In this document: positions 1 through 64,000 of the stretch, in pieces
How positions within the stretch are numbered: the first letter of the stretch is position 1
How the letters are laid out: every line of letters begins with the position of its first letter
Source of the DNA: Ylistrum balloti
Lineage: Eukaryota
Direction of reading: 5' to 3'
DNA: 64,000 nt
Assembly: GCF_031769215.1 (NCBI RefSeq)
Contig: NW_026781965.1
Location: 1,488,001 to 1,552,000, forward strand
Position numbers and translations under genes: made by a program
Notes under the pieces: model-generated
Told to the model about the DNA's origin: nothing
Databases searched by the model: none
The model's input: only the letters and a program-made list of their open reading frames with translations

Positions 1-22
1 TTATATCTATTACCACACTAAC

Positions 23-129
23 CTCAACAATGTGCACTATATGTTTCATGTAGACAAGCAAAAGTCCTGTGACCACTTCTGATGACTGATGAACATTCTG
101 AAGATTTTTGAAAAATCTTTCATAATGAT
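23..129 (-). CDS. TEX47: TEX47-like internal exon; gene continues beyond window start
   Basis: gttttcag acceptor, (N)HYERFFKNLQNVHQSSEVVTGLLLVYMKHIVHIVE, donor GTTAGT; matches the TEX47 motif YEQMFQ...EAVTGLLLIYP..ILHILE; phases consistent (107 bp). Confidence 0.85.
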
Positions 130-474
130 CTGAAAACAGCAAATGAAGAGATATTAATACATCAATTAAAGTGAAAACTTAACCCAATTAGATTGAAATT
201 TGAAGACTATATTTTTGTAAGCAAGAAACAAAATACTAATAAAGTTTTGTGCACTGGCTGTTGATTTTCTTTGTCAAATAGTGATTTTTGTATAACAAAA
301 ACAACATGGGTTTTGTAATGGTAAATAATATTACAATAATATTGGTGCTGATTTTTATTTACCAAGATTAGTTTTGAGTGCAGACTCATAATTGAAAACA
401 AATTGCGGTCTGATACGATGGTTATGGTATGTAACTACAATGTCATTCAATAACTTTTTACAAAATATATTTAC

Positions 475-547
475 TTCCAATCTCTGTTCTGTCTTCGATG
501 CCTTGTTTCAGTTTGGCGATATACACAAAACGATGAATCAAATTTTT
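475..547 (-). CDS. TEX47: TEX47-like internal exon
   Basis: ttttcattttcag acceptor, KNLIHRFVYIAKLKQGIEDRTEIG, donor GTAAAT phase 1 (73 bp). Confidence 0.85.
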
Positions 548-673
548 CTGAAAATGAAAAACAGAAAATGCATTTCAATTGTTCTCAACAAAACAAGCAC
601 AAAATGTCAAACACAATACACACACAATGACTAGTTTCTGACGCTATAGTCATTTCCTAAGGGCGACAATTAC

Positions 674-877
674 CAAACCCATGGTGGGAATTTCACATGT
701 AATTTCAAAGTAGTTCCTTTTAGGCCAATCAAATTTGATTCTGTCATCGGCCTTCTTCTTCTTGCCTTTTTTGGTGATATTTCTCTTATCTGGCTTAGGT
801 GAGGATGGTCCTTGTCCATCAGATTGCTCAACCTCTACATCCTCACCTACATCTCCAGCAACACCTTGTTCAGCCAT
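674..877 (-). CDS. TEX47: TEX47-like, candidate alternative first coding exon (1b)
   Basis: 68 codons MAEQGVAG...FDWPKRNYFEITCEIPTMGL, then donor GTAATT in phase 0, 126 bp from the acceptor at 548; PKRNYF resembles the PRSNYL segment before LLHRMF in vertebrate TEX47 as I recall it. Confidence 0.55.
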
Positions 878-3049
878 CAGTTAATACCAATGTATATTAT
901 TCCAATAAAGAGCTGGAACAGATGTTTGTGTGACTGGATTTGGAAGTTAGAAACACAAAAGGAAATGTTTCCAGTGATCCAAAAATAATGATAACAATAT
1001 CTTTCACACCTATCAAACAAACAGCGCCAGTATAATTCCTGTAGTAAATATCACATATCGTAATGAAATACTGTACAGTCAAGTGTACCTAGAACATAAG
1101 AACACAATCACCACATCGCATAGTTTACTATCGTGCATGCGTATAATGTCCCCACAAGGCGTATTAAAGCAATGTTGATGTCATGGGAACTCTGTATGTA
1201 ATCAGCATGTTACAAAGACTGTTAGATTGTGTCAATAGAAACCTTGGACCAACTTCCCCTCCCTCCACATACACAGTATACACTGGAAGGCAAATGTTTG
1301 ATTTAGATATATTCAACAAAAGACTAACTCCAACAATGGAAAAGAACAGTTGCTTTCATACACTTGCTCAACTAAAAGCACGATGATCTATCAATAATTT
1401 GTACGGCTTTACAACCTGATTGCTGTTTGGCAGTTTAACTGTGGGAGCTGTTGACACAGACTGAGATATCAATGAATATGCAGTGTTATCAGTGACTGTA
1501 TTGACCCTCACAACACATAGTAGAATGGTCCATGGTTCACTTCCAATGGAGAAAGCCAGCAACAATGATATAGTGTTCAAACACATCCATATCAGAAATT
1601 ATATGTACATAGCAACATTGGGCAAAAGAAAATTAGACGGCTTATCAACAAGAAACTGATTTTAGAACTATATACTACCCAGTTTCCTGCAAAGTCTACG
1701 GGGTGTAATGATGAAGGGAAGAATATTATGCGCAAAAACATATGGTTGTGATGGAAAAGAGACAATTTCACTTCTGGAACTTGGAGGTGGATAGTGATGA
1801 AGGGTTCATTGAAGATGTACAACTAATGTGACCTTATAATGGTAAGACTCTGCATAATGGACCAAATCTTTGTTTCCATTAGAAATAAAACTGAAGTTCA
1901 TGCACATTTTCAACACTGAGATAAATCACTATTCTCAAATGGACATAAATTTATGTCTTGTTTTAAACCATGCCATGTATACTAATCGTTCAAAAAAACG
2001 TTAGCATTAGAAAACTCATGTGAAGTCTGGTATTCAGGATAGTAGATACTAATACAATCCAGCATTCATTCGTTGGAATTATTTTTCAAATACCTAATGT
2101 AAATCCTGAAGTTTAAAAAAAAAAGTGAACTGCTATAAACCTAAAGGTTTACCTAGGTTTTCATTTTTTTTTTTTTTTTTTTTGACATTAACAAAACCTA
2201 ATATTTGAGATTCTATACAAACTTAAGTAAGGACAAAATCATACTTCAGCTTTATCACAGATTTTGTAAGCAACACATTATTTTTAGGTTTGGAATGGAA
2301 ATGGAATATCGCTATCTGAGCTTTTGGGCAAATCATATATTCGCATATTTGTCACTGTTATTGTCTTCTTGTGAAGCATTTGAAATTTTCAATCAATGAT
2401 AAAAACAAATACTGTTGATAAAATACATTGTGGTTAATTTTGTTCCTTTCTACTGTATAATAATCTTGGTACTTAGAAATTTATCTGATTTCTCTAATCT
2501 TTGGTTATTTTAGCAAGGATCTACTTTACACATCACAACAGGTAAATGATACCCAATTCAAGAAACAGATTTCTTTTCCACATATGGAACCATCTACAGA
2601 ACGGATGATCATTTAATGACAGCTTAAATAACAAGTACAATGGTTGGACAAAGAAATGTGTAGTATAATTCTAGGCTATGTTAGATTGCGAGATCTGAAA
2701 GGATCAAGAAGAATGAAAGTCCACTGTACAAAAACAAAAAAGATTAATGGTACCAGCAAATGTAGATAATGGAATCTTGTAATCAAGATACGATTTTTAA
2801 CGATGAAAAGACATTAAATTACTATATTGCTTAGAAGAGTGTAATTGTGCTACAGCAATATTTAATTTTTGAGGAACAAGACTTCACTAAACTGCAGACA
2901 AACACAAGTCCCACCTTTTTTCTACTTAAACTTGAATAAATTTTATATCATTTAAATTTCAGATTCAATCCAACAAAATAATTTTTTACTCTTTATTTGA
3001 TTTGTGTCCAAACCAGTGTCAAATTCTATGTCTTATAGATCTTATTTTA

Positions 3050-3400
3050 TAGAAGGCTGTTATTATAGGACTGTATCGTCACATCTTATAGAAGGCTGTT
3101 ATTATAGGACTGTATCGTCACATCTTATAGAAGGCTGTTATTATAGGGCTGTATCGTCACATCTTATAGAAGGTTGTCATTATAGGACTTTATTGTCACA
3201 TCTTATAGAAGGTTGTCATTATAGGACTGTGTCGTCACATCTTATAGAAGGTTGTCATTATAGGACTGTGTCGTCACATTTTATAGAAGGTTGTCATTAT
3301 AGGACTGTATCGTCACATCTTATAGAAGGCTGTTATTATAGGACTGTATTGCACATCTTATAGAAGGTTGTTATCATAGGACTGTTTCGTCATATCTTAT
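3050..3400. repeat. 39-bp minisatellite, subfamily A (about 9 units)
   Basis: Unit TAGAAGGCTGTTATTATAGGACTGTATCGTCACATCTTA. Confidence 0.95.
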
Positions 3401-3412
3401 GGAAGTAGTAAG

Positions 3413-4665
3413 TAGTAAGTGGTTATTATGAGACTGCAACATCACATCTGATAGTGAGTGGTTGTTATGAGACTGTAACATCACATCTGGTAGTAAGTGG
3501 TTATTATGAGACTGTAACATCACATTTGGTAGTAAGTGGTTATTATGAGACTGTAACATCACATTTGGTAGTAAGTGGTTATTATGAGACTGTTACATCA
3601 CATCTAATAGTAAGTGGTTATTATGAGACTGTAACATCACATCTGATAGTAAGTGGTTATTATGAGACTGTAACATCACATCTGATAGTGAGTGGTTATG
3701 ATGGATCTTTAACATCACATCTGGTAGTAAGTGGTTATTATGAGACTGTAACATCACATCTGATAGTAAGTGGTTATTATGAGACTGTAACATCACATCT
3801 GATAGTAAGTGGTTATTATGAGACTGTAACATCACATCTGGTAGTAAGTGGTTATTATGAGAGTAATGTTTCATCTGATAAGACTGTTACATCACATCTG
3901 ATAGTAAGTGGTTATTATGAGACTGTAACATCACATCTGGTAGTAAGTGGTTATTATGAGACTGTAACATCACATCTGATAGTAAGTGGTTATTATGAGA
4001 CTGTAACATCACATCTGGTAGTAAGTGGTTATTATGAGACTGTAACATCACATCTGATAGTAAGTGGTTATTATGAGACTGTAACATCACATCTGATAGT
4101 AAGTGGTTATTATGAGACTGTAACATCACATCTGGTAGTAAGTGGTTATTATGAGACTGTAACATCACATCTGGTAGTAAGTGGTTATTATGAGACTGTA
4201 ACATCACATTTGGTAGTAAGTGGTTATTATGAGACTGTAACATCACATCTAATAGTAAGTGGTTATTATGAGACTGTTACATCACATCTAATAGTAAGTG
4301 GTTATTATGAGACTGTAACATCACATCTAATAGTAAGTGGTTATTATGAGACTGTAACATCACATCTAATAGTAAGTGGTTATTATGAGACTGTAACATC
4401 ACATCTAATAGTAAGTGGTTATTATGAGACTGTAACATCACATCTAATAGTAAGTGGTTATTATGAGACTGTTACATCACATCTAATAGTAAGTGGTTAT
4501 TATGAGACTGTAACATCACATCTGGTAGTAAGTGGTTATTATGAGACTGTAACATCACATCTGATAGTGAGTGGTTATGATGGATCTTTAACATCATATC
4601 TGATAGTACGTAGTTATGATGGATCTGTAACATTATATCTTATAGTAAGGGATTATTATAGAACT
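3413..4665. repeat. 39-bp minisatellite, subfamily B (about 32 units)
   Basis: Unit TAGTAAGTGGTTATTATGAGACTGTAACATCACATCTGA; 30/39 identical to subfamily A. Confidence 0.95.
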
Positions 4666-4915
4666 GTAGCTTTATATTTTATACACTAGTACATGTAATA
4701 TGGTCACTGTAATGTTTCATCAAATATTTCACAAAGTAGATGATCATCCATGGTAATGTGACATCATAGTACATTTTACACATTGGATGATCATTTTTGC
4801 ACAGTAACATAATCATTAAAATACAGGAGGCTGTCATGCAAGTGTAGCGGGGGAAATTATATCTTGTGTAATTTTATATGATATAAAGCTGTCAATACTT
4901 CAATTTTAGTCAGCT

Positions 4916-5413
4916 TGTTACAGGTGTCCCTGTGTCAGGTCTACTGTAGTGTTTGTACCCTGTGTACCGGTGACCTCTCCATTGTTTTGTCCTGTCACCT
5001 GGTACCTGTTTTGTCGGAGGTCTATGTATATCACGTGCAAGTTCTCCTGTCTTGTTTTCCTTGCATTTTCATCCGTGTCAGGGGTGTTCTGTCTCTGGTG
5101 ATGTGTTGTGATTGGTTCAAACTGTCTCGCATTGTCATTTTAGGGTATAAGATGCAGTATGTATAATAATTTGTGTGCAGAGCATTGGATTAACTTCCAC
5201 AAGGTGAAAAACTTCTCTGAGGTAGGTCGGGGATGGTAGCGTAATTCGTTGTTTTATCGGGTGGGAAGCTATAGCTGGGTGGAATGTAATTTTGTATAGA
5301 GATAGATAAGTTTATGTGTTCGGTGTAAGATGGGGGTCTCTGTGTTGGTATAGGCCTATGCCGTTGTTGATAATTCCCGTTAATTAATGTTTGCTGTTAA
5401 ATAAGTTGTTACA
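4916..5413 (+). mobile_element. possible solo LTR
   Basis: About 500-bp GT-rich block beginning TGTTACA and ending TGTTACA, with ATTGG and TATAAG motifs inside; no target-site duplication seen. Confidence 0.25.
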
Positions 5414-5940
5414 TTTAAATTAGCAGTGTTTGTCCTCCTTCGAAAACAAAATACAAGCTGTACCCATCGAACCTGGGTTGACGGTGATACAGGGCAAGAC
5501 GGGACCGGGTAACTGTTAACCCCCACTCTCCCTCCTGTTTCACATGCATAAACATTAGAAAACAAAACAGCAGCATTCAGTGTAATTAAGTGATAAAGTA
5601 GCTAATCTTTCTTTACTCTCAACACCATGCAAGCAAATTATATAAATATGGTTATATGTATAAGATGCGGATTAAAATAGAATAAAATAGCCTAGCTAAA
5701 CTTAAGTTGTGTAACCACAAAAAACATCAAAATATGATCATAAGACATAAACACATTGCCTGTACATTCTAATGGCAGCTTTACTGGTGGAAAAACTGTT
5801 TTCACTTATCATTATTAAAGACAAAGAAAATCGAAATGTGTAAAATGTAATGTACTATCAACATCTTTATGATATACATATATATTCAGCTGCTTTCCAT
5901 TCGAATGCATGAAACATTATTAATATGTAAAGCAATGAGA

Positions 5941-6090
5941 GCTATCAGATTGTCTACAAAAAGGTATATAAATGAATAAGCATACAGTGATAGCTATCAG
6001 ATTATTTACAAAAGGTTTGTAAATGAATTAGCAAACAGTGATAGCTATTACATTACCAACAAAATGCTGTAACTGAATTAGCATACAATA
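5941..6090. repeat. degenerate 51-52 bp tandem repeat, 3 copies
   Basis: gctatcagatt at 5941 and 5993, gctattacatt at 6044, each followed by aatgaat(a/t)agca-like text. Confidence 0.75.
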
Positions 6091-6307
6091 AACAATCATT
6101 TGCTGGTAATTACATTTCAAAAGAAAATGCCATTGCCAACTGAGATTGGTTAACCAACATAACAGAAAATCATTATAATAGTGAACACTCATAATCAGAT
6201 GATGTGAACAGCTCATATTGAAATTATTTCTAACAGATGGCTGCTATAAATGTTCATGTAGATATGATTTGTAGTGTTATCTAATACAATGTATAGTTAT
6301 AAATATA

Positions 6308-7891
6308 CTGAACAAAATAAGTTAAGGATCATAAACTTGAAACAGTGCAGTTTTACATACAAGTAATAATATGATTATATTTTAAATTTTAATGACAGAA
6401 CATTCATTTTAGTCTTTAATTACACAAAACAAATTCATTTGTGGTAATTGCTACCAAGAGCAGATAACCCTGAGTAACAGCACCCTTGAAATCAAAGTGT
6501 AAGAGGAAGTAGAGCAAGTTAATCATGTAGACAAGGAAAACTCATCAAACTGCAATTGGCAGTTTAATAGGCAGTATGACCTCCGTTGACATCAATAACT
6601 GCCCTGCAACGTCTGCACATGCTCCTTATTAGTCGTCGGTGGCTGATCTGTGGGATGCGCTGCCATTCCTCTTGCAGAGCAATCATAAGCTGTTGGCGGT
6701 TCTGTGGCGGATTAGGTCGAGCTGAAACCCGGCGTTGCAAGGTGTCCCAAGCATGCTCGATAGGGTTCAGATCAGGAGAACGACTTGGCCAGTCCATGCG
6801 AACGATTGCTTCACGTTGAAGATAGTCGTTGACCACACGAGCACGGTGAGGACGAGCATTATCATCCATCAGAATAAAATCATGGCCAACAACTCCTGCA
6901 ATGGGCCTTACTATAGGGTGTAGAATCTCGTCCCTGTATCGAACAGCTGTTAAAGATCCATTGTCTATGATGTAGAGGTCTGTATGGAAGTCAACACTGA
7001 TCCCTGCCCAAACCATCACTGACCCACCACCAAAGCGATCATGCTGGACAACACAGCAGTCTGCATAGCGCTCTCCTTGGGTTCTCCATACCCTCCTCCT
7101 ACCGTCATGGAAGTCAACACAAAACCTAGACTCATCTGTGAACATAACATTTCTCCAATGACGTAATTGCCAATTCAAATGATGAGTGGCCCATTGATGT
7201 CTGGATTGTCGATGACCTCTGGATAAAATTGGTCGGACTGCTGGTCTTCTAGCTCGTAAATTAGAGGCATGGAGTCTGTTTCTGATTGTCTGAGATGAAA
7301 TCCTTAGATTTGTAGCACGCTGAAACTGAAGATTCAAGACAGGAGCACTCAAAAACCGCTGACGTCGTGCCGTGATGCAAATGAATCTGTCCTGTCGGGC
7401 TGTCGTACAGCGTGGTCGTCCAGATCTGGGGCGTTGACGGACGTTATTTGTCTGTTGATAGCGATTCCATAGCCTACTAATCACGCTCTGAGAAACATGA
7501 AGCTGTGCCGCCACATTTCGTTGAGTTTGACCAGCTTGAAGGAGCCCTATAGCTCGCGCGGCTTCCATATCATTTAAATGTCTTCGCATGATTAGTTTTT
7601 CAAGTTTTCGTTACAAATTGATTAAATGTTTCCAAATTCAACTTTTTTTAGCTTAGAAGTAACAGAATCAAAACCTGCAAGATTCCTCTGTAGTAATAGA
7701 CCAGTCAGTTTTTCACACCACCATAGTTAACTAGAGCGGAACGGCAAGACCTTCAGATGCACGTGCTTTCACCTTTGACATGACTTTAGGTACATATTGG
7801 AGAAACTACGAGTGCAATTACCGGCAATACATGATTTGAATTTTTAAAGATATTATGGTCACAATTTATGATCCTTAACTAATTTGTCCAG
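6308..7891 (-). mobile_element. full-length Tc1-family DNA transposon
   Basis: Imperfect TIRs of about 27 bp, CTGAACAAAATAAGTTAAGGATCATAAA (6308) and the reverse complement of TTTATGATCCTTAACTAATTTGTCCAG (ends 7891), flanked by TA; encloses an intact transposase. Confidence 0.93.
6564..7589 (-). CDS. Tc1/mariner transposase, DD34E, 341 aa
   Basis: Paired-like HTH N-terminus, GRPR linker, FTDESRF, GGGSVMVWAGI, MDDNARPH, WPSRSPDLNPIEHAW; 34 residues between the second D and E by count. Confidence 0.97.
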   Translation of the reverse strand: MRRHLNDMEAARAIGLLQAGQTQRNVAAQLHVSQSVISRLWNRYQQTNNVRQRPRSGRPRCTTARQDRFICITARRQRFLSAPVLNLQFQRATNLRISSQTIRNRLHASNLRARRPAVRPILSRGHRQSRHQWATHHLNWQLRHWRNVMFTDESRFCVDFHDGRRRVWRTQGERYADCCVVQHDRFGGGSVMVWAGISVDFHTDLYIIDNGSLTAVRYRDEILHPIVRPIAGVVGHDFILMDDNARPHRARVVNDYLQREAIVRMDWPSRSPDLNPIEHAWDTLQRRVSARPNPPQNRQQLMIALQEEWQRIPQISHRRLIRSMCRRCRAVIDVNGGHTAY

Positions 7892-8985
7892 TATATATAC
7901 ATTTTCCTCTGACATATAACATTGATATTGTATTAATGCAACATTAATATTAATATTAATATAAATATAATAAAAATATTAATGTAACAGTATAGAGACA
8001 GAGAACTTATTATATAAATGACACAACCCTTCAACTCTTTATAATATTGCATCCATAGCATAGCATAAAACAAATACAAAACAAAAATCAATGGATTGAC
8101 ACTTAAGACAATTTTAAAATGATATTATGCTATATTTTTCTTTTCTTTTCACTTTTCCGACAGGTAGAGGAATAGTGACTTCATCAAGTACAGGATACAT
8201 TGTATTAACCATTCTGTCGCGTTTCTTCACTAAATAATAACTTGGGGCTTGAATGGAAAAAAAAACAAACAAAAAACAAAAACAAAACAAAAAACTTGTA
8301 TATAATCAGATGATGTGAATTGGTGTTTTATTGAAATCTAACAGATGGCTGCTATAAATGTTCATGTAGATAAGTGTTAAAATACAATGTATAGTTATAA
8401 ATATATAATTTTCCTCTGACAATAACATTGTATTAATGCAACATTAATATTAATATTAATATAAATATAATAAAAATATTAATGTATATAGAGACAGAGA
8501 ACTTATTATATAAATGCTTTATAATATTGCTATTAGCATAAAACAAATACAAAACAAAAATCATGGTTTTAAACAATTTTAAAATGATATTATGCTATAT
8601 TTTTCTTTTCTTTTCACTTTTCCGACAGGTAGAGGAATAGTGACTTCATCAAGTACAGGATACATTGTATTAACCATTCTGTCGCGTTTCTTCACTAAAT
8701 AATAACTTGGGGCTTGAATGGAAAAAAAACAAACAAAAAACAAAAACAAAACAAAAAACTTCTATAATTGTTGCTTTTCGTATTGGTGTTTTAGTATTCA
8801 GAAGTTAACATGAGTATATGGCTACTATTGTTCAGTTTTAACTGTTCCTCTTTCTCGTGCATCACACTGTACAGCCGTCACAGACATGAGTCCGTGGTAT
8901 CATAATTGATTATTATTGATAATTTTCAATAATGTGGCTTCATACACTCGCTTTCCGTGAGAAATGCTATACAGAGACAATTTAC

Positions 8986-9087
8986 CTTATTCAGTGCTCT
9001 ATTTTTATCCTCAATGACTTCTAATAAAGAGGTTCTATGAGGTTCAATGACGGAATCTTCTCTTTCATGCTCCATGGCAGACGCCAT
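8986..9087 (-). CDS. TEX47: TEX47-like, first coding exon (distal, 1a)
   Basis: ATG at 9087, 34 codons MASAMEHEREDSVIEPHRTSLLEVIEDKNRALNK, then donor GTAAAT in phase 0; joins in frame to KNLIHRF exon at 547. Not in the ORF track. Confidence 0.8.
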
Positions 9088-9450
9088 ATTGTGAGTTTTG
9101 TTGCTATAGGAACAGCTCCATTTTTTCCGCGTTGGTTGATTAGAAATTAGTCGACATTGACGAAATATGTTTTATTAATTGTCCTATCAATTTAATATTC
9201 AGTTTTGACAATTTAAAGAACATTAAGATATAAAATTAGGTTATTATTTGTAAATATTTATTGTAAAATAGAAGCCAATTAACGGATTTCGGAATACGAA
9301 AATTGACAAATAAGATTTGAAAGGCAATGCTTATATTGAAAAGGTATCAAATATTCGATTTATTTTTGTCGCTCTTTATTGTGGTTGTTGTTTATAAACA
9401 TATGAAGAGGCAGGTAGTAAACGCAATATGGAAATAACAATCCATCCGGA
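9082..9450. promoter_or_regulatory. probable bidirectional promoter region TEX47-like/GPANK1
   Basis: Divergent genes; YY1-type CGCCATNTT at 9082-9090 overlaps the TEX47-like ATG; CCAAT-like motif near 9275. TSS positions not determined. Confidence 0.4.
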
Positions 9451-10607
9451 AACGTTGAAGTTCAAGTCAGTAGTTTAGTTTGAAGTATCTCTTCGGAATA
9501 ACTTCCGTTTCATTTTCCTTACAGGCAACATAATCTTCCCGTCAAGCTGTATACGAAATAGCAGTGCAAAAGACGGTTTGTATCAGTCACAGACACTATG
9601 TTTAACAGTTTTTGAAATCAATGTCAATGACATCCATAGCTATCCAAACAGACCAGTTTGATAATCAAAGGAGCTAAAGTAATTAATATGGTTAGCTGTT
9701 TAATTTATTGTCACAGATCCTGTCAGATGATCACAATATCCGATAACATGTGACGTATGGTATGCGTTCGCCGACTACACAACAAAACCCTTGTCGGTTG
9801 TTCAATATTCAAGAGGTCTATATTTAATTCGTAGGTTGTACATAGCATGGAAAACAATCTATAGAAGAATTTATACTACAGTAAAGACAAAATTGTACAA
9901 ATGATACAGTTACACTTGCCATGTTTTTATTGTTGGAGGTAAAAAAGTAGATAACAGTGTATATACATTTAATGTCTGTGTATGTCAAAATTTTTTTATA
10001 TTAACATCAGTTGGGGACATCAATGTAAAGTTACATACATAGTGTATGTCTAGGAATTAAACACACAGCTTGTTTGTTATTCTACATTCAAAAGTAATAG
10101 TAAGGCATCTTTTTATTGGATAATTTTCATGATCGAATCCCTGATATTCTCCTTAGTTCAGATGCAAGCCCAAAGATGGCAACCATCTTTGTGGCTGAGG
10201 TAGATGATCAACATTGACATATTGTAGAAATTTATTTTAATACTAGGCTAAAATGTGTCATTGCAGTGTAAAGTGGAGAGTACGATGATGATAAAATTTG
10301 TCTTGTTGTGAATTGCCAGCTTTTGAAAAGCTTCATTAGCCTGACTAGTATTGTTATTTCATGATCAACATATGATTTATGATGGTTGTGAACTGACTGA
10401 AGACACGCTTTGCAAAAATCTATGAGGAACTAACTATGAATCAAGTGGCTCTGGTCTATAATTTGATATTGATCATGTGCATTCTGAGATTCTTAGGCCC
10501 TTGAATGTTACTTTAATTCACTGTTATATACTTGAATATTTTATACCTAATGCAATTGTAATAATCTATTGTTTTTGGTTTTCAGGGATGAGTTGATCCT
10601 GACACTG

Positions 10608-11696
10608 ATGAATGACGAAATGAAAGCAGAATTCTCAAACTTGGTGAAGTTTGTGAAGTCATCCAGTAATAGCCTAGACTTGAAGTCATCTGAGGAACAG
10701 ATCACCAAGTCTAAAAGTGAACAGTTTTTGTCTGGCAATGATGCAGTACAGATTTATAAGGATATTATATCAAGTCATTCAAGTAAATCAAAAGGCATTC
10801 AGAACAGCAGCATTGGTAAGGATCACACACCAGTAGAACAGGTACAATTAAAGCATCAGAATAGAGGACATCAATTTTCCAAACATCCTGGTAGGCCATC
10901 TACCCAATGCTGTTTAAATGTACAAACATTACTGACATGTTCCCAGAATGGAGACCTAGCAAAAGTCAAGGAATGTTTGACCAATGATGTAGACATTGAT
11001 AGTCAGGATCAATTTGGATGGACAGCTCTCATGTGTGCAGCATGTAGTGGACAGAGTTTAGTAGTAAAACATCTTCTGGCCAATGGTGCTAATAAACACC
11101 TTACTGCAACAGGCGAAAAAACAGCCGCTTCGATTGCCTCTGATGCAGGTCACTGTGATGTAATGAGATTTATATCAGAATTTGATCCAAATAAACCTGA
11201 AGTGATTGAAGAAAGAACACAGTCATCTCCCAGGGGTATACAGGTGGCACAGCCATTTTACTGTGATGTTTGTAAACAGGACATAAAAGAGACTTCACAA
11301 ATAAATCATCAAGCATCAACTGTACATTTGTTTAACATGAAAATGAAGGCAAGCCCACATAGTTTTTTAGAACATTCTAAAAACAAAGGGTATCAAATTA
11401 TGAGACGAACTGGGTGGGATGGTGAGAAAGGTTTGGGGTCAGAAGGTCAAGGGCTGAAATTCCCAATAAAGACAGTGTTAAGAAAAGACAGAGCTTGCTT
11501 AGGATCTGACACATCTAAAGAAAAAGCAAAGATTACACATTTTGGTCCTAGAGACATCAGTGCTGTGAAGAGGAATGTCAGTGTTAGTGAAAGAAAAATG
11601 TCTGCTAGAACTTTAAGCAAAAGAGCACGGAAAGCAAAGGAGAGGAAGGAAAAACAATGGGAAAAGAACTTAAGACAACAGTTTAATTTGAATTAA
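10608..11696 (+). CDS. GPANK1: G-patch domain and ankyrin repeat-containing protein 1 (single coding exon)
   Basis: Ankyrin repeats (DQFGWTALMCAACSGQSLVVKHLLANGA), C2H2 (YCDVC...HQASTVH), G-patch (NKGYQIMRRTGWDGEKGLGSEGQG); acceptor ttttcag ends 10585, first ATG at 10608. Confidence 0.92.
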   Translation: MNDEMKAEFSNLVKFVKSSSNSLDLKSSEEQITKSKSEQFLSGNDAVQIYKDIISSHSSKSKGIQNSSIGKDHTPVEQVQLKHQNRGHQFSKHPGRPSTQCCLNVQTLLTCSQNGDLAKVKECLTNDVDIDSQDQFGWTALMCAACSGQSLVVKHLLANGANKHLTATGEKTAASIASDAGHCDVMRFISEFDPNKPEVIEERTQSSPRGIQVAQPFYCDVCKQDIKETSQINHQASTVHLFNMKMKASPHSFLEHSKNKGYQIMRRTGWDGEKGLGSEGQGLKFPIKTVLRKDRACLGSDTSKEKAKITHFGPRDISAVKRNVSVSERKMSARTLSKRARKAKERKEKQWEKNLRQQFNLN

Positions 11697-13080
11697 TAAT
11701 TGTTTTTGAAATTGAAATAATTGTCAGGAGTGTTTTTGAATCAAAACATAAATCGTATTTTATTGATTTTTTAAATATCTTATGTTTATTTATTCAATCA
11801 TAAATTAAACAGAACACCCAAAAGTTTATATATATATTTTTTTTAATGTATACATGTACATGTATTAAGTGTTGTTGTATATGATACAAAAATATTACAC
11901 AAAGTCCTTGCTATCTATAATTGGTTTTTGTTTTTAATCTACTTTTTTAATGTGAATTAAATGTATAAAATCTGTGATTTCCTACGCACTGAATATATAT
12001 ACATTTGCATTTTGCAGGTGTGGAATAAATGACAAAAGCATTGTGCTACATATAGAAATTTTTATTTACCTTATTTTATTTTCAACATCGCATACTTGTT
12101 TTCTGTACCCCTTGAATATTCCATGGCAAAATTGAAGGTTCAATGAATTGTATTTTTGCTTCATGTTAAATTTGCCTTGCTCCAGTTGTTCATATCCCCA
12201 GGTTGATCATCTTTCAGTTTTGGCTTGTCTAAGGGGAGGCAACCTCATTTTTTTACAATACCATACAATATTCTAATAATTCTGTTCACATTAAATTGAT
12301 GAAATTTGAAAGAATGATCAGAGGCAGTTTGAAAGACTTGCTCACTTCAGATTTTTCTGATTTAAAATACACTTTTAGTATTAGTTTCCAGAGTTATCAG
12401 AAGCAGAGTCATATGTAATTATCCCCAATGAAACATATCGCAAGAAAGATTAATGTAGGCTTCATCATCGGTCCTTTCTTGGCTTAAACTTGAAAATTTT
12501 TTAACATATCTGGCTCAACTTTTATATACATATAAGGCTATAGTGCCTTAGGCTTGCCTTTTATAATAGACATGATACCCCTTTCGGTATAATCTTTGTT
12601 AGCATGGAAATAAATAGAGAAATCCAAAATTGACAGTTTGCAAGCTTTTCTCAGCCTGCAACCTGTAAAACTATTGTGTAGATTTCTACACATGTTAAAG
12701 ACACAGAGAAAGTGCATCAAAAGATTTACTAACTATATGGTTGATATGTATATAGGTCTGTTTGGAGGGTCATACCAACAACATGTGATAATGTCTTACT
12801 TTTCAGCTCCTTGTTATAACTGTCTGTTTTTTGACAACATAATTCAAAAATAGATTACTATTTGAATTGAGTGTTGGTCATATCTTCACTTTTTGGTGGT
12901 GATGATTAAGAGGTGCTTGCAATCTGTGAAATTGTGATAAGAAATATTAAGGATAAATATTGTTACTCTTTTGACTTTTGTAACTATATATATCCATTTC
13001 TTAACTGCAAATACTCTTCCATACTCCTAAACATTTTCTCTATAATAATTATACCTATGGGATATAAATACATCTATCAA

Positions 13081-14160
13081 CTGTAAACATCTTACTACTG
13101 ACCAGGTGTTTGTTACTACCTGTAGACATCTTACTATTGGTCAGGTGTGTGTTACTACCTGTAGACCTCTTACTATTGGTCAGGTGTGTGTTACTACCTG
13201 TAGACCTCTTACTATTGGTCAGGTGAGTGATATAACCTGTAGACCTCTTACTATTGGTCAGGTGTGTTATTACCTGTAGAACTCTTACTATTGGTCAGGT
13301 GTGTGTTATCACCTGTAAACCTCTTACTATTGGTCAGGTGTATGTTACTACCTGTAGACCTCTTACTATTGGTCAGGTGTGTGTTACTACCTGTAGACCT
13401 CTTACTATTGGTCAGGTGAGTGATATAACCTGTAGACCTCTTACTATTGGTCAGGTGTGTGTTATCACCTGTAAACCTCTTACTATTGGTCAGGTGTGTG
13501 TTACTACCTGTAGACCTCTTACTATTGGTCAGGTGTGTGTTGTTACCTGTAGACCTCTTACTATTGGTCAGGTGTGTGTTATTACCTGTAAACCTCTTAC
13601 GATTGGTCAGGTGTGTGTTACTACCTGTAGACATCTTACTATTGGTCAGGTGTGTGTTACTACCTGTAGACCTCTTACTATTGGTCAGGTGTGTGCTACT
13701 ACCTGTAGACCTCTTACTATTGGTCAGGTGTGTGTTATTACCTGTAGACATCTTACTATTGGTCAGGTGTGTGTTATTACCTGTAGACATCTTACTATTG
13801 GTCAGGTGTGTGTTACTACCTGTAGACATCTTACTATTGGTCAGGTGTGTGTTATTACCTGTAGACATCTTACTATTGGTCAGGTGTGTGTTACTACCTG
13901 TAGACATCTTACTATTGGTCAGGTGTGTGTTATTACCTGTAGACCTCTTACTATTGGTAAGGTGTGTGTTATTATCTGTAAACCTCTTACGATTGGTCAG
14001 GTGTGTGTTACTACCTGTAGACCTCTTACTATTGGTCAGGTGTGTGTTATTACCTGTAGACCTCTTACTATTGGTAAGGTGTGTGTTATTACCTGTAGAC
14101 CTCTTACTATTGGTCAGGTGAGTGTTACTACCTGCAGACCTATTGGTCAAGTGAGTGTTA
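13081..14160. repeat. 39-bp minisatellite (about 27 units)
   Basis: Unit CCTGTAGACCTCTTACTATTGGTCAGGTGTGTGTTACTA. Confidence 0.95.
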
Positions 14161-15634
14161 TGAAGCTGAAAATCTAACTGGTCATTTGACAAGGCACTTA
14201 ACCCCTATTGCTATGAATTGTACATGTATGCAACGAGCGCCCCAGTATATTGTTCACTGAGGTAGCCACCAGCTGCTAGTTATGATACCCTGATTTAAAA
14301 ATTACTCTGGCTTTTTCTTGGATGATAAAACAACAAACAAAATCAAGGAATGTCTTGTTTGTTCACTTGCTTTACGGCTTGAAGACCAGAAGAGTTTATG
14401 CCATCAAATACTATTTCGTTACTGCTAATCCTCCTAAATGGATAGTGATACAAAGAGAACCCCATTGGTGAGTAAGGAATACTTCATATTTGGTCCTTAA
14501 TGAAATTAGGACCCTTTGATTTTCAAGATGGCTGCCATGGCATCTATCTGGAAAATCTCGTTATCGCTGCACCCTCTGTATGGAAAGTCTTGTAAATAGA
14601 TATGACTTCTAGGGAGAAGAAATTTTATTGTCTACAGAAGGTCCCGACTGAAATTCTGACCCATGCCGCATGCAGTTAATTGATCTTCCTAAATCCTGTT
14701 CTCAAAACACATACTTTTCCAGAATAAAAAGCTATAGATGGAAAGCAGCTGTTTATACTTTTAGACAGCAGTATCCCTGAACAATTGCCAAACTGAATCC
14801 GCCAGAATAATGGAATACTGAAAAAAATGCCCTCGATTTGACAAGTGATTTATTCTTTGTACAATACTTAATAATAGCACCTTTCAAATATCAAAATCAA
14901 TGTGGAAAGGAAAAGCCATTTCCATTTTCATGTTAGCCATATAAATGAAGCATTTCCATGATTCACAGTTACTCTCTACATGTATACATGCAAATCACAG
15001 GTTCATGGACTTTGATGCTGACTACACAGGGATCTACGTGTTTATTTCAAGATATTGCATTTTGGTAAAACCTGCAGGAAAGAGCTCAAGACACAAAATG
15101 TCATCAGTTTATAACAATACCAAAAGTTGGACACCAGTCAGGAACTCTAGAATTTGAAAACAATTGCAATGGAACGACGCTTATCTTGGATTTTGACAGA
15201 AAATAGTTATTATCGGTCTAAATCGAGAAATAACAGGACAGATGTTTCTCAGCTTATTTGTATCCGACCCCTTTTTGCGATATTGTTCTTGAATCCTAGA
15301 ATTACAGAAAGTTGGCTATCTTTGATTCAGGCAGCTACAGTTAAATTTGTTATCGCTAAATTTACTTAGAAATACCGAGCAAATCTTTCCTAGGTTTCAT
15401 GGACATGTTCTCCAGGATAGGACGTATTTCCAAAGGTGATGATTACGCAGGATTCTTTTTGATTGAAAGCAAAAGAATATCTTGGCAGCTTAATTTATCA
15501 ATTTTCCATAATGACGAATGGATCTTTCACAAACTAAAGGGTAGCAACGGCTGACAGACAACTTTTTATGAGTTTGACAGTTAAATCTATTTTAATGTAC
15601 TGAATCGATCTTGCTTTAATTCTATGTAAATGTT

Positions 15635-17092
15635 GCAATACAGAAGATAGTTACAGTGTAAGGTTAAATACTAGCAATACAGAAGATAGTTACAGTGTAA
15701 GAGTAAATACTAGCAATACAGAAGATAGTTACAGTGTAAGAGTAAATACTAGCTATGCAGAAGATAGTTACAGTGTAAGAGAAGATAGTTACCGTGCAAG
15801 GTTAAATACTAGCTATACAGAAGATAGTTACAGTGTAAGGTTAAATACTAGCAATACAGAAGATAGTTACAGTGTAAGGTTAAATACTAGCTATGCAGAA
15901 GATAGTTACAGTGTAAGGTTAAATACTAGCTATACAGAAGATAGTTACAGTGTAAGGTTAAATACTAGCAATACAGAAGATAGTTACAGTGTAAGGTTAA
16001 ATACTAGCTATACAGAAGATAGTTACAGTGTAAGGTTAAATACTAGCAATACAGAAGATAGTTACAGTGTAAGAGTAAATACTAGCAATACAGAAGATAG
16101 TTACAGTGTAAGAGTAAATACTAGCTATACAGAAGATAGTTACATTGTAAGGTTAAATACTAGCAATACAGAAGATAGTTACAGTGTAAAAGTAAATACT
16201 AGCAATACAGAAGATAGTTACATTGTAAGAGTAAATACTAGCTATACAGAAGATAGTTACAGTGTAAGGTTAAATACTAGCAATACAGAAGATAGTTACA
16301 GTGTAAAAGTAAATACTAGCAATACAGAAGATAGTTACATTGTAAGAGTAAATACTAGCTATACAGAAGATAGTTACATTGTAAAAGTAAATACTAGCAA
16401 TACAGAAGATAGTTACATTGTAAGAATAAATACTAGCAATACAGAAGATAGTTACAGTGTAAAAGTAAATACTAGCTATACAGAAGATAGTTACAGTGTA
16501 AAAGTAAATACTAGCAATACAGAAGATAGTTACATTGTAAAAGTAAATACTAGCAATACAGAAGATAGTTACAGTGTAAGAGTAAATACTAGCTATACAG
16601 AAGATAGTTACAGTGTAAGGTTAAATACTAGCTATACAGAAGATAGTTACCGTGTAAGGTTAAATACTAGCTATACAGAAGATAGTTACCGTGTAAGGTT
16701 AAATACTAGCTATACAGAAGACAGTTACCGTGTAAGGTTAAATACTAGCTATACAGAAGACAGTTACCGTGTAAGGTTAAATACTAGCTATACAGAAGAT
16801 AGTTACCGTGTAAGGTTAAATACTAGCTATACAGAAGATAGTTACCGTGTAAGGTTAAATACTAGCTATACAGAAGATAGTTACAGTGTAAGAGTAAATA
16901 CTAGCAATACAGAAGAAAGTTACATTGTAAAAGTAAATGCTAGCTATACAGAAGATAGTTACAGTGTAAAAGTAAATACTAGCTATACAGAAGATAGTTA
17001 CAGTGTAAGAGTAAATACTAGCAATACAGAAGATAGTTACAGTGTAAGGTTAAATACTAGCAATACAGACAATAGTTGCAGTGTAAAAGTAA
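15635..17092. repeat. 39-bp minisatellite (about 37 units)
   Basis: Unit AATACTAGCAATACAGAAGATAGTTACAGTGTAAGGTTA. Confidence 0.95.
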
Positions 17093-18553
17093 CAACTATG
17101 GAATAGTGAACAGACCAAACTACATATATATGTGGAACCAATGAACATCATAAGACATTGGTAATTCATTTAAATTCAGTAAACAGAGGGGATATTTGTG
17201 TCTATGTATTCTTTGCGTATCTATCTTGAAACCATGAAAAATGCAATTTCGCCAGAATTTATTTAAACATAGCCTCCTTTTCTTTTTTAGCACGTGTTTA
17301 AGAAACTTCAATAGTTTATGTATGCAAAAATGTGTGGATTTACATAGGCGACATACTTATAACAAACAGATTTGCCTCCCTTGTTCATCAAATATTGAAT
17401 TCCAAGAGTAATAACAACCTGCATAACCTGCTTTACTGCTGTGTTGTTATCACCTTACAGTAAATAATGTTACAGAAATTCTTATTTCAGAGTTCAAATT
17501 TACACTTGGATACGTCAAACAAGTACTCTGGAAATGGTTTCTTGTGCCATATTTATTACCTCCTATAATTCAAAACAAACTAACTATATGTGTAGAGAAA
17601 ATCCATCCAAATGACAATGGACAATCCATCACATACAAATCTAACGATAAAAACATGAGGACAAACAGCATTTATTTTTCATAAAACCATTTCGTTTAAA
17701 GAGTCTAATCAGCTGTCAAAGCATTAAAACGACTTTAAATAGAAATTTAAATACCATTTCACAATAGGTCAAGATGTTTCTCGGTGTGTCACTCAATAGT
17801 AATAGTTGTCTTATGAAACAGATACGCTACTCTTTAATAGACATGTACCATGTTCAAAAATTCATTTTGTCTCCAGGAAATGGCTATGAGATACACTAGC
17901 ATTACACGTAGTTTGAAAGTCAATGTTATCTCTTGTTAGTAGCTGTAACCTAACTTTACCAGTTGATTGGTTATTCCTAGACAACCCTGTGGTTGCAACA
18001 TATATATGATACATCCACATTCTATACCATATACATGTGTATGTACTCTTTGTTATTAAAGAGGCGGATGCATATGATACTTAATAGTTTTAAAGATTTT
18101 CATTTATCATCAACTGTCAAGCAAATTCATTTTGAAAAGAATGATACAAAACCCAATTATCTTTATCAAAGCTATATATTCAAGTACAACTTCGTCATGA
18201 CATATATACATGCACAATGCATATACAGCTCAAATCACTTGCTTTCCGTTTAGTCCGGATGAAAATAGCTATATTTCTAAAACTAGCAACAATTCTTTGT
18301 GATTCACAGACTCAATATTCATTAATAAGCACACTTTGTAATAAGAATATAGAAATGTAATAAAAAGTTTATTAATTTTAGTTGATGTTTATGATCAATT
18401 CGGTTATTGACTTATAATCTGCACAAAGGTAAATAACACATAATTATTTCACACAAAGTCTGCAGTCTTTTCATCTACACTAAGATTACAATTACAGAAA
18501 TGGCTTTGATTTGTCATGTATACATAGTATATGTGATGTATGACAAAGTGATA

Positions 18554-19183
18554 TCAATATCCACTGTTGATCAGGTTGACAATAGTTGAATTCATAGGTG
18601 CATAATTTCTTGCGTTCCCAGATGACAATTTTCCAGATTCGTAGATCTGCCATTTTCCGTCATTATCTCGCGACAATGAACACATAATGACCGCCTGAGA
18701 AGAACTTGCGTGTGTAAAGGTTGTTTTACACAGATCAACTGTAGGGTTATCAGCCTGGTAAAACTTTAAACTCGGATTCGGATATCTGGAAATGTTCGGA
18801 GAACACCAAGCACTTAGTGTGAAGTACATTTTTGTAACATTACTAGGTATTTTTTTCAGATGGACATTGATGGTGTGATGGCCGATCCTTTTCACAGCAT
18901 CCATGACATCACCAGAGTGCCATAATCCTGTCAAAGGGAAATGTTGATGTTCAGATTGATATCCACGAAAATCGCATATTGCCATATTTGTTGTTCCATT
19001 ATACACCAAGCAGGATGCGTCTAGGTAATCACGACCGGATATAGGATATCCCCAGTGTAGATCGAAGACCACGTGATCAAAAGCCTCTGGGATAGAATAG
19101 AGCAGCACCATCAGGTAGACAGTGGTGTTGGGTGGTACATTGAAGTCTGACAGGGTCGCTAATTTTCCATTGCTTAATCTGTT
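18554..19183 (-). CDS. last exon of Ubl-TerD gene: end of ubiquitin-like domain plus TerD-like domain
   Basis: cttatttccag acceptor, phase 0; ATLSDFNVPPNTTVYLMVLLY (Ubl C-terminal strands), then FDLHWG, DYLDASCLVY, HSGD, INVHLKKIPSNVTKMYFTLS, AVIMCSLSR...WQI, the ordered TerD motifs. Confidence 0.75.
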   Translation of the reverse strand, partial: NRLSNGKLATLSDFNVPPNTTVYLMVLLYSIPEAFDHVVFDLHWGYPISGRDYLDASCLVYNGTTNMAICDFRGYQSEHQHFPLTGLWHSGDVMDAVKRIGHHTINVHLKKIPSNVTKMYFTLSAWCSPNISRYPNPSLKFYQADNPTVDLCKTTFTHASSSQAVIMCSLSRDNDGKWQIYESGKLSSGNARNYAPMNSTIVNLINSGY

Positions 19184-19769
19184 CTGGAAATAAGAATCAG
19201 ATATATATATTCTCGACGGAGGGATCGTAATGATGAACCTATGATTCATTTGTGCTTCTATATTGAACTGAGACTTACAAAGGGCGATCTTTATCAAAGT
19301 TACAATAATGGATTTATTGTGGAATGTAAATTAAACATAAAAATAATAATATGCTTATATCTGCTTCAGATATAACCTGAAAACATGGTTTATAATACAC
19401 GTAACGATAAATGAAAATTGAAAACAAATGATCCATTTGCAATACAATTTGTATTGAGTAATATCAGATAGACATGAAAAATTAAAGATTTATAACATCA
19501 GAAAAGCAAATTCTTCAACTTGAAAAAAGGTGTTTAGACATTTAAGAAACTCTTCGCTCATTAATTAAGAAAATACTCAAAAATGCAGGAAAATAACTAG
19601 ACTGTATGTCCATATTCATGGAACAAAATATTCAAGTAATACACGAAAAACACGGCGACTGGAAAATGTACAAGAAGAGTAAGTAATGTAACATTCTTCT
19701 CAAATGAGGACAAGGTAAACAGCTACGGAACCATCAGGCTAACTAACAAGTATCAAACATGCCTGACTT

Positions 19770-19960
19770 TATCACACATAAGGAAATATACTATTTCCCA
19801 GTGATATCACTATGGCGACCATAAAACTATTTGATCTGAACATCTGTCTATATTTGTATAAGGTACTTGCCATACTAGTTAGATTTTTCTCAGAATCAAA
19901 GTCGTGCTGGAAAGCTAAGTAACTGATCATAATATACACCAATACAAGGAATGGCTCGAA
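19770..19960 (-). mobile_element. Penelope-like RT C-terminal relic in intron
   Basis: Broken frames give IGVYYDQLLSF and FYGRHSDI, like PLE YGVYISQLIRY and KFYGRH; shares tggcgaccataaaact with 33145. Confidence 0.55.
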
Positions 19961-20015
19961 CGAGACCTTAGCTTTGACAAACACTTTAAAGTATTGATCA
20001 ACAGCTAATACATAC

Positions 20016-20333
20016 TGTTAATTCATTGTTGTTGTGATTAAGTTTTTGCTTGTCGACATCGTGATTCAGTCGGTGTTTTATTTCGTCTTTTAGCTTTAAA
20101 ACTGTCATGGTGGAGTAGTAGGGAATGGAAATGGATTCACCCGTGAGGACAGTCACGTGAACGAGGTCCCATCCCTGTTTTGCCACCGATGGCGTGTATG
20201 TACTCTCATACACGGTGAACATAGCACCCAATGAAGCCTCCATCATTTTCACACTGTGACTGTCTGGGTTCACAGATTCTTCACAACCAGGATAGGGACA
20301 CATCTTCTCCTTTTTAACACACTGGATCACGCA
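20016..20333 (-). CDS. internal exon of Ubl-TerD gene: C-terminal half of RING-like Zn finger plus ubiquitin-like domain
   Basis: tttttgtttcag acceptor and GTATGT donor, 106 codons phase 0-0; CVIQC...CPYPGC, then VHVTVLTGESISI...TVLKLKDEIKHRLNHDVDKQKL (Ubl beta-grasp pattern). Confidence 0.75.
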
Positions 20334-23300
20334 CTGAAACAAAAATGGAATTTTGGATTACACGCCAACACATATCTGCTGGATATGGGTGCCATTTACG
20401 AAACTCTTCACTGCCCCCTAACAAACTGAGTATTAAATACAGCACAACGCCTCAGTACACGACAAAGGAATTTAAAGGAATGCACTTTTTTGGGCAGGAT
20501 AAACATAAATGAATGGCCTGCACTCCTGGCCAGTGACATCATATCGTAGGCTGAAATGAATACTGATGCTATACATAAAAAAACAGACACAGAGTTTTAC
20601 AGAACATGTGACATTTCTGTTGTCTCTGAGAATTGTTCTCAAGTAAGTCAGTTAATCTGAAAATAGTAAATAAATGTGAAGGAGGAAACACGACCAGTAA
20701 GTCCAGTTGTTTAAAAAATGCTGCTTTGAAAGCATTATTTTAAGGTGGTTGATCGCTTCATTATTCCCGAGATAACTCTGAACTATGGATCGCATTTTAG
20801 AAGGCGGCACACAGTACATATTAATCGCGTGTTTGAAATTCAGAAAGATTGGTCCCCAATGCACACCTATTTGCTGACATTACAACAATTGGTCAAGCAT
20901 TTGAATTTTGCTTAAATTCTTCTAAAATCTGAATCATTTACAAAAATTGTTTAGATGTTTGTAATCCATAAATAAAAAAACCATTTAAGTAAAGGCCTGA
21001 TAATAATACAGCTTATTCACGGTAACACCATCCCACTAATGTAATATTGCACAGGCGTTTTTGAAAAAAGTGGTACATATTGATAACATATTCACAAGAC
21101 CTAACCCCCATTCACCTTTGCTTACTTCCTTTGTTGAAAACAAAATATCTTGAAGGAAAACGGATGTGTCCAGAAATAATCCAGTGTCTCGCCAGTGTTA
21201 TAAAGGGAGACTACCTCGTTGCGTTAATGTCAAGGTCTGCCAAGGGGATACTTTGCAAGGCTTAATGGGAAAAACCAACAAATCGATTTGAGATTTTAAT
21301 GACAGGATTTATTAAAAAAAAAAACAACTTCAGTTAACACCTCCTTGACATCGTTCCACGACATGTACATTTGAAGTCTTACAGAAATCAATACGATAAT
21401 TTAGGCAGATCAAGTTTTATAAATGGAGAAGGAAGTTTGAATGACTTATTTCGTTTATCATTGTCTTCAATACGAAAATGTTCTGTTTTTAAAAATGAAA
21501 TGTCTTTAATCAACTATTTCATGTTGACACAATTAATATCTTTACTTAGCATTTGAAGTTTTAGTCGGTTTACATTGAGCAGTGAACGTAGACTGGTTCT
21601 CCTGAAGAAGACCGGTTTGCTTAAAAACATTAACTGCTACCCCATCTTACTACATGTAATTTCAATCATTCACAACAAGAGAGTCTATCCCAATTTATTC
21701 ACCCTCGCCAAAATACAGCTTATAGTTTAAGACACTGACCATGTATTTTCCATGTACGTCCTCGGTTAATCAATGTGATACACTTGGCTTTGGTCTCTTA
21801 AATCAGCAGTCTCACCAACTATCATTGTGATTCCTTCATGTGCTCTGTGCATTAGAAAAGCATCTAAGATAAAATCTTACCTCCATGCATATCAAAGATG
21901 GATGGTCACAGTTGTCTGTAACATCATAGGATGGAAACTCTCTTGACAATTTATCATTGGAACAATGCCGGCACAACATGATCAGATGTCATATGCCTGT
22001 CAAAGTAATTGTGATAAATAATGAGTGGATTGTTTGTATAAATGATATTAGCGTGCATGTTTTTTTCATCACATCTTATCATACGACAGAGATGATATCT
22101 AAAAGTGTCTTCAGTAATAACAAATATATTTCATACGTGTGTCATATGCTAAAATATTTTAATATCTTTCACGAGTGCACAGGACGAGTGAAATATACAA
22201 AACATATTAAACACATGAGTGAAATATATTTGTTATTACTGAAGACACTATCAGATATTCTATTTAATACATTTTCAGTATAAAATCACGAAGCTGACTA
22301 TGCTTTTTGCGGACACTACTCACTCATCATAACTTCGCAGTATGAAAATTGAAATGAAAGTTAACCATAGAAATGAATGTCGTGTTACTATTTCGGTCAA
22401 CAACCCTTTCAGGTTTCTAGTTTTTCAGGGTTTTCTTGTACATTGCTTTATGATTTGTTAGTTTTTTTTTAAAGATGATTTCTCTTTTCATTTGTATAAG
22501 TCAGCAACAGTATTATTTTTCACTAGTATATTTTTATAATAACACTTTTTAATGTGATACTTCTCTATATTTCACTAGCAAAAATTTGATAAATACTAAT
22601 AATCCGCACCTTAAAAGTCCATGAGAGATGAAGAAATGGCTATAGAATGTATCAGAGTACATGTATAAGCAATTAATCAACAATAACATAAAGGTTACAG
22701 AATCATTTTTCTATCAAAACCTATCAATACACAAGTGGTATGTTTTAAATCATACTTTGATACAGAATTTCAGCACCGGCTCGATTGAGGTCAGCCGCCC
22801 TCGAACACAAACTTGTTATGTATGTTTTATCAATAAGGTGTATCATAAGAGACACTTACATGTAAAGAGCTCACTCAGATTACATTTGTATTGTATATTA
22901 CATTATGTTACAATATACTCAATAAGTGACTCATTTGGTCTATGCTCTTGTAAGTGAAATAGGGTGTCGTATATACAAGTGTCATCCGTTTATGCTTTTG
23001 ATTGAGATTGAGTGTCGTGTTCTAATTAAAATAAAAGTTAACTTAAATGGTTGTAATAATTCATTTAATCAACTATATGTATACCTTATATGTAATATAC
23101 TGTTGATATATTTAATGTGTTACGTATTGATGGACCCATAGACTCTATATATAATGTATATGAAAACCCTCGCCAAAATGCAAATTACATTTAATATTCT
23201 AAGACACTGACCATGTATTCTCTATTTAATGTACAATAGTGCTTTTGGTGCCTCATAAGTCGATTAACTTTGGCTGGACATTGATTTAATTTTTAATGTT

Positions 23301-23896
23301 TTATTCATTTTATCATGTATGTAGATCAATATGTGACACTTAAATAAAATAAATGGTCATTATATTATTTTTACTATTATTAACTAATTTAACCATTAGG
23401 CTAGCCAGGTGAAGCTGTGGGCTGAATAGTTGGTACTAGGGGTCTGTGTGACACTTCATTGTGGTTCTATGTCTTGTGTTTTTTATTATTGTACTAAGGA
23501 TCCTTTATAATATGCACCATTAAATGCATCATATTGCAGTTAAGCTCAGTGACATACCCCCAGAAGCCATTGTGTTCAGTATCGCTTAGTGTTCGCATGT
23601 CGATGACAGTGATCAGTACGGGGGCTCAGATATAGAATTTTCAATGTATAACGAGTAGGTGACAGCAAGAAACACAGCGAGTGATATATTTAACTGAATA
23701 TTTCGTTGGTAAATAAACATGTATTTAACTCATAATAGGTAATTTTTACTTATATTTGGTAAACATTAGAATTAACGTCTACACCTGAAGTTGATTGATG
23801 AAACCAAACGATTATTAATGACAACACAACAGATAAAGTTATATGAAAACACTGAGAAAGAAGGAAAGAATAATACCTAACTTTAGTCTCTGAAAC

Positions 23897-25104
23897 CAGG
23901 GGCGTAGCTAGCCCAGCAGAAAAGTGTAAGCCTAGGCAAGGGGTCTGGGGGCCGCCTAGGCCCCAAGAGGGTCCAGAACAGAGTCCTGGTGGGGGATCAG
24001 GGGGGCGAAGCCCCTCCGACGGAAAATTAATTTCATGATTAATCAGATGTACTGGTAGATAGGGGTATATAAAAACTCAAACACAGGTTTGGGCCAAAAG
24101 TAACCAATATTTTATTATTATGTAATATTATGTAACATTACAAAATTATATATCTGTGGACAACACAGTCCACAAATAATGAAATACTGGTCTTCTGCTA
24201 AGAGACAAATACAACTAATAACTACAACATAAAAGATATAATCTAAAGGGATGGGTGGGATGGGTGTTTATCATTCAGGATTCTAAAGCCCTGTCAGTGC
24301 TGGAGGTGGGACCTGGTCACTCCACAGTGCTCTGGAGACTGTGGCTGGGCAGGTCAGTGCAGCAGTGTAACCTACAAACCTCCTAGGTTGTCATTGGCTA
24401 AACCTGTCAAGGTGAGGAGGTTAATGGCTGACCATACAAATCCCCATTATAGGCACAATGTTTCTCAATGGTCCCATTGCCCCAAACTTGACATGCCAAA
24501 TGTTAGCCCTGACCCCCGGATAACCGACCTGATAAAAGTTGGGGCAATCTGACAAGAATGACACTCCATCCCACCTCATTAATATTGTATTGATAACTTA
24601 ATACCTACATTTCAAAGATGTTTTGAATCGTTTTCTGAGACAATTTTTTTTTTAATTTCTTCAACCCCTGATTAAATAAAAGCTAACTTTCTGTTCTTTT
24701 GATTCGCGACAATGTCCATAACAATTTCCGGATCTTGGTTACCTGTACCTTCGGTCTTTGATGTGTCACTTTTAGTGTGGTCACTCGATTCGACTTTATT
24801 TTGTTTGAAAAACTTGTCGATCGACGTCTGTAATCCAGAAGCCTTCTTCATTTTGAAAATTTGCACTTTAACAACATTATGATCGGAAACGTTGAAATGA
24901 TAGTAAGAAGTAGAATAGTATGACGTGTATAAAGTTCCGGAAAGCAATGCACTAGGCCTAGTTATTCAACAATTTTCTATTTTTAATTTCTTATTTATCA
25001 AAAAGTATTAGATATTTATTTTCAACCTTAGTTTTGTAATTTTGTCCGACATACTCTATGCACAGATTTTTTTGTGTGTAAGCCTGGGCTTTGCTACGCC
25101 CCTG
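23897..25104 (-). mobile_element. nonautonomous hAT-like DNA transposon, 1208 bp
   Basis: TIR CAGGGGCGTAGC at both ends, GAAAC on both flanks (23892-23896, 25105-25109); contains truncated ORF MKKASGLQTSIDKFFKQ resembling hAT transposase N-termini. Confidence 0.75.
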
Positions 25105-25347
25105 GAAACCCAACTGGATTGTTCCGTTTCATGTGGCCATGGAATTAATACCACATATATTCTTATACGTGATGATATTCATTACCATATTACGAGGACA
25201 CTAAAACCTATAAATTGAAAGTATATAAGATTCTTAGTACTCACGTGTAAGCCGTTCGAGGTTATAGTCTACGATACACACTGCACGTACCCTGACAGCT
25301 ATCTGTTCGGTGTCCACGTGATTAATATTAGGGACGTGTGCAGAATA

Positions 25348-25815
25348 ACTAGGAATCGCCAGTGAAGAAGGCAAGTAAGTAATACGTTAGTTGCTATGTA
25401 CTGTTAGTTGATGAGTATTTATTTGGTTATTGGAAGGTATAGAAATAATGGAAGGTAGACAGTGTTAAAATACACAATTATAAATATGCATTTTGTGAAT
25501 CAATTCGTATGCCCACAGTCACGAGAATTTCTGAAAACACAAAACGAAAGCAAAGCATTCCAAGAAGACATTAAGAAAGAAACACAGTAGTATTCTTATG
25601 TAAACCGTCTACCGGACTAAAGATATTGACAACTAGGAATCCCTAGTGAAGAACGCCGGTAAGTAATATGTTATTTACTAGTTGCTGAAGGTATTTGTTT
25701 GGTCATTGAAAGGTAAAGAAATAATGGGAGGTAAACAGTTGTAAAAACACACGATGATAAATATTCACTTTGAATGCCCGCAGTCACGACAATTTCTGAA
25801 AACACAAACCGACAG
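25348..25815 (+). repeat. diverged direct duplication, period about 284 bp
   Basis: aactaggaatc...agtgaagaa...GTAAGTAATA...ggaaggta...cagtcacga.aatttctgaaaacacaaa occurs at 25348 and 25631. Confidence 0.8.
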
Positions 25816-26049
25816 AAAATTATTCCAGGAAGAAATTAATGTAAATTTGATAGGTGTTAAAATAACGAGGACGAACACCGGTTCCGGTTCCAGTTGTTTA
25901 TTCGGTTTATCTAATTATAAAGACCCTACAACATAGAACACATAAAGCACATAAGCACGATCCCTTATAATACATGTAACCCATGTGTCCACATGTGGTA
26001 TTTTAATAACCATGTAGCATAGATGCATACTCAGGTATCATTGTAAATG

Positions 26050-26400
26050 TCCTTGTTACTGTTTTGTGAATGTGCACGTGACGTTACTACGTGACATGTT
26101 GTTTACGTCTCATGTATTGTCCAGTGGAATGTGTGGTATGTGGCCGAACTAGTCCGACGTGACATGGACTTCAACGTGAACGCAACTCAGCACTTCTAAC
26201 ACCTGCATTTGTACTGCATGCTAATTGCATTCTCCACACCTGTTTACGTCACTTCCTTTGGTTTTCTTTCTATCTGTCTCTCTCTGTCCTGGCACTCTAC
26301 TGCTGGACGTCAGCGCGAGCGGTCCAGCAAGATCATATATCATACACATATACTATACGTATCACTTCGTATGGTGCGGGGCCAGTGAAGCCTGGTAAGT
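26050..26400 (+). promoter_or_regulatory. candidate promoter and noncoding first exon
   Basis: CpG-richer block, several ACGT/GTGACGT sites, ETS-CRE composite ACGTCACTTCC at 26246-26256, donor CTG|GTAAGT at 26395. Confidence 0.35.
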
Positions 26401-29400
26401 TGACAATGCTGTGGAAGTTGATTGTATCCGGCGCGTTCGTGATTGGTGAGTGTTTGTTTCGAAAGAGGCTTGGAGTCTAAATGTTTGTCTTGTCTTTTCA
26501 GGTTCTTTTTCCCTTCAGAAATAAATCATCGAACAAATTTGAAATCAGAGTGATTTGTATCTATATATATATACCCAAGCACACCCCGGTGACATACATA
26601 TCAATACATTAAATATCACACATAATGTACATTATAGATCATATCACAGCTGTCATTATCTCAAAAGGGAGTTTACTATACACAATGTATATCTACTTGT
26701 AGTATATGGATACAAACGGGTAATACTTTGTAAATATAAAAAAAAAGGAATATAGCGATGCGCTATAGCCACGTACGTTATACATTATTAAACTGCATTT
26801 AATAGAACGTTATGCTACAAACAATATGCAAAGTGAAAACCTACCCCAACAATGGGTCAAGGGTCCTAAAGTAACATAGGGCTCATTAATCACATGAATA
26901 TCATCAGGATCGTAGACGATCAACTGTAATAAAAACAACGCATATATAAGTAATTAAACAGTACGGGTCATTGAGTATTTGTTTTGCATAAAACTACACA
27001 AGATCGACGATATTATTGGCGTACACAATACACGCGGATTTTGATAAATAATTATCAATATCATTACAAATGATGTTACACAAGATATATAACACCATTA
27101 TCGATCTTTCAAAGCAATATATAAAAATATAACTTACAATTTAAGGGACAAACGCCTCAAATGTCGAACGGAGGTTTGAAACGTCCGTACTGGTCAACGT
27201 CCCCTTTGTCCACTAAAAAACCCGCCAAATACAGACAAAGACCAAAGAACGAAAAACGACAATAACTGGACATACGTAGACACACTACGTCACATAGGTG
27301 AACTGGACATATAGACGCAACATATATACATACATCTTAACGATAACAGTCGACGCGAAAATTCAAACAACGCGACGCTAAACAACGGCGGCCAAACTTA
27401 GCTAAAAACCGACCCTATTACATTAAGAAAGAAACACAGTAGTATTCATATGTAATGTATGAAAACCTCTACCGTACTAAGAAATGGATAATTATGATTT
27501 GACAAGATGTATACATAGTGGACTCAATGCCGTCCAGTGGAATGCCATACTATTTACTTGTCACATTAGTTTCCACGGACCCCTTAATAATCGATCAAGG
27601 TAGCAATGCTACGTTGATGAGTTGCAACCAAACAAATATATAAATGTATTGAAATGTGTTCATACTATGAAATGTATCTATTGTTAGTGATCAGTGAAAA
27701 AAAACAGTATTATTCTGAAAGATATCAAAATAAGACCTCAAATTCTCTCACATGAAATGACAGACATGTGTATCGGAATTGTGCCACTTAACCACAGAGA
27801 CGCTGGAGTTAGCCTAACAGTGGCCCAGAAGTGCATAACTTTTACATAAAATCAGCTTTCAGAACGGGAATATCATTTCGATGCAAGATAAATATGACGT
27901 CATAGATTCTTTGCATAGTTACATTGCACTGAGGAGCAGCTAAGCTGTGAAAACGTTACGCAAAATGCTAACTTAACTTTTTCTTGTGTTTGTTTTTTTA
28001 ACAATTTTCTTATATATAAATATATACACATAATCATTTCAGGAAATAGTAGATATCTGTGTCTATATGGGCACCTTTTCTAAAGGGTAAGATTAAAGGA
28101 TTTATTGTTTTATCTTTTTTCATCATTTCTTCCTGAAGATTTTTTTCATATCACAAACTTTTCAAATAAGGTTACTTTCTCATATGCCAGCCTCACTTAC
28201 TGATTCAAACCAGTATGCAGTGTTAAACGTGATCGTTATAAAATCATATTTTTTCTAATAATTCAACCCTATAGCGACAAAGGAAAAAGCGTTAATTTAA
28301 CTGTGTAAGAAAACAATATGTCCAACACGTGGACATCACATTTCCATTACTATATCATTTTACCTCTTTATACAGATTTGAGTTGTACGCAGATTTGAGT
28401 TTTTTTGTGTTGTATTTAAATCACGGAAAGGAGGGTGGGGGTAACGTATGTGGCATCAGGTAAAGGCCATCCGATGTCCTTCAAAACGAGAGGTTTAAAT
28501 TCCCCTAATCTACCTTTATTGCATGGTAGTCATGCTACGGCTATGTTACTTATTGGTGTAGTCACCAGATACAGTCCTCATATCAAGAAATCGCGGGCTT
28601 TCAACAAAAGAAGTTCACCTCCGTTATCTCCCCTTTTTACTGAAAAACATTGGAAACATGGCGTGCGATAGAAGTCTGTCTGAAAACTTCAAGACCAAAA
28701 CGCAACACCTCGATCAAAAGAGAAGGTGTGTCAGTGGGTTCCTACGAGTAAGTACTTTGTAAGTCATGATAATAATTGTTTATTTTGTGGCGAGATAATC
28801 AGGAACACAGATAATTATGATAATTAATTTGGAGACGTGACCGCGGCCGGTGCAGATGCAAAAATCAACCCACTTAGATAACAAATTTTTGCCATTTAGA
28901 GGTTTAAAATATTCCTATAGAATTAGAAAAACAAAACCGGTTGAATTTTATGGAGAAATTCGAGAGAAAACCTGAACGGGTCATATTATGCAGTGTCTGC
29001 TTGAAACCAGATCACAACAAAAAAAAAGTTGTATCCATGAGGGGGGATCAGCATATTAAGTGAATTTGATTGGCTTCAATTCAACATTGTTATCATACAC
29101 TTTAGCCTGTGAGCATTTGTTTACTGAATTGTCTCGAGTCTTACTGTTCACTGTTATATTGGTCTTCGAAGAATTTACTGGCGATCACTTTTGTTTTCAA
29201 ATCAGCAAATAGCTAAGGATTATCATTTTAAAGGGTTTTTTTTATGTTTTTAGTTGTTCCATTGATATATTTTGTTTATTTATTGTTTATTTTGGTGGAC
29301 ATTCCTGTGCCTGTCAAGTTTTTACATCTTGTCTTGTCTGAAGATATTTTTGAACTTCTGCGGTGCTTATTTGATTGATCCTAACTGAGGTTTGTACCTG

Positions 29401-30884
29401 GTTATAGTAAATGTTTAATTGGTCAATACCTGGGGAGTTAATGACCAAAGTGTGTACCTGGTTATAGTAAATGTTAAATTAGCCTGCAATGTATAATGTT
29501 TTCTTAATTGACATGATGTAATGAATTGTGTAATTGTGACAAATGATTAATTTTATACATTAAACTAATTTTCTACAAATAAAATGTCCTGTTTCATCTG
29601 TCGATGCTCTCAAAACGGACTTGTGCAAGTCTATATAAAAGTTAAAAGATATCAGAAAATTTGAAGAACAACAGAATTCACATTTACAGTAGATAAATAT
29701 CGTTTCTTTTACTTCTCAATCACTGAAAATACGAACATGTACAACAACAATACACACACAGATGAATGGTACCTAATCTCGAAGGCATCATATTATGTGT
29801 GGGCACAAAATTGCCTTTACACCGAAAGGTTTTACGGGCAGTTTTTTTGAGAATTACGGAGTTTATTTTCGTGATATGGCCTTGAAACCTGATTGGCTTT
29901 CAAGGAAAAACTTTGGATGATGTCATAACAAGCGTAATAGCTGATTGGACAAGGCAAAACTTAGGGAATCCTTGAAAGTTAACGACGTCATCTCTTTCAT
30001 CACTGGATCGTTACATAGTCTGTTGCAGCGCAGTGATTTGAAGTAAAAAATACGGCATTTTTATTTCAGCTTGCTATCAGTCAGTGTATCAGAGTGAAAG
30101 AGCAGAGTTTCTTTGATGATATTCCGAACGTAATAATATAACTTTAGCTTTCAAGTGGAGGGATTCCGATTAATGCATCTAATCTGATGCCATTTCGCTG
30201 TGGTAGTTGGTGGGCGGGGCTGAGATTCTCCTCCAAGGGCAGCAACTCGTGTTGTATGATGAATATTTGTTGATATGACAAGGAGACCTCACAGTAAAAT
30301 AATCTTGGTTTTTTTTTTTTTTTTTAAGGAGCGATATACCCAACAACAGCAAGTATTGACATATGAGTGAGAAAACGATGAATGTATAAAATTCAAAGTT
30401 ACATATGATGGTCATTTAAATTTGTTCGACAAGAACACTACCAAATACATACTTCTACATTGGTGGTAGTAAATATGTCAGGTTTTGTATAATTAGACCT
30501 ATGCGCATGTACTTGCATTTACAAAGCCACACTTTTCAATAAATGTGTACTGTATATGATGTTGATAAATCCAACACTTTTTAGTAAGTGTATCATATAT
30601 GTATTCCTCTGATAGTGTCAGTGTATATTAATGGCAACACAGTGTTTGTATGTAATCATATTAACAAATTTCTATTTTGAAATGTTCGTCCCATTCCATA
30701 ATCTTCTTTGGACGGTAGATACAGCTTGTTTTAACATTTCCAATGAATTCCGTAAAAAATATAAACCACTTACATTTTATCAATACATATACGCCGTTTC
30801 AAGGTCAGTCAGCTGATAGTACGCAGTTCGTGGGACCTTATAATGTGTACTGCGCTATAGACACAACGAATGATATTCAGTTTC

Positions 30885-31140
30885 TTTTTTATGCCCCCGC
30901 CATTTATGGCCGGGGGCATATAGCGTTGCCCATGTCCGTCCATCCTGTCCCGTCCTGTCCCGTGGGTCGCGTCGCGTCCCAAATCAGTATATACCACCTA
31001 ACAACTTCATTCGGAAGGCAATTTTCATGAAACTTCATACAAATATCAAGTATGGAAAAACCTCATGCAGTGTTGAATTTCTCGGCATTCTAAAAAAAGA
31101 TGGCCACCAGGGGGAGATAACTCAAAAAAGAGGAACATCA
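30885..31140 (+). mobile_element. Helentron-associated nonautonomous element (HINE/DINE-like) 5' end
   Basis: T-run, hairpin TATGCCCCCG (30890-99) with CGGGGGCATA (30911-20), GTCC microsatellite, then catgaaactt and aagatggcc core motifs. Confidence 0.7.
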
Positions 31141-32139
31141 TCTTATTTCTACATAATTTGGTACTTTTGGGTTTTAAGGCATAAGGAACTAATATACTCC
31201 CTCATTTTTTCCAGAGAACAAAATTCCATGTACGTTAAATCAATTCATTGTCAACTTGTCAATTTAAGTATGAAACTTAAAATGTACATAGTTGCATACA
31301 AATTAACAAAATCATCTCTTTCGGACCTTTCACTATTATTTCACATGGGGGAGGCATTCATGTCTTACAGACATTTTCTAGTTATATATCTTGTTTGGTT
31401 TATAGCACAATCATTACTTACATTAAGTAGAAATGTATGAATAGAATCATAAAGAATTGTTTTTAAAACACATATTTGAAAGCACATTAGAAGATAGGTA
31501 TTAGAATTAAAAATGGACTTTTAAAACTGTATTGTGGAAAATGCGGATTCCATACGAGCCTTTCTTACATGCCATTAAATAACATAACACACAAAGCCTA
31601 TGTACGTTCTGAAAGTTCTGAAAGACTGAAGTGGATGAGTCGAAAGTACATATAATTTGAGATTTACATTACCCTTGCCACGCTATTTATTCGTGTCCTT
31701 GATATATCACATGACTAAAATATGCAATGTGTGCATAAAACATCTGGCGTTTGGTAATAATCCTGGTAGGTGAGTAATACTTTCTGAACTATCCATTTAT
31801 TGGTCAATAGAAGAAAACAGACATAAGAACTTTGCAAACAACTGCGTAATGATAAAAGTTGTCTCGTTCCGCGACCCCAAATTGTGCTATCACAATGATT
31901 TCAGAAAACACAAAGTGAAACTAAAGCTTTTCGGGAAAATATCATAACGAATAGTACACCCACTATCAGAGGGAAGAATGTATCATAGATGTTATGTACT
32001 TTGATAGACTATTAAGTACTCAAAAGAACTTATTTTAGAAACAATACTTTTTTCAGATAATATATTTTTAATGGCAACACACTATGACTAATGGTGAATG
32101 TCGATGGCAAGAAACTTCTTTTATTTTCTGAACATTGAA

Positions 32140-32385
32140 ATATATAATTAGATTCTATTAATTTTGTCCAAAAACTAATCATTCTGCTTTTAATTTCGAT
32201 ATCGAGCGGATGTCTACCGAGCTCTTCATATACCATAAAATCAGGAGTAGAGGATCTAAGATGAAGAATCATTTTACAAAACTTTAAATGCACTCTTTCT
32301 ATGACCGTATTATTGGAAAAAAACCATACTTCACAACCATATAATAAAACTGGTGTTACTATCTATTAAGTAAATCCAGTTGACA
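32140..32385 (-). mobile_element. non-LTR retrotransposon (L2/Crack-like) RT C-terminal fragment
   Basis: IVTPVLLYGCEVW...IERVHLKFCKMILHLRSSTPDFMVYEELGRHPL..IKSRMISFW. Confidence 0.8.
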
Positions 32386-32849
32386 CTGTATTGTCAGATT
32401 ATGTGAAAATTGTTTGATGGGATAATGAGTTTTTAGTTTACTCTCTGATGATATTTTCAGTAGTCAGTCCTATTGATAAGGTGTGTTCATACCTGCCATA
32501 ATTATAGCACACCTTTATGTAACAGATAAGTGTTTACCCGGGTAGTACACGGCACACATACCTGTCAGATAAGGTGGACCAGGTTGACCATATACTGACA
32601 TAGCTATGAACTGTTTTTCTAAATCCTACATTTGCTTGTCAAGAATTCAGTTGATTGTTTGTAGCCTTCACAGTGTGAAATTTTTAATTATCAGTTAATT
32701 GTATGATGGTAAGCACTTATCTCTTTTCTATGCCAATGACTAGATCTGACTATCCTCATAGATTTTGAGAATCAATAATTTGCTTGTAATTTTATATATG
32801 ATTTCTGTTCAAAAGATCTGATCATAGTAAAACATCAAGAAAATACGAA

Positions 32850-33800
32850 CATGGCAACATAATTATAATCCAAACTCAGATTCCATAAAACTAGGACAAA
32901 ATATGAACAAAGGAAAGAATTTCCCGGAGACTCCTTAAAAAGTGCAAGTTTTATAAGATCAGGTGTTCCGGAAGAGTAAGTGTCTTCTGCCTTGTCGCAG
33001 ACACTCACTATGTAAGCCTTGGTAGATACAATCAAATGTGAACAAGGTATACAACAACAGAACCAATAGGTGAGTTAATGAGCATCAAACACATCTAGCT
33101 TCACATCACACAAAGAAATAGAATATTTCTCAATGAGATCACTGTGGCGACCATAAAACTTTCCCATAATTTTCATCTACTTGCACCTTTTATACCCTTG
33201 TGTTACAAGTTTCTTGCACGAAAATCGTGATACTGATAACAGGCTCTTGAATGTCGAATCAACTGTGACATGCAAATAGCATAGGTTGGAGATGCAGGCA
33301 TATTGCTTTCCAGAAATGAAACGTTCACGACAGGGAAATTGAAATTACATTTATTATAGAGCTTGATGGAAAGCTGTCAATGCTGGTTTCGTTGTAGAAA
33401 AAGATCGAGATAAGCAGCTGATGTAAGAATCTATTTGAAGATCAATCTATTTGAAAGTAAAATTAAACAACTTTGCAAGATCTTCGTGACCAGTTTGGAT
33501 AAGCTCTTCAATAAATTCAGCCTCGTATGAAAACAAAAACAAGTCAGCCAACAGAGGAGTGCAGTTAGTACCCATAAGTATTTTGACAGTCTTACAACAA
33601 AACTTGAAGGAGATGTTGCCAACCAGAAATTCGATCGTTTTAATGATTTAGTCCTCAGTATATTTTTTCTTTGATTGGATCATACTTTATACGAAATATG
33701 CCTCATCATAGTTCATAACCATATATTTATAATGTCGTCCACCTTTCTTGGAGAGGGAAAGCTCTGATAACAAAAGAACGAATGCATTCCTTCAATTTAG
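32850..33800 (-). mobile_element. degenerate Penelope-like element (RT core to 3' end)
   Basis: With stops and frameshifts: MGTNCTPLLADLFLFSYEAEFIEEL (33575 downward), FNFTFK*ID, IPASPTYAICMSQLIRHSRAC, KFYGRHSDLIEKY, and 3' motif cttactcttccggaacacctgatc. Confidence 0.8.
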
Positions 33801-35074
33801 AAAAGGGTATGGTTGTTGTACAGGGTGGATAAATCAAAAGTTCTTATTTTAGAAATTTTTTTTTTTTTTTTCAGAAAACTATTACCCAGGTTTGATACAT
33901 GTAGTACTTAGAATGGTGATTAGTAGTTTTGACAAAGACTCAGTTGAGCAGCTAGACAAGCTAGCAATAAAACGTTGTTTTATATGGATTCCTGTGAAGT
34001 CTAGCATTCCAATATAATCGGGGGAGGTCCTTATTCTTTTAATAAGCAGTCTAAATGATTGTTATACGGAAGCACAATTAGCTAGTACTTTGTGTTTACA
34101 AGATAAAAATCGTGCTGGAGTTAATAATTCTATTTTGAATAGATCTCTCTCAAATCGCAAACGTATATTCCCTTTGGTATATACTTGTGTCCGTTTTATT
34201 TGGGACTTAAAAAAAATGTTCAAATTTCTTAACATTAAGAGCAAACACAGGGAAGAGGAGAAAAGGTTTCCAAAATACCCAACATTCAAAGAGTAAATGA
34301 TCACTATGATAATGCGACCTTTGTGATTTAGTTCTGATTGTGTTATCTCGATGATTGCAGAAAACACAAAGCGAAACTAAAATATTCCAAGAAACATTGT
34401 AATAGCATGTTACCATTTATATACCAAAGCGTTAAATTGCTTACTATGTCAATAGCAAGAGTATTTTATAATTTCAGAAAAAAAGTAATATATTATCTAA
34501 TAATTGATGCGATAAGTATAAAGGCAATCTGGTTTTTATTTTTCTTTCTTTTTTTAATACAGAATATTCTGTCGGGATCTGTCTTGTACTTACAAATTCC
34601 AGTTTTTTCAATGATGCATGTAAACGTTTTTTCTTCCCTTACCTTTAGGACTACATGTTTAATAATGAGATCACACGACAGAAAAGAAGATATAATTGAC
34701 TCTTAGATATCAAAAACATCTATATCTCAACCATATTGTAACCATTAAGAACAGGCATCCTTCCTTAGCTTTAAACAAAACCATTTCAATTTGAACATGC
34801 GACATGATCCTTATACTGGTCACAAGTTTATCAAGCCAATAGGTATGAAGGAAGACCAGACAAAATCGAAATTTAACAGTTCAAATCTGAAATTGAATCG
34901 AGATCAACTCGATGACACTAGAATGCTCTTTTACAGCTCGTTTTAATATTTTACATTGCAATCATTAAACTAATTGAATGCAAAGATTTCGAAAAATCAA
35001 ATCTTCCCTGTGTAATTCATGATGTGCTTTATTTTTCAGACAATGTCAGTGCCTCAAAGTGTATTTTGAGAGTC

Positions 35075-35132
35075 ATGGCTGAAGCGTCAAGTGGCCATGT
35101 GCCCGATAAACGCTTTGCGGAATCAGGATTCA
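35075..35132 (+). CDS. RNF213: RNF213-like, putative first coding exon (exon starts 35040)
   Basis: Acceptor ttttcag at 35039, ATG 35075 MAEASSGHVPDKRFAESGF, donor GTAAGT phase 1; frame is also open back to the acceptor. Confidence 0.55.
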
Positions 35133-35632
35133 GTAAGTGAAATGATATATTGATTCGTTCTAAAGAACCTCAATTTTATTGTGTTCTCTGTTTATCCTGT
35201 CTAATATATTCCGCTCAAAATAACTTTCCAGTCTATTTTTGAATGTTCAATTCTTTTTGTTTGTATTTGACGATTATCAAAAACATGTTGCTCTTTACTT
35301 CTATGATCATTCTTGTCTGCAAATTTTCTTCTCTCAGTTACCCATACCGCTCTGTAAACAGACTTTATCATTATCCGATATTTATGTGCATTTTAAAGAG
35401 CAGTTTGATTTTACAAATTTGCAAATCTAGAAAGTTTTATCTTTTTCTCTTCAATTTGATTGAATAATGTATGTATAATTGGTATGAGACAAGCTTATAT
35501 GTTTTCCATGTAATCCTGTTTACCTTAGAACATAGTACAGCACATTATCCAAACTTTAATATTGACATTGATGTGTACTTGGTCAACAAAAACAACAGGA
35601 AATTAATTTCTAAAATTTACTTTCATTTCAAG

Positions 35633-36032
35633 GTGTACCTGTACAGGTTTGCCCATACACTACCGGTAAGAAAGGCAAAATTATTTACGATAAGGATCTC
35701 GCGAAAAGATTATGGGCAAATATTCACCCTCCTGATTTTCAAGAGTTTTTGAATCAAAGCGGACGAAATTTTGATATCAGTGAAATTGTCTACCACCCTG
35801 GAGAACTTGAAGTTAACATCATTTTCAACATACGTGACAAGGAGGCATGGTATACATTCAAAACTCACTTCCACAACGACTTATGCAAAAATATAAATGC
35901 ATATCTAGACAAAAACAAAAGAAAAATTCTTGCAACATTCACTGGTTGGTTTAAAGATAATTCAAACGTGCAGTACAAAATCAACATGTCTGATAAACAG
36001 AAGACAACAAAACTAGCTGAACGATTCTTTGG
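35633..36032 (+). CDS. RNF213: RNF213-like N-terminal exon, unidentified domain
   Basis: tttcatttcaag acceptor phase 1, 400 bp open (VPVQVCPYTTGKKGK...LAERFFG), donor GTAAGT phase 2. Confidence 0.65.
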
Positions 36033-36254
36033 GTAAGTGTATCTAAGCATGCGTGGTTTCTATTTACTATTACAAAACATATAAACATATACTCAAGTGA
36101 TGAATGTATGTTACATTAAATCAAATTTATGATAATAGTATTTACACATGAAGTGTGAAAAGAACATTTATATATCACATTGATATATAATCATCTTGCA
36201 AGATCTCAACATAGTATATGAATAACACAACTTACTTACTTGGATTGACCAATG

Positions 36255-36345
36255 TTTACATGGCGGGTGTGTTTGATGAAGTAGATGACGCTTACTCCTC
36301 CAGAACACCTGGTCTTATTCTCCTTATACTATTCCGGGAGTGTCT
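36255..36345 (+). mobile_element. short PLE-type 3' terminal fragment
   Basis: gacgcttactcctccagaacacctggtc resembles the minus-strand motif near 32960-32990. Confidence 0.45.
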
Positions 36346-36668
36346 GTGTATATTTTTTTGATTATATATTTGTCCTAATTGCATTGAATTTCAGTTTGAA
36401 TAATTATTATTTTGCCATGTTGGTACTTTCTTTTTCTAAATACAAACATTTCATTTATTTTGATTTTGTTTTGTGTTTCTGTGTCATTTTTGAAAATTTA
36501 GATATGAATGAAGGAGTCTTGGGCAAGACTCTTGGTACATGTACACATTGGTTCTGAGGAGATACCAAGTCGCAAGATTATCTAGTATGAGAAAAGAAGA
36601 TGTTTTTACTGTTTAGTTAACAATGAAAATTTCACAATTCATAATGTATCTACCATGATTTTTTACAG

Positions 36669-36720
36669 AGACTATCAAAGCTCAGATCAAATCAACAAAG
36701 AACAGAATTCGACAGAAAAG
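36669..36720 (+). CDS. RNF213: RNF213-like small exon
   Basis: ttttacag acceptor phase 2, DYQSSDQINKEQNSTEK, donor GTACAT phase 0. Confidence 0.5.
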
Positions 36721-37167
36721 GTACATATTTATCAGTTATTTTTCTATTGTAATCATTCAATGTCTTTATCTATTTATGATTCCTCATGTTAACTTATTGA
36801 AGTAGATTTATTTTTTAAGAATTCATAAGCAATATAATTATTAACACATGAAATAAAATCTTTGATATTCATCTTGTACATGATATACCACTTATCTAAA
36901 TTTGGGATCGCAATATCCCAGTCGATATGGCATCTTCACGCGAAGATTTCAGGCCTTCAGGATATTGTAAAAATGATGTAGCCACCAATAACTCCACATT
37001 GACTATGCATAAAACGAACACTGAATATTGACAGGGCAATAAACTAATTATGGCAAAGACACTAAAGCAAGAGAACATTACCTTCACCATTTATAACACA
37101 GACAATAATTAGAATGAAAATACTGATGTAATATATCTTGTCATTATATCCCCATTTAGTAAATACA

Positions 37168-37640
37168 GTTATCGCTTTAGTCGTGCGGTCAACCGTCCGT
37201 TCGTCCGTCCGAACCTTTGTTTCGTTGGTACCTCATGAACCCAACTATATAAGAAGTTCATATTTACACCTCAAATATTAGCAGAGTCAAAGGTCACACT
37301 AGACCACTTTCGTAATTGCAAATACAAAAACTTTTGTACAAATTATCTCCTCAAATGTTCAATATCCTTTGTTCAAATTAATACCATAGTGTCACAAAAT
37401 CAAGATCTGCACCTGACTATTTCGGGTGATTATTTGTTATGGTTAAATGATCAGAGGTCATTCTCGAAAAACTTTGAAATAAAGATAAAAGCTTGTGCAT
37501 CAGAAATTTCACGAACTCTTTAACATATTTTATTTATATATCATACCAAGTTCTTCACTTTATTATTAGATTTTGGTGATTGTTGGATGAATAGAACTGT
37601 CAAAGGTCACACTTGGACCACTTTTGTGTGTACCCAAAAC
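37168..37640 (+). mobile_element. HINE-like fragment
   Basis: ccgtccgttcgtccgtccg microsatellite followed by repeated tcaaaggtcacact..gaccacttt subunits (37327, 37600). Confidence 0.45.
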
Positions 37641-37654
37641 ATCATGAACCGTTC

Positions 37655-37930
37655 AAAAGAATATGAATTCTTATAACACATCCAATAGAAGACTAGAGTA
37701 TGACGTTTCGATGACTACACGGTTTACTTCATCAGACAAATAACATGTGTGGAATGTACTAGCACTGACGTACGTAGTGTACGAGATGGTACGGAATCGA
37801 CATATTTTTACAACTGTACAGCTAGTACGCTCAACCCTGGTTATTTGTTTGATGAAGGTGACGATAAAGTCATCGAAACGTCACATTTAAATATTCTATT
37901 TGTTGGGTTATAAGCACTTCTATTCTATTG
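37655..37930. repeat. about 90-bp imperfect inverted repeat with hammerhead-ribozyme-like motifs
   Basis: TGACGTTTCGATGACT (37701-16) is the perfect reverse complement of 37868-83; 37727-44 matches 37840-57 at 17/18. Confidence 0.85.
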
Positions 37931-38339
37931 ACATAACCAACCCGAAGAAAATGTTAAAATCAAAAACCCTCAGAAGTTTAAAGTTTTGTTTCATATTATC
38001 ACTAAATTTAAACATAACATCAATTACTACATCTAAATAATGAGGTTTCGGTGGTTCTTGAATGATATCAAAGGTACAAACGCAACATTATTTCTTGAAA
38101 TTTGATTTGTGTTTCATGTTCATTTCCACACTGTGGTTATTTGTGTAGATGTAGATTATGTTGATGACCTTGTTTGTACATTATCATATCTTAATTTCAT
38201 GTTCATGTTGCTTTTTATATACTAAACAAAAAAAGAAAGGTAACACTACTTTATTCTGTGATTAATTAATTAACCCTTTCATAAATCCTTACCAATCATG
38301 TACGAATAAAGTAATTGATCAATTCTGATAAAACTGCAG

Positions 38340-38983
38340 CCATGGTTCCTTATAAAACTTTGCGTTCAGTTGATTTTATTCGACTGTAAAGGATGTTGGG
38401 GTCAATTTCAAAGGTAACACCATTAGTAACGGGTATGGCCACCGTTTGCGAAGTAAACAGCATTGCAGCATCGTCGCATGAAACTTGTAAACCGGTGGAT
38501 AATTAGAGGAGAGATGTTGTTCCATTCAGCGATCAAGGCTTGGGCCAGCTCCTGCAAGTTTGACGGCTGATTTTGACGTTCTCTCAGGCGTCGCCCAAGA
38601 ACGTCCCAGACATGCTCCATCAGTGACAAATCAGGTGATTTAGATGGCCAATCTAACACCTGTACGTTATTCTGCTGCAAGAAAATTCTGCTGACGCGAT
38701 TGGTGTGCGCTGGTGCGTCATCCTGTTGAAAAATGGCGCCAACGCCATGGCGTCTTAAGAATGGCAGAACCACTGGTCTTAAAATTTCGTCCCGATATCG
38801 AATGCCGCTTAAATTGCCATTTAACACAACAAGCCTGGCAGGAGTCCCCCCACAAATGCCACCCCAAACCATTACACTTCCGCCGCCAAAGCGGTCCCGT
38901 TCTGCGACGCAGCAGCGGCGAGACTCCCCAGCCTGGATCATGCCTACAGCCCTTTCTCTCTGTACTTCTGACGGCTGGGGCAT
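38340..38983 (-). mobile_element. internally deleted Tc1 element (186-aa fused ORF, 38423-38983)
   Basis: MPQPSEVQRERAVGMIQAGESRR fused to CCVAERDRFGGGSVMVWGGI...QDDAPAH...SPDLSLMEHVW; one TIR-like end, cttataaaactttgcgttcag, near 38349-38369. Confidence 0.88.
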
Positions 38984-39285
38984 AATGATAACATTGATAG
39001 ATAGCAAGATTCGGTGATTTCTAAGTCCTAAGGATCTAAGGAACAGTTGTCAGTTTGAATCTTTATGAAATTCAAGCGAAGATACAAGTTAGTCGCAGAA
39101 AACCTCGTGCAGCTCTTTCGCTAATACAGACTTTCACGCTTGAATGATTTTGGTAACCCCCTTGGATTTTGTAATGTAAAACATTACCATTTTCTAATAT
39201 CGCACAAACGTCATTTTGTTTTCACTCATTTACAGGTATTTGCCAAGGAAACATGTTAACCTTTCTTTTTTTGTTGAGTATATAG

Positions 39286-39393
39286 GTGAATAAACCTGCC
39301 CAAACTGCAGAAAAAGGAGTCACTTGTAGTGAAGGAATGGATACTTCCGGACATTCTATTGAACCAGCTCCAGAAAGAGATGACCCCGGCCTC
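39286..39393 (+). CDS. RNF213: RNF213-like small exon
   Basis: T-rich acceptor ending tatag, 36 codons VNKPAQ...ERDDPGL, donor GTGAGT phase 0. Confidence 0.55.
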
Positions 39394-41259
39394 GTGAGTT
39401 GTTTTCTTAATTGCAATTAACATGTTATTGTGTATCTGTATGATCGCTTCCAGACACTTAGCTTTCCAGGATTGTATCTTCTGATATATTTGATGTTGAT
39501 TCTTGTTTTGGCATTTTTGAAAATTCACTGTTGTTTCCAGAGAAGTCGCGTAGTGTGTATGCTCACCGATGGGATGGTAAAACGTAATCATATGTGCTTA
39601 TGTTGTACATGCTTCATAAGTAACCATGATAAAAGAATAGTGGACAAAATCGTGATAAATTAATGTCCGCTGTGAGAAAATTGAGTCAAGTCGATGACAA
39701 ATCAGCCATTCCATAAGAGATTGCATAGATGGTGGACATGGTTCGTGGATAGCGGTTTGAGGACTATCAAACATCTGGAAAACTAAAAATTCCCCCGATT
39801 CAGAAGTGATTCTTCGATCACATTGAGAGCAATAATCTTCCTGTATTTTGGCGGGGTGTAGAATAGGGAAGACAATGATAGACTTTGATCTATATACCTT
39901 TATTTGACAATCAATAACTCGTTCTTTCTGCGGTTAACAGATGATACATGATAATCTCCTTGAGTAAAATAGTTTAGTATATAAGCAGTTCTCTGTTCCG
40001 AAAATAATATCTTACTCAATCGTTGTCGAGAAGTACCTGGGTTTCCCTAACTCCTGTCTCTGTATGTACCTCAGGAGAGAATTCAACATCCTAGATAAGA
40101 ATTTGCAGTCTTCAGGTTGCGAGAGTGTACAAAAATGTACTCGGTTGAAACATCAAACGGCATTGTCCTTTGTAGGGATTTAATGATATTTTCGTATAAG
40201 TGTATTGTAGGCTTTGCTTATCTATGTTGTGGAAGTATATATATGCAAATTACTTGCACTCTTCTGAAGTCATTAATATACAGGAAACACGATACCAGTG
40301 GTTACTCTTCACTAATAAATACATGATCTCTCTGACAGGTATATGTAGACAGGCCATTTAGGAATAGAAGTACTGTAGTTCGATTACACACGTAATCAGC
40401 ATTGAAATCAATCACAAAATAATAGAGTGCCAGAGCTATGTCATAAATTTGACACGCTAGATCACAATTTTCATATTCTAATTGTTGAATTTTTGAACAA
40501 GGGGAAAAAATTCCCGCATAAATGAGTCACTGATGTAAACATAACCTAGATTCGTATATATAAAAAAGGCATGCACAAACTAGCTCCACTTATCTAATGT
40601 ATGAATGACGCGACCTTGCATGGAATACAAAAAATGGCTACATGTTGTTAAAATGCACGCCATATTGTTTTTAAAAAAACTGACTACAGATTACATAGGT
40701 CACAGGTTTGTGGGAATAATGTCTGTCGTACCGAATTCCTATAATAGTTTTTCATTATTCTTTGAAACATTTCATTGAATACATCAAGTCCATGTCCCTA
40801 TTCTGCTTTCTGGATTCAACCCTAAGAGGAAGCTGTAATACTGACACTTCCCAAACGAAATCAAAACAGTACCAACTAAATAATACACTTTGCTCGTCAC
40901 AAAACTTATCACACTCGCCGCAGGCTTGTTGATATTGCTACCACGGAATTGTAACAATATTTTAAGTCGGTAATAAATACTAAATCCATGTAATGAACAG
41001 CACAGAATTCCCCGGTATCTCTATGAACTGGTGTTTACATATGTCACAGGAGCAAATTGTTTACAAAGCATTTCACGACACCAAGACCATCCCTCATTAT
41101 GCTAAGACCAGTGACACGAACAGGGTGGTGGAGATGTGCTTTATTATATAACTCTAAAATATTCCAACAACGCCATGATGTAGGCAGTGGTCTTTCTTTT
41201 CCTCCCTGAATTAACCATCCCTACACTACTGATAAAATAAAAAAATCAATATAACACAA

Positions 41260-41560
41260 ACAAAACGTCATTAATATCTGTGAAAATAAAATTAAACGAC
41301 TTTTCAAGGTATTTGTGATCTGCTTCAATTAACTCTTCAATAAATTCAGCCTCATGTGAAAACAAAAACAGAGTGGCACATTGGCGTATTTCCTTATACT
41401 ATGAATAGAGCATAAATTATTATGGTTGTTGAGCCAAATGCAAAATGTGATCAAAATAACTGATTCGGTAAGAGAAATTATAATGTGCTTTGGTTCCCGG
41501 ACTAAATGCCTATTCCCCTGGATCAGCTGACGATCTACCACTGGTGGTCTCCAGTTTGTA
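41260..41560 (-). mobile_element. degenerate Penelope-like RT fragment
   Basis: LFLFSHEAEFIEELIEADHKYLEKSFNFIFTDINDV and REPK motif; nucleotide match to 33503-33540. Confidence 0.65.
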
Positions 41561-44500
41561 GCTTTCAGGTTTTAGGCTCACTATTCTGTTGCTCATTTGC
41601 TTTTTGTTTCAATTTGTATTCATTGCCTTCCTTTTCTTTGTTGTTCTATAAGATCTTTCGATGTTTTTAGTCTCGCTTATGCTTTTGAGTTTCGATTATG
41701 ATTATGTTGACATGCTTGATTTTAGAAACTCACCTGGGGTAATGCTATCTCGAGTGTTTACACTTCTGCTTCTTCTAGCATTTTCGGACATATCAAAAGA
41801 GTATGAATTCATCTCTTTAGCTTTCCTTTGTTCAAGTTCTTTTGCTCTCTCGTTCACTATTGCAACGGATCTTAAGCACAATTTCTCCCTTTTGATCCTC
41901 TATTTCATTTTAGATGCTAACATTTGTTTCTTATTTTCGTCCGATTTGTTATATGCCGCTTTCGCTTGAACCGATTCAGGTGGTCTGGAAGTATTCCACG
42001 ATACATGGAAACACATTTACTAGATGTTGGAATTGATATGTAAAGCTCGAAATGCACAGTTTTGGGAATTTCTTTCAAGCATAAATCATAGAATTAAGAT
42101 AAGAAAACATCCTTTTAGCGAACTGCTTTATGCTGAAATTCTTAAAACTAATTATGCTGCAAGTTAGTTTCGGACTGGGTCAGCTGAACTCCCTCAATCT
42201 ATATGTGCTGAATATCCCGCAGTCCAGTCTCGGTCCCGACCTTCGACTCAAGGTTTATTCCTCTTTGACCATTGCCAATGCACATAATTCCGTAAGGTTT
42301 TATTGATATTTTCAAATGTTAGAGCAGTATGTTACAGCTTCTACATGTCAAATTAATTCCTAGAGTCTTTAGTTTTGTACATTCAATTGTTGTTGTGAGC
42401 AGATTTATGCACCTGTAGCAGAAACATATCTGTATTTTAAATCATTTCGTCACGACTTCCGAAGAACAGAGAAGAGATATCAGTTTTCTTTCGGCCAGCT
42501 GCTGTCATGTGTCTGTTAAAGAAAACAAAGGCAATATAAGAAATATACTAGGAATGCTATCAGGATCAAATTAATAAACACAGTTTTTATAGAGAGTAGT
42601 TTTGCTGCTACATTATGTGTTTATTACTTGTCTAATCATAAGTCAGACAACCCAAAGTAATTTGTGTTTTAATAGTGAACACAAATGGTAGACTGTGCAT
42701 TTTGGATCCTCGATAGATGATCATGTCCGATTCCGCCAGTCTATGCAGGATCATCAGTCTCATCATGTCACACAGAATCAACGATGCCCAGGTTTGGCAA
42801 AGTCAGACATATAACGGCCTTGTTATGGTTTTAGTCAGTAAGTGATACTGTCATTGACCTTGATGCTAAGTTGGTGTAGAAAGTGAGCTGCTTACACTGG
42901 TGACGAATTTCTAATCTTGGCATGTTTTATTTGTTGGATTTTTTTTTATTCGATTTTGCCTGAGAAATGCTTGGACAACAGTTCAGGCTTATATTGTTTT
43001 TTCCCTCTAAAAATCATCTTGGATGAATGTTAAAAAGCTACAGTTACGTATATAAATAGGTGCACAGCAAAACCTCATCACCACAGGAAATTAAACTCTG
43101 TTACCGATGATGGATGATCTGCTAATAATTTTCGGGTTGGGGTATTTCACACTGCTATTTCATAACAATCCTGCTACCTCGTTTATATTCGCATATTGTG
43201 AAGTGCAAATTGTGACAGTTAATTTTTTCATTTAATACATGGAAACAAACCATATTTTAACAAGTTATTGAACACATGCTTTCTTCAGCATATTACTTAT
43301 CATGATATCCTATCTTGTTGCCTTCTTCTTACCAATGAAAACAATATATACAACTGTGATACTTAGACTGCACTTTTTCCGCGATCGTCGCCATCTTAGG
43401 GTTTTTTTCACAGCGGCCGTGTTTCAATAGTTTTTTGGGGAATTCAAATGTTTATAACAGCAATAAGAATAAAGATTAAAAAAGTGTATGTGCATATAAT
43501 TGTCAGTATTCTGCGATTTATGGACATGTTGTATGTAATTTACAAGTATGCTACCTTTATTCAATATTAGAATAGATATAACATTGTCATCTTCTTGTAT
43601 ACGAAACTGTGAATTTGTACAAAATGTTATTTAAACTAAGTGAATAATCATATTCTCTCAAATTTCTATGTGTGTTTTTGTAAGGCATTTTGTGAAATAC
43701 ATGTTCGATTCCGAGGACGAGTCGGTATCAACAGATAACAAGGAAAAATTCATAGAGCTCCCTCACAGTTGAAACTAAAACTTAAAACGCATTCAAACTA
43801 TATACTTAAGAGATCATATCATCAACATCTTCAAGGTCCTTATGTTGTAGTTAGAATATTGAAATGCCTGAAACATGTACTTTTGCCTTACAACGCACAA
43901 GAAACCTAAAACTGTCAAAACCCATCAAATTTCCATTCATTCCATCGCTTGAAATCTTATTTCGCTTGTAGGAAACAAGGATATTTCAACGAAATGAAAT
44001 TACAACCTAAGTATATCTTATATTGTACAGTGTGACAACCTGTCGACCTCATACCAAATGTATTAAAATCGCCCCGGTATTTTGTCACATTTCAAATTTA
44101 CACACTGTTGTATTAAAATTAACTGAACAATATATCCTCTGGTGTCCATGATTTTAATGAGAATATCGTGAAATAGACTTCTACAATCTGAAGACACCTT
44201 CTTTTCATACTAATATGCCGGCGATCGCACACTCGTCATAATTAGGCCGATTGTCCAAATGTCAAACTGAAAAAAATGGCTCATACGTGGTGCATCCCTT
44301 GAATGCTTAACACAATCAGCTATAGGTCCAATCAATTGATACCAAAATATACATGTATATAAATCACATGTTGACTAAGCTTCCAAGAAAAACTTTGTGT
44401 GGAAATATAAGGATACTTACATTATATAATTCTACATGGCGTGGCGTCATCAATTTATAATTTTACACTAAAATATTATAATCTTAACATCGTTGTATAC

Positions 44501-44696
44501 CTCTATTGAGCAATCGTATCTCAAAAAGTACTTTACAGAGATACTTAATATTTGAGGTATACAGTTTTTTGATACCCATGCATACTTACTCCAAAACTTA
44601 TGAAATATGAGGTTGGGCCAAAAATGGTCCTTATCCTATGTTGTCCTTGATGATAGAATACACTTGTAGTCAAATAATAAATTAATTTCGTTTCAG

Positions 44697-46438
44697 GATC
44701 TTTTGTTTTCAGTATTCATCCCTGAAACAAAAACAGATGCGGTGGTTGATGTATTTATGGAAACCACCAGTGAAGGCTTACGCAATGTCCAACTTCATCG
44801 ATTCCCAAAGTCCTATATTTGGCGTGCAGACGTTAATGTTCCAATTCATCGACAAGAATTATTATTTCGTTTCAAAATCAAAAGACAGAGAGAAAGGGTG
44901 ACTGGAATCCTCATATCTACAGTTAATATAGAATGTGTAACAGATGAAACAATTTATTTTCGAAGAAATGCAAACGATTTGAGAAGACGCCAGGATATTT
45001 TGCTATGTGATGATATTTACTGGAAACAGCGGGGGTATGCCGAAATAAGTGCATCAATAATTTTGTCGGTAGGGGAAATCTCTCTAAAACAAGCTATCAT
45101 TGACCTTGAAAACTATCAAGAACAGATGTTTGTTCATTTTCAATACCTGGATTTCAAACACATATTAGACATGATGGAAGACCAGTTAGGCCACTTATCT
45201 TTCAAAAGAGAACGTGCATTATGTTTTTTAGTTTTCTTATCTAACATACCAAGAACGTCACATCGGTTCCCAATGCATATGGTTCCAGATATCGTTAATG
45301 CAGTAGATTGTTCTCTATCACATGACCTCACAAGGTCATGTATAGATAAAGTTTCATCTGCTTTATATTTTTTATACTCAGAAGCTCCACATCCGAAAAG
45401 TTTTGTGAGATTTGTGGATATTGCATTTCCGATGTTACCATCGTCCTTGTTGATCAAAGTATACACCTGCAACTGGGACAGAGCGAAATGTCCATTTTCA
45501 GTCGATGATGAAGAATACACTGCTTCGGTATTAAACACTTTCCAGAAGGAATCTTCAGACATAACTGAAAATCAAAAGCTTTTAGAAATCATTTTAACAA
45601 ATATAACATTGAAGTCTCTTGTTCAATGTACAGACTCTCTGCTTACGAAGAATGGGAGAATGAATGATATGGCAAAACTTTTATTTTCCAACCTCCTAAT
45701 TAAAACGAAAGTAGAGATAAGCAAATCCAGTAAAATGGCCACCGACCAATTTCAGAGCTTACTGAATATCTGGTTGCTCACGAGCTCATTCTCTAAAGAT
45801 CCAGAATTCACTGAAGTGGTTTCACTGTTCGAGAGAAGTATTTTAAGTGTGATTAAATCAATGGAAACGAACGATCAGTGTAAAAACTGGGAAGAGCTTT
45901 TAAATATCTGCACAAGTGAGGATGCCGTACTGTTTCAAAATTCCGAAATAAAAGTTACTCTCATGGAAACTATCTGCACCGCGCGAAATTTGAAAATATG
46001 TCCATCATTAGTAAGATTATTGGACACTGACAAATTTTGCCATCTAGACATTGAAGTAGGGAAATCAATATTGGCAACATGGTTTGACAACATTATCTCC
46101 CACCATTGTAAATACCAACACAAGGTAACCTCTCAGGATTTGTGTCGTGTGTATAGACAACTTGGAAACATTTCTCGAACAAAATATCTCCAAGCAAATC
46201 AAACATTGGTGTTACCATTGTCTAAAAAGATATACAACATACTTAGGAAAAGAACAATGAAAGAAAACATTCAGACGACTGCTGACATTGAACAGATGGA
46301 TGATCCTTTCGCTGAGAATCAGTTCGCTGCTCATATGAAGACTTTAATCCACGATGGACATGACACGAGGGGCTACTCCGTCAATGAGTTTATCATGGAC
46401 ATCAGTGGCAGAACAACTCCGATGTTAATAAACTCTAG
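44697..46438 (+). CDS. RNF213: RNF213-like exon (N-arm/stalk region)
   Basis: tttcgtttcag acceptor phase 0, 1742 bp open, donor GTTAGT phase 2 joins AG|A (R) to the next exon. Confidence 0.85.
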
Positions 46439-47661
46439 GTTAGTATAATTCATCAAAGCCTATTATCAACAGAATGTTTGAGCTGATAACCGGTAGGTTC
46501 ACAATGCAGTTAATAATTACAATTTACACTCATTAATTATATATGGAAAGTCAAACCAGCAACTCTCCCTCACTAAGATCAAATTGATCGCTATAGAATG
46601 GTCTAAACCTTCATACTTTAGACTGAACTACTGGCATCTAAGCATCACAAACTGAAATCGATTTCCTTATAGCCCTATGTCAAATAGTTTAACCAAAAAA
46701 TAAATACGTATGAAATTGGCCAGAAATGTTTAAATGATGATTAGTTAATTATAAGGCAACTGTGATTAGTTTTCTTTCTTGTGCTTGATTTTGGTGACAG
46801 TGAAGAAATTGCGTATGTATATCAATGTGTTTCAATGTCACGCAACTCACTGTTTTGTGTCGATGAATGACTAATGATGTTCAAACGCTGCCATTGACCT
46901 GAAATAATGAGATGGTCTTACAAAAATCCCTAAATGACTAATGTCCATCCTGCTTGGTGAGAGTAAGTAACTATTTTATGTAAACAAACCTTGAGCATAC
47001 AACAGTACTTTTAAGGATTTTGCTATATAACATGTCTAAATTCTAAGAAATTCACAGCTCATCATTTAGACAAGAACTATCGAAGTATACGTTTAATGAT
47101 TTACAAAAAGATAATTAATTCCAGCTTCACTATGTTATACTTTTTAAACAAGATTTAATACATAATTCAAACTTGTCTCTTTGAACATATGTAAGATCGC
47201 GTCCATTTTTAAGCAAGATAAATGTTAAGAAAAAGATGTCTTTGTAGTTCTCAATGGATTAAATAAGTTTACAATATCAACAAAGGGAGGACTATTTACG
47301 TAACGACAAACGAAAAAGCACAAGGATAATATATGTCCAGATATTTCACATGGATAAGAGGCTTCATTTTTATCAACAAAACCCGCAATATAAACTTTGG
47401 ATAAAATAAAGGTAATGGTATACCCTCGAAAAGAGTATTAGTTTAGTGACAAGAAAACTTCACAATAGATTTTCTATTAAGAACGTCATTACTAACTATA
47501 TACAAAGCCCTAACAACGTGACACTAACACTCAGATAATCTATGTACTTTAAGCTGTAATACTGTAAGGTATCTTGGTAACTAAGTTTTCTTTTTATAAT
47601 ACATTCACACATCAAAGATAATCCTTTTTATCTCAATGATCTGTCCTTGTTTTTCCCCCAG

Positions 47662-50600
47662 AGTAACCTTGGGATTGTGTAGAAGTCTAATGAAACTGTC
47701 TGGTGTAACCCACAACTCACCGGATGAAGACACTGTTATGGTCTTGCTGAAGTGTTCTACACTTTGGAAAGCTTTATTCGATGCCAATGGAACAAAGAAG
47801 GAACAACTCGAGCAGGACACGCTCTTTATACATGCACAAATGGCACTGCGCAAAGTAGTGAACAGCATAAGAGACGAAACGGTCAGCTGTAGACTGCTTA
47901 GAACTTCAAACATAGTGGCACAGATGAAAACGCTTTTACCTGGTAATACATATAGCCGTTTTGAAGTGCAAACGATTCTTTTAAAATTGAAGACGATTGA
48001 TGAGTCAATAGCATCTACGATAAAAAGAATGAACGAAACAAAAAAATCACTTGAAGTGGTTTGCAAGCGTACTGGAGGATTGTTTAAATCAAAAATCGAA
48101 ACGGTCAAATCTCGTATTCAGTCAGATATTGACTATATAACAGATGGTAGTATGAAATTCGCAGAAATTGAAAAATTTACCAAATGGGTAACAGATACAT
48201 ATGAAGATTTCACAACCATTAATTTCCTCCTGGAATCTCGCATGTATTGGAATGCTGTCGGCAATTTGATGGGTTCAAACTACGACGAATGGTGCGATGT
48301 ATTGATTGAGAATGACAGAGATGACATGCAGCCAGAGGATGCTGTTGAAGACATTAGATGGTTATTTTCTTCTCATTCTCTGTCTTGTGAAGATGACAAA
48401 GACATTTCTGTAATAGTTTTTCGTTCATTTGTCAGCTCTCTTAGCGGACCTGTGCTGGAGATTTACAAGAAATGGTGGGAGAACATTTCGAAACTCGAGG
48501 AAACAAGCATTTCAGACATTGCTAATTATTTTCAGTATAAGTGCAATATCCAAGAAGAAATCGATATCGCAAAGCGCGCTCATATAACCTTAAAATCGGA
48601 GATGAAAAGAGCATTATTAAACTTTGAAGAATATCCTCACTATGAAAGTAGGTTTCATGCAATTAAAAATGCTTTAAAAGCGTTTAACTTGGATTCAGCG
48701 ACTGATGTGAAATTTCATCGCGCAATTTGTGCATTTGATACGCTGTTTGAACAGAATACTTGGCTTTTGTTGAGAGATGTTGACGAAGCAGTACAAATTA
48801 TGAAGGACGCAACACAAGATATTGATGAAGATCTGATCTTGATTATAAGCGAACTTGTACAGTCATCTGCATTGGTAGAATTTATTCGTGAAGTTGTAAA
48901 TGAGGATCTACGCAATCTAATCGATGCCGTAGAGGAACATTCGGAGCAATTTGTTTGTGAATTGACTGTGTCCGATTTGATCGATATCAAACAATTCTTA
49001 CTCCCGGTATTGAAAAGCAACCTTGATCAAAACATAAGAGCATTTATTGATGCATTTACAAAAAGTTATGCAAATTGCCAACCAAAACAGATACCAGCAA
49101 AAATTCGAGCATGCATGGATAATGTCCATAGTTTAAAGTCGTTATACTATAATGTTGCAAACAAAGAGGAAAATACAAAAGAGATCATCAAAATGATAAA
49201 TAACGGCGGTGTTTTTCGAATCTATGTAAACAATCAAGTATGCGAGCTCAGCGTTGAGTGCAAACGAGACAAAAAGGTATACCAATACAGCCACTCCCGT
49301 CTGAGTGATCTACGGAGCCGTGCGTTACTAATCATGAGTACTGAAGAAAAAAAACATTCTCCTCGAAAGGCACACAGGTCTAAACTGGCAGAACACCTAA
49401 CACATTTTTCCTCACGTGTTGATATTTTGTTTGCAATAGTAGACAAGATTGACTCACTGATGGCACTCGGGCATTTTGTTTGGTGTACTAGTGCAACGCA
49501 GATGATCAAACCACATGACGCAGAAGGTATTCTAAATAAACTGTCGAACGAACTCTCAGAATGGAAATCTCTACTTGAAAATTGTAGAGAACAATTTTTC
49601 TTGATGAATTATATATCCTCAGAGCACCTTCCTCTAGTGCAATCATATCTGGAGCGAGGAGATAACGAAACTACGGTTCTAAATATTCTAAGATACGTAA
49701 ATCCAAATGTAAATCCTTCACATCTTGCTAGTCTCTATGAAAAGTACCATTCAATGACCATGGAAGACAATATAGAAAACAAACTGTATAAAACAGGAAA
49801 TTGTGTTCAGGATGTTTTTGGGATGATTCCTCCAATAAGAAGAGCCTTTCCAGGAACGGAGCGGAGAAATGTGAAGTTAAGAGACACAGTGTTAGAAGGC
49901 AAGCTTCATATTTCTGTTTTAGAGGAAGGCAGTCGGTCAGTACTACATACTGTTCTAGCGCTGTATCAAAATACAACAGGTCTTCTACCAGAATCGAATG
50001 AGCTATTATTTTGTACAAAGCAAACGACTCAAGATGAATTATGCCTGTTAGTCAAAAGATGTCGAGGTGTTACAAACACTCAGTCGCAGAAAAGATTATT
50101 TTGCATAGTAAATGCAGAACTACTTCCATACGAGCTTCAATTCAAACTTACCAATTTGCTCCAGTACCTTCCCAGGGAAGAAAATTTTCTCTTGGCAATT
50201 GTTTGTACTGGAAGAGACCAGTGCACTTTTCTAGAATGGTTCCATGATAACATTTTTGGGATAAGACCCTTAACGGAAATACAATTACGGAATTGTTTAG
50301 AAGCAAAATGGCCTAATGTTGTTACTCTTACATCTGACATACCAGGACTTGGAAAAACTGAAACTATATTTGATATTGCATCAGAGCACGACAAAAGCGT
50401 AAAAACTCTTCATTTGAGTGGCTTGTTTGACAGAAATAAATTTATAAGACAACTCCTCGATTTGAAATTGAGACCACATCATTTATTGCACATTGATATT
50501 GGTATGACAAATGATCCAACGGCTTTGGATTTGTTCCTATTTCAGCTTATTATTACAGGGTTTGTCGCTTCAGGAACAAGTGCCTATGCTATCCCGACAA

Positions 50601-53600
50601 ACTTTGTCTGTATAGAAGTTGCAAACTCAATCAACAATATTTTAATCGATAGTTTGCCGACAGCAGTTCATTTCAAACGCATAGATCTGCAGTGGAAAGA
50701 ATATTCAAATATGAAAATTCCCTCCGATATAAACAGTCCTTTGCAAGTAGTGTGCCAATACTTGCACTATTTGGACACTTCCAAAATAAACAACACGGAC
50801 ATATATTTCCACGGCAGCAGTAAGGTGCTTCCTTTGAAAAAAAAGCTATGCATTCAATTGCTTCAAAAATATTTCTCATCGGCAAGCGATATGTCATTCA
50901 CATTAGTTGAAATTTTCATCAAAGTTCTTGCCGAACAACTGAAAAAGATGTCTGCAAGTATATTCTTTCGACAATCGAGCATCAGAGCAATACTTGGAGA
51001 CAACGTTGACAGCACCTTGAAGTCAAGTCTAGTCCGAATAATGGTTGACGTTTCAAAGGAATTTGCAACCAGATCGATAGGTACCTGTCGTTCTTCACAG
51101 GCTGCCGTCGTCTTAAATACTCGGATTGAAAGTGAAAATACTGAGCAATTAAGCACTGCATCAATCCTTGCACAGAGAGTTCAGGGAATGATTCAATGGG
51201 AAGAGAGCAATCACCTTGTTGTAATATTCCACCATGATATGCAAACGGTGTCAGCTTTGTTCAGGAAACTATCTCAAGTACCAGAAAACGTAAAAAACCT
51301 GTTTCAAAGTCAGATGAAGAAAACATTTGATAATCTAGAAAAGGCGTCAGTTGAGGACCTTCAGCGTATTATTGTGAGATTTACGTGCACAGGTTCTCCT
51401 AGAGAGGACATGCTTACCTCATTGGCATCATCGTACGCGTTGACACCTGATAATCTTCTGAAAATGATCTTGGTAGTTATGAGACTGCAATCAAATGTTC
51501 CAGTGGTAATTATGGGTGAAACAGGATGTGGAAAGACGTCGCTAGTCAGATATCTAGCGACCATTACTGGAATAGAATTGGATATTTTAAGCATTCATGC
51601 TGGAACATCAGAGGAGGAAATTGTCTGTAAAATTGACAGCATTCAAAAAGTAGCACATGCTAATTTATCTGCTCATAGATGGGTGTTTCTGGACGAAATA
51701 AACACATGTGATCACTTAGGTGTTATTACAGATTTACTATGCCACCATCGGTATCATGGGAAATCTCTGTCGCCTAATGTATCAGTAGTAGCAGCATGCA
51801 ATCCATATCGCCTAAGACATGCAGATTCAGTTTATACTGAAGGATTACAGGGGAAACTAAAGGAAGATGAGCTTTCCAGATTGGTGTACAGAGTTCACCC
51901 TCTTCCGGAATCACTTATAGATTTTGTTTGGGATTATGGAAGATTAAGTGATACAGATGAACAAAGATACATCAAAACAATGGTCGGAAATGTACTGAAA
52001 CCACAATTATTCTCAACCATATTTTCTGAATTATTGGGTATGTCCCAGAAGTTTACTAGGGATTTGGAAGATAAAGACTACTCAGTAAGCCTTCGGGATG
52101 TCGACAGGACAATACGACTTGTCAAATGGTTCACTGACATCTTATCAAGAAAGGATGTTCACTGCAAAGATATCGTAAAGAAAGCAATTATTTTGGCAAT
52201 GGCAATGTCTTATCAAAGCAGGATATGTAGCGTAACTAAACGGAAAGAATATGTGCGTGATATGGCTTCTATCTTTTTTAAGCACAATGTGGACGTTGAT
52301 GAAACTCACATCATGCAGATAATAACAACTGAGCAAAACGACATACTCGACAGAATGGAGTTACCGGATGGAATAGCACGAAATACAGCACTACGGGAAA
52401 ATGTATTTGTGATATTTGTTAGCATTTTAAACAGAATCCCGGTGTTTATAGTTGGTAAACCAGGCTGCAGCAAATCGCTATCCATGCAACTTATCCGTAG
52501 TAACTTGCGCGGAAAAGATTCGAAAAATGACTTCTTTAAGATGTTACCACAGCTGTTTTGCGTATCATTTCAAGGCTCGGAATCGTCCACATCTGATGGA
52601 ATTGTTAAAGTGTTTGAAAAGGCAAAAAGATATCAGGAGCGAAACAAACATGACAATGTGTTGTCAGTTGTCATTCTAGATGAAATAGGTCTTGCGGAAA
52701 TATCAAGGTTTAATCCTTTGAAAGTACTTCATGGCTTACTAGAGCCTGGCGGTAAAAGGAACCCAGATGTTGCGGTTGTTGGAATATCGAATTGGGCTCT
52801 AGACGCTGCTAAAATGAATCGTGCATTACAACTCTCCAGACCTGAAATGGATGCTGAAGAACTATATGAAACAGCTAAATCAATCAGCCAATCATTGACA
52901 AAAGTGACACAAAAAACAAAATTTCCCTGGAACATCGATAAAGCCAATGTTTTACAAGACGATAGCATGCTCAAAGCTTTGGCAACGGCTTTCAATGAAT
53001 ACAATCGTAATCAGAGATTTAAGAATTTCCATGGCTTGAGAGACTACTACGCCCTTATCAAATATATCAGTAGATGCACTTCCAATTCTGAAGCAATGGA
53101 AAGCGAAGAAAGAGACATTATTATCCACGGTCTCTTGAGAAACTTCAGTGGTCTTCCGTCTGAAACGATGAGTATGATGGTTACATTTCAGAAACATCTT
53201 GAGACAAGTTTAAGTGTCAAAATGCCTGTTTTTGAACTTATAAGAGCCAACATTCAGGACTCATCTTGTCGCAACCTAATGCTTATCACACAAGGAGATG
53301 CGGTTATAGAAAAGGTTGGTAAACTCTTGAAAGACTGTGGAAAGGAATATGTGGTCATGTTTGGAAGCCAGTTTGAAGACGACTTAACAGACGATTATAA
53401 TTATCGCATCTTGAGCAGAATCATTCTTTGCATGGAACAAGGAATGGTGTTGATACTGAAAGACCTAGAGAGTATCTACGGTAGTTTATATGATATGCTG
53501 AATCAAAACTACACTATTGTTGGGAAGAAGAAAAACTGCAGAGTAGCACTTGGTCCTTACAGCAACCCTATGTGTCAGGTAAATGATGCTTTTAAGTGCA

Positions 53601-56600
53601 TAGTACTTGTGGAAGAGACGAATCTTGACTATTCCGATCCACCATTTCTGAACAGGTTTGAAAAGCAACAATTTCGTTTTCTTGACTTACTTTCATCAGA
53701 GGATGAAAAAATCATATCAGGTTTAAAAGCCACACTGCAGGCTTTTGTTGAAATCCCTGATTATCCATTCTCTGTTTCAAAAGCTTTGCCGATTCATGAA
53801 ATTGATGTGTTGTTATCACTTCTTCTCAGTGTCAAAGAAACAACGGAAACGGCTGATATGGAAGACTTAATCAGGATATGTTTGAGTCGCATTATGCCAT
53901 TGGTTTTTCCGGAAGCAATCATAAGATCAAGTCGGTCAACACTCTCGCGTGAACAACCAACATTAGTGCAAACATTGACAGAGGAATTTTTCAGTCTTCC
54001 TTTACATGAAGGTCTGGAAGCGTTCTTGACAAGTCAACATACATTAGATGAAATGCCTTCTATGGGATTTACGCAGCCAATTCTATGTGAGGAACTGTGT
54101 GTTATATTTACTCATAGCAGTACCCATATAAACATCTATAATCTTTTGAAAAATCATAGATTGTCCGTTGAAAAAATTGGAGCATTCAAGTCGGAAAAAG
54201 ATTTAACAAAAGCGATAGATAACTTCTTTGAAAGTGAACATGAATATTTATTTCTCCAATTTGATTCTAGGTATGATATGCATCATTTTCTTCTCACAAA
54301 AATGACCGTTGAACAAAGAAAAAAAGAAAGCGTTAGCTCTTCTGCACAAGGAGCAAAAAAGTATGTGTACTTAACGGTTCATCTAAGTATTGGTGATCAC
54401 ACAGATTCGTCAATTTCACAAATTCATTTCATGCCCGGTTGGAGCTTTGTAACTCTTGACACACTTGAGAAGCCGTATGTCAGTATTCTCGGACTAAGAG
54501 ATCGATTACTGACAGACATAATCTCAGAAATGCGTCCTTTAGATTCTATCATTAAAGAACAGTTACTATGGGCATTCACGCGCATACAGTACAGTCATGA
54601 AGACCGCCATTCAGACGAATTAGAGCAAGGCATTAAACGGCTGAAAACGTCCAGTCTTCTCTTAAAAATGATCGACGATTTTGTTATTTCACAAGTAGAA
54701 AATCTAGTAATGGATGATATGAACTGGAAATTCAACATCGCATGTGATGAACACGCTTTAATCAGCGGAGGTACATATATTGAAGCTATCAAAAATCATA
54801 TCCTTGACATAATAAAAAAGCCAGTAGCTGTTTTTGTTTTCAAGATGGAACAAGAGGGATGTTTGGAGTCTTTGTTTATTGAAGATCACAAAAGCAGTCA
54901 TCGGCGGAAAACATGGGAGGATCTTGCTCGCAAGAATGAGTTTTGTAATTTTGAAAATATTCCATTTCCAACTGGACCAGAGTGTTACAGCTGTACCACG
55001 CCTGCTTTTGTGCGAATTGTACCATTCAGTGACCACATAATGACACAAATAGAAGATTTCAAGGAAGATTTCCTAAATACTCTTAGAAAAGTAAAAGCAC
55101 AGAGCACAGAGTATGGCGACGACGAAGAACATCCCATTGAAATCGTACATGCTGTGTTGGAAGGATACAAGGATATCATTACCTCAAATACACAGTTGGA
55201 GGAAATGGATCAGGCTGGATATGAAGAAATGATTGCAGATTATTTCCATGACTATTGCAATTATATAACTTCATTACATTCATCAAAAGACAAACGGGCA
55301 GCAGAATCTTTACGATGGGCGATTGACAACATTACATCATGGAAAGCAGAAACATTTACAGATTCTGTCATCATGTTGCATGCAATATACTGGACTTACA
55401 TGGATAAATTAGACTGCATAGTGAAAATTTTTGATTTGGCTTGCACGTTCGGGTCTGAAGAATTATTTCTCCAGGATATCATTTCTAAACTTTATTCGGA
55501 CAAAACAAAGTTGGGCGCGTTGGATCAGAAAAATTTTGAGATGAATATGGCATGTAACACAGAGGAGGAGGATGGAAGCGAAACTCCAGTAGAAAACTTT
55601 GACGATTCAATATGTGAGACTGAGGTAGATGTGATAAACGATTTGGTTATACTTGTAGGCAACATGTTACTGCCTACAACGGACAATGTTGAAGCTATTG
55701 GTTTTGAAAGATGGCAGCACAGTGTAAGCCGTGCATTGCCATTGATTGGCCAGATATCGACTTACATGCCAATAAACCATAAGCTACGATTCTGCTCAGA
55801 TATAGCTTCGATATTGATTGTTCCATACAACCTCGAGACAAATCTGCTGACTGCCATTGGAGATAGCTTATGCTTATTAGAATTAAATGATAAAGAAATC
55901 TTTTCTGAGTTATTCAACTTCCTAAAGACATTAAAAGACAATTACAAGATTCCTTCTGTAAAGCTAAAAAAGATCATATCATTGTATCTACATCGATGTA
56001 TCCATACCCAACCCGAAAATGATGACATATTCATCTGGTTTTTTGAATGGATCGAACATGAAGATGCATGCAATCCAACATCAAGCTTTCTGTTACCAGA
56101 TTTCCATTATATTGGATCCATACTACAGCTTGCAATTGCGTCGCAGCAAGCAGAAGATGAAGATATATTTCCATCTATTCTTGATGGAAATGAAATCTGG
56201 AAAAACAATGAATTTTGCAAAACACTTCAGCATTGCCTGAGTACAATTTCTCACGCAGGAAAACTATATGAAGGGTTAAGCGTTCTCTTAGTGCAAATTA
56301 TTCAAAAGCATGTTTTCGAAGAAGACGAATACAACCCTGAATGTGATGAAGTTTTAGAAAAGACATTGATCAGTGATGAAGGCAACACCCCATTGGAGCA
56401 AATATCTAGTGCCGCTTTAATTCGTCATACAATTAATCGCTCAGCACATATGACAATGCAAAGTGATTTGAATGTAGATGATAATCGGTTATTTCTACAT
56501 AGTTTGAATGCTTTATTAAAGCCGCCAAGTGAATGTGGCGATCAATTGAGATACGGGCCTTTGCTTTATTTCCTGAGAAAATTGAAGCAACACTGTGGAC

Positions 56601-59221
56601 TGAGAAATGTTCAAAAAATTGCTGAACGCTTAGCTCTTTCAATGTCAACAGTTAAACACATTGAATGGTCACAAGATCTTACAGTTGTTTGCTTAGAACT
56701 CAATCCACTGGAATTCTATTGTTCCAAGGAATCATCGGAAACAGTCGATAATGCATGTTCCAAGTGGTTTGATTCCACAGAACATCTGAAAACATTTTGT
56801 GATCAAATCGTAACAGATGTTGACAAGCTAATTCATATCGAAAGAATCATAACAGCAATATTTCTAAAGAGGACATGTGTGACCATACCTGAGTCTACAA
56901 AACAATTTGTGATGGCGGTATTTAAGATGTTGCCAGTCAACAGCATCCCAAAGGAACATGCCGGAGTGTTGCCATATCTATTCGGAAAAGTTGATTTTAA
57001 CCATTCCTTGTTCCATCTTAACACAGAAGTTCAGGAACCCGATCCACAAATAGTCTCTGTTTTGTTGCACCTAATGTGTATAACAACATTGTACGGAAGG
57101 CCAGGGTACATTTTCTATGACTGCATTCACAATCCTGGACAGTTTAACTGTCACCCAGCACAGACTCTAAGAGAACATATGACACGTGATGTTAAGAAAG
57201 CAGTGTCTTGCATGGAATGTCCATGTAGAGTAATCTTTGTTTCACCTACTGACATATGTCCATCATGTAAACAGAAACAAATTTCTACTGAAATCAAAAC
57301 TTTTGCAGCTTTGCTAAGTGGAAATAATGTAGATACCATGGTAGAACATGTAATATATCGATTGTTTGTCAATGCATGTCTGATATGTTCACTTGCTTTG
57401 CGACTTTGCAATGAGTCTACGATTGCACCAATAGTCAATGCAAGTGACGATAAAGCAAATGTGTCAAGTGTTATTCAAGATCTTGTCTTAGCAGATTGGG
57501 AAAGGTTACGAAAGCAGTTGAATCTAAGTCATTCAGATCTAAGTTGTCTCCTAAACTTATTACTTTGTACCAACAAGGATACATTTCTCAAACTACGGAA
57601 TCCAAGTGACGTTAACTTTGACAAAGAATTTCAACTGTTCGCGAAGTGTTGTAATGATTTTGTGAAGAATCGACAAGAAATGTTAAACAAACATCGTAGA
57701 GAATTCGCTTCACGAAGAGGTCTCTCGAACACGATGGAACGTATTTTAGAGGTCGATAATGAGTACTCATTATATGGAACACCCGACAAAGCATCGATTG
57801 AAAATCTCACAACTGAACTCTCATTTCATTGCCAATCTGAAAGTTCATTTTTGCGAGTGGTTTTAAATAACCAGCATATTCTTTCACTGCCAAGATACAT
57901 AACAGATATTTTGAGATGGCATTTAGCAGCGGTGAATTGTATGAGTTACAAAGTCAGAAAATTTGAATGTGCAGAACAAACCATCGCTAAATTTTTAACC
58001 CTGATCGAAGAAAATGACTCAAAGACAAAATTAAAGCAAAAATTCGGCAATTTTAAACATGCATGGAATAAACTAAATGAAAACAGACATCTGTTATTAG
58101 AAATGTTTCCTTCACTGCCTGAGATGGAATTGATGACAATGAATTCGTGTGCTTCAAATTGCTTGATTATTGACAAAAACTCAGTAATTTACCAAGTTTT
58201 GGAAGCTCTCGTAGCTATACAGAACAACATTCTCATTGAAGCAATGGAGATTTCTCGATCAAATGACTGTCCAGATTTCAACCTCCTGTCCTGTGGTCCT
58301 GATGCAGCTGTGGTACGGTGTGTTTCCATTCACAACATAACACTGTCAGATGTTATATCATTTAACTGGACCGACGATTATTTGCGGTTTTCACAATGTA
58401 AACCAAATTCTGAAAATGGCAGGAGCATATTGTACGACTTCCACAAGATAGAAATGGAAGTTGCTCATGAGCTTGTCTCCAGAAAATCTTTTATCACAAA
58501 TACTGAGACGATTCCTTTGATTGTGTTTGCTGATGAACTGTTCAGGAACAGCGTTACTCTTCTTCATCGAATCGCTAGTAAAATAACTCCACAGGTGCCC
58601 CTAACAATGGAACTCAGAAGAGGTGTTGAAAATAAAAGCGAGCGGAACTCTTCTTACACGATTCAGCTTCTTTCACAGATTGGAATCGTGCTATCACTAT
58701 TAAACAAAACAGGAGGTGATTCCCAGATTTCTCTTGTTGACTATCTTATGGCATGGAAAGATTACATTGACATGAAAACATTAAGGAGTCTTTTACCTGA
58801 GCCAGAAAACTCATTTAAACTTTGTCATATCGTTGCAATGTATGAATGCATGGAATTGAAAAGTGGAGAAGAAATTAGTGATACCCTTGGTGTAAGGTTC
58901 CGTTCTCATGTGTCTGATGAAATTCGGCAACATTTCAAAATAGCACAGCAACACCAATCGTCCCTGGCGATAGTGGACAAAGCACTCAAGTTATTTGTAC
59001 ATAGGAACTTTTCAACCCATGACATCAATGTTGAACTGCTGAACCGACCTTTGGTCAAATCTTTGATGGACCCAATCTACTGGAGAGTGGACATTGATGT
59101 TAGGAATGGGTCCATAGATGAGGATAGCAAGGAAGCAGTTGCCTTGCGGCATGTGATCTCGCTAGAGTGTCTTGGAGAACACTTATACGAAATGATTGAA
59201 CTCGTCAAACAAGCAATCAAA
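47662..59221 (+). CDS. RNF213: RNF213/mysterin-like AAA+ ATPase, giant exon of 11560 bp
   Basis: SDIPGLGKT; MGETGCGKT (51512) with FLDEIN; VGKPGCSKS (52454) with ILDEIG; LKVLHGLLEP; GISNWALDAAKMNR; FGSQFEDD; LYDMLNQNY; PFLNRFEKQ. Acceptor ttttcccccag, donor AAA|GTAAGT. Confidence 0.95.
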
Positions 59222-59447
59222 GTAAGTGTAAGGAACCATCATTGATCGGTTGATGAGAAATGAAAAGTGTTTCGGTCTAGCATTATTATATACTATGATC
59301 TTTTATAAGTAATATTTGTTAATGTAAGCCCAGATTCTCCTAAACATATACCGACGTAAGATGGAATGTTTATATTTTCCATTTTTATCAAAATCATTAT
59401 CTTTTTTAATTGGCAGTTTTCTCAGAAATGCATTTGCTGTACTTTAG

Positions 59448-59540
59448 GATATTGAATCAGTAACCAGAACGACAACATATGAATTTCTTTTCTTTTGTCG
59501 AAAATCTGGTTCACATAGGAAGAACAGGCAAACGAGATGA
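59448..59540 (+). CDS. RNF213: RNF213-like candidate terminal exon
   Basis: ctgtactttag acceptor, DIESVTRTTTYEFLFFCRKSGSHRKNRQTR*; other acceptors are possible. Confidence 0.35.
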   Translation, partial: DIESVTRTTTYEFLFFCRKSGSHRKNRQTR

Positions 59541-59755
59541 GAATATCGTCAGCGTCTGTGGTATTCAAAGAAAAGATGGCAAATCGTTCACAATCTATGC
59601 GAAAACGGAAGAAAATAGCGTCCAAACTCCTTGGAAAGACATAAGGTATGATATATTCAAAGAGTCGGGATAAATGTTATGCTTTATGATACAATCGTAT
59701 ATGAAAGTAATTTGATTTTTTATTTTCAATGTTTTATATTTTATCCTTTTTTCTC

Positions 59756-59778
59756 GGGGGGGGGGGGGGGGGGGGGGG
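59756..59778 (+). repeat. poly-G tract of about 23 nt
   Basis: Direct reading. Confidence 0.9.
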
Positions 59779-60699
59779 ATGTATCCATCTGTAACATTTA
59801 AATGCATCTCTTTCACATAGATTGATATCATATCCTCTGTTATATTACTACAGGATCCTGTAGGACCAAACATGGTACTTATGAAGTGGATGGATTGAGT
59901 ATTCATTAAGGGAAAACGAGTATTCCATGTACTGCAAATTGTAATTATTTCCCTTTTGGAACTATAATATTGCACTTGATCATGGTGGCGCTTATTTATG
60001 TTTTATAAAGCTGTGTTCTATAACACATATCATGGGCGTGCCAATTTATCATATATATGGTAAGCTATAATTAGAGATGTTTCTTGCAAGGTCATATTCT
60101 TTGAAGATTATCGTATGTTTTTATGATAATGTTGTATCTATGTTTTGCTTGGTTTGTATATTGTATATTTATTATAAATGTATATACTTTCCTTTGTCAG
60201 AAAGATTATTGTTTTTCTAAGTTTATATGTTTATGTACCTTACTTCGACAATATGATAACCAATTCAGAACAATATTCAGTTTGCGGGAAGCTGTGTTAT
60301 GGAAACAGCGCTTTTCTAAGATATGATAACTTGTGTCTATTTCATTTTGTTGTGTTGAATACCCTACGCTGTATAAGAAATCAGATTTTAATGTGTAGAG
60401 ATTTTGTATATAATACAACCATGAATCTTGATAGATGTGGCCTAATGTTATCTAATTAGGAGAGATTGTCAGACATTCATTTCGGAATCTTTCATGCATT
60501 GTGATTTTTACACAATGAAAATTATGCACATATGGTATCACAAAATTCTGATGTTATTATGGTAGTCATGCTAGTAAATAATATTTTGACTTACTGTAGG
60601 AAATGTTATATTGTATATAGGACAAGTATCGATGTCTCCAATATTATGGCTACATAATAATTTTAAATGATAACATGATTCAAAAGACATTAGATGTAT

Positions 60700-62524
60700 T
60701 TTTTTGCTCAATACCCATGTTTTAAAAATAGATGGTGATGTTTACATTATCATTTATTTTGACCAATTACCATGTTTGAAAAGATATGGTGAGTTTCACT
60801 GCAGATAAATATAATAATGTTTCGAATGTTAATTTAATTAGCAACGCTGTATTTCAGGTGTCAGGTTTGAATAGATGGTGAACTGTTTATCTTACATGAT
60901 GCAACTTTATGCAACATTTAACAATACCCTTGCTTGAAAAGATATGGTGAGATTTGTTGCAGTTAATTATCATGGTTTTTTAATTTTCAAAATCAATTTA
61001 ATTAGTTATTGTATTTTTTAGCTGCCAAGTTTGAAAACGCTTGGCGATATGTTTATTTTTACATGATACAACTTCTTGCAACATTTATTTTGATCAATAC
61101 CCATGTTTGAAAAGATATGGTGAGATTTGTTGCAGTTAATTATCATGGTTTTTTTTTAATTTTTAGAATTAATTCAATTAATATATGTGTATTTCAGTTT
61201 TAAGGTTTAAATAGACATGAAAATATATTTATTTTTACATGATACAACTTCTTGCAACATTTATTTTGATCAATACCCATGTTTGAAAAGATATGGTGAG
61301 ATTTGTTGCAGTTAATTATCATGTTTTTTTAATTTTCAAAATTAATTTAATTAATATATGTGCATTTCAGTTTCAAGGTTTAAATAAACATGAAAATATT
61401 TATCTTTACATGATACAACTTCTTGCAACATTTATTTTGATCAATACCCATGTTTGAAAAGACATGGTGAGATTTGTTGCAGTTAATTATCATGGTTTTT
61501 TTTAATTCTCAAAGTCAATTTAATTAATAAATGCTGATTTCAGTTTCAAGGTTTAAATAGACATGAAAATATTTATTTTTACATGATACAACTTCTTGCA
61601 ACATTTATTTTGATCAATACCCATGTTTGAAAAGATATGGTGAGATTTGTTGCAGTAAATTATCATGGTTTTTTAATTTTCAAAATTAATTTAATTCATA
61701 TATGTGTATTTCAGTTTCAAGGTTTAAATAGACATGAAAATATATTTATTTTTACATGATACAACTTCTTGCAACATTTATTTTGATCAATACCCATGTT
61801 TGAAAAGATATGGTGAGATTTGTTGCAGTTAATTATCATGTTTTTTTTTTAATTTTTAGAATTAATTTAATTAATATATGTGTATATCAGTTTCAAGGTT
61901 TAAATAGACATGAAAATATATTTATTTTTACATGATACAACTTCTTGCAACATTTATTTTGATCAATACCCATGTTTGAAAAGATATGGTGAGATTTGTT
62001 GCAGTTAATTATCATGGTTTTTTTTAATTCTCAAAGTCAATTTAATTAATAAATGTTGATTTCAGTTGCCAGGTTTAAATAGACATGAAAATATTTATCT
62101 TTACATGATACAACTTCTTGCAACATTTATTTTGATCAATACCCATGTTTGAAAAGATATGGTGAGATTTGTTGCAGTAAATTATCATGTTTTGTTTTTA
62201 AATTTTCAAAATTACTTTAATTAATAGGTGTGTATTCAGTTGCCAGGTTTAAATAGACGTGAATATATATTTATTTTTACATGATACAACTTCTTGCAAC
62301 ATTTATTTTGATCAATACCCATGTTTGAAAAGATATGGTGAGATTTGTTGCAGTTAATTATCATGTTTTTTTTAGTTTTTAGAATTAATTTAATTAATAT
62401 ATGTGTATTTCAGTTTCAAGGTTTAAATAGACATGAAAATATATTTATTTTTACATGATACAACTTCTTGCAACATTTATTTTGATCAATACCCATGTTT
62501 GAAAAGATATGGTGAGATTTGTTA
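60700..62524. repeat. satellite of about 174 bp (about 9 good units plus a degenerate start)
   Basis: caataccc recurs at 60922, 61095, 61271, 61442, 61615, 61788, 61964, 62137, 62313 and 62487. Confidence 0.95.
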
Positions 62525-62769
62525 CACTTTGTACTTTTTGTGTTTCTAAGGTAACTTGTAGTAAACAATTGTTTACCAACAGCCAGGTCTGAAAGGACAT
62601 GGTTATATATTATATCACGAAGTGATATATGATAAGAGAACATGTACTTTGATCTGTACCCATATTGTGGTATTTGTTGCTCTTGATATTTTTTGCATGT
62701 AAATGCCTTACATAGGAACATTGGGATGCATGTTTATACAAATCCTACTGCTGAAAATTGTAAATATCT

Positions 62770-64000
62770 TACGCATTGTGAATCAATGTTATGTATATAG
62801 ATGAAATATGAGGAATACGTAGCAGCATTGTTACTCAATGTTATGTATATAGACGAAATATGGTGAATACTTAGGATCTTTGTGAATCAATGTTATGTAA
62901 AATATGGTGAATACTTAGGAGCTTTGTTACTCAATGTTATGTATATAGACGAAATATGGTGAATACTTAGGATCTTTGTGAATCAATGTTATGTATATAG
63001 ATGAAATATGATGAATACATAGAAACATTGTGAATCAATGTTGTGTACATAGATGAAATATGATGAATATGTAGGAGCATTGTGAATCAATGTTGTGTAT
63101 ATAGATAAAATATGATGAATATGTAGGAGCATTGTGAATCAATGTTGTGTTTACAGATGAGATATGATGAATACGTAGCAGCATTTTTACGCAATGTTAT
63201 GTATATAGACGAAATATGATGAATTCGTAGGAACATTGTGAATCAATGTTGTGTATATAGATGAAATATGATGAATCCGTAGGAACATTGTGAATCAATG
63301 TTGTGTTTACAGATGAGATATGATGAATACGTAGCAGCATTATGAATCAATGTTATGTATATAGACGAAATATGGTGAATACTTAGGATCTTTGTGAATC
63401 AATGTTATGTAAAATATGGTGAATACTTAGGAGCTTTGTTACTCAATGTTATGTATATAGACGAAATATGGTGAATACTTAGGATCTTTGTGAATCAATG
63501 TTATGTATATAGATGAAATATGATGAATACATAGAAACATTGTGAATCAATGTTGTGTACATAGATGAAATATGATGAATATGTAGGAGCATTGTGAATC
63601 AATGTTGTGTATATAGATAAAATATGATGAATATGTAGGAGCATTGTGAATCAATGTTGTGTTTACAGATGAGATATGATGAATACGTAGCAGCATTTTT
63701 ACGCAATGTTATGTATATAGACGAAATATGATGAATTCGTAGGAACATTGTGAATCAATGTTGTGTATATAGATGAAATATGATGAATCCGTAGGAACAT
63801 TGTGAATCAATGTTGTGTTTACAGATGAGATATGATGAATACGTAGCAGCATTATGAATCAATGTTATGTATATAGACGAAATATGGTGAATACTTAGGA
63901 TCTTTGTAAATCAATGTTATGTATATAGATGAAATATGGTGAATACTTGGAAGCATTGTGAATCAATGTTGTGTATATAGATGAAATATGATGAATACGG
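62770..64000. repeat. 52-bp minisatellite with 512-bp higher-order repeat; runs off window
   Basis: Unit TGTGAATCAATGTTGTGTATATAGATGAAATATGATGAATCCGTAGGAACAT; a 44-bp variant recurs at 62891 and 63403. Confidence 0.95.

What the first reader, a model, noticed from the sequence alone, without database searches (positions are those of the whole stretch)
18554..20333. Spliced animal gene fusing a RING-like finger, a ubiquitin-like domain and a bacterial-type TerD domain
Seen: two phase-0 exons join in frame (ELT|NRLSNGKLATLSD) and give Zn-finger half, Ubl and TerD-like fold, with an intron splitting the Ubl. Established: TerD domains are the core of bacterial Ter stress and anti-phage clusters and of Dictyostelium cAMP-binding proteins; they are not a familiar vertebrate domain. 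Inference: a ubiquitin-system effector or sensor that couples a TerD ligand-binding module to an E3/Ubl module in invertebrate stress or immunity. I know of no characterised protein with this architecture.
Basis: partly seen in the sequence, partly recalled or inferred. Interest (0 to 1): 0.8.

Follow-up and report, generated by a model that had tools for sequence, protein, structure and literature searches.

The report
Conserved RING–ubiquitin-like–TerD gene in scallop
This is a real, intact three-exon scallop gene for a 348-residue protein that joins a RING zinc finger, a built-in ubiquitin-like domain and a TerD-type sensor domain; the family is old, occurs patchily across eukaryotes and has never been studied, probably because the usual model animals appear to lack it.

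Summary
On the minus strand, exons 20333-20016 and 19183-18557 join in phase 0 exactly as described. The product is the 348-aa NCBI model "uncharacterized protein LOC132543898 [Ylistrum balloti]".

Family-level profiles and an AlphaFold model confirm three domains:
- a C3HC4 RING with all eight zinc ligands invariant
- a ubiquitin fold (TM about 0.9) with no free C-terminal GG
- a TerD beta-sandwich (3ibz E 3.7e-7; TM 0.65-0.75)

The TerD is not "bacterial-type". It belongs to a large eukaryotic clade that lacks the acidic Ca2+ motif and keeps its own invariant Asp/His set.

The same architecture occurs in cnidarians, echinoderms, molluscs, a brachiopod, amphioxus, lamprey, Glomeromycotina fungi and a jakobid. 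Both scallop introns sit at identical positions and phase in amphioxus, sea star, oyster and Rhizophagus, so the whole gene is old and not a recent bacterial import.

Spliced transcripts across both junctions exist in an oyster. No RNA data were available for this scallop.

Function is inferred only: a ligand- or metal-responsive RING ligase or adaptor. An immunity role has no support. The scan noted this gene once more, on this same window (s1-238094).

The parts
21881..21979 (-). Coding exon 1 (aa 1-33). It holds the start ATG and the first half of the RING: C3, C6, C24, H26, C31.
   Evidence: Sequence and GTAAGA donor. Splice mapping to P0001 gives a phase-0 intron after aa 33. The product is identical to the NCBI model.
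20334..21880 (-). Intron 1 (1547 nt, phase 0). It lies between RING ligands C31-x2 and C34.
   Evidence: The position and phase are the same in amphioxus, sea star and Rhizophagus clarus and in oyster.
20016..20333 (-). Coding exon 2 (aa 34-139). It holds the second half of the RING (C34, C45, C50 at 20333-20283), a helix, a disordered linker (aa 74-86), and the first two thirds of the Ubl (aa 88-139, 20171-20016).
19184..20015 (-). Intron 2 (832 nt, GTATGT...TTCCAG, phase 0). It splits the Ubl after ELT.
   Evidence: The homologous intron is present in amphioxus, sea star, Rhizophagus and oyster. In run X1 it carries a high-copy repeat at about 19674-19941.
18554..19183 (-). Coding exon 3 (aa 140-348 plus stop). 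It holds the last third of the Ubl (19183-19097) and the whole TerD domain (19096-18557).
18557..19096 (-). TerD-like beta-sandwich (aa 169-348). Clade signature residues: W183, P186, D191, D194, C197, D210, H228-S-G-D231, D234, G240-H-H242, S263, W317, G328, Y333.
   Evidence: Family profile against PDB: 3ibz 3.7e-7, 2kxt 3.2e-5. Foldseek: 9a6r_B 2.3e-8, 3ibz TMt 0.71, 2qng 0.75, 2kxt 0.69. Conservation table.
18368..18373 (-). Candidate AATAAA polyadenylation signal, 181 nt downstream of the stop codon.
   Evidence: Read from the sequence. This is weak evidence in an AT-rich genome and no RNA data were available.

Best explanation
The locus is an intact, single-copy, three-exon gene of the scallop Ylistrum balloti. 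It encodes a 348-aa cytosolic-type protein.

Domain layout:
- An N-terminal C3HC4 RING finger (aa 1-50, followed by a helix).
- A short disordered linker.
- A non-conjugatable ubiquitin-like domain (aa 88-168).
- A C-terminal TerD beta-sandwich (aa 169-348), joined to the Ubl with almost no linker.

It belongs to an ancient, patchily retained eukaryotic family.

Most likely mechanism (inferred, not shown): the Ubl-TerD pair is a sensing or docking module. The TerD pocket is lined by the clade-invariant Asp/His residues D191, D194, D210, H228, D231, D234 and H242. These replace the bacterial acidic Ca2+ loop. The pocket would bind a metal ion or small ligand, or a partner protein. The RING would couple that event to ubiquitin transfer or to assembly of a ubiquitin-system complex. 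The Ubl would act in cis as a regulator or as a handle for ubiquitin receptors, as in Parkin or HOIL-1L.

Shown: gene structure, the three folds, conservation, distribution, shared introns, and transcription of the oyster orthologue.
Inferred: E3 activity, ligand binding, and any physiological role.
For: - Gene model: identical to NCBI P0001, with canonical splice sites.
- RING: eight zinc ligands invariant in 34 and in 12 widely spread members. The N-terminal profile's top PDB hits are nearly all RINGs (RNF4 0.024, Tfb3/MAT1 0.16 over positions 3-66, BMI1). Structural neighbours are almost all RING or U-box domains, many of them RBR RING1.
- Ubl: profile against ubiquitin about 2e-9. Model against ubiquitin TMt about 0.9, rmsd 1.4.
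- TerD.
- Repeated, independent fusion of this TerD clade to ubiquitin-system parts: E2 + F-box + TerD in Protostelium; SDR + Ubl + TerD in Funneliformis; VWA + RING + Ubl + TerD in Potamilus; RING-Ubl-TerD in the jakobid Andalucia.
- Age: two phase-0 introns at identical positions in scallop, amphioxus, sea star, oyster and Rhizophagus.
- Expression of an orthologue: the oyster protein P0007 is encoded with introns in the genome and without them on 1.3-1.5 kb contigs from SRA runs. The same holds for P0019 on about 2 kb contigs from four runs.
- Single copy in this genome.
Against: - No RNA data exist for this species. The only run found is genomic DNA.
- This protein's own Pfam scores are below the curated cut-offs.
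- Residues that usually contact the E2 are not conserved: the hydrophobic residue before C2, the aromatic residue in the RING helix, and the Arg after the last Cys.
- RING structural matches are weak (Z <= 4.4; Foldseek E > 0.3).
- The canonical TerD Ca2+ motif is absent, so the ligand is unknown.
- There is no experimental literature on any member.
Confidence: 0.6

Rival explanations
1. Non-catalytic scaffold. The RING is a protein-protein interaction module, as in MAT1/Tfb3 or IRF2BP2. The protein would be an adaptor that tethers a TerD-bound partner or membrane site to ubiquitin receptors through its Ubl, with no ligase activity of its own.
For: E2-contact and linchpin positions are variable across the family. 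The only profile match that spans the whole finger is Tfb3/MAT1. The top VIA match is the IRF2BP2 RING. The loop KLSxEFP between C6 and C24 is more conserved than the canonical E2 surface.
Against: Many active RINGs lack these consensus residues. Close structural neighbours also include active RING1 domains of ARIH1, ARIH2, HOIL-1 and RNF144. Relatives fuse the same TerD clade to an E2 and an F-box, which points to active ubiquitylation.
Confidence: 0.25
2. Dedicated innate-immunity or stress sensor. TerD would detect an infection- or metal-derived signal and trigger ubiquitin-dependent defence, possibly together with the nearby RNF213-like giant.
For: Bacterial ter clusters are linked to phage and chemical stress (established knowledge; PMC7159879 lists TerD among ligand-binding domains of conflict systems). 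A giant ORF that an earlier scan note calls RNF213-like lies about 25 kb away on the other strand (notes s1-238049 and s1-238094). Some bivalves carry 2-4 paralogues.
Against: The gene is single-copy here. It is slow-evolving, with 40-48% identity across phyla and 37% to a fungus. Its presence in Glomeromycotina and a jakobid argues for a conserved cellular function rather than an arms-race gene. No expression or induction data were found. Gene adjacency in an animal genome is weak evidence, and synteny was not tested.
Confidence: 0.12
3. Artefact: bacterial contamination, a recent bacterial transfer, or a dead pseudogene that was mis-modelled.
For: TerD is mainly a bacterial family. This protein's Pfam scores are sub-threshold.
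Against: The gene has two spliceosomal introns with conserved positions in five species of five phyla. It is flanked by eukaryotic genes and transposons. The ORF is intact and keeps every family-invariant residue. Bacterial TerD structures score only 26-33 bits against the family profile, while eukaryotic members score above 120 bits.
Confidence: 0.02

Closest known systems
Bacterial TerD/TerE/TerZ proteins (Pfam PF02342; Klebsiella TerD 2KXT, Streptomyces 3IBZ/2QZ7, Bacillus SCP2)
   Same: Same beta-sandwich fold over nearly the whole domain (TMt 0.65-0.75). Sequence homology is detectable with a family profile (E 3.7e-7). The DxLDAS and H-S/T-G-D motifs are shared.
   Different: The 13-residue acidic Ca2+ motif GDN(R/L)TG(E/A)GDG(D/E)DE is replaced by GD-x8-G-H-H. 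There is no ter operon context. The domain is fused to a RING and a Ubl. The gene is eukaryotic and contains introns.
Ubl-containing RING-type ligases Parkin and HOIL-1L (RBR family)
   Same: An integral, non-conjugated Ubl sits in the same chain as a RING whose nearest structural neighbours include RBR RING1 domains of HOIL-1L, ARIH1/2 and RNF144.
   Different: There is no IBR, no RING2 and no catalytic cysteine domain. The domain order is RING then Ubl, not Ubl first. TerD takes the place of the catalytic module.
MAT1/Tfb3 RING (TFIIH) and other non-ligase RINGs
   Same: The profile alignment spans the whole finger, including the C-P-x3-C last pair.
   Different: The match is weak (E 0.16). 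The rest of the protein is unrelated.
Other eukaryotic TerD proteins: Dictyostelium CABP1 (capA/B) and Trypanosoma brucei FAZ28/FAZ30
   Same: These are eukaryotic proteins carrying Pfam TerD domains (PMC3188802; PMC10953051).
   Different: They have no RING or Ubl. Their relationship to the clade described here was not tested.

Membership tests
RING finger (C3HC4 cross-brace) | Eight zinc ligands in the order C-C-C-H-C-C-C-C with RING-like spacing | tested here: met
   C3, C6, C24, H26, C31, C34, C45 and C50 are invariant in A1 (34 sequences) and A4 (12 sequences from 6 phyla plus fungi). The spacing is C-x2-C-x17-C-x-H-x4-C-x2-C-x10-C-x4-C. Cnidarians, sea star and fungi have C-x2-C at the end.
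RING finger (C3HC4 cross-brace) | RING fold | tested here: inconclusive
   The domain model has pLDDT 82. Foldseek gave no hit at E<0.001, but the best superpositions are ARIH1 RING1 (TMq 0.56, rmsd 2.8). The VIA top rows are nearly all RING or U-box, but Z is at most 4.4.
RING E3 ligase (functional class) | Conserved E2-binding surface and linchpin; E2-dependent ubiquitin transfer | tested here: not met
   The residue before C6, helix position C34+4 and the residue after C50 all vary across the family. Activity itself cannot be tested here.
RBR ligases | RING1-IBR-RING2 with a catalytic cysteine | tested here: not met
   After the RING come a helix, a disordered linker, the Ubl and TerD. No further Cys/His-rich domains are present.
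Ubiquitin-like beta-grasp (PF00240) | Profile match and beta-grasp fold | tested here: met
   This protein scores 22 bits (cut-off 25.4). Orthologues score 35-40 bits. The family profile hits ubiquitin at about 2e-9. The model matches ubiquitin at TMt 0.85-0.92, rmsd 1.1-2.
Conjugatable ubiquitin-like modifiers | Exposed C-terminal Gly-Gly | tested here: not met
   The last Ubl strand (VYLMVLLYSIPE) runs straight into TerD. No GG is present.
TerD (PF02342) | Profile match over the full domain and the TerD beta-sandwich fold | tested here: met
   This protein scores 21-22.7 bits (cut-off 25.3) over profile positions 22-174 of 187. Orthologues score 33-41 bits. A2 profile: 3ibz 3.7e-7, 2kxt 3.2e-5. 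Foldseek's top seven hits include six TerD-family chains.
Ca2+-binding TerD (Klebsiella TerD type) | Motif GDN(R/L)TG(E/A)GDG(D/E)DE | tested here: not met
   Aligned to 3ibz GDNITGEGEGDDE and 2kxt GDNRTGEGDGDDE, the family reads GDvlddvkrkGHH. Only G-D is kept. The motif definition is from memory of Pan et al. 2011 and was not re-read.

The most novel reading that the evidence does not exclude
RING-Ubl-TerD is a ligand-gated ubiquitin ligase that predates the animal-fungal split and may be as old as the last eukaryotic common ancestor. Its TerD pocket has been remodelled from an acidic Ca2+ site to an Asp/His site. That pocket would sense a metal or nucleotide-like signal and release Ubl-mediated autoinhibition of the RING. 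The family has escaped study because ecdysozoans, jawed vertebrates and dikaryan fungi appear to lack it.
Probability: 0.25. Interest if true: 0.75.

Novelty: new variant of a known kind. Interest (0 to 1): 0.55.

Why it matters
TerD is one of the least understood widespread bacterial stress and defence domains. Its ligand and mode of action are still debated.

This eukaryotic clade is hard-wired to the ubiquitin system in several independent architectures: RING-Ubl, E2 + F-box, and VWA-RING-Ubl. That gives a concrete output, ubiquitylation, against which TerD's input could be assayed.

The family is conserved from cnidarians to lamprey, in arbuscular mycorrhizal fungi and in a jakobid, with shared introns. 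It is therefore a well-defined "orphan" gene family. It could be tested in Nematostella, oysters, sea stars or amphioxus.

Tried and rejected
- RNA evidence: the look-up of sequencing runs returned one run, X1. Laying it showed genomic contigs that cover the introns at about 95-97% identity, so it gives no transcript evidence for this species.
- Searching the scallop genome with Pfam TerD found nothing. This is consistent with this protein's sub-threshold Pfam TerD score. The protein query found one copy only.
- Anantharaman, Iyer and Aravind 2012 (PMC4104200) may already list this architecture. It is not held in the library, so prior description could not be checked.
- Paper searches that combined TerD with ubiquitin/RING, eukaryotes or animal names found no study of the family.
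- A TerD-domain tree placed Glomeromycotina as one clade (SH-aLRT 99) but left the animals unresolved. It contained no bacterial rows, so it cannot decide between vertical descent and eukaryote-to-eukaryote transfer.
- Foldseek on the isolated RING was not significant.
- Bacterial contamination or a recent bacterial transfer was considered and rejected because of the shared introns.

Full report
**1. What is in the sequence**

- On the minus strand, the reading frame that enters at 20333 follows a polypyrimidine tract and CAG. It leaves at 20016 before GTATGT.
- The frame resumes at 19183 after TTCCAG and runs to a stop codon at 18556-18554.
- A third, upstream exon was missed. It runs from ATG at 21979 to 21881 and is followed by GTAAGA. 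It encodes MLCRHCSNDKLSREFPSYDVTDNCDHPSLICME.
- A splice-mapping script placed phase-0 introns of 1547 nt (after aa 33) and 832 nt (after aa 139).
- The 348-aa product is letter for letter the NCBI model "uncharacterized protein LOC132543898 [Ylistrum balloti]", P0001. The window therefore comes from a saucer scallop.
- A protein search of the whole assembly found this copy only.
- An AATAAA lies 181 nt past the stop codon.

**2. The three domains**

RING:
- Pfam does not call a RING on this protein.
- In 34 full-length relatives (A1), and again in 12 members spanning six animal phyla and fungi (A4), C3, C6, C24, H26, C31, C34, C45 and C50 are invariant. This is a C3HC4 pattern.
- A profile of residues 1-75 finds almost only RING fingers at the top of the PDB list: RNF4 at E 0.024, Tfb3/MAT1 at 0.16 across the whole finger, then BMI1 and PCGF5.
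- A separate AF2 model of this part (pLDDT 82) superposes best on ARIH1 RING1 (TMq 0.56, rmsd 2.8).
- In an exhaustive alignment it matches IRF2BP2, HOIL-1L, RNF144, ARIH2 and HHARI RINGs, but only at Z 3.5-4.4.
- I accept the fold as a RING. It resembles RBR RING1, but no IBR or RING2 follows it.
- The positions that usually touch the E2 are not conserved. Ligase activity is therefore an inference.

Ubl:
- This protein scores 22 bits against Pfam ubiquitin (cut-off 25.4). Lingula, amphioxus and abalone orthologues score 35-40 bits.
- The family profile hits single ubiquitins at about 2e-9.
- The model superposes on ubiquitin at TMt 0.85-0.92 and rmsd 1.1-2 Å.
- The domain has no C-terminal GG. 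Its last strand runs into TerD within about eight residues, so it is a built-in Ubl and not a modifier.

TerD:
- This protein scores 21-22.7 bits against Pfam TerD (cut-off 25.3) over profile positions 22-174 of 187. Orthologues score 33-41 bits.
- A TerD-only family profile (A2) hits the Streptomyces TerD-like structure 3ibz at 3.7e-7 and Klebsiella TerD 2kxt at 3.2e-5, over almost the full domain.
- The full-length AF2 model (pLDDT 85.6, pTM 0.66) has TerD-family chains as its best PDB matches: 9a6r_B SCP2 at 2.3e-8, 3ibz, 2qng, 2qz7 and 2kxt, with TMt 0.65-0.75.
- In those alignments the bacterial Ca2+ loop GDN(I/R)TGEG(E/D)GDDE faces GD-vlddvkrk-GHH. Only G-D survives.

**3. The TerD belongs to a eukaryotic clade**

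- An exhaustive profile search of 1.84 billion cluster representatives gave 1301 hits at E<=1e-3, 660 at <=1e-10 and 149 at <=1e-30.
- Every one of the best 150 whose source name was looked up is eukaryotic.
- Scanning the best 150 with HMMs built here gave 41 RING-Ubl-TerD, about 36 Ubl-TerD, and 50 TerD-only. Many of the TerD-only hits are probably last-exon fragments, because this exon is an open frame by itself. About 20 are large multi-TerD proteins.
- Source names place RING-Ubl-TerD in these groups:
  - Cnidaria: Nematostella, Exaiptasia, Acropora, Stylophora, Porites, Dendronephthya and others.
  - Echinodermata: Patiria, Asterias, Amphiura, Anneissia.
  - Mollusca, Lingula and Branchiostoma.
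  - The lamprey Petromyzon.
  - Glomeromycotina fungi: Rhizophagus, Gigaspora, Glomus, Funneliformis, Diversispora, Dentiscutata, Entrophospora.
  - The jakobid Andalucia godoyi, by inspection of P0184.
- A search seeded with the lamprey protein found no other vertebrate. Its nearest relatives are invertebrate proteins at 42-47% identity.
- No arthropod, nematode or jawed-vertebrate name appeared in any list. This is not proof of absence.
- Other architectures of the same TerD clade:
  - E2 (UQ_con) + F-box + TerD in Protostelium.
  - SDR + Ubl + TerD in Funneliformis.
  - VWA + RING + Ubl + TerD in the mussel Potamilus. This one may be a fused gene model.
  - LIM/EF-hand/ankyrin + TerD in dinoflagellates.
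- Across Ubl-linked and unlinked members alike, the same polar set is kept: D191, D194, D210, H228, G230-D231, D234, G240 and H/Q242, along with W183, W317, G328 and Y333. I read this as a conserved binding site that differs from the bacterial calcium site. That reading is an inference.

**4. Age of the gene**

- The intron after aa 33 lies between RING ligands C31-x2 and C34. The intron in the Ubl lies after EL[T/K/Q].
- Both sit at homologous positions and in phase 0 in scallop, amphioxus, the sea star Patiria, the oyster Crassostrea angulata and the fungus Rhizophagus clarus.
- Amphioxus and Rhizophagus each have one extra intron.
- The three-domain gene therefore existed, with these introns, before these lineages separated, or it moved between eukaryotes as genomic DNA.
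- It is not a recent bacterial acquisition or contamination.
- A TerD tree grouped the fungi together (SH-aLRT 99). It did not resolve the animals and had no bacterial outgroup.

**5. Expression**

- The only public run holding this stretch is genomic. Its contigs cover both introns, so the scallop junctions lack direct transcript support.
- In the oyster, the identical protein P0007 is encoded over 2.7 kb with the two introns in the genome assembly. It is also encoded without interruption on 1.3-1.5 kb contigs from independent SRA runs.
- P0019 likewise sits uninterrupted on about 2 kb contigs from four runs.
- The homologous junctions are therefore spliced and expressed in another bivalve.

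**6. How it probably works**

Shown: a RING, an integral Ubl and a remodelled TerD in one conserved chain, and recurrent fusion of this TerD clade to ubiquitin-system domains.

Inferred:
- The Ubl-TerD unit is the constant core.
- TerD binds a metal, small ligand or partner through its Asp/His site.
- The RING converts that into ubiquitin transfer or complex assembly.
- The Ubl regulates in cis or docks to ubiquitin receptors. The L8/I44/V70-equivalent patch is mostly hydrophobic in the family, although the I44 equivalent is Asn in this scallop.

I put about 0.6 on this ligase-or-adaptor reading overall. I put about 0.25 on a purely non-catalytic scaffold. I put about 0.1 on a dedicated immune sensor. 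That last reading has no positive evidence here beyond the bacterial analogy and a giant ORF about 25 kb away that an earlier scan note calls RNF213-like (notes s1-238049, s1-238094). I did not test synteny for that neighbour.

**7. Novelty**

- The gene is already in NCBI as an uncharacterised model.
- Automatic resources already label clusters "TerD/Ubiquitin family domain-containing protein".
- No paper in the searchable library deals with the family.
- The one survey likely to have listed the architecture, Anantharaman et al. 2012, could not be read.
- I class it as a new variant of a known kind: a RING/Ubl protein with an unusual, remodelled TerD module.
- Interest is moderate. The fold assignments are not surprising once seen. 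The deep conservation, the introns shared with Glomeromycotina, and the apparent absence from standard model organisms make it a good target for study.

Noticed in passing
window 47636-59245 (+), also 44703-46448 (+): A single 3869-aa open frame, with a 581-aa open frame upstream that has no Pfam hit. Scan note s1-238049 calls it an RNF213-like giant. It lies about 25 kb from the TerD gene on the opposite strand. Conservation of this adjacency in other species was not checked.
   Followed up: no
window 6564-7589 (-) and 38423-39007 (-): A Tc1/mariner-type transposase ORF (HTH_Tnp_Tc3_2 + DDE_3) and a second DDE_3 fragment.
   Followed up: partly
window 10569-11696 (+): A 375-aa open frame with ankyrin repeats and a G-patch domain.
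   Followed up: partly
window 19674-19941, 21684-21817, 22086-22200: In the genomic run X1 these stretches have summed contig depth of about 360-3760, against about 5-15 elsewhere, with many loose ends. They are high-copy repeats inside intron 2, inside intron 1, and just upstream of the start codon.
   Followed up: no
P0001 aa ~213-224 (window ~18930-18965): A loop insertion in the TerD domain (QSEHQHFPLTG). It is shared with Mizuhopecten but is shorter or absent in Pecten, Argopecten and other phyla, and the model confidence is low there.
   Followed up: partly
PDB 7jtk_A (Foldseek hit): A 749-residue chain of the Chlamydomonas radial spoke matches the TerD part of the model at E 1.8e-6 over 199 columns. 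With T. brucei FAZ28/FAZ30, this hints at TerD-like domains in flagellar structures.
   Followed up: no
P0184 (Andalucia godoyi), P0257 (Protostelium nocturnum): A jakobid has the full RING-Ubl-TerD layout with an acidic insert in the RING. An amoebozoan fuses an E2 domain and an F-box to the same TerD clade.
   Followed up: partly
window 60001-64000: GC falls to 0.26-0.28 and GC skew rises to +0.15 to +0.36 at the right end of the window.
   Followed up: no

Follow-up and report, generated by a model that had tools for sequence, protein, structure and literature searches.

Does the RNF213-family gene at 35635-59644 (+) of the window, by which we mean the whole stretch of 64,000 nucleotides from the scallop Ylistrum balloti analysed here, encode a ubiquitin ligase? 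Among the antimicrobial E3 ligases of mammals RNF213 is a central one and, to our knowledge, no site of the protein other than its RZ finger has been shown to be necessary for ubiquitin transfer. In mammalian RNF213 a Cys/His dyad of this finger (C4516/H4537 in human, C4462/H4483 in mouse) carries ubiquitin from the E2 to the substrate, while the RING is dispensable and RZ mutants still coat Toxoplasma vacuoles (PMC11549300, PMC12075652). The genomes of bivalves and other invertebrates contain many 'RNF213' genes, and the expansion or induction of invertebrate 'RNF213' genes has been read as a capacity to ubiquitylate LPS (PMC9993606, PMC7430831, bioRxiv 10.1101/2023.05.29.542712). The original prediction for the scallop locus pointed the other way and described an ATPase-active protein that has no RING and has lost the catalytic loop of its RZ finger.

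Gene structure and membership in the RNF213 family

The exons of the gene were analysed separately and not as a joined coding sequence. An N-terminal coding exon at 35635..36030 (+), with approximate boundaries, was located by tblastn using residues 18-147 of Mizuhopecten P0001 as well as Argopecten P0002, followed by a second located coding exon of ~585 residues that belongs to the N-terminal arm (44688..46442, +; P0001 residues 234-816; ORF 44703-46448), and the exon or exons for ~85 residues between these two were not located by tblastn. The main exon of 3862 codons (47636..59221, +), which shares 71% identity with P0001 residues 800-4681, lies in an ORF of 3869 codons at 47636-59245 (+) and ends at a splice donor (AAAG/GTAAGT) at 59221/59222. 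It encodes the rest of the N-arm, the six-AAA core, the hinge, E3-back, E3-shell, the RZ remnant and the CTD. A last exon at 59519..59644 (+), assigned from tblastn (P0001 residues 4682-4722), its translation and its acceptor site, adds a 41-residue basic tail and the stop codon. The overall protein length of ~4700 residues equals that of vertebrate RNF213.

That this protein is an RNF213 homolog, as originally proposed, is borne out by its AAA core, by a profile of its C-terminal region and by its predicted fold. A phmmer search against the PDB matched query residues 1041-2145 to human RNF213 residues 2209-3355 with an E of 2.7e-127, and AAA3 and AAA4 each retain intact Walker A and B motifs, as claimed: AAA3 carries GETGCGKT (residues 1294-1301; 51515..51538, +), aligned on human GETGCGKT, and WVFLDE (51680-51697, +), aligned on human FFDE, while AAA4 carries GKPGCSKS (residues 1607-1614; 52454..52477, +), aligned on human GKPGSSKS, and VVILDE (52667-52684, +), aligned on human VVLDE.

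The C-terminal homology is more distant. Neither a single-sequence phmmer search of the PDB with the C-terminal 1719 residues nor a 7-sequence profile reached RNF213, and the relationship became visible only with profile A2 built from 75 relatives, which aligned mouse RNF213 with the C-terminal 1093 residues at an E of 5.6e-68, profile positions 26-1054 lying on mouse chain residues 3577-4613. Profile A3 matched human RNF213 3632-3881 with an E of 4e-11. Modelling of the E3 module had been suggested alongside the original prediction, and the AlphaFold2 model of the C-terminal region (m14a65f6ef370; pLDDT 87, pTM 0.82, pLDDT ~92 at the RZ remnant) returned RNF213 entries alone in Foldseek (E 7e-18 to 3e-14) and aligned with the human E3 module in VIA-align with a Z of 19.4 over 722 residues. 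The gene keeps the dynein-like AAA core together with the helical E3-back, E3-shell and CTD scaffold.

The RZ finger remnant

The segment 57200-57290 (+) of the main ORF translates as AVSCMECPCRVIFVSPTDICPSCKQKQIST. Scanning the main exon for [CH]-x1-4-[CH]...[CH]-x1-4-[CH] with at least three Cys returned residues 3192-3211 as its sole compact Cys cluster, which agrees with the earlier statement that CxC-x10-CxxC is the only Zn-like cluster present. Its predicted metal ligands C3195, C3197, C3208 and C3211 (57218..57268, +) align with human C4505, H4509, C4525 and C4528 by HMM as well as by MAFFT, the second ligand being a Cys at +2, a feature shared with the fungal and algal relatives. No residues of the region are better conserved than these four Cys (92-100% in 81 relatives; 100/92/100/97% within the nucleophile-less clade introduced below), which speaks against a chance match and is consistent with the predicted Zn scaffold having been kept. 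Profile A2 likewise sets the cluster on the mouse RZ finger, and judged by these alignments it is the positional homolog of that finger.

Both residues of the catalytic dyad are absent from the scallop protein. The loop between the two knuckles reads RVIFVSPTDI, is ~8 residues shorter and contains no Cys, such that the G-x-C-G nucleophile (human C4516) is missing. The segment KQKQISTE that follows CPSC has neither GG nor His, and the IGGxxH base (human H4537) is missing as well, a loss on which the original prediction made no remark. C3192 of the SCMEC stretch, singled out beforehand as a Cys that might occupy the catalytic position, was rejected as a displaced nucleophile: it is not at the nucleophile position, precedes the first Zn ligand and is Val in Argopecten. 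Pfam PF20173 (ZnF_RZ-type; gathering threshold 27 bits) gave no match with E up to 10 in the scallop, Mizuhopecten, amphioxus or another mollusc, and matched the controls P0205 and P0239 with 82.9 and 64.2 bits (E 1e-23 and 8e-18).

Absence of a RING domain

A C3HC4 pattern was found neither in the main exon nor in the two upstream exons or the 41-residue last exon. No Pfam RING family matched the main exon and the two upstream exons, no Pfam Zn or RING family matched the 44688..46442 exon, and the main exon has no 45-residue window rich in Cys and His. Applied to bird, fish and rabbit RNF213 as positive controls, these regular expressions recovered RING and RZ finger alike. A RING hidden in a downstream exon, foreseen as a finding that would overturn the prediction, does not occur either, the Cys count of the last exon being zero.

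On this sampling, the absence of the RING is not a loss: the insertion site is a short turn in all the non-vertebrate relatives. In alignment A3, to which rabbit, bird and fish RNF213 were added, this turn is seen in the scallop, amphioxus, fungi, the alga and Hydra, and the site falls between ORF residues 2769 and 2770 of the scallop protein (55940..55945, +; MAFFT --add and VIA alignment). VIA alignment of model residues 187-548 with human 3701-4122 (Z 10.7) shows the human chain to be ~60 residues longer, and at the insertion site the scallop model is all-helical. The AlphaFold2 model of E3-back/E3-shell (m05f3e3ceea01) contains no Zn or beta RING-like element; its pLDDT falls below 50 at model residues 371-394, with helices elsewhere, and it places an acidic disordered loop at ORF residues ~2639-2665 (55550..55630, +). 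A RING was found in none of the 120 proteins with the AAA cores closest to that of the scallop, nor in Hydra or fungi, and it therefore defines vertebrate RNF213, not the family. Because it is seen here in vertebrate RNF213 only, the RING is, on this sampling, a vertebrate insertion of ~70 residues.

Relatives and evolution of the dyad

A survey of paralogs for the same deletion had been suggested, and it changes how the scallop finger is read. Trees of the C-terminal region, built with the RZ columns removed and rooted on the green alga under simple models (LG+G4, FastTree) with several long branches flagged, contain one supported clade (FastTree 98, IQ-TREE SH-aLRT 95) in which 58 of 58 sampled proteins, the scallop protein included, lack the nucleophile. 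This clade spans molluscs, amphioxus, starfish, a nemertean and an octocoral. Hydra and the vertebrates form a clade of their own with a support of 100, separate from that of the scallop, which places the scallop protein in an apparently paralogous clade rather than as an ortholog of vertebrate RNF213. What stands of the predicted loss of the catalytic loop is the absence of the nucleophile, whereas a deletion peculiar to this gene does not; as far as the trees indicate, loss of the dyad unites an old clade of metazoan paralogs and is not specific to the scallop. Most members of the clade still have a long loop that is merely free of Cys, and the scallop lineage shortened it further.

The nucleophile is kept in fungi, a green alga, Hydra and vertebrates, and the RZ dyad is taken as ancestral because it is common to fungi and a green alga. 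The fungal, algal and Hydra relatives follow the pattern CxCG[FY]xYx[IV]G[NE]CG-x7-CPxC-x3-IGGxxH, with the exceptions named in the comparison below, and by their motifs these forms bridge the scallop motif to the vertebrate CPNGH...GECG...CxxC...GGxxH. A strict RZ motif scan was negative in all 120 relatives closest by AAA core. The family is strongly expanded in molluscs, with 1528 matches at E <1e-20. Members of the nucleophile-less clade are routinely annotated as E3 ligases.

Selection and variation within the species

Compared with Mizuhopecten, the whole main exon has a dN/dS of 0.17 at a dS of ~1, and therefore the gene is under purifying selection, the Zn core included. By part, the AAA core has a dN/dS of 0.125, the RZ core (26 codons) one of 0.154 and the CTD one of 0.14, and E3-back, E3-shell and CTD range from 0.14 to 0.23. 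Evolution is fast on either side of the RZ remnant, with a dN/dS of 0.52 over 77 codons, core included. Three scallop genera carry an intact ortholog. The only public run found for this organism contains genomic DNA and may stem from the sample behind the window assembly itself; its contigs do not differ from the window at 56836-57693, span the intron and contain no insertions or deletions. Within the species, the last 2.8 kb contains 16 coding differences, 11 of them nonsynonymous and 5 synonymous.

Proposed function and competing explanations

We consider it probable that the scallop gene represents an old, metazoan-wide RNF213 paralog devoid of RZ transfer ability, most likely working as an ATP-regulated sensor, scaffold or coat former. 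Ubiquitin transfer by the known RZ transthiolation route would be impossible without the Cys/His dyad, the protein would most likely serve cell-autonomous immunity in one of these capacities, and the Zn knuckle retained on flexible linkers would have a structural or binding role instead of a chemical one. We infer from the sequence that the protein would be inactive as an E3 and, in the same conditional sense, that it could be the 'E3-dead decoy' of the original prediction. Two observations count against this explanation, namely that the Cys at ORF residue 3509 could be a replacement nucleophile and that most of the coding differences within the species change the protein. A third is that conservation of the E3 scaffold and the CTD is as strong as in the AAA core, for which a pure non-ligase has no obvious use.

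More tentatively, and with doubt prevailing, the argument may be extended to the pan-metazoan clade as a whole (octocoral, nemertean, molluscs, starfish, amphioxus; hugely expanded in bivalves). A clade without any known ubiquitin-transfer site would therefore use a mechanism undescribed for the family. This could be a sensor of pathogens or lipids, or a coat former, driven by ATP alone and with the conserved former RZ zinc knuckle repurposed for binding, or else a ligase whose active site is a new one.

The alternative that survives best, although we regard it as rather unlikely, is that the scallop protein is still an E3 with a chemistry other than that of the RZ dyad, using another Cys such as C3509 as nucleophile or discharging a CTD-bound E2~Ub directly in a RING-like manner. 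The purifying selection on fold and sequence of E3-back, E3-shell and CTD argues for such a ligase, as does C3509, which is Cys in 73% of the nucleophile-less clade vs 16% of the catalytic relatives, but no other Cys is more than 73% conserved in the clade. The E2-contact motif is partly recognisable by a Tyr that matches mouse Y5106 in two other scallops and in fungi, yet the equivalent is Ser in Ylistrum balloti, the F/W found in the E2 patch of vertebrates is not conserved elsewhere, and the CTD motif (mouse F5093, W5097, Y5106, E5108) gives an only partly interpretable alignment beyond vertebrates, on which we base no conclusion. In addition, the working E2 in mammals is UBE2L3, for which a Cys acceptor is required.

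Far less probable is a division of labour in which ATP sensing and substrate binding reside in the scallop protein and a separate E3, either a RING-Ubl-TerD gene or a catalytic paralog, performs the transfer. A RING-ubiquitin-like-TerD gene does lie at 18554-20333 of the same window, 15 kb upstream, and the family is greatly expanded in molluscs; however, no mollusc protein with a catalytic-type RZ finger turned up, whether in the set of 120 relatives with the closest AAA cores or in the 36 matches to a catalytic-type query.

Close to refuted is the reading of the Cys cluster as an unrelated zinc ribbon lying near the RZ position by chance. It would agree with the negative Pfam ZnF_RZ-type search and with the failure of the single-sequence and 7-sequence searches to reach RNF213 in the PDB, but the 75-sequence profile sets the cluster on the mouse RZ finger, intermediate forms carry both the CxCG start and GNCG...IGGxxH, the flanking folds match RNF213, and the cluster lies 708 residues before the C-terminus vs 701-704 in vertebrates. 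A decaying pseudogene or relic copy, to which the excess of nonsynonymous over synonymous differences within the species and the fast segments around the RZ remnant might point, is hardly credible and was rejected on the dN/dS against Mizuhopecten, a 3862-codon frame being kept open in a genome of 37% G+C, with intact orthologs in three genera and no indels in the genomic contigs.

Implications

If the whole clade indeed lacks the catalytic dyad, the reading of invertebrate 'RNF213' expansions as LPS-ubiquitylating capacity would be unsafe. The clade would then offer a natural separation-of-function series with a live ATPase, an intact E3 scaffold and a dead RZ finger, which could be used to probe RNF213-type roles beyond ubiquitylation as well as roles of the Zn knuckle beyond chemistry. 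The results further date the RING, on the present sampling, as a vertebrate addition. In the literature searched, we found no description of a dyad-less RNF213 clade or of a RING restricted to vertebrates.

Comparison with known systems

The closest known system is vertebrate RNF213/mysterin (human Q63HN8; 6tax, 7oik, 8s24, 9jwg), which shares with the scallop protein the six-AAA dynein-like core with its AAA3 and AAA4 motifs, the E3-back, E3-shell and CTD folds, and a finger ~700 residues before the C-terminus, whose Zn is predicted in the scallop. It differs in having a RING, in its second Zn ligand, which is a His at +4 instead of a Cys at +2, and in possessing the C4516 loop and the H4537 base that are absent from the scallop. 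The relatives of catalytic type from Hydra, Glomeromycota/Mucoromycota fungi and the green alga Cymbomonas (e.g. P0272, P0160, P0178, P0239, P0235) are RING-less like the scallop protein and share its C-terminal architecture and, except for Hydra (CPRGH), the CxCG start and the CPxC second knuckle. They keep G[NE]CG and, Cymbomonas excepted, IGGxxH, whereas the scallop keeps neither, and the Hydra relative carries a precomputed PF20173 match while the scallop has none.

ZNFX1 is the other founding member of Pfam PF20173, and its RZ finger retains the catalytic dyad. By description, it belongs to the same class of small Zn-stabilised fingers from which the scallop knuckle would derive, ZNFX1 being an SF1 helicase and the scallop protein an AAA protein. 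Pseudoenzymes such as pseudokinases and UEVs, E2 variants without catalytic activity, offer the wider parallel, as there, too, fold and structural metal site are held by selection after catalysis has been lost. Unlike in pseudoenzymes in general, the putatively dead module of the scallop protein accompanies a second engine, an ATPase that by its motifs is apparently live.

Results

The window segment 57200–57290 (+), which translates to AVSCMECPCRVIFVSPTDICPSCKQKQIST, lies within one open frame of 3869 codons (47636–59245, used here for residue numbering) belonging to an RNF213-like gene. This gene was modelled by tblastn with the two closest proteins, P0001 from Mizuhopecten yessoensis (4722 aa) and P0002 from Argopecten irradians (4736 aa), both of them pectinid, as expected for a scallop gene, and 71 % and 65 % identical across the big exon, respectively. 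Coding exons were found at ~35635–36030 (+) and 44688–46442 (+), while coding sequence for ~85 residues between them was not located with either protein; there are no N runs in the window. Open frame and tblastn matches place the end of the big exon (+) at 59221/59222 with a GTAAGT donor, and all searches were run exon by exon, without a joined full-length protein. The long intron (36030 to 44688) carries a 194-aa DDE_3 fragment, the second transposase ORF of the window (38423–39007, −). Just 3′ of the gene, G+C falls to 0.26–0.28 and GC skew reaches +0.15 to +0.36 (60001–64000), which is probably simple-sequence or satellite DNA.

Other features of the window are a Tc1/mariner-type transposase ORF of 341 aa with HTH_Tnp_Tc3_2 and DDE_3 domains (6564–7589, −), a 375-aa ORF with ankyrin repeats and, C-terminal to them, a G-patch domain (10569–11696, +; Pfam E 5e-12 and 1e-11, respectively) and a RING-ubiquitin-like-TerD gene (18554–20333) ~15 kb upstream of the first located exon of the RNF213-like gene. 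The long ORFs at 3454–4689 (+) and 13251–14192 (both strands), giving only repeat-like, sub-threshold or implausible Pfam matches (Lysostaphin_N, PsbU, Pcf11 RFEG repeat), are probably not genes but low-complexity or tandem-repeat DNA; at 13.2–14.2 kb the frames are open on both strands.

In the AAA core, the ORF matched RNF213 in the PDB with an E value of 2.7e-127 (query 1041–2145 on human 2209–3355). The Walker motifs of AAA3 (GETGCGKT at residue 1294, FLDE) and AAA4 (GKPGCSKS at residue 1607, ILDE) align residue for residue with their human counterparts, confirming the original prediction that the Walker A/B motifs of both domains are intact.

The absence of a RING, noted originally as well, also held: neither a RING pattern nor a Pfam RING was detected in any located exon, and the last exon (59519–59641, +), where one might have been encoded downstream, specifies a 41-residue basic tail without Cys. 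When rabbit, bird and fish RNF213 were added to the alignment of the 550 residues preceding the C-terminal region, the RING appeared as a ~70-residue insertion between ORF residues 2769 and 2770, a site at which scallops, amphioxus, fungi, alga and Hydra have a short turn. The AlphaFold2 model of this region (pLDDT 87.7) is all-helical except for an acidic disordered loop and superposes on human 3701–4122 with Z 10.7, the human chain being ~60 residues longer. Hydra lacks a RING, as do all 120 relatives with the most similar AAA cores. Judged from the taxa sampled, the RING was gained in vertebrates and not lost in the scallop.

The C-terminal half gave no PDB match, either as a single sequence or as a 7-sequence profile. 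An exhaustive HMM search with this profile returned 578 relatives, from which 75 sequences were aligned over the final 1093 residues encoded by the big exon. Both the alignment to RNF213 RZ fingers and the E3 module model that had been proposed as checks speak for homology. The alignment profile matched mouse RNF213 with E 5.6e-68 (profile positions 26–1054 on chain residues 3577–4613), placing the scallop cluster on the mouse RZ finger YTCPRGHPCSVGECGRPMQESTCLDCGLPVGGLNH. The AlphaFold2 model of the C-terminal region (pLDDT 87.1, ~92 at the Cys cluster; pTM 0.82) retrieved only RNF213 entries in Foldseek (E 7e-18 to 3e-14; next match E 0.03), and its residues 1–861 align with the human E3 module (4055–4979) over 722 residues with Z 19.4 in VIA-align. 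The cluster lies 708 residues from the protein end; in bird, fish and rabbit RNF213 the RZ finger is 701–704 residues from it. Furthermore, 15–19 relatives carry the intermediate CxCG[FY]xYx[IV]G[NED]CG-x7-CPxC-x3-IGGxxH, combining the invertebrate CxCG start with the vertebrate nucleophile loop and base. Sequence and predicted structure thereby identify the cluster as the homolog of the RZ finger, whose Zn scaffold, as originally predicted, appears to be kept: C3195, C3197, C3208 and C3211 are conserved to 100, 92, 100 and 97 % in the nucleophile-less clade described below, and belong to the handful of almost invariant columns in the C-terminal region as a whole. The scallop protein is an RNF213-type machine with intact ATP-site motifs, E3 scaffold and CTD.

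In RNF213, human C4516 (mouse C4462) acts as nucleophile and human H4537 (mouse H4483) as general base (PMC11549300, PMC12075652). Catalytic relatives read YxC-xC/NG-[FYH]xYx[IV]G[NE]CGxxxxxxx-CPxC-xxxIGGxxH in the family alignment and the scallop row reads EC-PC-RVIFVSPT-DI-CPSC-KQKQISTE, in which the nucleophile with its loop, ~8 residues shorter, and the general base are both absent. Two catalytic relatives matched PF20173 (ZnF_RZ-type) with 82.9 and 64.2 bits, while the scallop, Mizuhopecten, amphioxus and another mollusc gave no match up to E 10. C3192, the Cys of SCMEC that might have occupied the catalytic position, was rejected as a displaced nucleophile because it sits ahead of ligand 1 and Argopecten has Val in its place.

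The catalytic loop is absent as predicted, and the loss of the dyad is shared by a whole clade rather than being a deletion in this gene. The catalytic RZ pattern is missing from all 120 relatives with the closest AAA cores, which include bivalves, gastropods, amphioxus and two fungi; most of them show CxCG-x12-20-CPxC at equal distance from the C-terminus. Trees of the C-terminal region without RZ columns, built under simple models, rooted on a single alga and with several long branches flagged, place the scallop in a single clade of 58 rows with a support of 98 (FastTree) and 95 (IQ-TREE LG+G4, vertebrates and Hydra added). All 58 lack the nucleophile, among them molluscs, Branchiostoma, the starfish Asterias, the nemertean Lineus and the octocoral Dendronephthya. 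Catalytic forms outside this clade occur in Glomeromycota and Endogone fungi and the green alga Cymbomonas, and Hydra and vertebrates form a separate catalytic clade (support 100, IQ-TREE). Since four more rows outside the 58-row clade also lack the Cys, its absence takes at least four changes in all on the tree. The simplest reading of these sequences would be that the dyad is ancestral, that a paralog lineage lost it before the cnidarian/bilaterian split, and that the scallop gene belongs to this lineage and is not an ortholog of vertebrate RNF213.

RNF213-like giants are also encoded by arbuscular-mycorrhizal and Endogone fungi. RZ fingers of the catalytic type occur in fungal P0160, P0176, P0178 and P0239; in P0007 (Diversispora) and P0008 (Entrophospora), whose AAA cores are among the closest to that of the scallop by HMM score (42 % identity), neither RZ pattern matched in the motif scan. 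P0007 is named CBM20 domain-containing protein in one source, a domain also present in vertebrate RNF213.

Nei–Gojobori dN/dS against the Mizuhopecten locus (3850 aligned codons) was 0.17 for the whole big exon (dS ~1.0), 0.125 for the AAA core, 0.14 for the CTD and 0.15 for the RZ core (26 codons), rising to 0.52 when flanking segments were included (77 codons). Such rapid evolution of the flanks would be consistent with flexible tethers like those reported for the RZ finger of mammals (PMC11549300). One genomic DNA run from this species yielded contigs across 56400–59700 that differ by substitutions only, without indels, and show zero differences at 56836–57693. Of 16 coding substitutions in 56400–59221, 11 are nonsynonymous, a small sample faintly suggestive of relaxed or diversifying intraspecific evolution, which contrasts with the between-species value for the big exon. 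At the position of the E2-binding patch aligned with mouse Y5106 (ORF ~3797–3808, window ~59024–59059), Ylistrum balloti has Ser (LVKSLMD), and Mizuhopecten, Argopecten, fungi and alga have Tyr.

Discussion

The RZ dyad and the Pfam RZ family have been described before, as has the dispensability of the RING. Our full-text literature search returned no paper on a metazoan-wide, RING-less RNF213-like clade with the RZ zinc core but without the catalytic residues, and invertebrate studies take these genes as E3 ligases (PMC9993606, PMC7430831, bioRxiv 10.1101/2023.05.29.542712).

With the four-Cys knuckle retained at the RZ position, and the RING and both residues of the only known ubiquitin-transfer dyad absent, the scallop protein would lack RZ-type transthiolation capacity. 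We moderately favour a role as ATP-gated sensor, scaffold or coat-former. The main rival, which we consider rather unlikely, is a cryptic ligase using another nucleophile or direct E2 discharge. It draws on the strong constraint on E3 scaffold and CTD and on C3509 (window 58160–58162, model residue 740, just before the invariant IQN motif), found in 73 % of the nucleophile-less clade vs 16 % of catalytic-type relatives; as a replacement nucleophile, this residue would be a weak lead from conservation. A partner E3 working with the scallop protein is a third, unlikely alternative; the RING-ubiquitin-like-TerD gene lies ~15 kb upstream. The favoured role as ATP-gated sensor, scaffold or coat-former has a parallel in mammalian RNF213, whose coats on Toxoplasma vacuoles need the ATPase while RZ activity is dispensable (PMC11549300).
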